A DNA stretch of 64,000 bases from Isurus oxyrinchus (Eukaryota): assembly GCA_026770705.1 (NCBI GenBank), contig JANJGN010000008.1, forward strand, positions 13,640,001 through 13,704,000, given 5' to 3'. The notes below the pieces were generated by a model, which saw only the letters and a list, made by a program, of their open reading frames with translations, made no database searches and was not told where the DNA came from. Within the stretch, counting starts at the first letter, position 1. Every line of letters starts with the position of its first letter. Below, piece after piece: positions 1 to 64,000 of the stretch. The translations under genes and the position numbers were made by a program.

Positions 1-218
1 TAGGAGAGCGTTACCGATCCAGTACATCATTGTGGGAGACACATTCTTTCATGGATTAGGACGAGTGGCATAAACAAGGAAAAAGGAAATCCAGTAGAAA
101 CCAGGAAAAAAATCTAATCCCTGGTAAAGCGGCAGTGATACAGGGCTGATACACTATGCTACTGGCAATTTACCAACCACAGCAGCAGCTACCAATTCAG
201 ATTCACTCCAGTGGAACA

Positions 219-1008
219 GATGCTTGGTCACCCAGTCTGCGTTTGGTCTCTCCAATGTAGACGAGAGCAATGTAGAGGAAACGCAGACTGATGACCGCTT
301 TGTAGAACACCTTCGGTCTGTCCGCAAGCATGACCCAGACCTCCCTGTTGCTTGCCATTTCAGCACACCACCCTGCTCTCATGCCCACATGTCCGTCCTT
401 GGCTTGCTGCATTGTTCCAGTGAAGCTCAACGCAAACTGGAGGAACAGCACCTCATCTTCTGACTAGGCACTTTACAGCCTTCCGGACTGAACATTGAGT
501 TCAACAACTTCAGGTCACGAACTCTCTCCTCCATCCCCACCCCCTTTCTGATCCCCCCTTTTCCAATAATTTATATTTCTAAAATATATTTTTCTTTTCC
601 CGCCTATTTTTAAATTTATTTTGATCTATCGTTTTATCTCTGCCTTTTAGCCCATTTCAATCCCTCCCCCCCACCCCAGCCCCACTAGGGCCATCTGCCA
701 CTTGTTTGTCCTGCTTTCTACCCTTAATGTCACCATTATCACATTCCTTAGATAATATCACCACCGTCAACACCCCTTTGTCCTTCTGGCAATCTCTTCT
801 TTGCCTCCACCTATCACTGGCCCTCTATTCAGCTCTACCTGTCCCACCCCCCTCAACCAGCTTATATTTCACCACATTTCTATATTTCTTTAGTTCTGAT
901 GAAGTCAGATGGACTCAAAACATTAACTGTATTCCTCTCTGCTGAGTTTTTCCAGCTATTTTTGTTTTTTTGTTTCAGATTTCCAGCATCCGCAGTATTT
1001 TGCTTTTA
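219..1008 (+). mobile_element. Penelope-like retroelement 3' fragment (GIY-YIG C-terminus plus 3' end), with a short inverted piece at its 5' junction
   Basis: ORF 224-463 contains DRFVEHLRSVRKHDPDLPVACHF...RKLEEQHLIF, matching the copies at ~28970 and ~43520; 222-262 is the reverse complement of the YIGET-coding segment. Confidence 0.8.
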
Positions 1009-1010
1009 TC

Positions 1011-2235
1011 ATGGATGAAAGGACAGATGGGATGGATGCTAAGTTTGCTGATGACACAAAGATAGATGGGAAAGTAAATTATGAAGAGGACATAAAGATG
1101 CTACAAAGGGACTTAGAGAGGTTAAGAGAGGGGGCAAAGATCTGGAAAATGGAGTATAATGTGGACATATGTGAAATTGGCCATTTAGGCAGGAATATTA
1201 AAAAAGAAGCATATTATCTAAACGGTGAGAGATTGCAGAGAGAGACATCTGAGTGTCCTAGTGCATGAATCACAAAAGGCTGGAATGCAGGTACAGCACG
1301 TAATTAGGAAAACTAATAGAATGTTATCGTTTATTGTGAGAAGAATTGATTACAAAAGTAGGGAGGTTATGCTTCAGTTGTACAGGGCACTGGTGAGACC
1401 ACATCTGGAGTATTGTGTAAAGTATTGGTCTCCTTATTTAAATAAAGATGTAAATGTGTTAGAAGCAACATAGTGGTTTATTAGGTTAATATCAGGAACA
1501 GGCAGGTTGTCTTATGAGGAAATGTTAGACAGGTTAAGCTTGTATCTACTGGATTTTACATATGAACTAGGAGCAGGAGTAGGCCACCCAGTCCTTCTAG
1601 CCTGGTCTGCTATTCAATAAGATCATGACTGATCTGATTGTAACCTCCTGCTCCCAATAACCTTTCACAACCTTGTTTATTAAGAATCTATCTAGCTCTG
1701 CCTTATAAATGTCCAAAGACTCTGCTTCCACTGCCTTGTGAGGAGTAAGAGGTGACTAAATTAAAACATTTAAGGTCCTGAGGGGTCTTGACAGAGTGGA
1801 TGTGCTAAGGATAAATGCAAAATACTGTGGATGCTGGGAACCTGAAAGAAAAACAGAAAATGCTGGATGTGGGGAGGATGTTTCCTCTTGTGGGAGAATC
1901 TAGAACTGGGAAGCGGTGGGGGGGAGGGTGCGGGTGCAGGGGTGGTGGTTACTGTTTAAAAGTAAGGGGTCACTCATTTGAGAGAGATGAGGAGAAAGTT
2001 TTTCTCTCAGAGGATCATGAGTCTTTGGAACTCTTCTTCAAAAGGCAATGGGAGCAGGGTCTTTGAATATTTTTATGGAAGAGCTAGATAGATTCTTGAT
2101 TAATAATGGGGTGAAAGGTTATCGAGGGTAGGTAGGAAAGTGGGATTGAGGTCACAAACAGATCAGCCATGATCTTATCGAAGGGCAGAGCAGGCTTGAG
2201 GGGCCGAGTGGCCTACTCCTCCTCCTAATTCATGT
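1011..2235 (+). mobile_element. Degenerate CR1-clade LINE 3' half, with nested fragments
   Basis: KFADDTKI RT motif; LYRALVRPHLEYC motif; typical 3' tail; frameshifts. Confidence 0.8.
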
Positions 2236-2744
2236 GTACCTTCCCAAAAGGACATTAGTGAGCCAGATGGGTTTTTACAACAATCGATGATAGTTTCATG
2301 GTCACCATTACTCAGGCTAGCTTTCAGTTCCAGATTTTATTAATTGAATTTAAATTCCACCGCCTGTCACGTGGGAGCTACCTTCTTGAACTGCTGCAGT
2401 CCGTGTGGTGCAGGTACATCCACAGTGCTGTCCCACCCCCGCTGCACCGACTTCACCCAGAATTGAAGCCAGAGGAACACAGGCAATGGCAAAGAGGGCC
2501 CTTAGCAAAAGGCAGAAGTTAAACAATTGGAGTAGACTCAGACCAACAGCAAAGGGGCATTATGGCCCAAGAGCCACTGAATCCTTCACAATATAGTTGT
2601 GCTGCTAATATCAAAATAATAATACATATTATATTATAACCAAATTGCTTAGCCTTCACAATGCTGCAATAAAAACTCCGAATGCCGAAGGGAAGAGGAA
2701 CAACAACAACAAAAAAACTCCCAACTGTTGTCCCAAACTGGTTT

Positions 2745-3030
2745 GGTGCACATGCGCAGTTCAGGTCCCGGCATTACCTCCCGCGCATGCGTACAACGGA
2801 TGAAAACATGCTGATGACGTCAGGCGCCCAGTCGCGCACGCGCGCAGAATGAAAATGTAAAATCCGTTCAACTTACTCTTTTATTAAATATACGAACCCC
2901 GTTTCGTCACATATTTCAAGGTGAGTTTAAATCCTCAGATTTTTTATCGTCTAAAGAAATCAATGTAGCGTGAGGGGGGGGCGGGATATGTCTGCGCATG
3001 TGTAGGCGCTGTAACCCCTGACCCCACCCT
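2745..3030 (+). promoter_or_regulatory. RPS14 CpG-rich promoter
   Basis: NRF1-like GCGCATGCG at 2783-2791, full CRE TGACGTCA at 2815-2822, GC box ~2974-2985, locally high CpG, directly upstream of a pyrimidine initiator. Confidence 0.7.
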
Positions 3031-3062
3031 CTTTCCGGCTCTGGCTCTGCTGCGAGCGGCGG
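3027..3062 (+). other. RPS14: RPS14 non-coding exon 1 with 5'TOP tract
   Basis: CCCTCTTTCC pyrimidine tract typical of ribosomal protein mRNAs, then donor GG|GTAAGA at 3063; exact TSS uncertain by a few nt. Confidence 0.8.
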
Positions 3063-3474
3063 GTAAGATGTGAGCGGCGGCAACAATCCGATTCCATCCG
3101 TCCGGTAAAACACCCCATCCGTGGCTATCATCCGCCCCTACCCCGCCGGGGGACAGACAGTAGCCCGCCGGTAGCAGGCGGAGTGGCGGCTTTTTCTTTT
3201 TGAGGCGATGATTTTTGTCGGTGTGATTTCTCGTGCGGGAAGCGCTAGGCCTCAGGCGGCCATCCCGAGTAAGGAGGGAGGAGGGAGGGTTTGGGACTGA
3301 AATAAGGGGGCAAGGGAGTCCCGCTGCACTAAGCGAAATCCCCAGGCTGGAGCAGGGCCGGCTGTGGGTACTTCGCTCCGCAGGATGGGCTCTCCGGGCG
3401 GACTTGCGTTTGTAAAGCGCCTTTCACATCCTGGAGCGTTGCAGATTGTCTAAAAGGAGGGAGGATAAGATAGA

Positions 3475-3780
3475 GGCAACATACTGCGGGTGCTGGAAAT
3501 CCGGAAAACAAACTGCTGGGAAAACTCAAGCAGGTCTGACTCAACATCTGTGGGGATAAAGACAGGGTTAACGTTTCGAGTCCTTATGACTCTTCATCAG
3601 AACTAAAGAGAAATAGAAATGAGATGAGATATAAGCTGTTTAAGGTGGGGGTGGTGGTGGTGGGGTGGTGGGGGGTGCGGTGGGACAGGTGGAGCTGGAT
3701 AGAAGGGCCAGTGGTAGGTGGAGGCAAAGGAGAGATTGCCAAAGATGTCACAGACAGAAGGTCTGAAGGGGTGTTGATAC
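3475..3780 (-). mobile_element. Penelope-like element 3' end in RPS14 intron 1
   Basis: Reverse complement similar to 790-1000 and 29600-29820; carries the hammerhead motif at 3567-3604. Confidence 0.7.
3567..3604 (-). ncRNA. Minimal type I hammerhead ribozyme (Penelope-associated)
   Basis: Minus strand AGTT-CTGATGA-A-GAGTC-ataag-GACTC-GAAAC-GTT-AAC: intact core, 5-bp stem II, palindromic ACGT helix III. Confidence 0.65.
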
Positions 3781-4394
3781 TGCAAAAGATGTGGATGAAT
3801 TTTGTTGTGATCTGGCATGCGGTGCCTGAAAGGGCGGTGAAAGCTCGATTCAATAGGAGGAACTTTCTAGAGAGAACCGGATAATTTTTTTAAAAAAAGG
3901 GGGGGGAAATTTGGAGTGCTGTAAGGGGAAGAGCAGGCGGGGAGTGGGACTAATTCAAAGAGTTAGCACGGGCTAACAGCAGGCCGAATGGTTGTCTCCT
4001 GTGCTGTAAGGGTTTACGTTCTGTTAAAGTGTACTCACATTGCAAGGTGGAAATTGCAGCAACTGATCTGTTGCACAGCAATTTCCCACAACAGCACTGT
4101 GATAGATGTCCAGCGAATGTCTTTTTGTGATGTTGGTTGAAAGATACTGGTCCAGGACACTGTGGGGTGGGGGGGGCAGTCCTATAATCTTAACTGGAGG
4201 GAGGGAGCCATTTTACCTATTCTCCCTGTGCATTTGCTCTGCGTTCCTCCAATTGTGGCCTTTTTCTGAATGGTTTAACTGTCCCAGACTCATCATTCAC
4301 ACTGTAACCCGCGGGCAGTGTGCAGGACTCAACGTGGGAAGTGATGAAATGTGTACAAATTCTAAGCAGGTAGTTAAAGTGCCCCCCCGGGTAA

Positions 4395-4529
4395 GGTGCA
4401 GGAATCAGTTACGTCGAGGCTGCTTGGTGCTGTCGATGTCGTTCCCCCTGCAGAAAGGAATACGTTTCATACTATCCTTGTCAGTCCAGCATTCCCCCGG
4501 CTGGCAGGGACGCTTGGTCACGTACAAAC
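4395..4529 (+). ncRNA. SNORA63: H/ACA snoRNA, E3/SNORA63-like, copy 1 (RPS14 intron 1)
   Basis: Hairpin-H box (AAAGGA)-hairpin-ACA (4524-4526); shares GCAGG...GTCGTTCCCCCTGC and CAGGGACGCTTGGTC with human E3 as recalled. Confidence 0.85.
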
Positions 4530-5226
4530 CTAGCAATTGTTTATGTGGAAAGTCTTTAATTTGGCATGGGGAGCTGTCCCCCTCTCACACTGCTGCTGTC
4601 ACCAGCCAGAAACTGGGCTGGTAAGTAGGTGGCGCTTGCATGGTGAACTGGTTCGTTCTTTACTTTTAGGAATCAGTTGCATCTAAGTTCGTAGCACTCT
4701 TGCCTCTTTAGCCGAACAGTTGTTGGTTCCAGTCCCACTCCAGAGACTTGAGCACGAAACCTAGGCTGACACTCCCAGGGCAGTACTGAGGCAGCCCCTC
4801 AGGATCGAGGATGACTTGCTTCCACTCTGGTTCACCGGGTTCTGAGATGGCTGATAAGTTCAATGTATAACCTTCAGACTGCCCCATGTGGGACAGGTGG
4901 TGCTTGAAGGGTTTTGTAGAGGGGTTGTTTGGAAGTTTATGGCTCCCTCTGACTTTGCCTCTGCACGTTCCTGACAAAGTCTCTCTCGATATGTTTGGTG
5001 TCTTCGGGAAAGAGCCTTCTCCATTTTGGTCGGTCAAAACGTTTCCGCGGTCCTCCTGGGAGCCTCTTCCCTAAAGCAGCTGATCTTAATCACAAAGCTC
5101 CTTGAGGAAGGCTGCTGTAGGCAAATTGACTGCCACGTTTCTTCCGTTGGGGGGGGTCAAAAATTGCGCTATGGAAATGCAAACTCTATTTTTGTGTATC
5201 CTGTTATGTGGCTCATGTTGCATTGA

Positions 5227-5394
<168 letters not shown>

Positions 5395-6595
5395 TAAGTA
5401 AGAGCTTCAACAAAATGACTTGGCGAGTGCCATGGTATACACAACAGGTGACGCAGCATCTTAATGGAACAATAAATTTGTAGGGGAGTGGCACTAAGTG
5501 AGTTGGGGCAGACACAGGCTGCTTAGCCAGCCTCCTGTGCTCTAACAATTCTGTGAAATTCTGCGTTGTAGTTGGTGGTCTGCTTGGCTTGAAATATTCC
5601 ACATTCATCCTCTGTCAATGACACTGAGGCTGTTCAATGTCCACACGACCCCACTCCAGAGACTTGAGCACAAAATCCTGGCTGACGCACCCAGTGCAGT
5701 ACTGAGGGAGTGCTATGCTGTTGGAGGTGCCGTCTTCCAGCTGTGACATGTGGTGCATGTGTAGAATCTACAGAGCAAATAAAACCATTCAGAGCAATTG
5801 GCTTATGTTCCCCATGAGCTTCTCCACATCTCGCCATATCGGGATATCTTTTATCCTTCGTGCCTCATGCTTAATCTCACTTTCTCTTAAGTGCTTCTGT
5901 GCTGTTGACTTCAACCATTAACTGTGTAGTGAGTTCCACGTTCTGACCCTTCTCTTGAGTAAAGAAATTTCTCTGGAATTCCTTATTGGATTTATCAGTG
6001 ACTGTCTTATAGTTAATGACCCCTGCCTCTGTTCTTCACTAGTGAAAACTGTCGAACCCCTTCTTAATTTTAAAGCCCTGGATCATGTGACCTCAGCCTT
6101 TACTGTGTACACATAGTGAAGGAGTGGACCAGTCTTCCAGATTGAGTTAGTGGATAAGGGCGTTAATATATATCAATCTTAAAGGGTTTTAATTGTGTAA
6201 AGGAGGAGAAACTGTTTCCAGTGGCTGGCTGGTAAATAACCAGAGGGAATAGATTAAAAATAGTTGTCAAACGAGCCACATGGGGAGATGAGACTTTTTC
6301 CCTCCACACGGCAAGTTGTTATGACCTGTAATGTGCTGTCTGGAAAGGTGATGGAAGCAGATTTAAGAGTGACTTTCAAAAGGGAATTGGATGGCTATTT
6401 GGAAAGGAAAAGTTTGTGGGGAGGTTGGACTGATGGCTAGCTGAGAACAGAAGCAATGGGCTAAATGGCCTCTTGTGCTGCAGAATTCAGTAATTTTCCA
6501 AAAGTTGTCAGATTTCAGCCTTGGGCTGTGCAGGGTTAGCTGACCTCAGGCAGTGAGTCCCTGCAGTGAGTGAGTTTGAGTAAGGGAATGTCAAA

Positions 6596-6747
6596 GTCAC
6601 TGGGGGGATGAAGGTGAAGGCTGACAGAGATGAGTCCTCCCCGTATGCTGCCATGTTGGCTGCTCAGGATGTGTCTCAGAGGTGCAAGGAGCTGGGCATC
6701 ACCGCACTACACATCAAACTGTGTGCCACTGGAGGCAACAGGTCAGA
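6596..6747 (+). pseudogene. Partial duplicate of RPS14 exon 3 (pseudo-exon) in intron 2
   Basis: 151/152 nt identical to 7732-7883; keeps donor GTCAGA; lacks the first 16 exon nt and the polypyrimidine acceptor. Confidence 0.9.
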
Positions 6748-7001
6748 ATCCGGCTCAGCTGTGACCTTCTCCATTTGAGTTGCCCCCCCCCAACCACAGT
6801 GCCCACCAGGACGAGGTATTCAGTAGTGGGTTGGTGTCGTTAAAGTGTCCCCCAGCCTCACACCTGCTGAGCGATACACCTCGGACACTAAACATCTGCA
6901 ACTTTTTTCCCCAGTGGAAGCGTGTGGTATTAATGCAGAGATTGACCTGGTTAACTCCCTAGTGTGAGCAATAGCCCTATAGATTAGAGAAAGCCCCACA
7001 G

Positions 7002-7135
7002 ATTGCAGGATAAGTTACATCGAGGCTGCTCAGTGCTGTCGATGTCGTTCCCCCTGCAGAAAGGAACACGTTTCATACTATCCTTGTCAGTCCAGCATTC
7101 CCCCGGCTGGCAGGGACGCTTGGTCACGTACAAAC
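7002..7135 (+). ncRNA. SNORA63: H/ACA snoRNA, E3/SNORA63-like, copy 2 (intron 2)
   Basis: Near-identical to copies 1 and 3; ACA at 7130-7132. Confidence 0.85.
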
Positions 7136-7698
7136 CATCCAGGCTCTTAACCTTGGGGGCCTAGAGTCCAGTCACTGTCCAGTGCACTGCTGAAACTCAT
7201 TTTCACTGTTGACTAATCCTCACCTTGGGGAACACATTGGGCCTGCATATCCATGAGGTGGGAGTGAGCCACGGTTGCCACTGTGATCCTTGGTGTGTTT
7301 GGATTGTAGGTGAGGGCTGGAGTCAGATGTGAGGGTCTTGGCAATAAGATAGCTTGTTGGAACTCTCTAGACCTGGGGCCCTTCAATTAGACTCTGGTGC
7401 ATTGGCTGGTATCTTACCCCTGTGCTTAATCACCTCCCAGTGACTGAAAAATGAATCCTGGTGAAGATGACACTGATCTGCAGCTCATTGGATATTCACC
7501 ATAGCTCACAGGCAAAGAAAGACTGCTGAATAAATTCACCGTTCCTGATTCCTCTCGAAAACTGGGTTAAACTCTAGTAACAGAGGGCGATTCCTGCAAA
7601 TGGCCCAGCCGAAGGCCCACTCTTTGAAGCGGTTGATTTTTTTTGTCTCTCTGTTGTGCTTGAACTGGTTGAATATCCCTCCTCTGTTCGTGACCTAG

Positions 7699-7896
<198 letters not shown>

Positions 7897-8255
7897 TGAA
7901 GGGTGGGGAGACGGTGACTGTGGGGTATATAATAAGTTGTGGGTGTTGCTGATATATAGATACTGCTTTCAGTCTTGGGACAGGGTGTAATCTCTAAATA
8001 AAATGCTTTATTAAACCTGACTTGCAATGAAAAGCAGCTACTTTGAGGAGCAGTAGGTTGAACGTGCATGTATTCTTTGAACTCTGAAACAAGGCAACAG
8101 AAATGAGAGGGACCATCAGCTTTAATTTTCTGTCATGTGGTGACAGCAGATGTGACCTAATTGCATTTCCAAGCGGTATTGTAAGGTGTAATGGGTTTAA
8201 CGCTGACCTCGTAAATGATCAGTACCCCGAAGATCACAGGAAGAGCTCTGGGTTA

Positions 8256-8389
8256 AGTGCAGGATAAGTTACGTCGTGGCTGCTCGGTGCTGTCGATGTC
8301 GTTCCCCCTGCAGAAAGGAACACGTTTCATACTATCCTTGTCAGTCCAGCATTCCCCCGGCTGGCAGGGACGCTTGGTCACGTACAAAC
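8256..8389 (+). ncRNA. SNORA63: H/ACA snoRNA, E3/SNORA63-like, copy 3 (intron 3)
   Basis: H box AAAGGA 8314-8319, ACA 8384-8386; both pockets 14 nt from their box. Confidence 0.85.
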
Positions 8390-10632
8390 CGTTTAAAGCT
8401 GCATCGTCGGAGGTGCGGACCTACAGGCGAGATTATAAACCGAGGCTCCTGGCTGCCTCCATGTAGATGTAAAAGATGTCATGCTCCTATTTTGAAGAGC
8501 AGGGGAGTTCTCCCCCATGTCATAGCCAATGATTGTCCCTCCAAATAACATCACAAATATGGCAGGTGGGGCCTTGGTTTAATCTCTCATCCAAAAGACA
8601 GCATCTCCAGCAGTGCAGCAACCCCTCGGTACGACACAGGATTGCCAGCATAGGTTGTGTTCAAGTCTCTGGATTGGGGTTTGAACCCACAATTTACTGA
8701 CTCAGGTGAGGGAGGAAGTGCTACCCACTGAGCTGGGACTATGATAAATGATCGGAGCAGGAGTTGGAACAAGAGCTTTGTGATGGTTTTACTGGGACTG
8801 GTCAGTTTTGTTTCTGTATGATTGCACTTCCTTTCTCAAAGCTATCACGTTACATGATCAACTCCTGTTGCATTTGTGTATAGCGCGAGCTCTGCTGTGG
8901 ATCTTGGATAGTTTTTGGAGCTTCAAGAGGGGTCAGGACGGAGTAGATAAGGAGAAACTTCCCACCTGCGTGAGGATCGAGAACGTGGGGCCATAGGTTA
9001 AAAGTAATTGGCAGAAGCAGCAAAAGTGACATGAGGCACGATGGGGTCTGGAATGCCCTGCCTGAGTGTGGTGGAGGCAGGTTCAATCGAGGCGATCAAA
9101 AGGGACTTTGAGTCTTGTTTGAAAAGAAATAATGTGTAAGGTCATCGGGAAAAGGTGAGAGGATCGTACTAGGTAAATTGCTTATTTGGAGAGTCAGTGC
9201 AGACATGATGGGCCAAATGGCCTCCTGTGCTGTAACAATTCTTATGATTCACTGAGCTAATGTGAGAGGCCAGCTTTCTTAAGTAGAAACAGTTAAAACA
9301 GAATTGCGGCAATTTTTGAAGTGAGATTCTTTTTTGGTTGCTGCTAAACAAAATGGTGCCAGCTGTGACTTGGGTTGCACTCCTATCTCTGCAGACATGG
9401 TTTAAAGTAAAGTAAAGACAGAAAATGCTGGAAGTATTCAGCAGGTCTAGCAGCATCTGTTGAGAAAATGACCTTTCATCAGAGCTAATGAAAACGGCCA
9501 TTGACCTAAAACGCTAACTCGTTCTCTTTCCACACCTGGCTGCTGCCTATTCCCAGCATTTTTGGTATTTATTTCAGATTTGCAGCAGCTGCGGTATTTT
9601 GCTCATGGGCAGAGCCGGATAGATTCTTGATTAACACGGGGGGGGTGGGGTGAAAGGTTATCGGGGTGGGCTGGAATGTGGGGCTGAGATTACATTCAGA
9701 TAAGCCATGATCTTATTGAATGGCAGAGCAGGCTCGAGGGGCCAAGTGGCCTAAGCCTAGTTCATATGTTCCAGAGACTGGGACCAGCATCCAGACTGAC
9801 AATCCCAGCGCAGTTATCGATCAAGTCAACAATGACAACACTTTAAAAGCACTTTTGATTGGCTGTGAAACTCTTTGGGACATCTGGAAGTCTTCCTATA
9901 AATGCAATTTCTTTTTAATCATAAATACGTTTAAAAAAAGGTCTCTGGATATCAGGTAATGGCGCACACAACTTGAGAAATAGAAGCAAGAGTAGGCCAC
10001 AAGGGCACATGAGAACCTGACCTGATGGCTGATCTCACCTTGGCCCCAGCTCTCTTTCCTGCTGTTGCCCATCACCCTTGACCCCCTTATAATTCAAACA
10101 TCTGTTTCGCCTTAGAATATATCCGATGACTCAGCCTCCACTGGTCTCTGAAGTAGCGAATTCCAGGGATTCACTATCCTCTGAGCGAAGAAATTCCTCT
10201 TCATCTCCATCTTCAATGGAAGACCCCCCCCCCCCCCACCTTTCTGAAACTATTCCCCTTCTAGATCCCTGCATCAGCATCTATCCTGTCAGGCCCTCGA
10301 TCTTGTATGTTGCCACCTCTCAAATGTTCAAAATTGCAATGAGTATAGACCCAACCTGCTCAACCTTTCCACCTAAGACAGCCCCTTCAGCCTAGGAATT
10401 AACCTAGTGAACCTTCTCCAAACCGCCTCCACTATAAGCCCACTCCTTAAAAAAGGAGACAAAACTGCACACAGTACCCCACGTGTGGACGTGTTCTGGT
10501 TTAGGACTTGGCCATCTCTGAGATTTTGGTGTTGGAGTTGTAGTTTGGGCTTTGCTGCTCTGTATGACTCATCAGTGAGTGAGATGTGGTGCCTTGTGAC
10601 TAACATGGAGCTTCTTAAAATCTTGTTTGCAG

Positions 10633-10709
10633 GACCAAAACCCCTGGACCTGGTGCCCAGTCAGCCCTGAGAGCCCTGGCTCGATCTGGGATGAAAATTG
10701 GCCGGATCG
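10633..10709 (+). CDS. RPS14: RPS14 coding exon 4
   Basis: [25 protein letters not shown]; gcAG acceptor, GTAAGA donor; 77 nt. Confidence 0.98.
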
Positions 10710-10781
10710 GTAAGACATTCCCCTGCCCCTGAATGTTTACTGGTAGAACGTAATGCCTGTGATATGCTTAAAGACGGGTTA

Positions 10782-10912
10782 AGTGCAGGATAAGTTACGT
10801 CATGGCTGCTCAGTGCTGTCGGTGTCGTTCCCCCTGCAGAAAGGAACACGTTTCATACTATCCTTGACAGTCTAACACCCGGCTGGCAAGGACGCTTGGG
10901 TCACGTACAAAC
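10782..10912 (+). ncRNA. SNORA63: H/ACA snoRNA, E3/SNORA63-like, copy 4 (intron 4, most diverged)
   Basis: Same architecture, shorter 3' apical loop, ACA 10907-10909; guide segments CGTTCCC and ACGCTTGG retained. Confidence 0.8.
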
Positions 10913-11755
10913 CGTTATCAGCTTGTGTGTAAAATGTGCCGACCACGGGAGTGGGGTTGCTCTTTTATTGCTTTGTTCCAGATGTGATGAGTGCGGTGCT
11001 TCGGGGAGATGATGTAAGCTGTTCTTGGCAGTTTTGCGTCACCAGGCTGACACCTAGTCAGCAACTTGCCAAGATTGCTTCAAGAGTACCTCTCCCTGCA
11101 GGAAAAGGACGAGGGCAGCAATGCTGGGGAAAACCATCGCCTCCAAGTCACCCGTGATCATAGCCGAAGGCTGCCATTTATTACCCCAACTGTAGTTACT
11201 CTGCAAAGGTGATGAATGGGTCACCTGTTTATTAGGACTTGAATAGTTTTCACTTCAGAGGGCAGTACAGAGCCAAACCAGGCTGGTATGAAACTGAGGC
11301 TAAACGTAGGGCCTGACAGGACAAGGACAGCAATAGTCATTTGACAGGGCTTCACTCTGGATGTGCTGACCCCCTATAAGGAAATATTAGTAGATTTAAA
11401 TGACTGAGTTAAATGAAGGAGTTGGGGAGTTCAGTTCCTAGATTGCAGGCTGAGACGCCTGGACCAATGAACCAGAGGCATGAGTTTAAATCCCAGCACT
11501 GAGGAATTTAAATTCAGTTAATAAAAATAATTTGGAATTAAGCCAATGTCAGTTTTGGTGACGACCGAATTGAAATCCGAATTGCTTGTCCATTACTATA
11601 ACCACCAGGCTAGTGTACTCCTGAAATACTTGAGGATAAAGGTATGTGGAAATAATGCACGGATTTGTGTTGGGGGAGGTTGGGGGGTCAAATGATGGGA
11701 TAGATGGGCTGAATGGCTTGTCAATGATGGTGTCCCCCAAAGATTTAGAATGTAG

Positions 11756-11905
<150 letters not shown>

Positions 11906-11932
11906 CTGTTTTCTGTATATGCCAGTATAACT

Positions 11933-11938
11933 AATAAA
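11933..11938 (+). terminator. RPS14 polyadenylation signal AATAAA
   Basis: 27 nt after the stop codon, followed by a T/GT-rich region. Confidence 0.85.
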
Positions 11939-12422
11939 AGAGTTCTGCTGATCACTGGCATCTGTTCTCACTTCCCTTGGCTGACAAACTTCTGTCTTTT
12001 CGGTGCACCCTGTTTAGCACTTGGAAATCAAATAGTTTCGGATTTGGGGGTTGATTTGAGCCTCCCCAGAAATTGAAATAGCGCTGCACGGTAAGAAGTT
12101 AAAAACAAACGTTCCTCATATGTTAAGCCTTTCATTCCTGGAATCATTCTCGTGAACCTCCTCTGGACCCTCTCCAGGGCCAGCACATCCTTCCTGAGAT
12201 ACGGGGCCCAAAGTTGCTCACAATATTCTAAATGTGGTCTGACCAGAGCCTTATAAAGCCCTGTTGTAACCAAAAGATCTTACAACCACTATTTTGAATA
12301 AGAGAAGTTGAGTTTTTTCCCCTGTCCATCAGTCTATTTGTCCCTCAACCAGAACCTGGTCATTATCACATTGGTGTCTAGGATTTTACTATATAAACTA
12401 AGCTGTAGTATTTCCTACATAA

Positions 12423-13787
12423 GACAGGAGCAGAAATTAGGCCATTCGGCCCATCGAGTACACTCTGCCATTCAATCATGGCTGATAAGTTTCTCAACCT
12501 CATTTTCCTGCCTTCTCCCCGTAACCTTTGATCCCCTTACCAATCAAGAACCTATCTATCTCGGTCTTAAATACACTCAATGACCTGGCCTCCACAGCCT
12601 TCTGTGACAATGAATTCCATAGATTCATCACATTCTGGCTAAAGTTTCTCCTCATCTCTGTTCTAAAAGGTCTTCCCTTTACTCTGAGGCTGTGCCCTTG
12701 GGTCCTAGTCTCTCCTACTAATGGAAACATCTTCCCCACGTCCACTCTATCCAGGCCTTTCAGTATTCTGTAAGTTTCAATCAGATCCCCGCTCATCCTT
12801 CTAAACTCCATGGAGTAGAGACCCAGAGTCCTCAAACGTTCCTTATATGTTAAGCCTTTCATTCCTTGGATTGTTCTTGTGAACCTCTCCTGGACCCTCC
12901 AGCGCCAGCACATCCTTCCTGAGATACGGGACTCAAAATTGCTCACAATATTCTAAATGTGGTCTGACCAGAGCCTTATAAAGCCTCAGCAGCGCATCCC
13001 TGCTTTTATATTCTAGTCCTCTCGAAATAAATGCCAACATTGCATTTGTCTTCTTAACTACCGACTCAACCTGCAAGTTAACCTTAAGAGAATCCTGGAC
13101 TAGGACTCCCAAGTCCCTTTGCACTCCAGATTTCTGAATCCTCTCCCCATTTAGAAAATAGTCTATGCCTTTATTCTTCCTACCAAAGTGCATGACCTCA
13201 CACTTCCCCACGTCATATTCCATCTGCACTTTGCCCATTCTCCTAACCTGTCCAAACCCTTCTGCAGCCTCCCCACCTCCTCAATACTACCTGTCCCTTC
13301 ACCTATCTTTGTATCATCTGCAAACTTAGCCAGGATGCCCTCAGTTCCTTCATCTAGATCATTAGTGTATAAGGTGAAAAGTTGTGGTCCCAACATTGAC
13401 CCCTGTGGAACTCCACTAGTCACCAGCCACCATCCTGAGAAAGACCCCCTTATCCCCACTGCATCTTGCCAGACGGCCAATCTTCTATCCATGCTAGTAC
13501 CTTGCCTCTAACACCATGGGCTCTTATCTTACTGAGCAGCCTCCTGTGCGGCACCTTGTCAAAGGCCTTCTGGAAGTCCAAGTAGATAACATCCATTAGC
13601 TCAAAAAAATCAGTTCTGTTGAAGGATCATGAGGACTCGAAACGTCAACTCTTTTCTTCTCCGCCAATGTTGCCAGACCTGCTGAGTTTTTCCAGGTAAT
13701 TCTGTTTTTGTTTTCCATTAGCTCTCCTTTGTCTAATCTACTCGTTACCTCCTCAAAGAATTCTGACATGACAACAGGTGAAGTACT
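12423..13787 (-). mobile_element. CR1-clade LINE 3' part, interrupted by a Penelope-end fragment
   Basis: SGVPQGSMLGP, KFADDTKIG and LVRPHLEYC motifs in minus ORFs; a second short fragment of the same family lies at 12105-12260. Confidence 0.85.
13603..13713 (+). mobile_element. 111-bp Penelope-like 3' end insertion with 11-bp TSD
   Basis: TCCATTAGCTC at 13592-13602 and 13714-13724; insert matches 29715-29820, including the hammerhead-like motif. Confidence 0.8.
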
Positions 13788-14589
13788 GCGGCGTCCTAAG
13801 GCTGTCAGAGGCGATATTTGTATGAGGATTTTTGCTGTATTATTCACCACCCCCCCCCCCCCCCCCCCCCCCCCCCCACTCCACCCATCATCGGCAAAGG
13901 GACAGAAGATGTTATGAACAGTGCTTTTAAGCAGCACATGCAGCAGTAACCTGCTCACATACTCAATTTCGGTTCTGCCAAGGCCACTTGGCTCCTGATC
14001 TCATTACAGCCTTGGTTCAAACCTGGATCGCCCCTCATCCACTATTGACTCGTTATTTTCCCCCACCCCAAGACTTTCAAGCTGTGCAACTCCTCCCTTT
14101 ATGGCTAGAGTCATGATTTAATTCAGTGGTGTTGCATACTTGAAGGGCTGAATGACCTACACGTGTTTTATTTCTTGCATTCGAAATTATTGCAATAATG
14201 GTGATGGGGGAGCCAGGCATATATTTCAATCCGGGGCCATGTGTGACTTCCAGTGGCTCAGGTAGATGTTAAAGATGCTGTTGCACCATCTGAAGTTCTC
14301 CCTTTGTCCCAATCAATACTGTCAAACTCAACTGGTTGTTTTTCCCACTGATGTGGAACAGTGCAGGTGTGAAATAGCATACCTAACTTCATAGAGTTGT
14401 ATTGCACAGGAGGCCATTCAACCCATCATGCTTGTGCTAGCTCTGAAAGAGCCAAACAATTAGTCATATTACCCTGCTGCTTCCTACTTTTTTTTAAAGC
14501 CATCTCCAAATTATATTAAACCTGTGTCCTCTGGTTGCTGGCCTCCCTGTCAATGGAATCCATTCCTTAATGCCTACTTATCAAAAGTC

Positions 14590-16290
14590 ATTTTCCTCCT
14601 GAGGTTCCCAGCATCAGATTCCAGTCTGCCACCAATTTGATTTGCTCCACCTGATATCGCGAAACAGCTGAAGTCATTGGACACTGCAAAAATGGGCCCT
14701 GACAACATTCTGGCAAAAGTACTGAAGACTTGTGCCCCAGAACTAGCCACACCCCCAGCTAAGCTGTTCTAGTTCAGCTACAACACTGGCATCTATCTGA
14801 TAATGTGGAAAATTGTGCTGTCCACAAAAGCAGGACAGATGCAGCCCAACCAATAACCACCCCATTAGCCTACTCCTGATCATCAGCAAAGTGACAGAAG
14901 ATGTTATGAACAGTGCTTTCGAGTAGCACTTGCAGCAGTAACCTGCTCACTGTCGCTCAATTTGGGTTCTGCCAGGGCCACTTGGCTCCTGACCTCATTA
15001 CAGCCTTGGATCAAACATGGACAAAAGAGATAACAAAAAAACTGCGGATGCTGGAAATCCAAAACAAAAACAGAATTACCCGGAAAAACTCAGCTGAGTT
15101 TTTCCAGGTAATTCTGTTTTTGTTATGGACAAAAGACCTGAATTCAGGAGGTGAGGTGAAATTCTCTGCCCTTGACATCAAGGCAGCATTCAACCAAGTG
15201 TGGCACCAAGGATCACTAGCAAAACTGGAGTTAATGGGAATTGTCGGGTGGGGGAAACTCCACTGGTTCAAGTCATACTTAGCACAAAGAAAAATTGTGG
15301 TTGTTGGAGGTCAATCATCTCAGTCCCAGGTCGTCATTGCATGAGTTCTTCAGAGTAGTGTCCTACCTAGGCCCAACCATCTTCAGCTGCTTTGTCAGTG
15401 GCCTTCCCTCCATCATACAGTCAGAAGTGGGGATATTCGCTGATGATTGCACAATGGTTAGCAACATCCACGACTCCTCAGATACTGAAGAAGTCCACAT
15501 CCATAAGTGGCAAGATGTGGACAATATACGGGCTTGGGCTGTTAAGTGGCAAGTAACATTGGTGCCAACCAATGGCCTTCTCCAACCAGAGATAATTTAC
15601 CATCTCCCCATGACATTCAATGGCATTACCATCCTAGAATTTCCCCTCTGATCAACATCCTGGGGGTTACCTTTGACCAGAAAGTGAACTGGAACAGCCA
15701 TATAGACACTGTGGCTACAGGAGTAGGTCAGAGGCTGGGAACTCTGCAGTAAGTAACTCGCCCCCTGACTCTCCAAAGCCTGTCCACCATCTGCAAGGTT
15801 CAAGTCAGGAGTTTGATGGAATAGTCTCCTCTTGCCTGGATGGGTGCAGCTCCAACAACACTCAAGAAGCTTGACACCGTCCAGGACAAAGCACACTTGA
15901 TTGGCACCACATCCACCACTGCCGCACAGTGGTAGCAGTGTGTACCATCTATAAGATGCATTGCAGCAACTCACAAAGGCTCTTTCGACAATACCATCCA
16001 AATCTGTGACCCCTACCACCTCAAAGGGCAAGGACAGCAGATGTATGGGAACACCACCTTCTGCAAGTTCTCCAAGCCACTCGCCATCCTGACTTGGAAA
16101 TATATCATCGTTCCTTCCCTGTCACTGGGTCAAAATCATGGAACTCCTTTCCTCACAGTACTATAGGTGTACTTATATCACGTGGCCTGCAGCAGTTCAC
16201 AAGGTGGTTGACTTTCTCCAGGGCAATTAAGGATGGGCAATAAATGCTGGATTTGACAGTGATGCCCACACCCTATGAACGAATATAAAA
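14590..16290 (+). mobile_element. Degenerate LINE (CR1/L2 group) RT region and 3' tail
   Basis: ALDIKAAFNQVWH and IFADDC motifs; tail ...GGGCAATTAAGGATGGGCAATAAATGCTGG; further 3' fragments at ~26270-26555, 36465-36950, 41765-42415(-), 55130-55620. Confidence 0.8.
15029..15124. mobile_element. 96-bp fold-back Penelope-end insertion with 12-bp TSD
   Basis: ATGGACAAAAGA at 15017-15028 and 15125-15136; 31-nt inverted arms centred on 15093/15094. Confidence 0.85.
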
Positions 16291-17508
16291 AATATATATT
16301 TTGACCGCCTCTATTAAATCTACCTTTTAACATTCTCTACTTTAAGGAGAGCAAGCTCTGGTATCCTTACATCTGATGTTTCTCATTACTGGTACTGTTG
16401 TAGTAAATCTTCCCTTCACCCTCTCCAAGGCCTTAACATTCCTCCAAAAGTGTAGTGCCCAGAATTAGACACACTGCTCCATTTGTGACCAAAAATAACA
16501 GTAGTTACTCTTCAAGAGGTGAGTGAAACATCTTTTGGAAAATTAAATCTGATGTGCTATATAAATCCAGGGCATCAACAACCAATAACTTGAAGTAAAA
16601 TGTCTCACAATGCTTCGTAATAGTGTTATCAAAGAAAATTTGACAGCCATGTCAAGAGATAGACCAGCTGACCAAAGACTTACCGAGGTAGGTTTTGTGA
16701 AATGACTTAAAGGTGGACAGAGAAGTGAAAAGGTTTAGGAATGGAATTTCACTGTTTTAGATCTGGGAAGGTGAAGGCAAGTCTGCCAATGGTGGAGCAA
16801 TTAAAATTGGGTATGTGCCAAGACACCAAAATTGGAAGCAGCAGGTATCTCGGAGTGTTGTAGCTCTGGAGGAAGTGACAGAGGTAGGGAGAGGTACGGC
16901 CATGGAGGGACTTGAAAATGAGGGTGAGAATTTTAAAACTGAGGCATCGCTTAACCGGAAGCCGGTGAAAAAAGTTCTCATTGTCATTTCCCAATCCCAG
17001 CATGGCCTCGCCCCTTCCTATCTCTCTAATCTCCTCCAGGCCTACAACACTCTTAAAAATCTGTATTCCTCTATTTCTGGATCCTTGAGCATTGCCAATT
17101 TTAATCAGTTGCTCAGGACCTGAGCTCTGGAATTGCTTCCCTATCCCTTCAGCTCTTTAACATTTTCCTCAAAACCTATTGCTCTGGCCACACTTCTGAT
17201 CCCATCATATTTTTTTGTGTCTCAGTGTCAAATTTCTGCCTGATAACATTCCTGTGAAGGAGTTTGGGACCTGTTGTTATATTAAAGATACCATATAAAT
17301 GCTGATGTTATTAATGATGCCAAGAGAGCAGCATATAGATGAGAACTAGGAAGGGGCTAATGATAGTTTATTGACAGACCCCAGAAACCATGGTGAAGGA
17401 AGAGGAAGGGAAGTACTGCAGATGATTTCTGTTATGACTGGGTAGGTAGCATTGGAGCTATAGAAAAGCCATCTCACTCGTATACAACAGAGGAGAGACA
17501 TTGGAGAG

Positions 17509-18373
17509 TGTCACAACTCACTGGGGATAGTGCGCTGTAATATCAAGCCCCACTGTGTACCAAGCCACGACAAATGTGATAAGTTTGACCAAACCATCAG
17601 ATTGCCCCAATTCTACCTAACTGTTTAACATAGGTTAACAGAATACAAGCACCGGGTTTATAAACTTAATAAGTAAATAACCGTTTATTGAACAAATTGT
17701 CTTTAACTAGTGGCAAAAGAAATAAAAATGAACTGCTAACTTCTAACTCTATAACTTAAACTCTGCCCCTTCTTAAATTCCAACACACACATACATAAGA
17801 CACACAAAACATAGATTTTAAGGGTGAGATAAAACAGTTCAATAGCACCAATCCATAGTACAGGATTAGATGGATTGATTTTGATTGCTGTCTTCCAAAT
17901 TCCTTGGAATTTGTCTTTGATTATATGAGGTAGTCTCGCAGCATTTTCAGTCTGTGGTTCACTGGTTGAAAAATTTGTTTTTCAATTTCTCTACTGGTTA
18001 TTTTTCCCCTTTTCCCCTTGACAGGGGCTTTCAGAGAAAGCAGGTTACAGAGATGTGAGGAATAGCCAGCTAGCTACTATGGCAGAATTACTAGAATCTT
18101 ACAAACACAGGAGAGACTGATTTTAGGTCTTCCCTCTTTGCAGGCTAGGATCTGTAGTCCCTGCACTGTTACCACACAAAACCCTGGTCACCTGGTCCGG
18201 AGCCAATTAAAATGTTGTCGTCAGGCAGTTTCCCTTAGTCCAGGGCTCCTTTCCAGCACCATCCTGTTCTTTTATGGCACACTCTGTTCCAGGATAGCAA
18301 CATTGTAGATATTCTCTATCCTATTCCGATTTTAAAGCCCCAGTCCAAGAAAAATAAAAATAAGGTCTTTGCA
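17509..18373. mobile_element. Probable solo LTR (865 bp) inserted in an old L2-like fragment
   Basis: TG...CA termini; 4-bp TSD AGAG at 17505-17508 and 18374-18377; host sequence resumes across the insertion. Confidence 0.6.
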
Positions 18374-18706
18374 AGAGGATGGTGTGGTCAACCATGTACA
18401 AATCTCCTGACAGGTCGAAAAGGACAAGGAAGGATAATTTACTTTGGTTATGGGGAAGATATCATTTGTTAATCTGCGATGGGGTGGGATACAAACATGC
18501 AGTTATGAGAAAGATGGGCATGCATTTGGGACACAGCAACACTTTCAAGGACTTCGGAAAGGAAAGGGAGGTTGAAGATGAGGTAGTTAGCAAGGGGGCT
18601 GGAATCAAGGATTTTTTCTTAGGAGAGAGGCCAGCACTGGAGAGGGGACAGTTATCAATATCAGTTAACCTGGTGCCAGAAGGGGAAGTCATGTGCTCAG
18701 CAGTTT

Positions 18707-19950
18707 GGTAAGAATTAGAAACAATTATTCGGGATAAAATTAATAGTCACATGGAAAAATGTAGATTGATTTGGAAGAGTCAGCATGGATTTGTTAAAGG
18801 AAAATCGTGTCCAACTCGCTGGAGTTTTTTGAGAAGTTAACAGATGGTTGATGGGGGCAAGGCTGTGGATGTGGTGTATATGGACTTCCAAAAAGCGTTC
18901 GATACAGTGCCACAAAACAGACTTGCGAGGAAAGTTATAGGTCATGGAATAAAAGGGACAGTAGTAATGTGGATACAAAATTGGCTGAGGGATAGGAAAC
19001 AGAAAGTAATGGTTAATGAGTATTTTACAGACTAGAAGGTTTGTAGCATTGGGGCCCCTTGCTTTTCCTGATATATATATAAATGATCTAGATCTTGCAG
19101 GGGACAAATTCAACAACACAAAACATTGTAAATTGTAAACTGTGAGGAGGACAGTGTAGAACTCAAAAGGACATTGACACATTGGTGGAGTGGGCAGATA
19201 AGTGGCAGATGAAGTCAATGTGGAGATGCGGGAGGTGATGCACTTTGGTACAAAGAACATGGAGAGACAGTATAAAATAAAGGATACTATTCTAAAGGGT
19301 GTGCAGAGGCAAAGAGACCTGGGTATATATGTACATAAGTTGTTAAAAATGGTAGGACAGATAGAACTGTTTCTAAAGCATACAGTATTCTCGCCTTCAT
19401 TAATAGGGGCATAGAGTACAAGAGCAGGGAGTTTATGATGAACTTATATAAGACACTGGAGTATTGTGCCACACTATACAAAGGATATGAATGCATTGAA
19501 GAGAGTGCACGTGAGGTTTACCAGAATGGTTCCAGGGATGAGACACTTCAGTTATGAGGAAAGATTGGAGAAGTTGGGACTGTTTCCTTGGAGGGGAGAA
19601 GGCTAAAAGGAAACTTGACAGAAGTTTTCAAAATCATGAGGGGTCTGGACAGGGCAAATAGGGAGAAACTGTTCCCACTTGTAAATGGATTGAGAACCAG
19701 AGGGCACAGTTTAAGTGTTTTGCAAAAGAAGCAAATGTGAGGTGAGAAAAAACATTTTCACACAGCGAGTAGTTAGGGTCTGGAATGCACTGCCTGGAAG
19801 TGTGGTGGAGACAGGTTCAACTGAGGCATTCAAAAGGGCATTGGATGATTATTTAAATAGAAACAATGTGCAGGGTTACAGGGAAAAGGCAAGAGATTGG
19901 CACAAAGTTAAAATGCACGGACAGCCAGTGTAGACATGATGGGCTGAATG
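18707..19950 (+). mobile_element. CR1-clade LINE fragment; its tail resumes at 22642 after a nested element
   Basis: VDVVYMDFQKAFDTVP motif; tail split at TGAATG. Confidence 0.8.
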
Positions 19951-22635
19951 CAAAGAGGAGGAGGTGTTGCATTATTAGTTAAAGAGTCAGTTACTGCAGT
20001 ATGGAGACATGATATCTTGGAGGGGGCATCGAATGAAGCTTTGTGGGTAGAGCTTAGGAATAAAAAAGGGGGAACCACATTATTAGGTGTTTATTATTGA
20101 CCCCCAGATAGTCAGTGGGAAATTGAGGAGCAAATGTGTGCACAATTTGTGGAAGTGTGTAAAACAATAATAATAGGGTAATTATAGCAGGTGATTTCAA
20201 CTTTCCCAGCATTAATTGGGATAGACATAGTGTTACGGGCTTGGATGGAGTGGATTTCTTGAAATGTGTACAGGAGAACTTTTTAGGTCAATATGTAGAG
20301 GGTCCTTCAAGGGACGGTGCATTGCTGGACCTAATTCTGGGGAATGAAGCCGGACAGGTGGCTGAGGTGGTGGGGAGCATTTTAGCGATAGTGACCACAA
20401 CATGGTACAGTTGAAGTTTGTTATGGACAAAGAAATCAACAAGTTGCAAAAAAATGTTTTTGATTGGGGGTGAGTGGATTGTAGTAAAATAAGGCAGGAT
20501 CTGGCCAAGGTAGACTGGAAACAGTTACTTGTGGGGAAATCTACAGAGGAACAGTGGGGGGTGTTCAAAAAGGAAATGGGGAGGGTACAGGCTCAACATG
20601 TTCCTTCTAGGGTGATAGGAAGGAGTAACAAGCCCAGAGAACCATGGATGACCAGAGGTATTCAAGTTAAGATGAGAAGGAAAAGAGAGGCTTTTAGCAA
20701 GTACAAGGGAAGCAAATCAGCAGAGGCATTAGTGGAGTACAGACAGTGCAGGGTGGAGCTTAAGAAAGCAATTAGGAGAGCAAAGAGGGGATATGAGAAA
20801 GCTCTGGCTGGTAAAAGTAGGGAAAATCCCAAGATATTCTATAAGTATATCAATGAGAAGAGGATAACCAGGGAAAGAGTAGGGCCCATAAGTGTCCAAG
20901 GGGGCAATCTATGGGTGGAACCAGTGAATGAATACTTCACGTCCGTCTTCACCCAAGAGAATGAGGATGAAGTTATCGAACTCGGGGAGAGAGACTGCGA
21001 GGTTCTTAAGCAAATTGATATAGGGAGTGACAAGGTATTGGAGGTGTTGGCAGGCTTAAAAGTGCACAAATCTGCAGGTCCGGATGATCTGTGTCCCAGA
21101 CTGCTGAGGGAGGCAAGGGAGGAGATCGCAGGGGCTCTGACCCAAATTTTTAATTCCTCTCCAGCTACAGGGGAGGTGCCAGAAGACTGGAGAACAGCTA
21201 ATGTGGTTCAGCTATTTAAGAAGGGTTGTAGAGATAAGCCAGGGAACTACAGACCCGTTGGTCTCACGTCAGTGGTAGGGAAACTATTGGAGAAATTTCT
21301 GAAGGAGAGAATCTATCTCCACTTGGAGAGGCAAGGTTTGATCAGGGATAGTCAGCATGGCTTTGTCAGAGGGAGGTCATGCCTAACAAATTTGATTGAA
21401 TTTTTTGAGGAGGTGACCAGGTGTGTAGATGAGGGTAGTGCAGTTGATGTAGTTTATATGGATTTTAGCAAAGCCTTTGACAAGGTCCCACATGGGAGAC
21501 TTATAAAGAAGGCAAATGCACACAGGACACAGGGTAATTTGATAAGGTGGATTCAAAATTGGCTTAGTTGTAGGAGGCAGAGGGTGATGACAGATGCTTT
21601 AGTGATTGGAAGCCAGCATCCAGTGGCGTACCACAGGGATCTGTGCTCAGTCCCCTATTATTTGTCATTGACCTAAATGACCTAGATGACTATGTGGGGG
21701 GGTAGGATTAGTAAGTTTGTGGATGACACAAAGATTGGCTGGGTGGTTAACAGTGAGATTGAGTATCTTGGGAAGATACAGGAAGATATAGAAGTGATGG
21801 TCAAATGGGCAGATAAGTGACAGATGGAATTTAACCCTGAAAAGTGTGAGGCGATACACTTTGGAAGGAGTAATTTGACAAGGAAGTATTCAATGAACAT
21901 CATGGCACTAGGAAGTTCTGAGGAACAAAGGGACCTTGGCGTGTGTATCCATAGATCTCTGAAGGCAGAGGGGCATGTTAGTGGGGTGGTGAAAAAGGCA
22001 TCTGGGATACTTGCCTTTATCAATCGAGGTATAGTTTACAAAAGTATGGAGGTCATGATGGAGCTGTATAGAACCTTGGTGAGGCCACAGCTGGAGTACT
22101 GTGTGCAGTTCTGGTCGCCACATTATAGGAAGGATGCGATTGCACTGGAGGGGGTGCAGAGGAGATTCACCAGGATGTTGCCTAGGATGAAACATTTAAG
22201 TTATGAAGAGAGGTTGGATAGACTTGGGTTGTTTCGCTAGAGCAGAGAAGACTGAGGGGAGACCTGATCGATGTGTCCAAGATTATGAGAGGCATGGACA
22301 GGGTGAATAGGGAGCAGCTGTTCCCCTTAGTTGAAGGGTCAGTCACAAGGGGACATAAGTTCAAGGTGAGGGGCAGGAGGTTTAGGGGGGAATGTGAGGA
22401 AAAATCTTTTGCCCAGAGGGTGGTGATGGTCTGGAATGCACTGCCTGGGAGGGTGGTGGAGGCGGGTTGCCTCACATCCTTTAAAAAGTACCTGGATGAG
22501 CACTTGGCACGTCATAACATTCAAGGCTATGGGCCAAGTGCTGGTAAATGGGGTTAGGTAGGTAGGTCAGGTATTTCTCATGTGTTGTTGCAGACTCAAT
22601 GGGCCGAAGGGCCTCTTCTGCACTCTGTGATTCTG
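19951..22635 (+). mobile_element. 5'-truncated CR1-clade LINE ORF2 (APE C-terminus, RT), inactivated
   Basis: 400-aa ORF 20474-21676 with PEDWRTANV, GNYRPV, QHGF, YMDFSKAFDKVPH; frameshifts downstream; 6-bp TSD TGAATG at 19945-19950 and 22636-22641. Confidence 0.9.
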
Positions 22636-22669
22636 TGAATGGCCTCCTCCTTCAGTGTAACAATTCTGT

Positions 22670-24100
22670 GAATAGGATTGAGGGAGAAGGAGGTGGGTTT
22701 CATGGATAAGATGAGCTCAGGGAGGGTGAGAAACTGGAGAAAGATGCAAATTTGGGGCCAGGACAGGGCTGGGGGGAGGAGGCTTAGAGGAAGTTTAAGT
22801 CAGCGGGGAAGGGAAGGAAGTGCTGGGGTAGCTGGCCAGATAGTCTCAAACTTAGTGACAAATTCATGAGCTCCTCACATTTGGTGTAGGGGCTGGAGAA
22901 AGCGGTGGTGGGGGAGGGGTTGGAGGTTTAGATGTGGGAAAAAAAGGATATCTTTGCATTCCAGGATGATTCTGGAATAGCGAACTGTTTTAGCGGATGA
23001 GAGCAGGTCCTGATGGTGCTTTATGTGGTCTAGTGTCCAGCCAGATCCGGTGGTGAACGGCTAAACCAATTGTCCACCGTGTCCATTCAAGCCTGTGTCC
23101 CTTGGACTTAAGAGAGCGGGGATGAGGCACAGAGCAGGTGAATGTTCAGGGGTAAGAGAGAGTAACGGTTTTAATGAGGTGAGGATGTGGTTGAACAGGT
23201 GTAGAAATATTCGGGTGAGGGGTTGGGGGTGTGACTAACAACAGCTGGACAGCTGGGAATTTGGAGATGCTGTTGTATGTGAGTTGGGAGGGCTCTTTCT
23301 AGGGATGGACACAGAATGACGAAGGGTTCACGGGGGAAGGAGGGTGTGAGTGGCGAGCGATACAAAGTGCTCAGATGTGGTCATAGCTGTGGATTACGCA
23401 ATGGGACTAGAGAGGCCACTTGAAATGGCAAGTTGAAGGGGGTGCCTGGGAATATGGGTTGAAGAGTTTAAGTGGAGAGGGGATAGGAGAACAGTGAACT
23501 CAGAGGAGAGGGGACATGATGCATTGAGATCGAAGTTGAAATCACCGAGGATGAGAAGTTGCCCGGTGCAAAGGATGAAGGAAGAAGACAGTGAAGACAT
23601 CTTGGTAAGGGCCTTGGCATGGTATTTGGGCGGGTGGTAGAGACAGGTTTTTAAATGAGAGGTGTGAGGGACGGAACTAGGTGAGATACTCAAAGGAGGA
23701 GAAAGTGCCAGGGGAGTAAGGAGGGAGTCCAAGGTGTGGTGTGGTAATAAGAGCCTCACCGCCAGTACAACTGTCCAGCCGGGACAAGTGATGGAAGCTA
23801 TAGCCTTGGGGGAGGCTTAATTTAGAAGGAAGGTGTCATCACTCCTCAGCCAGGTTTCCATGACAACCATGCTGTCGGTGTAATCATCCGCAACAAGTTT
23901 GTGGATGGCAAAGGCCATGTTCACGAGTGAACAGAACATTCTGGGTGGAGGTGGGTGGGCGGGAGGGGTGAGAGGAAGTGGTGGTGAGTGAGAACTGATC
24001 CTGTGGCAGAGTCCACCACTCAGCACCTGCAGGAATGAACGGCACAGGGAAGGAGTTTGAAAAGCTTCTACCCCACCGAGTACGGTGGGCAGGAAAGGTG
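22670..24100 (-). mobile_element. Old L2-like LINE fragment (endonuclease region)
   Basis: ETWL and LLILGDFN APE motifs in minus ORFs 23817-24026 and 23394-23759. Confidence 0.6.
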
Positions 24101-24659
24101 ATAAGGGACTAGGTCAGTTGGATTTGTTGCTCATAGTGAGCCAGTGGCCAGTGCCTTGAGGAGCCCTTCAGAAGGGACCGAGAGAGCTACAGGGGGAAGC
24201 TGTAGGCTTATTTAAGAGGAAGACAAGCCTGGGACATCGGCAGGAGAGTAGGAAGATCGAAGACTAATGTAGAATTGGGGTAGGAATTTGGGAGTACAGA
24301 TTACTCAACGGGAGTAATGAAAGGAAACACAGCGACAGGAGAGAGGAGTCTAGGAGAGATGAAGAGAAAAGAAGAGCTGGGCTCAGATCCAGAACAGAGG
24401 CAAAAACTCACGTGGGCCTGGTTGCATAGCAAGATTAGGGTAATATATCTCCTAATAAGGGGAGAACTCCCAGGAGACAGTAATAAGGAATCCAGAGTTA
24501 AGGTCATTAGTCCAGAAGTGGGATAAGGTTGACGTAGAGTTAACTTGGAGCATCGTCGAACTGGTGTCCAGATGTAGGACCAGTGCGTCCAGAAGATATT
24601 TGAAAGGTACATTTTGAAGTATTTACTAATTTGGCCCATTCCAATTTTATTCTCCACTG

Positions 24660-25055
24660 ATTTTTAAAAATTCTTTCATAGGATGTGGACATCACTGGCA
24701 AGGCCAACATTTGTTGCCCATCCCTAATTGCCCTTGAACTGAGTGACTTGCTGGGCCATTTCAGAGGGCAGTTAAGAGTCAACCACATTGCTATGGGTCT
24801 GGAGTCAAATGTAGGCCCAGACCAGGTAAGGATGACAGATTTCCTTCCCTAAAGGACATTAGTGAAGCAGATGGTTGTTTACAACAATTGATAGTTTCAT
24901 GGTGACTATAACTAACTTTATATTCCTGATTTTTTTTTTTATTAATTAAATTCAAATTCCACCAACTGCTGTGGTGGGGTTTGAACTAATGTCCCCCAGA
25001 GCATTAGCCTGGGGCCTCTGGGTTACTAGTCCAGTGACATTACCACTACACCACC
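24660..25055 (-). mobile_element. tRNA-derived MetaSINE/SlmI-like SINE
   Basis: Reverse complement of the family seen at 37845-38190. Confidence 0.7.
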
Positions 25056-25966
25056 ATCACCCCCAATTAACATAACGACGATGAGCCTAAAGGTTATCTT
25101 CTGACTCATCATCCTATAGCTCCCCGCACCCCCCCCTCCCTGAACTCTGCTGCCCCAACTCTGGCCTGTTGTGCATCCCCATTGTACCTAGTGTCAGCCC
25201 TGGCTCAACGGCTAGTGCTATCAACTCTGAGACAACAACCTTACAGATTCAAGTCTCACTCCAGAGACTAGAGCCCGTAGTCTACGCTGAAACTCCCAGT
25301 GCCATTACTGAGGGAGTGCTGCATTGTTGGGCATACTGCCGTTTATGTGAGATGTTAAACTGAGGCTGTGTTTGCCACCTCAGGAGGATGTAAAAGATCC
25401 CTTGGTACTATTTTGCAGGGGAGTCTCGCCAGCGTTCTGGCCAATATTTGTGCCTCAGTCAAGATCACAAAAAAAAACCCAGATTACCTGGCCGTTATCA
25501 CACCGCTGCTTGCGGAATCTTGCTGTGTGCGAACTGGCTGCTGCGTTTAGCCTCCTGTGCTGTGTAATTCTATGATTAGAGATTAGCCCTTTAACACTGG
25601 TGCAGTGCTGCAGCACACGCTGTACGAGTTCTTGGAATCCCACAGAGCCTCTCTGAGAATGAGTGGCTGACTTATATAGGGAAGTGCAAGCCATAATCTG
25701 GGTTTTACGCTAATCGTTTCTGCTCTGCAATTGGTGATAATGAGCACCACCAGCAGAGGACGCTGAGGCACATAGAACTGGAAGACAGACAAGGCAAATA
25801 AACAGGGCAGGAAATACAATTCAGGTTGATGGGAGAATTGCCCTGTTTTTAAACATTTACAGATGCCACAGATTTAGGAAACATTTGTCCCACGAGAGAG
25901 GGTGCGAAAGGTGTCTGTGTGCTGTCAGCACATCATCACCCAATCCACAAAACACACACTAGATCT

Positions 25967-26037
25967 CTGATTGGCTGTCGTGTGACTCGCCAGTTGCCAG
26001 GGAGAGGTCTCCGCTTGAGACTGCGTTTTCCAGAGTC
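25967..26037 (-). promoter_or_regulatory. S-X-Y-like module A
   Basis: Minus: CAGTCT-16bp-CCTGGCAACTGGCG-AGTCA...AGCCAATCAG. Confidence 0.6.
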
Positions 26038-27770
26038 TGGTGGCAGAAGGTAAATAAAATTCCTGCTGCCCTTTCAAACCACAATCCGGAAATCTCGGAG
26101 CATAATGTCTCGGCTGACACTCCCAGTGCAGTGTGGGAGGAGTGCTGCAGTGCCGGGGCTGCTGGCTCTCGGTTGAGATGTTAAACCAGGGCCCGCCTGT
26201 CCTCTCAGGTGAATCTGAAAGATCCCGTGCACCGTTTCAAAGACCGGGGGAGTTCTCCCTGTTGTCCTGTGATCACTACCACCTAGAAGGACAAGGGCAG
26301 CAGACAGATGGGAACACCACCGCCTGCAAGTTCCCCTCCAAGCCACTCACCATCCTGACTTGGAAATACATCGCCGTTCCTTCACTGTCGCTGGGTCAAA
26401 ATCCTGGAACTCCCTCACTAACAGCACCGTGTGGGTGTACCTACACCGCATGGTCTGCAGCGGTTCAAGAAGGCAGCTCACCACCACCTTCTGGAGGGCA
26501 ATTAGGGACGAGCAACAAATTCTGGGCTAGCCAGCGAAGCTCACACCCCATGAAATAATTTAAAAAATCCTTCAACCACGAACACTAAAATCAGCTTATC
26601 TGGTCGTTATCACTTTGCTGTTTATGGGAGCTTGCTGTGTGCAAATTGGCTGCTGCATTTCCTATATTACAACAGTGACTACACTTCAAAGGGCAATTCA
26701 CCATCAAGTGAGTTGGGACACCATTAGGTGGTGAAAGGCACTATATAAATGCAAGTTCTTTATTTCATATACCATCACTGAAGAATGATTGAAATGTGAA
26801 ATGCTCTGAAATATTTTGACACATTCAGACGGCATATAAATAGAGGCATTGTGAGTTCACCACAGTCGGGGATTGGATCATTAGATGGTAATAAACGTCT
26901 TGTTTTAAACACGTTTTCTCCCTGTACAATGCTCCCCCGGTCAGCTTCCCATCAACCGCCACCTGTGGTCTTGAGATCAGTCAAAACTCTGCTGCCTGTA
27001 TCCTAACTCAAACCAAACTGTGTTCACCTCACCCCCTCCCTATCTCTGCAACCTCCTCCAACCCTATATCCCCCGGAGACATCAATGCCTCTCCCATTCC
27101 GGCTTCTCATCCATCCCTGATTTTAATTACTTCACCACACCATTGCCTTTATTTTCCCAAAAAATATACTTTATTGATAAGTTCGTAGAAGTACATTCAA
27201 TGACAGTTCAAAGTTGACATTACATAAGGTGCGAACCAAATCAGTTTCTTCCAATACTGTATGTTACTCAAAACATTTAAAATTACAGTTAATGTTTACC
27301 CTACTCATTACTTGTCGAACATTCAGCCCGTGGGGGTTTTTCACAGTTTCCACCCACTGGGTGCACCACATCTGAAGGGCCTTTCCCCACTAAGCCATTG
27401 CAGCAGCTGCCCCAAGCTTGAGTGGGTCTCTCATTTACCCCACCACACGATAGTCAGCCACGTCTTCAGCTGCCTGGGCCAGAAGGTCTGGAACTCCCTC
27501 CCTAACCTTCTCCGTTTCTCCCTCTCTTCCTTTAAGATGCTCCTTAAAACCTATCTCTTCAACCGAGCTCTTGGTCACCTGCCCTAATATCTTTTTATCG
27601 CTATCGTATTTTGCCTTATCATGTCCTTGTGAAGCAGATTGGGATGTGGCATTGTGTTAAAGATAATATAGGAATACAAGTTGTCTTTTGGTTATGGCTG
27701 CAGTGCCTCCAGCTACAGACAGATGGCACCAACATCAAACCCTGGAATCTCAAACCCCCAGTGGTCAACA

Positions 27771-27842
27771 CTGATTGGCTATTGTGTCAGTTGCTAGTTG
27801 CCGGGTAGAAGTCTCTGCTTGAAGTTGTGCTTTATAGAATCA
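27771..27842 (-). promoter_or_regulatory. S-X-Y-like module B
   Basis: Minus: CAACTT-16bp-CCCGGCAACTAGCA...AGCCAATCAG; X2 degenerate. Confidence 0.55.
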
Positions 27843-28969
27843 GGCGACAGAAACTAAGCCAACATAGAATCATAGAATGGTTACAGCACAGAAGGAGGCC
27901 ATTCAGCCTATTGTGCCCGTGTCAGTTCCCTATAAGAGCTACTCACTCACACAACCCCTTCCTCAACTTTTCCCTCCGACCCTGCAATTTTGTTTTGACT
28001 GCAGATAATTAGTGCAAAATATCTCCTTCGTTTGCCAACCCCACAACAATCACTGCACTTCAAAGCAATTAATTCTAAGTGCTGCACTTTGGATTGTAAA
28101 AAATATAAGCCTCTCTCACATTGCGCTTTGAAGATATCAATGGAAAGTATTTTCCGAAGTTATCCAATTATCCATTTCTATCATGTTGGTTCTAACAGAT
28201 GGAGAAGCTAATACCCAGCTAACTCCCAATACTCAACGAAATAATTGAAGGCAACTTCTTTTGCAGTAATGAAGCATAAAGCTGACCTTGTCACAGCAAC
28301 TGTGTGGGTGATTAGTATAACTCCTGTCTGCTTGAACAAATTGAAAGTGTCACGCAGCATTATCGAAAACAAGCAAACGGAAGGAGCCACACAAACAGGC
28401 AAAGGAGCGCTGCCTGTTGCATTTCCAATCAGAAAGATTTCAAATATTGTTTCATATCATTTCATCGTTCTTCTACGTTATTGCTGATAACGTATTCTGT
28501 ACATTTCGATTTTCAGGCCAGTGTTTCAAGAATTGTTTGTACATGTACCATGTGGGTGTACAGCAAGCGTGATTCTTTTTCTGAAAGACGTACACTTGCA
28601 AATTCACAATATAGATGGTTTTATGTTTGACGGAATGCCTGTGGTGTGTTGGAAATAGAAATCTCTGTACTTTTCTGCCCGGGCTTGGATTGGTTCTGGA
28701 TCGGCTCTGAGTTATTAGTGAAGCGAAAGGAAAAGAATCTCTGGATGCCCAGCTCTTTGTCAGCACTCTCCACCCCTCCAAGGGCTTTTGATTTGTCACA
28801 TTGCTTATCCGACACCCAGTACCGGATGAGCAGAAATTTCCTCCAATTAAATATTGGGAAGACCGAAGCCACTATTTGCAGCCCCCACTCCAAACTCTGT
28901 TCCCTAGCTACAGGCATCAGTTCCATATTCTCCCTGGTAACCGACTGATGGTGAACCTGACAGTTTGCA

Positions 28970-29820
28970 CCGTTCAAGGGCCCAAACACTCCTTTCAAGT
29001 GAAGCAGCATTTCACTTGCATTTCCCCCAACTTAGTCTACTGCATTCGTTGCTCCCAATGCGGTCTCCTCTACATTGGAGAGACCAAACGTAAACTGGGC
29101 GACCGCTTTGCAGAACACCTGCGGTCTGTCCGCAAGAATGACCCAAACCTCCCTGTCGCTTGCCATTTTAACACTCCACCCTGCTCTCTTGCCCACATGT
29201 CTGTCCTTGGCTTACTGCATTGTTCCAGTGAAGCCCAACGCAAACTGGAGGAACAGCACCTCATCTTCCGACTAGGCACCTTACAGCCTTCCGGACTGAA
29301 TATTGAATTCAATAACTTTAGGTCGTGAGCTCCCTCCCCCATCCCCACCCCCTTTCTGTTTCCCCCTTTTTCCTTTTTTTTTCCCTATAAATTTATAGAT
29401 TTTTCTTTTCCCACCTATTTCCATTATTTTTAAATATTTTAAAATCTTTTATGCTCCCTCCACCCCCACTAGAGCTGTACCTTGAGTGCCCTACCATCCA
29501 TTCTTAATTAGCACATTCGTTTAGATAATATCACCAACTTTAACTTTAACACCTATGTATTCTATTGTACCATTGTCGCTGACATCTTTTGATGATCTGC
29601 TTCTATCACTGCTTGTTTGTCTACACAAGCACCTCTGTCTCTCTCTCTCTCTCCGCCCCCCCACACACACACCTTAAACCAGCTTACATTTCAACTCTTT
29701 CTTGGACTCGAAATCAAGTTCTGTCGAAGGGTCATGAGGACTCGAAACGTCAACTCTTTTCTTCTCCGCCGATGCTGCCAGACCTGCTGAGTTTTTCCAG
29801 GTAATTCTGTTTTTGTTTTG
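28970..29820 (+). mobile_element. Penelope-like element 3' fragment (GIY-YIG) with 13-bp TSD
   Basis: HFTC...NLVYCIRCSQCGLLYIGETKRKLGDRFAEH...GLN; CTGACAGTTTGCA at 28957-28969 and 29821-29833; hammerhead-like motif 29717-29755. Confidence 0.9.
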
Positions 29821-30541
29821 CTGACAGTTTGCAACCTTGACGCCATATCTGACGCTGAGATGAGTTTCTAACTCATAGTTGCACCATGACCAAAGCCGCC
29901 CCTTTTCGCCTCTGTAACATTGCCTGACTCTGCCTCTGCTTCAGCTCTTCTGCTACTGAAACCCCCACTCACACCTTCAGGTTTAACTATTCCAAAGCAT
30001 TCCTGGCCAGCCTCCCAGGTCCTCCGCAAGTTTGAGTTCACTCGAACCTCTTCTACCTGTCTCCCTAACTCGCAGCAAGTCCCGTTCACCCATCATCCCC
30101 TTCTGCTCACTGTCTCTGGGTCCAGCAATGCCTCAATTTTAAATGAGTTTAAATCCCTCCATGGCCTCTCTGTAATCTCCTCCAGCCCCACCACCGTCTG
30201 AGATACCTGGCTTCTTGACCATCCCCGATTTTAATCGCTCCACCGTCGACAGCCGTGCCTTTGGTTGCCTAGACTCGAAACTCTGAAATTGCTAAAACTC
30301 TCCAACCCTCTATTTCCCTCTCCTCCTTTAGGGCACTCCTTAAATCTTCTTTGAGCATCTTTTGGCCAACTCTATCGCTGTCATGTTTTGTTTGACCACG
30401 TTCTTGTGAAGCAGATTGGGATATGTTACTGTGTGAAAGATGCTGCAGAAATGGAAGTTGTTGTGTGGCTGCAGTGCCTCCAGCTACCGACAGATGGCAC
30501 CAACACCCGATCCTAAAAACACAAACCCCAAATGGTCAACA

Positions 30542-30613
30542 CTGATTGGCTATTGCGTGACTCGCTAGTTGCCGGGTAGAGGTCCCTGCTTGAGGTTGTG
30601 TTTTATAGAAATC
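30542..30613 (-). promoter_or_regulatory. S-X-Y-like module C
   Basis: Minus: CAACCT-16bp-CCCGGCAACTAGCG-AGTCA...AGCCAATCAG. Confidence 0.65.
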
Positions 30614-33600
30614 AAGTGACAGAAACCAAACCAACAATTCCACACGAAAGCTGAAGACGCCCACTTCCTCCTCAGCACCCTTGACCCCTCCGAAGCCTTT
30701 GATTTGTCACCTTGCTTACCCGACGTCCAGTACCGGATGAGAAGAAATTTCCTCTGATTAAGTATTAGGAAGACCAAAGCCGTGGTTTCCCATCTCTTGC
30801 TCGCTGACAACCGTGTAAAACTCCTCCAAACTGTTCGCAACCTTGGTGTCATAATTGACCCCAAGATGAGGCCCTGACCAAATATCCACACCATCTCTTA
30901 AGACAGCCGACTCCCGCCTCTATAGTAACACCCAACCTTACCCCCACCTCATCTTATTTGCTGGGAACCCCCGTCCATGGCTTTGTTCCTCTACAGCTGG
31001 TTATTCCAATGCATTCCAACACCTCCTACCCCTGAGAGCATCCAAATCTCTGCTGCCCTTGTCCTAACCCGCACCGAGTCCTGTTCACCCGTCACCCCTG
31101 TGCTCGCTGACTTGCATTGGCTCCCAGTCAAGCCAGACCTTGGTTTGAAAATTCTCATCCTTGTTTCCAAATCCCTCTGTGGCCTCGTCCCTCACTATCT
31201 CTGTAATCTCCTCCAGCCCTCCAACCCTCTGAGATATCTGCACTCCTTTAACTCTGCCCTCTTGTGTGTAATCATCAATTTGAACCGCTCCACCATTGGC
31301 GTCTGTGTCTTGTTGTCTCTCTCGCTTACCTTCCCCCTTATAACCTACCTCTTTGACCAAGCTTTTGTCATCTCCTTGTGTGGTCATCGCTTGTTTGATG
31401 AGGCTCCTGTGAAGTGCCTCGGGGGTGGGGGGGGGGGATTTACCACATTGAAGGTGCCACGCAAATGCAAGTTGTTGTTGTAACAGTGGCCACCTTTTTT
31501 TTCACAAAACAGCGTTTTTTTTAAAAAATTAAACCATTCATAGCAAACCACTGCGGGACACCGTGTGGATCTGAAACTTGGGAAGGACGTAAGTTCCTCT
31601 TTCGGTGCTGGAAGGCGCTGACTCCGTGTTGGGGGGTGTGATCCCAAGAATGTTGAACCCCCACTTCTACCTCGAGTCATATGTTCATGTTTCTGGTGTG
31701 TGGCTGGGGGGTGGGGGGGGGAGGGGGGGAGGTGGCAGTGAGTTTTCACCAACTCTTTCCACTTGAGGCTAATTGCCCCCTCTTTGGTGACACTCACTAG
31801 CGATGGAGAACATGCCAGACCCAGAGCAATGCCCTCCGTGCCACACTGCCCAGCTGGACTTTAGCCGCTCGAGAAGCTGGTTCAACTTCTCAAGGGCAAT
31901 TCGGAGCGGGCAACAAATGCTGCCCTCGCCAGCGTCGTCCACACCCCATGAAAGAAGAAGATAAGAAGGAGCATGGCTGATTTTCGTAAATCTCCTGCTC
32001 CCCCCTTCCCCCACACTCCCACCGTGACAGCTCACTGAACGGCAATAGCAAGCTGTTCGACCGTGGTGTTTGGTGCCTGGTGTTTCCCCCAAACTGGCGC
32101 TCAAAAGTAGGACCTTTGGCTGTGCTGCGCTCCAACGCTTTCCTGGTTGAGCTCAGCTAAGTCAGCACAGACCAGGGGGCCAAACAGAATGAACCCGTAA
32201 CCCCACAGTGACCTTCACAACCTCAGGATGCCCCAGCGACTGATACAGCCGGTGAAGCACCCTTTAAAAGGGTGAGCCCTGTTGTTAGGTAGGAAACACA
32301 ACCAATTTGCGCACAGCAAGACCCCACAAGCTGCTGAATGACCAGATATCTGTTTCAGTGATTTCAGGTTGAGGGATACCAGACAAAACCACCCCCTACC
32401 CCCCCCCCCCTCCCCCCCTCCACTCCCCGCCCTTCCTTGTAATCACGCCGTGGGATCTTTTACATCCACTTGAGAGGGCCAACAGGGCCGCAGCTTATCA
32501 TCTCACTTGGAAGACGGCACCTCTGACAATGCGGCACTCCCTTGCTACCACGCTGGGAGGGTCATGCTCGAATGTGTGCTCAAGTTCCTGGAGTGGGAGC
32601 TGAAACTACGACCATCTAACACAGAGACGAAAGAGAGTGTCACCCACTGAGTCACAACCAGCAACAAAGATATGGAAACCCCTGTACAGTTCACTGCCAC
32701 ACTGGAGACTGCGTTGCTGTTCACTAAGGCTTGAGTATCCAAGGGTGCAGGTGTCACTGGCAAGGCCCCAGCATTTGTTGCCCATCCCTAAATGCCCTTG
32801 AACTGAGTGGATGACTAGGCCATAGAGTCAACCACGTTGCTATGGGTCTGGAGTCACACATAGGCCAGACTGGATAAGGATGGCAGATTCCCTTAGCACA
32901 TCCTGAGGTTCCTTGGCCAGCACAGACACAATGGGCCAAAGGGCCTGTTTCTGTGCTGTATAACACATCGTGAACCAGTTGGGTTTTTAGGCCAATCAAT
33001 AATAGTTTCATGGTCACCATAACTGAGACTGGATTTATATTCCCGATTTAACTAATTGAATTTAGATTCCACCAACTGCTGTGGTGGGATTTGAACCCAT
33101 GGCTTCAGCGTTACTAGTCCAGTTGACATTACCACGACCCCCCACCCTCTGTAATGGAGGCATTTAGGATGATTAAAGGATTTGTGAAGGTAGATAAAGA
33201 GAAACAATTTTCTCTGTGTTGGGGGGAGTACAGACCAAGGGAGCAAAGCCTCAAGATCAGAGACTGCTCAGGGGTGATATCAAGAAGCATTCCCTCACAC
33301 AACGGGCTGTTGAGGTTGGTTGTCACATGAAAATTTCAAATCTGACTTTGAGAGAGTTTTGTGGGTAAGGGTATTAAGGGTGACAGGTGTGTAAATGGAA
33401 TTAAGACTCAGATAAGCCTCGATCCAATTGAATGGTGCGATAGGCTGAAAGGGGCTGAATAGCCTCCTGTTCCTATAAGCGACAGCTTCCAGGCTGTTTT
33501 ACTAAACAACAGGCAATGGATAAGAGATAAACTCAGAGCCAAGTTAGCAGCACACATCCAGACCATGGAGGTTAACTTGGTTCCCGTGCAATGTTGCAGT

Positions 33601-33657
33601 TTCACTTCTACGCTGCCAGAAACCAATATTGAGGACAGGTATCCCAACAGGAGAATA

Positions 33658-33729
33658 TCTATTGGCTGCTCAGTGACTCACTAGTTGTCAGGGAAAGGTT
33701 TCCAGCTGAGACTGTGTTTTATAGAGTCA
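33658..33729 (-). promoter_or_regulatory. S-X-Y-like module D
   Basis: Minus: CAGTCT-16bp-CCTGACAACTAG-TGAGTCA...AGCCAATAG. Confidence 0.6.
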
Positions 33730-33789
33730 CTTGTCAATGAGCCAGAACTCATGTCCTCCGTATTGTGCAGATTATGTGTCAACACAGCA

Positions 33790-34385
33790 GTTTGTGGCTT
33801 CAATCCCACGCCAGAGACTTGAGCTCATAATCTAGGGCTAACACTCACAGTGCAGGACTGAGGGAGTGCTGTACTGTCAAAGGGACAGAACTGAGGGAGT
33901 GCTGCACTGTCAGAGGGGCAGTACTGAGGGAGTGCTGCACTGTCAGAGGGGCAGTACTGAGGGAGTGCTGCACTGTCAGAGGGTCAGTACTGAGGGAGTG
34001 CTGCACTGTCAGAGGGGCAGCACTGAGGAAATGCTGCACTGTTGGAGGTGCTGTCTTTTGCATGAGTCATTAAACCGAGGCCCCAGTTGCCCTCTCAGGT
34101 GGAAGTATGAGACTCCATGCCACCATTCGAGGAACGGCGATTGTGGGGGGGGGGGGTTCTGCCCAGTGTTCTGGGGCCAATATGTTTCCCTTATGCTACA
34201 TCACCAAAACAGATTATTTGGACATTATCACGTTGCTGTTTGTGGGATCTTGGTGTGCACAAATTGGCTGTCGTGATTCCTACATTGCAACAGTGACTAC
34301 ACTTCAAATGTACTTCATTGGCTGGGAAACACTTCTGCACTCCCCTGAGGATGTGAAAGGCACTATAAAAATGCAAGTTTTGTTT
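33790..34385 (+). mobile_element. DeuSINE (SacSINE1/AmnSINE1-like) with internal tandem expansion
   Basis: Deu-type domain TTGCTGTTTGTGGGATCTTG...CAAATTGGCTG...GTGACTACACTTCAAA; relatives at ~25195-25550, 26570-26765, 32200-32660(-), 37080-37370(-), 52590-52930. Confidence 0.65.
33851..34050 (+). repeat. 33-bp tandem repeat, ~6 copies (ACTGAGGGAGTGCTGCACTGTCAGAGGGGCAGT)
   Basis: Directly visible; gives the 11-aa periodicity in overlapping spurious ORFs. Confidence 0.95.
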
Positions 34386-35734
34386 CCATTGGAAACATTC
34401 AAAGGCCCACGGATCATTGGACTGTAGTATCTGTGCAGTAAGGGAGCTGGTGGTGTAGAGCTATTGTCACTGGACGAGTATTCCAGAGACCAGGGTAACA
34501 TTGTGGGGACGCAGATTCAAATCCCAGTAGATGGTGAAATTTTAATTCAATAAAAGTCTGATGATGACCATGAAACCATCGCTGATTGTTATAAAAAAAA
34601 ACCCATCTGGCTCACAAATATCCCTTTAGGGAAGGAAATCTGCCCTCCCTTACCTGGTCTGGGCCTACACGTGACTCCAGACCCACAGCCTATGTGGCTG
34701 ACTCTTAACTCCTCTCGAAAACGCCTCACAAGCCACTCAGTTCTCGAGGGCAATTTCTGCCGGCCTAACCAGTGACCTCCCCGTCCCATCAGTGAATAAA
34801 AAAAAAAATACTCAGCTGGGTCTCTCTGTGTCCAGCAGCAATCACCCCCTGATTCCCATTCTCCAGGAGGCTGCTTCGAAGAGAGTGAATAACCCTTTGG
34901 CGTAATTCGGATTGGGATTAGGGGTGTGAAGGATGAAGGGCCCCTTTCATGTTGCAAGGCCGGCAGATTCGATTCCTCCGCAACGGATAGTGCGGGCTCG
35001 TGTTTTCCATTTGTTTAAAATTCCGGACCCTGTGCCTCGGGATCGTTCCCTGGTGGGGGGGGAATCCCCCATGGACAAAATCCGCCCTGGAGCAGCTCGT
35101 CCACCTGCGCACCCCCCCCCCTCCCCTCCCGGACGCTATTGAGCGAGCCCTAGTTGGGAGTGAGCCGCTCACTTTGCGCTGGGGTTAGCCGCAGTGGCTG
35201 GGGTGGTGGGGGGTGAAGGTGGGGGTGGGTGCTGGGGGGAGGGGTGCAAGGTAGGGGTGGTGAATCCTCTTTAGGATCAGGAGGAACATGAGGGCAAGTG
35301 GAGACCCTTCCAACCTTTGACTCTCGACTGCCTCTCAATGTTACCCCAAATCGCAGCTCGGTACCCTTCCCTCCCTCCCTCCCTCCCTCCCTCCCTCCCA
35401 CATTGGCCAAATCTTGAGGTTAGCAGCCCTCCCTCCAATTAGCCAATCGGTGCCCTGCTGCTGGTAAGACTTGTCAGCCATTGGATGAGGCGGAAAAAAA
35501 TCTCTTCATTATTGTTTGCCTGTTCTCAAATCCTCGAAGGCACCTCTAAAAGCCCCAGTACTTTTTTCAGAAACAAACACAGTGAAAACGCAATCATCGA
35601 GGTGGGGCTGGGGGACGGGGGGTGTTGGGGGGGGGTTGGTGGGTGGGGGAGGGAGTGGGGAGGGTGGGAGAGGGGAGGGGGGGCAGAGGCAGGAGAAGAA
35701 TGAAACCGCAACAGCAAAACCATCAAAGAAACCA

Positions 35735-35810
35735 CTGGTCAGCCATCAGTGTGTGAGTCACTAGTTACCAAGGAAAGGTTGCACGTTGAGGCTGAGTTTT
35801 TGGAGCGTCA
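35735..35810 (-). promoter_or_regulatory. S-X-(Y)-like module E, Y box degenerate
   Basis: Minus: CAGCCT-16bp-CTTGGTAACTAG-TGACTCA; the CCAAT position is replaced by a diverged sequence. Confidence 0.5.
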
Positions 35811-37844
35811 CGTGCCAATTAACAGTTCGGCACTGGTTCCAACAATCACCAAATCGTTAAAGCACAGGAGGAGGCCATTCGGATGAGCAGCTCACCTAAT
35901 GCCATTTCCCCAGCTTTTCCCCATAACCCTGCACCTTCTTCCTTTTCGGATAACAGCCTAATTCCCTTTTGAATGCTTCAGTTGAACATCCGCCGCCCCC
36001 CACCTCCCCCCCACCCCCACTCTCAGCCTGTGCATTCCAGAATTTAACCACTCGCTGCTTGAAAAAAGATTTTCCTCAGGTCACTGTTCCTCCTTTCACC
36101 AACTGCATTAAACCTGTGCCCTCTCGTTCGCGATCCCTTCACAGGCGGAGGCTGTGTTTTCTAGTTCTATAGAATCATAGGTTGGTTACAGAACAGAAGG
36201 AGGCCATTCAGCCTATGCTGCCCACACTGGCCCGCAAGAGCAACTCGCCTTGCCCCCACTCCTCTAGAGAGAAAATTAGTTTTTGAGCACTCGCTGCATA
36301 AAAAGATTTTCCTCATGTCACTGTTGTTTCTTTTGCCAATCACTTGAAGTCAGTGTCCCCTGGTTCTTGACTATTCCACCAATGGGAACAGTTTCTCCCT
36401 ATTAGTCTGTTCAGGTCCTACATGATTTGGAACACCTCTATCAAATCCCTTCTTAGTCTCCTCCACTTGCCTGGATGAGTGCAGCTCCAACAACACTCAA
36501 GAAGCTCGACACCACGCAGGACAAAGCAGCCCCGCTTGATTGGCATCCCATCCACAGACATTCACTCCCTCTACCACCGACATATAGTGACAGCAGTGTG
36601 TGTACCATCTACAAGATGCACTGCAGGGATTCACCAAGGCTACTTCGACAGCACCTTCCAAACCCACGACTGCTACCGTCTAGAAGGACAAGGGCAGCAG
36701 ATACATGGGAATACCACCACCTGGAAGTTCCCCTCCAAGTCACTCACCATCCTGACTTGGAAATATATCGGCATTCTTTCACTGTCGCCGTGTCAAAATC
36801 CTGGAACTCCCTTCCTAACATGGGCGTACCTACACCACATGGACTGCAGCTGTTCAAGAAGGCAGCTCACCACCACCTTCTCAAGGGTAATTGGGATGGG
36901 TAATAAATGCTGGCCTTGCCAGTGAGGCCCACATCCCATAAATTAATATAAAAAGAGTCCCAGTTTCTTCAATCTATCCACATAACTGAAGTTCTTATAT
37001 TGTAACTGATTAGTCTGCAGTCACATAGAATTCCATCACATGTACAGCAGGAAAACAGGCCACTTGGCCCAACTGGTCTAAAGAAAGACCTGCATTTATA
37101 TAGTGCTTTTCACAACCACCAGATGTGCCAAAGCGCTTTGCAGCCAATGAAGTACTTTTGAAATGTAGTCACTGTAGGAAATGTGGCAGTCAAATTGTGC
37201 ACAGCAAGCTCCCACCAACAACGACCTGATCATTACTGGATATTCTGCGTTTTGGTGATGTAGATTGAAGGATAAATGTTGGCCGGGGGGGGGGAGGAAA
37301 TCGCCCCTACTCTCCTTTGAAACAGTGCCATGGGATCTTTTACATCTACCTGAGAGGGCAGATGCCAGTTCTACATCGGTCTATGCCAGTCTGTGCTCCG
37401 CATAAGCCTTCCCCCAACCCTGCTCACCTAACCTCATACACAATATCTTCATCCCTGTCTCCCTCATGTGTTCATCTAGCTTCCCTTTAAATGCACTGAT
37501 GCAATTCACCACAACTATTCCTTGCGGCAGCGAGTTCCACGTTCTAGCTAATCTTGCACCCAGTTTTGTGAGCCTTGCTTTATTTAGGGAAGTAAACAAA
37601 GCAATGGAGAGGGTGTAGGAGGAATTCAACAACAACTTGCACTTATGAAGCACCTTTAAAGTAGTAAAAACGTCCCAAGGTAATTCAAAGGAGTGTTATC
37701 AGGCAGAATATGAGGCGATATTGTCAGGAGACCTTGGGGAGAAGGGGCCCACAAAGTGGTCCAAAGATTTTAAGGAGCGTCTTAAAGGAGGGGTGTGAGG
37801 TGGTGGTGGTGGGGGAAGGTTTAAGGAGGGAATTTTTGGAGAGG

Positions 37845-38190
37845 TGGTTGCATAGTGGTATTGTCACTGGACTAGTATTCCAGAGACCCAGGGTAATGCT
37901 CTGGGGACCAGGATTCAAATCCCATTATGGCAGATGATGAAGTTTCAATTCAATAAAAATCTGGAATTAAAGGTCTGCGGATGACCATGAAACTATTGCC
38001 GATTGTCGTAAAAACCCATCTGGTTCACTAATGTCCTTTAGGGAAGGAAATCTGCCATCCTTACCTGGTCTGGCTAATGTCTGACTCCAGACCTACAACA
38101 ATTGGCTCTTAAATGCCCTCTGAACAAGGGCAATTAGGGATGGGCATAAATGTTGGCCTAGCCGGTGACACCCACATCCCATGAATGATT
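37845..38190 (+). mobile_element. tRNA-derived MetaSINE/SlmI-like SINE
   Basis: A box (TGCATAGTGG), B box (GGATTCAAATCC), core AAAAACCCATCTGGTTCACTAATGTCCTTTAGGGAAGG, LINE-derived tail; relatives at ~32740-33135(-), 34450-34800, 50470-50822, 60690-61020. Confidence 0.7.
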
Positions 38191-39505
38191 TTTTTAAAAT
38201 TCCAAAGCTTAGGGCCTAGGTTAGCTGAAGGTATAATGACCAAAAGTGAAGTGATGGACATCGGGAATGCTCAAGAGGCCAGAATTAGAGGGGGCATCGA
38301 TTTCTCCAGAGGGCTGTGGGGCTGGGAGAGATCACAGAGATAGGGAGGGGCAAGGCAATTGAGGGATTTGAAAACAAGGGTGAGAATTTTAAAACTGAAG
38401 TGTTGCTGGGCTGGGAGCCAATGCACTTCAATGAGCACCGAGTCTGATGGGTGAACAGGACTCGATATAAATTGTTAAGGGCTTCAACATTTCAGATGAG
38501 CTCAAATTTTCAGAGGCTGCAGGTGAAAGGTCAGCAGGGAGATACAGCTTTGGTTACGGGGAGATACCAGATAAATTTGAGCTCTTTGTATTTGAACAGG
38601 GCAGTCCAGGACACACCTGACAGAGGGTTCAAAGTGTTTTGATAAGATAAAGAGGAAAAATGATTTGCACTGGGCTACCCAATCTGTAAATGGAATTCCT
38701 TTAAGATCATCATCACAAGATTAGAGGTTAAGAGGCAGTCTTTTACTCTGAGGGACCATCAGTCAGGAGATTCTGCCCTTCAAGGTGTCTTATTGATGTC
38801 TAAGACACAAAGACACCCTCGATGCCCCTCTAATTCTGGCCTCTTGAGCATTCCCGATGTCCATCACTTCACTTTTGGACACCCTGAGAGCCAATCACAA
38901 AGCCGATAGGTTGGACCCCACTACACAGGGAAGAAACAACCCTGGAGAGATCCAAATGGAGAAATGTCAGACATCAAACAATCTCAACACTTGAGGAGAA
39001 GAGAGTCAGGTCCCTACAGGACAAGCAAACACGCCAAAAAGCCAGAGACTTTACCCAGCCCTTCAACCGTGACTTATGTAATATTTGCAATCTGATCTGC
39101 AAATCATGATTTAGTTTCACATCACATATGAGACAACACCAACCTAGACAATGAACAAACAGCCTCCTTGCCGAATACTCATTCATCAAATGACAGAAGA
39201 ATCCATCCTGTAGGGTGCTGTAAGTGAATGCAGGCTCCCTAGATCTTGTAATTTAAAAAGAAGACATTTTCTTGACTTCTCTTGATGCCCTGTTTCACAG
39301 ACTCATGGATTAATGTCCACTAAACATCCACCACCTCCAGCCCCTCACTCATACAGGGGGACCCGATGTTAGCTATAAAGAGGAGCGACTGGGTAGACCA
39401 AGCCTATACCCACTCTGGTTTATAAGAATGAGGGTGATTTCATTGAAACATATAACATTCTTAAGGGGCTTGATGCTGAAAAAATATTCCCCCGGACTGG
39501 GGAGT

Positions 39506-39775
39506 TGTGGTAACGTTGAGTGCTACGCACCTTTAAGGGAATGTAGTTAATTGTCCATATTGTACTGACCAATCTCTACAGAGCAACGGGCTACTTGGGT
39601 AACTGTAAGTCTGGAGCTGGAGGTGATTAAGAAGCACACACGGTGTTTGTGCTCTGTTCTTAGTCCCAGTAAACCACCAGGTCCCTCCCTGCCTATATTG
39701 TTTCAAGCACCAACTAATGTGTGAATATCAAGGACGCAGCCAAACAAAGCCAACCGGATAACCAAAATCATAAAA
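39506..39775 (+). mobile_element. Probable short solo LTR (270 bp) inside a CR1 fragment
   Basis: Starts TGT; imperfect 5-bp TSD GGAGT/GGAAT; CR1 sequence resumes on both sides. Confidence 0.45.
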
Positions 39776-40927
39776 GGAATCTAGAACATTGGCTCACAAT
39801 CTTAGGATAAGGAGTGGCCACTTAGGACTGAGCTGAGGAGAAATTTCTTCACTCAAAGGGATGTGGATCTTTGGAATTCTCTACCCCAGGAGGTTGTGGA
39901 TGTTAACTCATTGAGTATATGCAAGACGGACGCTGGAAAATCTTTGGATGTTAAGGGAATGAGGGGATATGGGGATAAGGCGGGAAAGTGCAATTGAGGT
40001 AGATGGTCAGCCAGGATCTAGTTGAATGGCGGAGGAGGTTTGAGGGGCTGAACAGCCTATTCCTGCTCCTTTTTCTTGAGTTCTTTCATACGTTCTAACA
40101 CAGTAAAAACAAAACAAGGCCAGATGGGGAAATGAGACTTACTTGAAATAGAACTCACGACAAACAAACAATTTTACTCACAGCCTCCCCTGAGGTAAAA
40201 CTATACGGATTGGTCTGACTTGCCCCTATGTGCTCGTTCACCCAGCTGGACTTCGATAAAAGGGGCGATTTACCCGGTGAGAGTGGGAAGAGGAATGGGA
40301 TTGGTGGGTAGGTTTGGTGAAGCTGCAGCCTGGACAGGTGACAGGGCTCAATGCACTGCCTCATCATAGTCCTATCAATGACTTGCTGCCCTTTAGAGTG
40401 ACAAGCGGAGCATCACATTCACCCATGGGAACAGGAAGAGGCTATTCAGCCTGCTCCACCATATCATGAGATCACAGCTGGCCTGTGACTTGACTCCCTA
40501 TGTTCTGCCCCATGCTCCTCTCACGAACAAATATCTACCAGTCGCAGGTTTAAAATTGACGATTGACCCAACATCAATTTCCATCTGCGGAAGAGAGTTC
40601 CAAACCTCTACCAGCCCTTTGTGTGGAGATTTATTTCCTGACCTCACTCCTAAAACTTCTGGCTCCAGATTTTAGGTTGCGTCACCTAGTCCTGGACTTC
40701 CCAACCAGCAGATATAGCTTCTCTCTACCTTATCTTTCCCCCTTAATATTTCTATTCTGATCTCTTCACTTGCTCAGCTTTGGAGTCCGGACCTTTCCTG
40801 GGAGCGTGGTACCTGTGCAGCGAAGGTCGGATCTCCAACTCAGGCTCCTTGGGGTGGAGCTCCGCTCTGTGAATTTACCCTGATTATATTGCACCCGGAG
40901 TCTGAGACACTCCCATCCTCACAGCAG

Positions 40928-41262
40928 TAGGGTTGCTAACTTTCCCGGATTGGCCTGGAGTCTCCAGGAATTGAAGATCAATCTCCAGGACACTGCTATG
41001 CGCAACCCTGGAGAAAACTCATCGGGACCTTAAAAATGACAGTTGCTTTTGTCTTTTTCTTTGAACATTTCTATTTACCAGATGTAAAAATATTGAAAAT
41101 GAGGGGGATAAAGGGCAATTTGGCTGACGGTCAAGCCTCATCCAATTGGGTAATGGGTCTTTTTGCTTTCCAATTGCTGTGGGAAGGCAGTGCATCACAA
41201 GGATGGCTGACTAATGGCTGGAGTGTGATGACACCTCCAGAAATACACAGTTGGCAACCCTA
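40928..41262. mobile_element. MITE with TAGGGTTGC(T/C)AACT terminal inverted repeats (hAT-Blackjack-like)
   Basis: TAGGGTTGCTAACT ... AGTTGGCAACCCTA; a diverged relative at ~61147-61468; no clear TSD. Confidence 0.6.
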
Positions 41263-42639
41263 GACAATGTGTAGCAGCAGCCTGTAACTCGAATGAATGA
41301 TGCAATAGTGAGACAGGGGCCTCTGACTTAATCCCCAGGCAGTTCAGCCAGGGTGGTGAGGGGAGTGAGGGTGGGTGGAGGCTTGGGGAAGGCTGGAGGG
41401 AAAGGACTAGGGAGATGGGGGTAGAATCAGACAGGATTCCCATTTCCCTGATTGCCAACCAGCCAGCGTTCATCAAACACTGTGGTAATCTCAATTTTTT
41501 AAAAAATTCATTCACGGGATGTGGGCTTCGCTGGCTGGGCCAGCATTTATTGCCCCTCCCTAGTAGCCCTTGTTGAAGAGCTTGGACTAGATTAATTGCT
41601 TGGATCACATGTGAAGATTATTCATTTGACAGGGTAGCCAGAGGAAAGTTGGTTGGTGCATTACTGTTCCCAGTCAGCACCTTCAGAACAGGGGAAGAAA
41701 ATTATAAGCAAGAAACACTGGATTCATTGAGGACAAGAGGGCATCTGTGCCCTGTGCCAAAGTTAATTTTTAAAAACTCATCCTCAGGATGTGGGCGTCA
41801 CTGGCTGGGCCAGCAATTATTGCCCATCCCTAATTGCCCTTCAGAAGGTGGTGGTGAGCTGCCTTCTTGAACCGCTGCAGTCCATGTGGCGTAGGTACAC
41901 CCACAGTGCTGTTAGGGAGGGAGTTCCAGGATTTTGACCCAACGACAGTGAAGGAACGGCGATATATTTCCAAGTCAGGGTGGTGAGTGGCTTGGAGGGG
42001 AACTTCCAGGTGGTGGTGTTCCCATGTGTCTGCTGCCCTTGTCTTTCTAGGTGGTATAGGTTGTGGGTTTGGAAGGTGCTGTCGAAGGAGCCTTGGTGAA
42101 TTCCTGCAGTGCATCCTGTAGATGGTACACACTGCTGCTACTGTGCGTCAGTGGTGGAGGGAGTGAATGTTTAAGGTGGTGGATAGGGTGCTGATCAAGT
42201 GGGCTGCTTTGTCCTGGATAGCATGGAGCTTCTTGGGTGTTGTTGGAGCTACACTCAATCCAGGCAAGTGGGGAGTATTTCATCACACTCTTGACTTGTG
42301 CCTTGTGGATGGTGGACAGGCTTTGGGGAATCAGGAGGTGAGTTACTCATCACAGGATTCTGAGACTCTTGCCTGCTCTTGTAGCCACAGGTTTTATGTG
42401 GCTAGTCCAGTTCAGTTGATGAAACCTCGAGAAACAGAGCTGGCAGTGCAGGGCTGACAGTCCAATGCAGTACCGAGCGAGCAGACCACTTCAGGTGATG
42501 TAAATGACCCCATGTGACCTCTATTTGAAGACGGTTAGGGGACCTCTCCCCAGTGACCTGACCAAAATTTATTGCTTAACCAATATCATGAAGTATGGAT
42601 TATCGGGTCATTATTTATTTGTGGGAGTTTGCTGCACAT

Positions 42640-45600
42640 ATGAACATACAAGCAAGGGGCAGGTGTAGGACATTCGGCCCCTCGAGCCTGCTCCGCCATT
42701 TAATAAGATCATAGCTGATGTGATAGTCACCTGAAATCTGCATCCTGCCTACCACCAATAACCTACCACCCCCTTGCTTACCAGGAATCTATCTAGCTCT
42801 GCCTTAAAAATATTCAAAGACTCTCCTTCCACCACCTTTTCAGGAAAAGAGTTCCAAAGATTCATAACCCTCTGAGGGAAAAGATTTCACCTCATCTCTG
42901 TTTTAAATGGGCGACCCCTTATTGTTAAACAGTGACCCCTGGTTCTAGGTTATTCCACAAGAGGAAGCATCCTCTTCACATCCACCCCGTCAAAATCCCT
43001 CAGGATCTTAAACAAAAATAAAAATAGCTGGAAAAACTCAGTAGGTCTGACAGCATCTACGGAGAGGAACACAGTTAACATTTTGAGTCCGTGTGACTCT
43101 TTATCAGAACTGAGGAAATATAGAAATGAGGTGAAATATAAGCTGGTTGAGGGGGGTGGGACAGATAGAGCTGGATAGAGGGCCAGTGATAGGTGGAGGC
43201 AAAGAAGAGATTGCCAAAGATGTCGTAGACAGAAGGACAAATGGATGTTGACGGTGGTGATATTAGCTAAGGGATGTGCTAATGGTGACATTAAGGGTAG
43301 AAAGCAGGACGAGCAAGTGACAGATAGCCCTAGAGGGGGTGGGGTGGGGTGGGGTGGGGTGGGGTCGGGGGGAAGGGATCGAAATAGGCTAAAAGGTAGA
43401 GATAAAACAATGGATGGAAATACATTTAAAAATAATGGAAATAGATGGGAAAAGAAAAATCTATATAAATTATTGGAAAAAAGGGGGATCAGAAAGGGGG
43501 TGGGGATGGAGTAGGGAGTTCATGATCTGAAGTTGTTGAACTCAATATTCAGTCCAGAAGGCTGTAAAGTGCCTAGTCGGAAGATGAGGTGCTGTTCCTC
43601 CAGTTTGCGTTGAGCTTCACTGGAACAATGCAGCAGGCCAAGGACGGACATGTGGGCATGAGAGCAGGGTGGTATGCTGAAATGGCAAGCGACAGGGAGG
43701 TCTGGGTCATGCCTGCGGACAAACCGAAGGTGTTCCGCAAAGCGGTCACCCAGTTTGCATTTGGTCTCTCCAATGTAGAGGAAACCGCATTGGGAGCAGC
43801 GAATGCAGTAGACTAAATTGAGGGAAATGCAAGTGAAATGCTGCTTCACTTGAAAGGAGTGTTTGGGCCCTTGGACGGTGAGGAGGAGGAAGTAAAGGGG
43901 CAGGTGTTGTACCTTCTGCGGTTGCACTGAAAGGTGCCGTGGGAGGGGGTTGAGGTGTAGGGGGTGATGGAGGAGTGGACCAGTGTGTCCCGGAGGGAAC
44001 GATCCCTGCGGAATACCATCAGAGGGGGTGAAGGGAAGATGTGTTTGGTGGTGGCATCATGCTGGAGTTGGCAGAAATGGCGGAGGATGATCCTTTGAAT
44101 GTGGAGGCTGGTGGGGTGATAAGTGAGGACAAGGGGGACCCTATCATGGTTCTGGGAAGGAGAGGAAGTTGTGAGGGCGGATGCATGGGAGATGGGCCGG
44201 ACATAGTTGAGGGCCCTGTCAACCACCGCGGGTGGAAAAGCTCGGTTAAGGAAGAAGGAGGATATGTCAGAGGAACTGTTTTGGAAGGTAGCATCATCAG
44301 AACAGGTGCGACAGAGGCGAAGGAACTGGGAGAATGGGATGTAGTCCTTACAGGAAGTGGGGTGTGATGAACTGTACTTGAGGTAGCTGTGGGAGTCGGT
44401 AGGCTTGTAATGAATATTGGTGGACAGTCTATCACCAGAAATTGAGACAGAGAGGTCAAGGAAGGGAAGGGAAGTGTCAGTGATGGATCATGTGAAAATG
44501 ATGGAGGGGTGGAAATTGAAAGCAAAATTAATAAATTTTTCTAGGTCCAGACGAGAGCATGAAGCAGCACCGAAGTAATCATCGATGTACCGGAAAAAGA
44601 GTTGTGGGAGGGGGCCGGAGTAGGACTGGAACAAGGAATGTTCCATATACCCCATAAAGAGACAGGCATAGCTGGGGCCCATGCGGGTACCCATAGCCAC
44701 ACCTTTTATTTGGAGGAAGTGAGATGAGTTTAAGGAGAAATTGTTTGGTGAGAGAACAAGTTCAGCCAGACAGAGGAGAGTAGTGGTGGATGGGGATTGT
44801 TCGGGCCTCTGTTTGAGGAAGAAGCTAAGGGCCATCAGACCATCCCGGTGGGGGATGGAGGTGTAGAGGGATTGGACATCCATGGTGAAGAGGAGGCAGT
44901 TGGGGCCAGGGAACTGGAAATTGTTGATGTGATGTAAGGTGTGAGAGGAATCACGGATATAGGTGGGAAGGCACTGGACAAGGGGAGAGAGAAGGGTGTC
45001 AAGATAGCGAGAAATGGGTTCCGTGGGTATCTCAGGATCTTATATGTTTCAATCAAGTCACCTCTTACTCCTCTAAAGTCCAGTGGATACAAGCCTAGTC
45101 TGCCCAACCTTTCCTCATTAGACAACCCACCCATGCCAGGTATTAGCCTGGTAAACCTTCTCTGAACTGCTACTTTTATCTTTCCTTAAATACTGTACAC
45201 AGTACTCCAGATGTGGTCTCACTGGTACTCTGTATAACAGAAGCATAACCTCTCTACTGTTGTATTCAATTCCCCTCAGATAAGTGACAATATTTTATTA
45301 GCTTTCCTAATTATTTGTTGTACCTGTACACTAGCCTTTTGCAGCTGAAGCATGAAGACAGCCAGATCTCCCTGAATCTCAGAGCTCTGCAATCTCTCAC
45401 TATTTATTCTTCCTGCCACAATGGGCAATTTCACATTTTCCCCACATGATACCCAATTTGCCAGATCTTTGCCCACTCACTTAACCTGTCAATATATTTT
45501 TGTAGCCTCCTTATGTCCTCTTCACAACTTACTTTCCTACCTATCTTTGGGTCTACAGCACATTTGGCAACCATCCCATCCATCCCTTCATCCAAGTTAC

Positions 45601-46745
45601 TTATATAAATTGTAAACAGTTGAGGTCCCAGCTCTGATCCCTGTGACACACACTCATTACATCGTGCCAACCTGAAAAAGACCCATTTATGCCAACTCTC
45701 TGCTTCCTGTTAGCTAGCCAATCTTCTATCCATGCCAACATGTTACCCCCCTACATCATGAGCTTTTATTTTCTGCAATAACCTTTGATATGGCATCTTT
45801 ATCAAATGCCTTCTGGAAATCTAAGTACATCCACCAGTTCCTCTTTATCCACGGCACATGTTACTTCCTCAAAGAACTCCAGTAAATCGGTTTAACATGA
45901 TTTCCCTTTCACAAAATCCCATTGACTCTGCCTGATGACCTTGAGCTTATCCAAGTGCCCTGCTATAACTTATTTAATAATAGCTTCTAACATTTTGCCT
46001 ATGAAAGATGTTAAGCTAACTGGCCTGTAGTTTCCCACTTTCTGTCTCCCTCCCTTTTTGAATAATGGAGTTACATTTGCTATCCTCCAATCTAATGGGA
46101 CCTTCCCCAAATCTAAGGAGTTTTGGAAAATTAAAACCAATGCATCTTAATTATCTCACTTGCCATTTCTTTTAAGACTCTAGAATGAAGTCCATCAGGA
46201 CCCGGGCACTTGTCAGGCCACAGCTCCAACAATTTACTCAGTACCACTTTTCTGGAATTGTAATTTTTCTGAGTTCCTCCCTCTTATTCTAATTCTCTGT
46301 ACTCTAATTTTTCCCTCTTTATTAATCTTTTAGTCATCTTTCGCTGTTCCTAATATTCTGTCCAATCTTCTGGCCTTCCACCTATCTTTGCACGATTATG
46401 TACTTTTCTTTTAAGTTCGATATTTTCCTTAACCTTTCTAGTTAACCACGGATGGTGTGCCTATCCCTTGGACTTTTTCTTACTCATTGAAATGTACCTA
46501 TTCTGTGTATTCTGAAGTATCCCCTTAAATATTAGCCACTGCATCTCTATTGACTGACTCCTTAACCTAATTTGCCAATTCCCTTTAGCCAGCTCAGCTT
46601 TCACGCCCTCATAATTGCCCTTACTTAAGTTTAAAAACATAGTCTCAGACCCACTCCTCTCTCCCTCCAACTGAATGTAAAATTCAATCATATTATGGCC
46701 GCTGCTATCTAAGGACGCCTTCACTCTGAGATCATTGATTATTAA
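42640..46745 (-). mobile_element. CR1-clade LINE, degenerate, split by a Penelope-like insertion
   Basis: 3' tail at ~42640; VSQGSELGPQLF and SSGHNMIEF motifs; host continues across the TSD. Confidence 0.8.
43011..45030 (-). mobile_element. Penelope-like retroelement, 5'-truncated (RT + GIY-YIG), 12-bp TSD
   Basis: MDVQSLYTSIPH, GVAMGTRMGPSYACLFMG, FFRYIDD, VYCIRCSQC..YIGET; CTCAGGATCTTA at 42999-43010 and 45031-45042; frameshifted. Confidence 0.9.
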
Positions 46746-46846
46746 TTAATGTTCTCATTGTGAAGGTGCCCCTGGATAGCAGTGACCATAATATGGCTGA
46801 ATTTTACATTCAGTTTGAGGGAGAGAGGAGAGGGCCCCCAGGCTAT

Positions 46847-49206
46847 GGGCAGAATTTTCCGTGCCAGCCGGCAGCACGGACAATATGGTATGATCTGTTT
46901 CCTGACGGCAGGAAGGAAGGTCATGTTCGTCCGCTCAGCCTGCTGTGGTGGACCACATTTCCCGCTGAGGGTTGTTGGGGAGCTCATTGCAATACAGCAG
47001 TATATCATTCAAAGGCCATCTCGCCAGGCTCTTGGACCCCACCCCCCGCCCCCCCACCCCCCCCCCCCCCCCCCCACCGCCCGCCGCCCGCCGGACTGTA
47101 TGTCGACGTGTTTCACAAGACACGGGCGATGTGCACTTGGCAGCCTTCACTTTGGGGGAAACTGAGGTGATTGAGCAGCAACGCCCTGCAGATCTCGCCG
47201 GGGTTGCCCGTTGGCTTTGCAGGCTTCAGGAGCGCAGGGGGTCCGGGCTGAAGTGCCGCTCTGCCACGGAGGCAACGGTTGTTGGGGGGGGTGGTAGGGT
47301 GTCCTGGGGCCACTGCTGCCCAGCCTCAGAAGTGACTGTTGTCAGGGGTATCGGGGAGGGGGGGGGGCAACTGCTGCCCTGGCATTGGACCCCGCACACA
47401 AGAAATCGAGGAGGGGGGGCAGGGTAGTGAGGGAAGTGGCCTATGCGGAAGGGGCACCTGTATAAACTGACCATTCCACTGCAACTGAGACAGATCAGGC
47501 GCAGCCACAGTGATGTGATTGGGGTCGGGCTCCTAGCCTGCCCACCCATGTAAGCAACATGGAGGCACCAAAAGGCCACCAAGTGCTCCAGACTCTACCC
47601 CCACCCCACCCCACCCCCCGCAGTCACACAGACTGCAAGTCCGTGACCACTTTATTGAACTGCGGAGCAGTTGGACTGCACACGGTGTACAATCTCCTCG
47701 CCAACGCTGGCCATGGAGCAGTCACTGCTGGAGGTGCTCACAGCCCCTTCCAATCTCAGCATCCTGGTTTGGATCAGTGTCCCCCATGTCACAGGTTGAC
47801 AGGGCAGCCATTCAGCGCACTCATCCCTGGCCATCCACAGGGGTGACCAGCGCTCTCTGCGTCGTGTTAAGGGGCAGTCACACAGGGTCAGGAAAGGTGC
47901 TAAGTACACCCATGATAGCCACGTCTCTCTCTATCTTTCATGCTGCAGGAGGACCACCTCAGGATCATGGATCCTGGAGACCTAGCTGTATGCCTGATGG
48001 CCTACAGAGACCATAGAAGGCGGAGGAGAGAGTGACTGAGGTTCCTGGCTGCGCAGAGACAGGGGCAGTAACCTCATGAAGAAGGGGCAGCAGGAGCTCC
48101 CACACACACTACCCAGGAGCGACTGTGAGCCGTGGCTGGTCAGTGCCTAGTGACACCCGGGGTCTATAGACACCGCCTGCCATTCCTGCAGATGACTGAG
48201 AACCAGTGTCGCCAATGACTGCACATGTCTAGGGACCTGGTAGCTCACATCTGCCACTTCCTGCAGGACTTGGTGCCAAGGGGACATGGAGGGCATCCAC
48301 TGCCAGTGGCTGTGAAAGTGACCGTGATGCTCAATTTCTATACCAGTGGCTCCTTTCAGGGCTCCACAGGTGACCTCTGTGGGATTTCACAATCCACCAC
48401 CCACAATTGTATCCATGAGGTCACAGATGTCACCTTCTCCATGGCAACAACTTTGTGCATTTCACCCAGGACCAGGACAGCCAGGATGCCAGGGCCATTG
48501 GATTGTCCCTGATCTCGGGATTCCCACAGGTGCAGGGTGTGATTGACTGCATTCATGTGGTGCTCAGGTCTCCTTCGCTACACTCGGTGGACTTCATCAA
48601 CCACAAGGGCTTCCACTCACTGAACGTGCAGCTGGTGAGCGACCACCAGAAACGCTCGCCCCGCACGGATAGAGATGGAGAGAGTGTAAGCAGGATGCCT
48701 GTTGGGCCAGATGATAAGTATACCTGGCCTGTGCGGGTGGTGAGTGGTCCCATGGACAGGATCAGGACAATGACGGTGAGTGCAAGAGAGTGAATGGTGC
48801 TGTCCCTTGAACCGGGAGTGAGTGAGGGCCCTGTGGGTGTGTGCCGGGTTTGTGAGTGTATGAGCTGGGAGCAATGAGAAGAGTGACCTACCCTGGCGGT
48901 GCAGAGGGGATCACTCATCCTCTTGCGGCACTGGGCGGCTGCCCTCTTCTGAAGGGCGTTGCCGCGGACCACCGCCTCCCCAAGCCGGATTGGTCAAATG
49001 GCCTGCCCGTCCCTGTGAGGGGACAGGACATCCCGGTGGGGGGCCTCCACGGCATCCGGCAGTCGCTCGAGGGACCCTTCACTGAGAGCCCGCCCGGCCT
49101 GGAAACGGGGTCTTTCCTGGGAACGCGCGTGGCGGGCTGGGGACAGTACGGCGTGAAAACCCACCACCGCTACCACGGTTGGTGCAAATTTGGGGAACTT
49201 CCACCC
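46847..49206. mobile_element. PIF/Harbinger DNA transposon remnant (transposase +, Myb/SANT-like gene -)
   Basis: +: [47 protein letters not shown]; -: SLERLPDAVEA...RAAAQCRKRMSD; TIR-like GGGCAGAATTTTCC / GGGAACTTCCACCC. Confidence 0.8.
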
Positions 49207-49636
49207 TCTGTTTTGAAACTGAAGGAGGGCAGTGAGATCAATAATGAACCCCGAATTGGCTAATGTGTTTCCGCAGATTGTGACAAAAAGAACGGAATTG
49301 GTTATAAAGTGATTTGGGAGGGAGGGGTGGGTGGGGAGGGGACCTGAGGTGGCGAAGGGCGCTATAAAAATGCAAACCCGCCCTTTATTCCTCGAAACCT
49401 TTGTATTGACAACCGGAGGGTCCGCCAGCGGAGGTCGGGGAGGAACAGGTTCCCCGTTTCCTGGGTCAGAGGTCTGGGAAGAGGTTTCCGGGGAACCGTG
49501 CAGGTCTGGCCCTGCAGCCGGACTGACGTTCATTCCGAAACAGGGAAGATTTGGACTTCCTCTTCAAAACCCAGCACCGGCCACCCCCCCCATCTGAAAG
49601 GATTGTCTCCCCTCCGAATGGTCAACTGAAACCACC

Positions 49637-50350
49637 GGGCCAGGATATTACCCTGATCGGGTGGGTGGGTGGGCACGGGCGTGGGTCCCGACATCACCGC
49701 GGACGTGAGCAACAGGGAGGTCGGCGGGCACGGGCGGGAGTCAGTGCTGCGCCCGCCGACAACCAAAGGGTCGATTCAGCCCGTTGAAAACCCGACTGCC
49801 CACGACGTTCCGTTGCCCGTGCGATTTTTGAACTCATCACGTGGGCCAAACAGGCAGGCGGGCGGCCCAATGTTAACCAAACCTCATCCAAGGTCAGGAT
49901 GAAATGTCCGGGGTGAAACATAATAAAAAAAAAATGATGTCTGGCGACTGATTGGTTTTTTTTTGAGTTCCGCTGTCGGGTGCTGGAATGTGTTGGATAG
50001 AGACGCAGTTTGGGGGCGTCTCTTTCCCCTTTGCCGTTTAACCTGTCCGGGTCTGCAGCTTTCCTGAGGCAGCTGTCTGCCTTCAGGGTGCTCACTGGCA
50101 TGCGCCCGGCCGCATCCTGGCTTTTGTTGGCGCCTGCCCTCTTCCCACCCTCCCCACTTCCCAACCCCCACACCAACCCCCCCGGGCAGCGCTGAGGCTT
50201 TCTCAGTGCATGTTTCACACTGGCTCACCGTTAATTGGCCAGCCAGCGTGAAATTGTATCTCGGGGGCCGATCGCGGGCGGAAGCGCATTTCACGTCCGC
50301 TTCTGTGCCCAACAACCCTGGCGCGCGCGCCAAGCGTGAAATTCAGGCCC
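49637..50350. mobile_element. GC-rich Harbinger-type non-autonomous element
   Basis: GGGCCAGGATATT ... AAATTCAGGCCC imperfect TIRs; CpG-rich interior. Confidence 0.5.
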
Positions 50351-51003
50351 ACTGCTTCTTCCTCGAATTGCACTCATTGAAGACCCTGAATTACCTTGTC
50401 AAGCAGCTAAATTTCAGACGGGAATTCATTTGTGAGCGTCAGCACATTGCTCAATCTTGGCTTGTGTGTATATGGTAGCGAAGTGGTAATGTCACTAATC
50501 CAGGGGCCTAGGCTAATGCTCCAGGGTCATGGGGTTAAATCCCATCACGGCAGTCGGTCAATGTTAAATGTAACTGATAAGAACCTGGAATTGAAAGTGA
50601 GCCTCAGTAATGGTGACCAACCATTGACTGATCCCATCTGGTTCACTAATGTCCTTTAGGGAAGGAAATCTGCCCGCCTTACCTGGTCTGGCCTACATGT
50701 GACTCCAGACCCACAGCAATGTGGTTGACTTTTAAATGGCCTGGCAAGCCACTCAGTTCAAGGGCAATTAGGGATGGGCAACAAATGCTGGCTGTGCCAG
50801 CGATGCCCACATCTCATGAAAGAATCTTTCACTTTGTCAGGATGTCAAGTGCATTCTGGTCAATGAAGTGATTTTGAAGTCTTGCCTACTGTTGTATCGT
50901 AGGAAACACAGCTTCCAATTTTTGGCACACAGGAAGCAATGAAAAAAGGACTGGATTGTTTTCAGTAGTGTTGGCTGAAGGATCAACCAACCCATCCGTA
51001 CAG

Positions 51004-51585
51004 ATTTATAAGGTTCTGGTCAGATCACATTTAGAATATTGTGAGCAGTTTTGGGCCTCGTATCTCAGGAAGGATGTGTTGGCCCTGGAGAGGGTCCAGA
51101 GGAGGTTCATGAGAATGATTCCAGGAATGAAAGGTTTAACATATGAGGAACGTTTGAGGACTCTGGGTCTATACTCAATGGAGATTAGAAGGATGGGGCG
51201 GGATCTGATTGAAAATTACAGAATACTGAAAGGCCTGGATAGAGTGGACGTGGGGAAGATGTTTCCATTAGTAGGAGAGACTAGGACCCAAGGGCACAGC
51301 CTCAGAGTAAAGGGAAGACCTTTTAGAACAGAGATGAGGAGAAACTTCTTTAGCCAGAGAGTGGTGAATCTATGGAATTCATTGCCACAGAAGGCTGTGG
51401 AGGCCAGGTTATTGAGTGTATTTAAGACCAAGATAGATAGGTTCTTGATTGGTAAGGGGATCAAAGGTTATGGGGAGAAGGCGGGAGAATGGGGTTGCGA
51501 AACTTATCAGCCTTGATTGAATGGCGGAGCAGACTCGATGGGCCGAATGGCCTAATTTCTGCTCCTATGTCTTATGGTCTTATGG
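51004..51585 (+). mobile_element. Young CR1-clade LINE 3' end
   Basis: Open frame LVRSHLEYC...GIKGYGEK, highly similar to 12423-12985; TCTTATGG tail repeats. Confidence 0.9.
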
Positions 51586-51897
51586 TCAATGTTGCCAAGG
51601 AGTTGCTGTGGTTTTCTTCATTTCTGTTGTGTGCACCTGGGAGAATGGGTTTGGGCCCTCGGGCTTAACAGCTCATCTGGAAGATGGCACCTCCGACAGT
51701 GCAGCACTCCCTCAATACCGCACAGGGGTGGTGTCAGCATGTGGATTATGTGCTCAAGCTCCTGAATTGAAATTTGAACCCTCTCACTGCTGACCAGAGG
51801 CAAGAGAGAGAGAGAGGGCTGCCTGCCAAGCTAGGGATGTTCAATTGCTCTGGGTGCTTATATTTGAAAATCGGCTCATGTTCAGTTAAGTACGGTA

Positions 51898-51962
51898 GGG
51901 ACTTTCCAAGCTAGTCTCTGCTAACTTCCTCTTCGGCAGTGGCTGAGAGTGAATAAAAAAAA
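51898..51962 (+). promoter_or_regulatory. CD74 proximal promoter: NF-kB site, PU.1/ETS site, A-rich TATA-like element
   Basis: GGGACTTTCC 51898-51907 (canonical kB); AACTTCCTCTT 51923-51933 (reverse complement AAGAGGAAGTT); AATAAAAA from 51952. Confidence 0.7.
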
Positions 51963-52068
51963 ACCTCAGTCAGACTGTGCACAGACTCCTGCCTTCTGCA
52001 CCAGAGTGAACAGTCTTCAGTGCAGAGTGCTGCAAACCAGTGGAATTTGTGCGGACAAAGGCTCCAGA

Positions 52069-52169
52069 ATGTCAGTCGACGAACAGCAGAACTCTTTGCT
52101 GAATAACTCACAGCAGAATTTGATCAGTAATTCCAATGTGGAAGCCAGGACCACCGTTACGGGGCAGAG
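52069..52169 (+). CDS. CD74: MHC class II invariant chain, coding exon 1 (cytoplasmic tail)
   Basis: MSVDEQQNSLLNNSQQNLISNSNVEARTTVTGQ resembles mammalian MDDQRDLISN; donor AG|GTAAGA, phase 2, in frame with exon 2. Confidence 0.85.
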
Positions 52170-53414
52170 GTAAGATCAGCGCTCCAGCGATTCTTATTTT
52201 AAAATTCGTGCCGGTAAAGAAGTAAAAAGGCTTTTTCACCCTGTCAACAATTGAGTGGGTCTTTGCTGGCTGTTAGAAGATTGGAGTCTGTGAGGGTCCT
52301 GAGGATGTTACAGGGTAAGATTCTGCCACATCGTGTCAGGAATGATCTTTCTCCTTAACGCATTCTTGGGGCGTAAGGCATCGCAGGCTGGGCCAGCATT
52401 CATTGCCCATTCCTATCTGCCCCTCGAGAAGGCGGTGGTGAGCTGCCTTCTTGAACCGCTACAGCCCAAGTGGTGTATGTGGCACCCACAGCACTGTTAG
52501 GGAGGGAATTCCAGGATTTTGACCCGGCGGCAGTGAAGGAACGGCCAAAGTATTTCCAAGTCAGGATGGTGTGTTCTGCTCGGAAGATATAGTCACCAAG
52601 AATGTCTGCCCTCTCGGGTAGATGTAAAAGGTACATGTCCGGGCACCCATCAAAGAGGAACAGGGGAATTCTCCCCAGTGTCCTGAGCAATATTTATCCC
52701 TCAATCAACATCACACACACACATACACACACACACACACACACATCAAAAAACAACCTGGACGTTATTACATTACTGCTTGTGGGATCTTGCTGTGCCC
52801 AACTTAGTGGGTGCGTTCCCCACGTTACAACAGTTACTGTACTTGGAAAGTGCTTCATTTTCAGTAAAGCACTTACGGACAAACTGGGATCATGAAAAGA
52901 GCCACAGGAATGCACAACCCCTCTTTGTCTATAATTCTTGCACCCTTTGTATCAAAGTGCTCTCGAAATCAGTAAAGGTGTGTGCCAGGTTCTGGGAAAA
53001 AAAGGTGGCTCGGTGGCCACTGAGAGTCTTTATGCAATACGACCCATTCTACCTGTTTAAAGTTAGAAGATGGAACTTAACGGCAGGTCGATCAGAATCT
53101 GAAAAGCGTAAAGTGGAATCTGAGCTCAAAAGGTTTTTTTTTTGCTTGCTTTTTGAAGATTTGAGCATTTTTTTTTTCTTTTGTTTTAAATTTTGGAGTC
53201 TTCTGTGCCCCAGCCTCTCTGCTTTCAGATCTTTGTCTGTTCCTTAGATCTCCATCCTCTTTCCCTTTTGTACAACATCAAACCAGCAATGTTGAAAAGA
53301 AAGTTCTACTTATGTCTTGGCCAACCACCTCCCTGCCACTCAATTTTATGGTTTGCAAGTTTAAGCAGGATGTTCAACTTCACACACAAGCACTCGGACC
53401 ACACAGACTCAGAT

Positions 53415-53449
<35 letters not shown>

Positions 53450-53684
53450 CACAATCCCTCCACCAGAGGTCACTGATGAGCTGTGAGGACCTGCTTATGC
53501 CTGTTCTAACCTGTTTAACCAGGCTGATCTTATTGATCTGAGAACATCTTCATTTCCTCAAACATACCCCCTTCCTCTTGACCCCCAGAGATGTATTTTT
53601 CGCTTGTGACCCGGGGCAGTGAGTGTCAATACCAAAAATGGGGCACTGCAAAGTGAATTCAGTGCTGCGCTCACCTAATTTACA

Positions 53685-54170
53685 CAAGCACACAGACATA
53701 CACACTCACAGACCCACAAGATGGACACACACACACTCACAGACCACACACATGGACACGCACACACGCACAGACCACACACAGATGGACACGCACACAC
53801 GCACAGACCACACACAGATGGACACACACACACTCACAGACCACACACATGGACACGCACACACGCACAGACCACACACAGATGGACACGCACACACTCA
53901 CAGACCCAAACACCCAGACACACATACACGTACAGAACCACACAAATGGACAGGTGCACTTGTATGCACATACAGGCACACATATACACATATGGCACAG
54001 ACAACCACATACATGGGCACATGCACGTCGTTGACACGCACATAGACACACATACACACATACACACACACAGACAAATACACACATACGCACACACGTG
54101 TACACACAGACACAAAACGCCCACACATAAAGCACATACAGACACATAGACATACATGCACACACACAAA
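53685..54170. repeat. CA-rich cryptic microsatellite/minisatellite
   Basis: Units like CAGACCACACACAGATGGACACGCACACACGCA; explains the His/Thr and Cys/Val ORFs. Confidence 0.9.
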
Positions 54171-57100
54171 GCCCACCAACTGTGGGCATTAGCCAGGAAC
54201 AGAATCTTTAGCTGAGTTTGATTCTTTCTGCTGACCCAGGGTGCCTTTGGGCTTTATTTATTTTTAATCTTTAACCCCGTGGGTTTGGAAAGCTGTCAGT
54301 CACACCTAAGGTTAAGTTGCCGCCTCGTTTTGAACCCGAGTTCAGGTACGAACCAGGTTTCCTGGAGTCATCCAGTGTGGACAATTTCACATGTTTAACA
54401 AATTTTTTTTTTGAAGGACCTACAAACAGTTCACTTCTGGTTGAATTTTTGTTCATTTCTTTTTGCCGTTGTTCTAGAAGGGTTTCACATTGCAGTGTCG
54501 TATGGTTAAGGTGTTTGGATTTGGTTTGGGTACCCTGTACATTGGCTTGTAGCCCTTCAGATGAGCTGGGAGGGTGTGTATTCATCCATAGGCAAGAGTG
54601 CATTGGATCTACTTTGTATTAGCTTTGTCTGGTATTGAACGCAGGTTGTAGTGTTATTGACACCACACCTCTTCCCTGAAACTCGTTTTTTTCTCCCTCA
54701 GGCTTTGGTTAATACCAGGTTAGAATAAAATCAGGGATTCAGCTCCTAACAAGAACACAGCCATCAGAACCCGGAAGGGTTAATGTGAGCACAGTCCCCT
54801 AACCTGTGTCAAACAAAATGGCTGCCCTTCTACTCATTCTTTGAGATATTATTTTAATTGGGCCTGGGAAGCTATTGCCATGACATTTGTCCTCACAGAA
54901 TGTAGAGCAGTCATGTATAAGCCATTAGGAACAGTCCCAAGGTTATTTTTTCATTTGGGTATGTGCAGTGACCATTTTGTTTGAGAACTGTTATAGAGGA
55001 ATGGTTAACAACAAATAGCATTTCTAGACCCTAAAATGGCTGTTATTCTATCAGCAGGTGCAACATGGAAATTATGAAAACTAAGGGGTGTATAATAACT
55101 TAGTAATTATTTATCCAGTATAATAATTTGTTTTGCCTGGATGATCGCAGCTCCAACCACACTCAATAAATCTGACACCATCTAGGACAAAGCAGCTCAC
55201 TTGATTGGCACCCCATCCACAAACATTCACTCCCTCCACCACCAACGCACAATGTCAGCAGTGTGTCCCATCCACAAGATGCACTGCAGAAACTCACCAA
55301 GGCTGCTTTGATAGTATCTTCCAAACCTGCGACCTCTACCACCTAGAAGGACAAGGGAGCAGACACATGGGAACACCACCACTTGGGAGTTCCCCTCCAA
55401 GTCACTCACCATCCTGACTTGGAAATATATCGCCATTCCTTCACAGTCGCTGGGTCAAAATCCTGGAACTCCCTCCCTAACAGCACAGTGGGTGTACCTA
55501 CACCACAGGGACTGCAGCTGTTCAAGAAGGCAGCTCACCCACCACCTTCTCATGGGCAAATAGGGATGGGTAATAAATGCTGGCCTTGCCAATGATGCCC
55601 ACCTCCCATGAATGAATAAAAAAAGTAAAAAATCCTAATATAATGTTGAAAAGGGTTGAATTCAGCTGTGAAACTCATTGCGCAATCTTATTTTTGTTCC
55701 CCCTAACTCACAGTGATTTCCTGTATTTTGGATTTAGCTTCTCACACTTTCACCTTTCATTGCTCACTGAACAGAGGGAATCTTTATTCTCTCAGAGTTG
55801 GATTAGTGCGTTGGCCCCTGTGTGCTTATTCTGATAAGTATACAGCAATGAGGACAAGACGACTAACACTGGGGAAACACCTGGGGAGTGGAATTAAATT
55901 GGATCGCTCTTCCAAAGAGAGCTGGCACAGACGTGAAAGCCAAATGGCCTCCACTGCTGTAAAGTTGTAAGGTGATTCTGTAACCGGTGTAAGTATTCAA
56001 GTCAACCTTATGAGCTCATGGCGCTGGGATTAAATTCACAACCACCCCCCCTTCCCCGATCTGGTAGAACCAAATGCACCATGTCATAAAACTGGCTCAG
56101 TTTTCACTTTCTGTTGACTTTGTTGGAATGATGTGCCCTGTGATGAACGCACGATCCATCTGCAGATTACTGTCCACTGGGTGTGTGGTGGGCGTGGGGT
56201 GGGATGGTCCAATAGGTAACCCATTGGCAAACCCATTCTGTCTGGTTTGTCACCCAGGATGCTTCACCATTTCAAAATGATTTTCTTTCCCTTACCTCAT
56301 CTCATGAACTACTTTCCATGGTCTTTCTCAAGCAAGCACAACAGGAGAGAATAAAATGATCTTGTCATCGACTTCTTTGGACTGATACACAATGGCTGCT
56401 GCCTATAAGAGCAATCCCTAATTCATGCTGTGAAATGTTATTTTTCTGACATTTGATGAAATGCTACATAATTGTCGGATTAAAATTCGCGCTGGGATGT
56501 GAGCCAACACTTGCTGCCTATCCTGCGGTGAAAGAAAGACTTGCATTTCGATAGCACCTTTCACGATCTCCAGGTGCCCTTAGGCACTTTACAATCAATG
56601 AGCTGCTTTCTGAGCTGCTGTGGTGCAAGGACAGAAGAAATAGGAGCAGGAGAGACCATTCAGCCCATCGAACCTGCCCTGCCATTCAATACGATCGTGG
56701 CTGATCTTTGGCTTCAACTCCACTTTCCTGCCCAGTCTCCCTTAATTCCTCGAGACACCACAAATCTGTCCATCCCACAGCCTCAAACGTTTTCAATGGT
56801 GGGGCATCCACAACCCTCTGGGGTCGAGAATTCCAAATATTCACGTCCCTTCGAGTGAAGTAATTTCTCCTGATCTCAGCCCTAAATGATTGGCCCCCTC
56901 ACCCTGAGACTGTGCCCCATGTTTTAGATTCCCCCGAGCAGCAGGAACAATCCCTCAGCACCCACAGGAAATGCAGCTGCCATTTTTACACAGGATGCGA
57001 GGTCCCACTAAGAGCGCTGCGGTAGTGGTCAGGGTATCTGTTTTACTGATGTTGGTTAAACAATAAATATTGAGCAGGAAACTGGGGAGAACGTACCTAT

Positions 57101-57596
57101 TCTTGCTGTGAGTGTTACCTCCTGAGAGAAAGAAAACAAAAAGGGTTTCTTGCAATGACCTTGAATCACTTCAGTTACTCTTTGGTATGCAGTCCAGTGG
57201 AAGTTTCCAGAATTCCTGACTGTGATAACTTTACTTTCAGATAGGAGGGGATTCCCAATGTTATGGCTCAATTTTCAATAACATTCTTAGGAAAATAAAT
57301 CTGAGTCATTAGCACAACCGGAAACTCCCTCATATGTCTCAATGCAGCTCCCTGAACATGTCCCAGTCCAGAAACACCTCAAATTAACAATTCTCATTCT
57401 CCTGTTGAAGTAGCTCATGGTTTCCCCCTCCACATGATCACCCCCGGATCTCTCGGTAACCTCCTCTAGCCTACAACTCTCTGAGAGCTCTAACTGACCG
57501 TTGGCCCTTGTTACCACATTATTACCCATGTAAAAAGTCACCTGAAATGATACAGGGAGGATGATAGTTTAAACTGATACACAAGACATTAAAATG

Positions 57597-60500
57597 CAGT
57601 GATCATTATCCCTTGTTACCACAGTGACCATTGTCCCTTGTTTCCAGATCATTGCCCCTTGTTACCACAGTGACTATTGTCTCTTGTTTCCACAGTGACC
57701 ATTGCCCCTTGTTATCAGAGTGACCGTTACCCCTTGTTACCACAGTGACCATTACCCCTTATTATCAGAATGACCATTGCTCCTTGTTACCACAGTGACC
57801 ATTAACACTTGTTACCACAGTGACCATTTCCCCTTGTTTCCAGACCATTACCACTTGTTACCATAATGATCATTACCCCTTGTTATCAGAATGACCATTA
57901 CCCCTTGTTTCCACAGTGACTATTGCCCCTTGTTTCCAGACCATTACCCCTTGTTACCACAGTGACCATTACCCCTTGTTTCCAGACCATTACTCTTTGT
58001 TACCACAGTGACTATTGCCCCTTGTTACCACAGTGACCATTACCCCTTTTTATCAGAATGACCATTAACCCTTGTTACCACAGTGACCATTTCCCCTTGT
58101 TTCCAGACCATTACCACTTGTTACCATAGTGATCATTACCCCTTGTTATCAGAATGACCATTACCCCTTGTTTCCACAGTGACTATTGCCCCTTGATTCC
58201 AGACCATTACCCCTTGTTACCACAGTGACCATTACCCCTTGTTTCCAGACCATTACCCCTTGTTACCACAGTGACTATTGCCCCTTGTTATCAGAATGAC
58301 CATTACTCCTTGTTACCACAGTGACTATTACCCCTTGTTACCACAGTGACCATTACCCCTTATTATCAGAATGACCATTACCCCTTGTTACCACAGTGAC
58401 CATTTCCCCTTGTTTTCAGACCATTACTCCTTGTTACCATAGTGATCATTACCCCTTGTTATCAGAATGACCATTACCCCTTGTTTCCACAATGACTATT
58501 GCCCCTTGTTTCCAGACCATTACCCCTTGTTACCACAGTGACCATTGCCCCTTGTTACCACAGTGACCATTGCCCCTTGTTACCACAGTGACCATTGCCC
58601 CTTGTTACCACAGTGACCATTACCCCTTGTTACCACAGTGACCATTGCCCCTTGTTACCACAGTGACCATTGCCCCTTGTTACCACAGTGACCATTGACC
58701 CTTGTTACTATAGTGATCATTACCCCTTGTTATCAGAATGACCATTACCCCTTGATACCAAAGTGACCATTGCCCCTTGTTACCACAGTGACCATTACCC
58801 CTTGTTACCACAGTGACCATTACCCCTTGTTACTACAGTGACCATTGCCCCTTGTTACCACAGTGACCATTGCCCCTTGTTACCAAAGTGACCATTGCCC
58901 CTTGTTACCACAGTGACCATTAACCCTTGTTACCACAGTGACCATTTCCCCTTGTTTCCAGACCATTACCACTTGTTACCATTATGATCATTACCCCTGG
59001 TTATCAGAATGACCATTACCCCTTGTTTCCACAGTGACTATTGCCCCTTGTTTCCAGACCATTACCACTTGTTACCACAGTGACCATTACCCCTTGTTAT
59101 CAGAATGACCATTACCCCTTGTTTCCACAGTGACTATTGTCCCTTGTTTCCAGACCATTACCCCTTGTTACCACAGTGACCATTACCCCTTGTTTCCAGA
59201 CCATTACCCCTTGTTACCACAGTGACCATTACCCCTTGTTTCCAGACCATTACTCTTTGTTACCACAGTGACTATTGCCCCTTGTTACCACAGTGACCAT
59301 TACCCCTTTTTATCAGAATGACCATTAACCCTTGTTACCAAAGTGACCATTGCCCCTTGTTACCACAGTGACCATTGCCCCTTGTTACCACAGTGACCAT
59401 TACCCCTTGTTACTACAGTGACCATTGCCCCTTGTTACCACAGTGACCATTGCCCCTTGTTACCAAAGTGACCATTGCCCCTTGTTACCACAGTGACCAT
59501 TAACCCTTGTTACCACAGTGACCATTTCCCCTTGTTTCCAGACCATTACCACTTGTTACCATAATGATCATTACCCCTGGTTATCAGAATGACCATTACC
59601 CCTTGTTTCCACAGTGACTATTGCCCCTTGTTTCCAGACCATTACCACTTGTTACCACAGTGACCATTACCCCTTGTTACCACAGTGACTATTGGCCCTT
59701 GTTACCACAGTGACCATTACCCCTTGTTAGTACAGTGACCATTGCCCCTTGTTACCACAGTGACCATTACCCCTTGCTTCCAGACCATTACACCTTGTTA
59801 CCACAGTGACCATGACCCCTTGCTTCCAGACCATTATCCCTTGTTACCACAGTGACCATTACCTCTTGTTGCCAGACCACTGCTCCTTGTTACCACAGTG
59901 ACCATTGTCCCTTGTTACCACAGTGACCATTACCCCTTGTTACCACAGTGATCATTACCCCTTGTTATCAGAATGACATTTACCCCTTGTTACCACAGTG
60001 ATCATTACCCCTTGTTATCAGAATGACCATTACCCCTTGTTACCACAGTGATCATTACCCCTTGTTATCAGAATGACCATTACCCCTTGTTACCACAGTG
60101 ACTATTGCCCCTTGTTACCACAGTGACCATTACCCCTTGTTACCACAGTGATCATTACCCCTTGTTATCAGAATGACCATTACCCCTTGTTACCACAGTG
60201 ATCATTACCCCTTGTTATCAGAATGACCATTACCCCTTGTTACCACAGTGATCATTACCCCTTGTTATCAGAATGACCATTACCCCTTGTTACCACAGTG
60301 ACTATTGCCCCTTGTTACCACAGTAACCATTACCCCTTGTTACCACAGTGATCATTACCCCTTGTTATCAGAATGACCATTACCCCTTGTTACCACAGTG
60401 GCTATTGCCCCTTGTTACCACAGTGACCATTACCCCTTGTTACCACAGTGACCATTGCCTGTTGTTACCACAGTGACCATTACCCCTTGTTTCCAGACCA

Positions 60501-60636
60501 TTACCCCTTGTTACCACAGTGATCATTACCTCTTGTTACCACAGTGTCTATTGCCCCTTGTTTCCAGATCATTACCCCTTGTTACCACAGTGACCATTAA
60601 CCCCATTCTTATCACAGTGACCATTACCCCTTGTTA
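57597..60636. repeat. ~3-kb minisatellite of 25/21-bp units in CD74 intron 1
   Basis: Units ACCATT(A/G)CCCCTTGTTACCACAGTG, ...TTGTTATCAGAATG and ...TTGTTTCCAG; roughly 120-130 units estimated from length. Confidence 0.97.
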
Positions 60637-61528
60637 GCACTAACTGATTGGAGGATTCCTTGAGACTTTCTGGCTCCTATGTGACTCTCAGTGAGGTCCA
60701 CAAAACTTGAATCCTAGAAACACAAAGTAAATTGGTCAAATTCTCAGATAATTCACAAATTCAGTTAACTAAATATATTTGGAATAAATTGTTAATCTCA
60801 TTCTTAGTGATCATAAACCTATCAAATTGTCATTAAAAAACCCATCTGGTTCACTAATGCCCTTTAGGGAAGGAAATCTGCCTCCATGCGACTCCAGACC
60901 CACAGCACAGACTCTTAACTGCCCCCTGAAATGGGCCAACAAGCCGCAGTGGTGGCTCACCACCACCACCTGCTCAAAGCCAATTAAGGATAGTCAATAA
61001 ATGCTGGCCTCACACTCCAAGAACAAATATAATAAAAACAGTCCTGGAAGCAAGACGGAGGACAGTCAAGAGGCTGATTGCTAGTGTTAGATGATTGAAC
61101 TATAAAGAAAGGTTAGGAAGTTAAAAAAAACAGGAGGGGATCTTAATAGGGTCACCTGCCTTGCCTTGCAAGGTTGTCCTGATCTCTTGGAATGGTGGAT
61201 TAATCTCCAGGACACCGCTAGGAGCAACTCAAAGCAGCAGTAAGTGCAATTATTTCATCTTAGCAGTCACAAAATTGTTGGAGATGGTGGGGGAGCAGTG
61301 AAGGTTGTTCGGGTGACAATCAGGTGATGGCAAATCTGTTGACTTCCCCATTGGCTGTGGGAAGAATGGGAATGTGGGCTGAGCGGCTGGGGGGTGGGGG
61401 GGGGGGTGTGGGTAGAAGATTATGTAATGAAAGGTCAAGGAATACATCCAGCCAGAGTTTGGCAAGCCTTTTGATCTCAGACAGCATTACGATATTTCTC
61501 CATTTGACCTGTCCGGTCTATATTTCAG

Positions 61529-61707
61529 CAGCAGGAAATGCTCTCGAAGCCTCCTTTGGGGTGGAGTGACTGTGTTGGCGGCCATGCTCATTGCTGGGCA
61601 AGTTGTCAGCGTCATGTTCTTGCTGAAGCAACAGGACAAGATAACGGACCTGCAGAAGACAACTGATCGAATCGAAAACAAGTACTCATCAAGCCGGAGC
61701 CCAGTCA
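61529..61707 (+). CDS. CD74: MHC class II invariant chain, coding exon 2 (type II TM anchor)
   Basis: SRKCSRSLLWGGVTVLAAMLIAGQVVSVMFLLKQQDKITDLQ aligns with human [40 protein letters not shown]; donor GTACGT at 61708 (alternative GTCAGT at 61704); later exons lie beyond the window. Confidence 0.92.
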
Positions 61708-63027
61708 GTACGTACATCTTCCTCCCTTTCGGTTCAATTGTTTTGATTAAAGCCCAAATAAATCTGAGCCCCCTCAAGGCAGAACAATGTAACATCCGCC
61801 AGACAGTGAGTTGATTGAAAGCAAACTGTTGTGTATTTTATATTCCAGAGTTATGCAGAGATGACACTAGTTTCTAAGTGTGCAGCGTATTTGCAGCGTT
61901 TTAGTTAATACTTGAAAATCTCTCTCAGCTCTCGGTTGTGCTAGCTCTTTCTACAGTTTGTTTATTTTCCTCTGAGTCAACACCCAGGCTTAACCAGTCT
62001 AGCACAGTGAGCATCAATAGCAAATAGACGCACATAATCAAACACCGAATAATCGAACACTGCACAAACAAAGTTAGCGACAGTAATCTGATGCGAAGCT
62101 AAATCAAAACCAACCTCTACAACATGAAAGATCCCCAAGTTTGATTTAAAAAAGAACCCTCCAGGTGCGTTCTTGGGGAACATCCCTTTATGGTGTGTAC
62201 AGTTAACTGGAGAGACCAGGGAAGCCGGGGAGTTGTTCACCTTAGAGCAGAGAATGTTAAGAAGAGATTTAACGGAGGCGCCCAAAATTATGACTGGTTT
62301 TGATAGAGAAAGTCGGAGAAATTGTTTCTTTGGAAAGTGCTTTGTTGTCACATAGTTACCCAGTAGGTACAGCACAGAAACAGGCCATTCAGCCCAAAGG
62401 CTCCCTGCTGATGTATGTGCTGTACACAAGCCTCCTCACACCATTCTTCATCCAGCCACATCAACATATCCTTCCATTTCTTTCGCCCTCATGTGCTTAT
62501 CTAATTTTCCCTTAAATGCATCTATGCTATCACTCCACATAGTATTGAGCTCCACATTCGCTCTTCTCCCTGGGTCAGGAATGGTCTCCTGACTTCTCTA
62601 TTGGCTTTAATAGTGACTTTCTTATATTTATGACACCCAGTTTTACTGGCAAGTAGAACCAATGATGCCTACCCTATCAACACTTTCGTAATCTTAAATG
62701 GCTCTATCAGGTGACCCCACAGCTTTCCCAGTCTGGTAACCAACAGGTTTAAAACAATTGGCAAAATAACCAGAGAGAAGATAAGGTGCAAATGTTTCAC
62801 ACTTTTAAGGCACAGCAGATGGTAAATGCTGAGCTGCTCAAATCCTAGAAGGAAACTTGAAACAGCTGCCACAGCTGTTTTGCAATTTGTATTTTGATTT
62901 CGAGATGTGTGCCCTTAAATTCAGTGGTAATAAATCCACTGAGTCTTAAAGAGTTTTTTTTTTACAAAACTAAAACATTTATTAATAAAAGAAATATTTT
63001 TTAGGCAAATACATAAGTCTATAAATT

Positions 63028-64000
63028 AGAACAAAGAACAAAGAAAAGTACAGCACAGGAACAGGCCCTTCGGCCCTCCAAGCCTGCGCCGATCATATTG
63101 CCCGTCAACTAAAACATTTTGCATTTCCAGGGTCCGTATCCCTCTATTCCCATCCTATTCCTGTATTTGTCAAGCTGCCTCTTAAACACCACTATTGTAC
63201 CTGCTTCCACCACTTCCTCTGGCAGCGAATTCCAGACACTCACTACCCTCTGCGTAAAAAACTTGCCCCGCACATCTCCTCTATAGTTTTCTCCTCTCAT
63301 CTTAAATCTATGTCCCCTAGTAATTGACTCTTCCACCCTGGGAAAAAGCTTCTGACTATCTATCTGTCCATGCCACTCGTAATTTTGTAAACTTCTATCA
63401 AGTCGCCCCTCAATCTCCGTCGCTCTAGTGAGAACAATCTGTGTTTCTCCAAACTCTCCTCATAGCTAATAACTCCAGACCAGGCAGCATCCTGGTAAAC
63501 CTCCTCTGCCCCCTCTTCAATGCCTCCATATCCTTCTGGTAATGTGGTGACCAGAATTGCACGCAATATTCCAAGTGTGGCCTAACCAAGGTTCTATACA
63601 GCTGCAGCATGACTTCCCGGCTTTTATACTCAATACCCCTGCCAAAGAAGGCAAGCATGCCATATGCCTTCCTGACTACCTTATCCACCTGTGTTGCCAC
63701 TTTCAGTGACCTGTGGACCTGTACACCCAGATTCCTCTGCCCGTCGATGCACTTAAGGGTTCTGCCATTCACTATATAATTCCTGCCTATATTAGACCTT
63801 CCAAAATGCATTAACTCGCATTTGTCTGGATTAAACTCCATCTGCCCTTTCTCCACCCAAGTCTCCAACCGATCTATACCCCGTTGTATCCTTTGACAAT
63901 CTGCAACTCCTCCAATCTTAGTGTCATCTGCAAACTTGCTAATTAGCCCACTTACAATTTCCTCCAAATCATTTATGTATACCACAAACAGCAAAGGTCC
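63028..64000 (-). mobile_element. CR1-clade LINE 3' part (runs off the window)
   Basis: YINDL..KFADDTKIG, LVRPHLEYCVQFWSP; 8-bp tail repeat AGAACAAAGAACAAAG at 63028. Confidence 0.9.

Follow-up and report, generated by a model that had tools for sequence, protein, structure and literature searches.

Does the SXY module, through which mammals control MHC class II and invariant-chain genes, have a counterpart at the CD74 locus of a shark? In mammals this module is the textbook example of a rigid enhanceosome: it is bound by RFX5-RFXAP-RFXANK, CREB/ATF and NF-Y, and recruits CIITA. To our knowledge, what has been learned about SXY modules is almost wholly mammalian. A reading of 64 kb of Isurus oxyrinchus DNA (the window), made from the sequence only, had proposed that an array of SXY-like blocks upstream of CD74 forms a distal control region. 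We followed up this proposal computationally, asking how many blocks there are, what they contain, how they have diverged and which gene they might serve.

Five co-oriented blocks lie between RPS14 and CD74

The setting of all five blocks is the RPS14–CD74 intergenic region, which is packed with transposable elements (TEs) and, judged from read depth, is ~80–90% repetitive. CD74 was found where the sequence-only reading had implied. The coding part of exon 1 (cytoplasmic tail; 52069..52169, plus strand) opens with an ATG at 52069, is followed by a GT donor at 52170, and is 63% identical to the N-terminal part of P0001, a full-length homologue (E 3e-10). The transmembrane and CLIP region is encoded by exon 2 (61529..61708, plus strand), which matches the Pfam family MHC2-interact (E 6e-15). 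A representative-protein search with the exon-2 open reading frame (ORF) returned three homologues, and a separate homologous-protein search with the same ORF gave no match; each exon was searched on its own. These exon positions place the blocks 16.2–26.0 kb upstream of the likely CD74 start site, a distance that may be due largely to TEs that built up between the two genes at a later time. CD74 is the only non-housekeeping gene within their reach.

Repeat finding, blastn and nhmmer together confirmed the five homologous, co-oriented blocks reported at 25967, 27771, 30542, 33658 and 35735 (modules A to E). The repeat search recovered an 87-nt family with four copies (25967, 27771, 30542 and 33658; spacings of 1804, 2771 and 3116) that are 67–74% identical, and blastn tied the fifth copy (35753–35819) to module D with 76% identity over 67 nt. 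Searching the 64 kb with an nhmmer profile of the five cores gave exactly these five matches (E 5e-17 to 4e-21), each on the minus strand, and no further copy in the window, the next match having E=0.24. All five copies fall within 10 kb and share one orientation, whereas true TE families are scattered across the window.

The modules combine X1, X2 and CCAAT motifs at fixed distances

Read on the minus strand, the order within a block is a pyrimidine tract, an RFX-type X1 (RGYAAC), 3 nt, an AP-1/CRE-like heptamer, 8 nt and CCAAT. The pyrimidine tract is of the CCTYTCC type and lies 5' of X1 in all five modules. X1 reads GGCAAC in A, B and C, GGTAAC in E and GACAAC (one mismatch) in D. The X2 heptamer is CGAGTCA in A and C, TGAGTCA in D and TGACTCA in E, and starts 3 nt after the AAC in all four; in B it is degenerate, as had been claimed, and reads CAACTGA. 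CCAAT is read on the S-to-X strand; it sits 8 nt past X2 and is invariant in A–D (100% among A, C and D). A position-fixed S-like hexamer, CA(R)(Y)(Y)T, is 78–81% conserved; judged against the DRA sequence, it resembles the mammalian S box weakly. The proposed geometry held: in A–D the distance from the start of ATTGG to the X-box GTT is 23 nt, and in 5/5 modules the end of the S hexamer lies 16 nt ahead of X1. From X1 start to Y end the module measures 32 nt, and from S to Y 54 nt. The claim that every block carries an X2-like element and a CCAAT stood for X2 in A, C, D and E and for CCAAT in A–D, but not for the Y box of E.

Only A, C and D have the full S-X1-X2-Y set. Module A (25965..26037, minus strand) reads CAGTCT ... 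CCTGGCAAC TGG CGAGTCA ... CCAAT. Module C (30540..30612, minus strand) is complete, with the TATA-like TCTATAAAAC upstream, and module D (33656..33728, minus strand) joins the consensus TGAGTCA and CCAAT to its mismatched X1. Module B (27769..27841, minus strand) keeps S, X1 (CCCGGCAAC) and CCAAT intact beside its degenerate X2. Module E (35736..35808, minus strand) keeps S, X1 and X2 intact and has lost the Y box, with a 3-nt insertion and CTGAC replacing CCAAT. A CACGTG E-box is found just upstream of module E. The TATA-like segment is conserved in B, C and D (87% among A, C and D) and degenerate in A (TCTGGAAAAC).

Pattern scans showed how specific this arrangement is. The composite RGYAAC-N4-GASTCA-N8-CCAAT, allowing at most one mismatch, matched A, C and D only, against 0.00 matches expected from shuffles. 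The X1-N3-X2 composite occurs four times in the window, every time inside a module, and an nhmmer profile together with pattern scans found no other X1-X2 composite from RPS14 to CD74 intron 1.

The CD74 proximal promoter (51898..51963, plus strand) was read directly. It contains a kappaB-like GGGACTTTCC at 51898–51907, an ETS/PU.1-like ACTTCCTC at 51924–51931 and an A-rich TATA-like run at 51952–51963. The X1-X2-Y composite was absent from this promoter and from intron 1 by nhmmer profile and pattern scans, and neither the profile nor IUPAC patterns revealed a sixth module close to CD74. A lone X1-like CCTTGGCAAC lies at ~51591–51602 on the minus strand, without X2 or Y. The idea that the modules are duplicates of the CD74 promoter or exon 1 was rejected, as module flanks had no blastn similarity to 51.5–52.2 kb.

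Motifs and spacing are kept among diverged copies

The reading had also inferred that motifs and their spacing were retained while spacers diverged, and comparison of the copies bears this out. Identity among A, C and D reaches 93% over the 18 consensus columns that were defined externally, compared with 65% over the remaining 55 columns (p=0.002). With the motifs as defined by the reader, the values are 87% against 52% in spacers (p=0.00025), a contrast that carries some circularity, its motif boundaries having been partly picked from the same alignment, and that the external-consensus test makes less circular. The ~66-nt core of A–D contains zero indels, whereas in the A/C alignment the ~50 nt immediately after CCAAT hold 4 indel events. 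Homology decays to background within ~20 nt outside the core, and no conserved sequence was found beyond the ~80-nt core among A, C, D and E. The identity of motif columns, together with an indel-free core bordered by indels, points to long-term selection on motifs and spacing. Because both were kept while the intervening bases decayed, we conclude that the modules are probably working regulatory elements.

Could the blocks simply be repeats? Raw whole-genome shotgun (WGS) reads were placed at an identity of at least 80%, and depth at this threshold judges modules A and C only. It was 0.44 in the module A bin and 3.1 in the module C bin, compared with 0.8–1.7 in unique flanks and 100 to 45,000 in neighbouring TEs. 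By this measure neither A nor C is a young high-copy repeat; each is present in one or few copies. Membership in a high-copy repeat, which the reading had named as fatal to its proposal, was thus not seen for A and C by depth, within the scope of at least 80% identity and the 64-kb window. A different version of the argument holds that the blocks are old low-identity repeat fragments, or a neutral tandem segmental duplication, with chance likeness to X1, X2 and CCAAT. Read placement at this threshold is blind to members ~70% alike, which is the likeness among the five copies; the region is highly repetitive; and TE 5' ends adjoin modules B (27864) and E (~35840). We nevertheless consider this explanation very unlikely, given one co-oriented cluster with no member elsewhere in the 64 kb, single-copy-level depth, a three-motif composite that chance does not supply, and a motif- and spacing-specific conservation that is unexpected in neutral copies. 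The SINEs beside A and D, considered as a possible trace of a larger duplication unit, are no more similar to each other than to other members of their family.

One duplication is younger than the rest. A unit at 30373..30781 (minus strand), which includes module C, is 81–83% identical to 27596–27864 plus 28744–28870, the B copy being interrupted by a ~880-bp TE insertion that begins at 27864; module B is a recent duplicate of module C. The two cores are 83% identical and their flanks 81–83%; in module B, 4 changes fall within 10 nt of X2. In a closely related species, compared over modules A–C, module C is present with 4 substitutions in 87 nt, a divergence no lower than that of its flanks (27 in 517 nt); none falls in CCAAT or GGCAAC, and one converts CGAGTCA to TGAGTCA. 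The module A bin is covered in the same relative with zero listed differences.

These data bear on the possibility that an ancestral SXY-type element was duplicated and long selected, and that its copies are now partly or wholly decaying and contribute little to CD74 expression. The altered surroundings of X2 in B, the missing CCAAT of E and the missing TATA-like segment of A would all be expected of such relics, as would a B/C core no more alike than its flanks and a module C that diverges between species at the rate of its flanks. We think this unlikely, while giving it more weight than the repeat explanation: A, C and D retain every motif and the exact spacing despite spacers near 50% diverged, 0/4 changes in module C strike a core motif and one of them improves X2, and the module A bin is without listed differences in the relative.

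No gene or known RNA was found next to the modules

A protein-coding gene beside the modules was considered and rejected: the stop-to-stop ORFs around each module and across 10.5–26 kb either derive from TEs (RVT_1, GIY-YIG) or belong to no family, and neither an ATG-initiated ORF nor a protein family was found beside the modules. There was no Rfam gathering match in the whole window and no tRNA in 24–38 kb. A snRNA-type (PSE-TATA) or other small-RNA promoter was likewise rejected, with no conserved segment beyond the core in A, C, D and E and no Rfam or tRNA match. In two small read runs, guessed to be RNA, depth fell on TEs only, and modules and unique flanks alike were without depth, a pattern that speaks neither for nor against expression.

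These observations also weigh on the idea that each module is a proximal promoter, on the minus or the plus strand, for a lncRNA, an enhancer RNA or an alternative 5' exon. The conservation of TCTATAAAAC in B, C and D would fit such a role. Viewed on the plus strand, the TATA-like TTTTATAG follows CCAAT at ~57 nt, a distance resembling that of classic CCAAT/TATA promoters, and the direction is toward CD74. Viewed on the minus strand, the S-X-Y order is that of MHC promoters, and mammalian S-Y modules normally lie within ~300 bp of the start site (PMC4243378). On that strand, however, the TATA-like element is upstream of S, so that the start site would fall inside the module. Conservation ends with the ~80-nt core among A, C, D and E, no ATG-initiated ORF, protein family, Rfam family or tRNA adjoins, and the RNA-like runs have no depth on the modules (nor on unique flanks). 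We therefore regard a promoter role as quite unlikely, somewhere between the relic and repeat explanations.

A candidate distal enhancer cluster for CD74

An amplified SXY-variant enhancer cluster for CD74 is a plausible interpretation of the array. On balance, we lean toward the view that the five blocks arose long ago by local duplication of one SXY-type module and act as a distal enhancer cluster for this gene. X1, with the pyrimidine tract on its 5' side, would be bound by an RFX-family factor, the heptamer 3 nt further downstream by a bZIP factor (AP-1/CREB/ATF), and the CCAAT 8 nt beyond the heptamer by NF-Y; the S-like element precedes X1 by 16 nt. If the mammalian case is a guide, CIITA would be recruited to the bound complex. 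The five modules would jointly make up a multi-module distal enhancer for CD74, whose proximal promoter has kappaB/ETS-like sites and no SXY. Factor identity, CIITA dependence and CD74 as the target are what we infer here. The proposed S-X-X2-Y identity survives in X1, X2, the 16-nt distance of the S-like hexamer from X1 and the NF-Y site, and does not extend to the canonical Y orientation and spacing or to a promoter-proximal position. That shark CD74 is run by an ancient five-fold array of variant SXY modules, and not by a promoter-proximal SXY box, is a bolder statement that we offer tentatively.

If true, the logic of the CIITA/RFX enhanceosome would be older than the divergence of cartilaginous from bony vertebrates, and its geometry would be looser than the mammal-derived rule of fixed orientation and spacing. 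X1-X2 geometry, S-X distance and the NF-Y site were kept through near-saturating spacer divergence, and Y orientation and phase differ. A cartilaginous-fish CD74 locus with paralogous modules is a natural experiment on the features that an enhanceosome requires. The modules also supply concrete elements for asking if CIITA/RFX control of antigen presentation existed in the jawed-vertebrate ancestor.

Comparison with known SXY and XY modules

The shark modules resemble the MHC class II SXY module in the order of the S-like element, X1, X2 and Y on one strand, the pyrimidine tract 5' of X1, the RGYAAC core, the ~16-nt S-X gap, an optimal NF-Y site (AGCCAATCAG), the association with CD74, and spacers that drift while motifs and spacing are conserved. 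They differ in their Y box, whose orientation relative to X is reversed, as the sequence-only reading held it to be in mammalian CD74. Y lies 8 nt from X2, compared with ~18 nt in HLA-DRA, roughly one helical turn less, and the shark X2 is a TRE consensus (TGAGTCA), not a CRE. The HLA-DRA X box is given as CCTAGCAAC-AGA-TGCGTCA (PMC4806502), the same X1-3 nt-X2 geometry as in the shark, and S-Y enhancers have a pyrimidine tract 5' of X (PMC2278383). Canonical SXY modules are fixed in their order, in their orientation and in their spacing (PMC4243378, PMC1802633), and measure 59–68 bp, with an XY length of 46–50 bp in CIITA-regulated genes (PMC4243378, PMC4381081); the shark S-to-Y span is 54 bp. 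Canonical modules are present once, within ~300 bp of the start, whereas the shark has five copies 16–26 kb away and none proximal. A literature search found no published sequence with the shark X1-X2 strings.

For the human Ii gene, additional S-Y enhancers were reportedly described by Krawczyk et al. in 2004 (cited in PMC1802633). Distal S-Y enhancers, the human Ii gene included, and orientation-independent S-Y activity are documented in PMC1802633. That paper and PMC7041702 present human distal S-Y/XL modules as RFX/CIITA-dependent enhancers that function in either orientation. Those of the DR/DQ super-enhancer (PMC7041702) are, like the shark modules, SXY-like, far from promoters and several per locus. 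Human distal S-Y modules are, however, single, dispersed and of separate origins, whereas the five shark copies are paralogues that form one tandem family. The canonical human modules also retain the usual orientation and spacing of Y, from which the shark modules depart. Non-MHC XY boxes bound by CIITA have non-standard spacer lengths, and X-Y distances among CIITA-regulated genes differ by whole helical turns (PMC4381081). Human genes with short XY lengths (~41–44 bp) bind CIITA and are not rescued by it (PMC4381081); the shark modules would be shorter still than this class. In mammalian XY boxes motifs and spacing have been kept while spacers decayed (PMC4381081), the same pattern as in the shark modules.

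Five related modules on the minus strand

Reading of the minus strand revealed related blocks of ~70–90 nt at five sites, here called modules A to E (starts at 25967, 27771, 30542, 33658 and 35735). A repeat search grouped the first four as an 87-nt family (67–74% identity to its reference), and blastn matched A to C over 127 nt and a fifth block, 35753–35819, to D (76% over 67 nt). Searched against the 64-kb window, a profile of the five cores recovered exactly these five modules, all on the minus strand, and no further match. The five homologous, co-oriented blocks claimed in a sequence-only reading are confirmed. B and C are a younger pair: 27596–27864 matches 30373–30636 at 81% and 28744–28870 matches 30656–30781 at 82%, with B broken at 27864 by an inserted repeat of ~880 bp that includes a Penelope-type GIY-YIG ORF (28801–29325, plus strand).

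Anchored on X1, the alignment is gapless in all five modules from the TATA-like TCTATAAAAC through the X2 heptamer, and A–D keep register as far as CCAAT. On the minus strand the layout comprises TCTATAAAAC (intact in B, C and D, degenerate in A and E), the putative S hexamer CA(R)(Y)(Y)T, 16 nt with a pyrimidine tract at their end, X1 as C(Y)(Y)G(R)(Y)AAC, the X2 heptamer (C/T)GA(G/C)TCA 3 nt further on and, after another 8 nt, CCAAT (inside AGCCAATCAG in A–C). Both spacings proposed earlier proved correct on measurement: S and X are 16 nt apart, and ATTGG starts 23 nt ahead of GTT. The heptamer of B reads CAACTGA; E carries 3 extra nt, and CTGAC replaces CCAAT. The conserved TATA-like element would fit promoters of unannotated transcripts, but no sequence is conserved downstream of the modules, and neither an ORF nor an Rfam family nor supporting reads were found; we consider this explanation improbable.

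A very abundant repeat (start ATAGAATCATAGAA...CAGCACAGAAGGAGGCCATTC) begins at 27864 and ~35840, 7 and ~25 nt past B and E. It is missing from C, the sister copy of B, so the two insertions are independent; they could mark an open-chromatin edge or be coincidence. A SINE lies 44–54 nt beyond A (26107 onward) and D (33788 onward), and a 33-bp tandem array (33852–34042; 5.8 copies, 93% matches) arose from the SINE body near D.

Copy number and evidence of constraint

Same-species raw WGS reads were aligned at an identity of at least 80%, a threshold blind to genome-wide family members only ~70% alike, to 25500–31400 (modules A–C), and depths were summed. Depth was 0.44 in the module A bin and 3.1 in the module C bin, compared with 0.8–1.7 in unique flanks, whereas surrounding transposable elements (TEs) reached hundreds to ~45,000; the modules are thus not a young high-copy element. 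The depth of 17 in the module B bin is uninformative, since high-copy bins adjoin it on both sides. The presence of five co-oriented copies in 10 kb and none in the other 54 kb indicates local duplication.

Constraint was assessed on A, C and D, the complete and mutually distant copies. Their identity was 93% in 18 columns taken from external consensuses (RGYAAC, TGASTCA, CCAAT) versus 65% in the remaining 55 columns of the core (p=0.002 by permutation), and 87% versus 52% when motif and spacer columns followed the sequence-only reading (p=0.00025). About half of the spacer positions differ, which is near saturation, so the duplications are old. No indel was found in the ~66-nt core of A–D, yet in the A/C alignment indels occurred four times within ~50 nt directly after CCAAT and once just 5' of the TATA-like segment, and gapless identity is at background within ~20 nt outside the core. 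Neutral copies would not retain motifs and spacing while their spacers vary freely, and gene conversion would make the spacers uniform too. The XY boxes of mammalian MHC-II genes show the same pattern (PMC4381081). An old repeat resembling X1, X2 and CCAAT by chance is unlikely given a three-motif composite expectation of 0.00, single-copy depth and conservation specific to the motifs.

Contigs of a close relative, a second species sharing ~39% of sampled words and 2–5% different in clean pieces, cover module C. Three of the four changes in C (30542, 30556, 30564, 30588) occupy spacer or flank positions, and the fourth turns CGAGTCA into the consensus heptamer TGAGTCA. With 4 changes in 87 nt versus 27 in 517 nt of flanks, C is not more conserved than its surroundings; the comparison is underpowered and its weight neutral. 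The module A bin has single-copy depth in this species and no differences listed, a missing row not being proof of identity. A coral metatranscriptome run also shared ~5% of sampled words of a 10-kb stretch, likely through common or contaminating repeat sequence.

The modules may instead form a relic array, kept by past selection and little used at present. The lack of X2 in B and of Y in E and the ordinary recent divergence of C favor this account, which we regard as plausible but doubtful. Long selection after duplication is nonetheless required, under the relic account as well.

Genomic setting

The modules lie between RPS14 (~5.2–10.7 kb, plus strand) and CD74, in a 41-kb interval full of LINE/RT, Penelope and SINE fragments. 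TE remnants include a 400-aa LINE reverse-transcriptase ORF (20474–21673, plus) and ORFs resembling, by eye, Harbinger/PIF transposase (48219–48790, plus). A 28-residue RPS14 exon peptide is encoded at both 6617 and 7753 (plus), ~1.1 kb apart, either as a duplicated exon or as an in-gene pseudo-exon.

CD74 exons were searched one by one, never joined, and lie in plus orientation. Exon 1 (ATG 52069, donor 52170) and the N-terminus of a full-length homologue of 325 aa share 63% identity; exon 2 begins at 61529 and gave a hit to Pfam MHC2-interact (E 6e-15). This position places the modules 16.2–26.0 kb upstream, their S-to-Y reading opposing CD74 transcription. Much of the 9.3-kb intron 1 is taken up (53300–54250, 57600–60650) by long CA/TG-rich microsatellite tracts and by a minisatellite; units of the latter give ORFs of the 'VTTVTITPCYH' type, repeated on the two strands.

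Just upstream of the 5' UTR, the proximal promoter (51898–51963, plus) carries a perfect kappaB-type GGGACTTTCC, an ETS/PU.1-like ACTTCCTC and an A-rich TATA-like run; profile and pattern scans found no X1-X2-Y composite or SXY module there. A lone X1-like CCTTGGCAAC (51591–51602, minus), ~370 bp further upstream and without X2 or Y, probably lies in a repeat.

Comparison with the SXY enhanceosome

SXY modules keep S, X, X2 and Y in a set order, with set orientation and spacing, span 59–68 bp, mostly no more than 300 bp from the start site, and carry a pyrimidine tract 5' of X and an inverted CCAAT as Y box (PMC7866136, PMC4243378, PMC1802633, PMC2278383). Common to the shark modules and this definition are the element order (a putative S followed by X1, X2 and Y), a pyrimidine tract, the distance from the S-like hexamer to X and the X1–X2 geometry, the last illustrated by CCTGACAAC-TAG-TGAGTCA in D and CCTAGCAAC-AGA-TGCGTCA in the HLA-DRA X box (PMC4806502). 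However, their CCAAT stands on the S-to-X strand and thus runs opposite to the canonical Y box, a real departure from SXY, and they span 54 bp rather than 59–68. The CCAAT is 8 nt from X2, whereas this distance is ~18 nt in HLA-DRA, making the shark spacing about one helical turn shorter. X–Y distances in CIITA-regulated genes vary by whole helical turns (PMC4381081), so there is no clear reason to expect a one-turn change to be disabling. S-Y enhancers are known from distal positions, some of them in the human Ii gene, and S-Y activity has been described as independent of orientation (PMC1802633); how far the modules lie from CD74 and which way they face thus raise no objection.

The proposal of a distal S-X-Y control region for CD74 is partly supported, by the distance from the S-like hexamer to X, the X1–X2 geometry, local duplication and constraint; Y orientation and spacing differ from those of the canonical module. 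On sequence grounds, we think it somewhat probable, and the most likely reading, that the array consists of amplified SXY-type modules of variant form, a cluster of candidate enhancers serving CD74, with a bearing on comparative immunology and enhanceosome mechanics. We class them as SXY-like variants that fall outside the canonical group.
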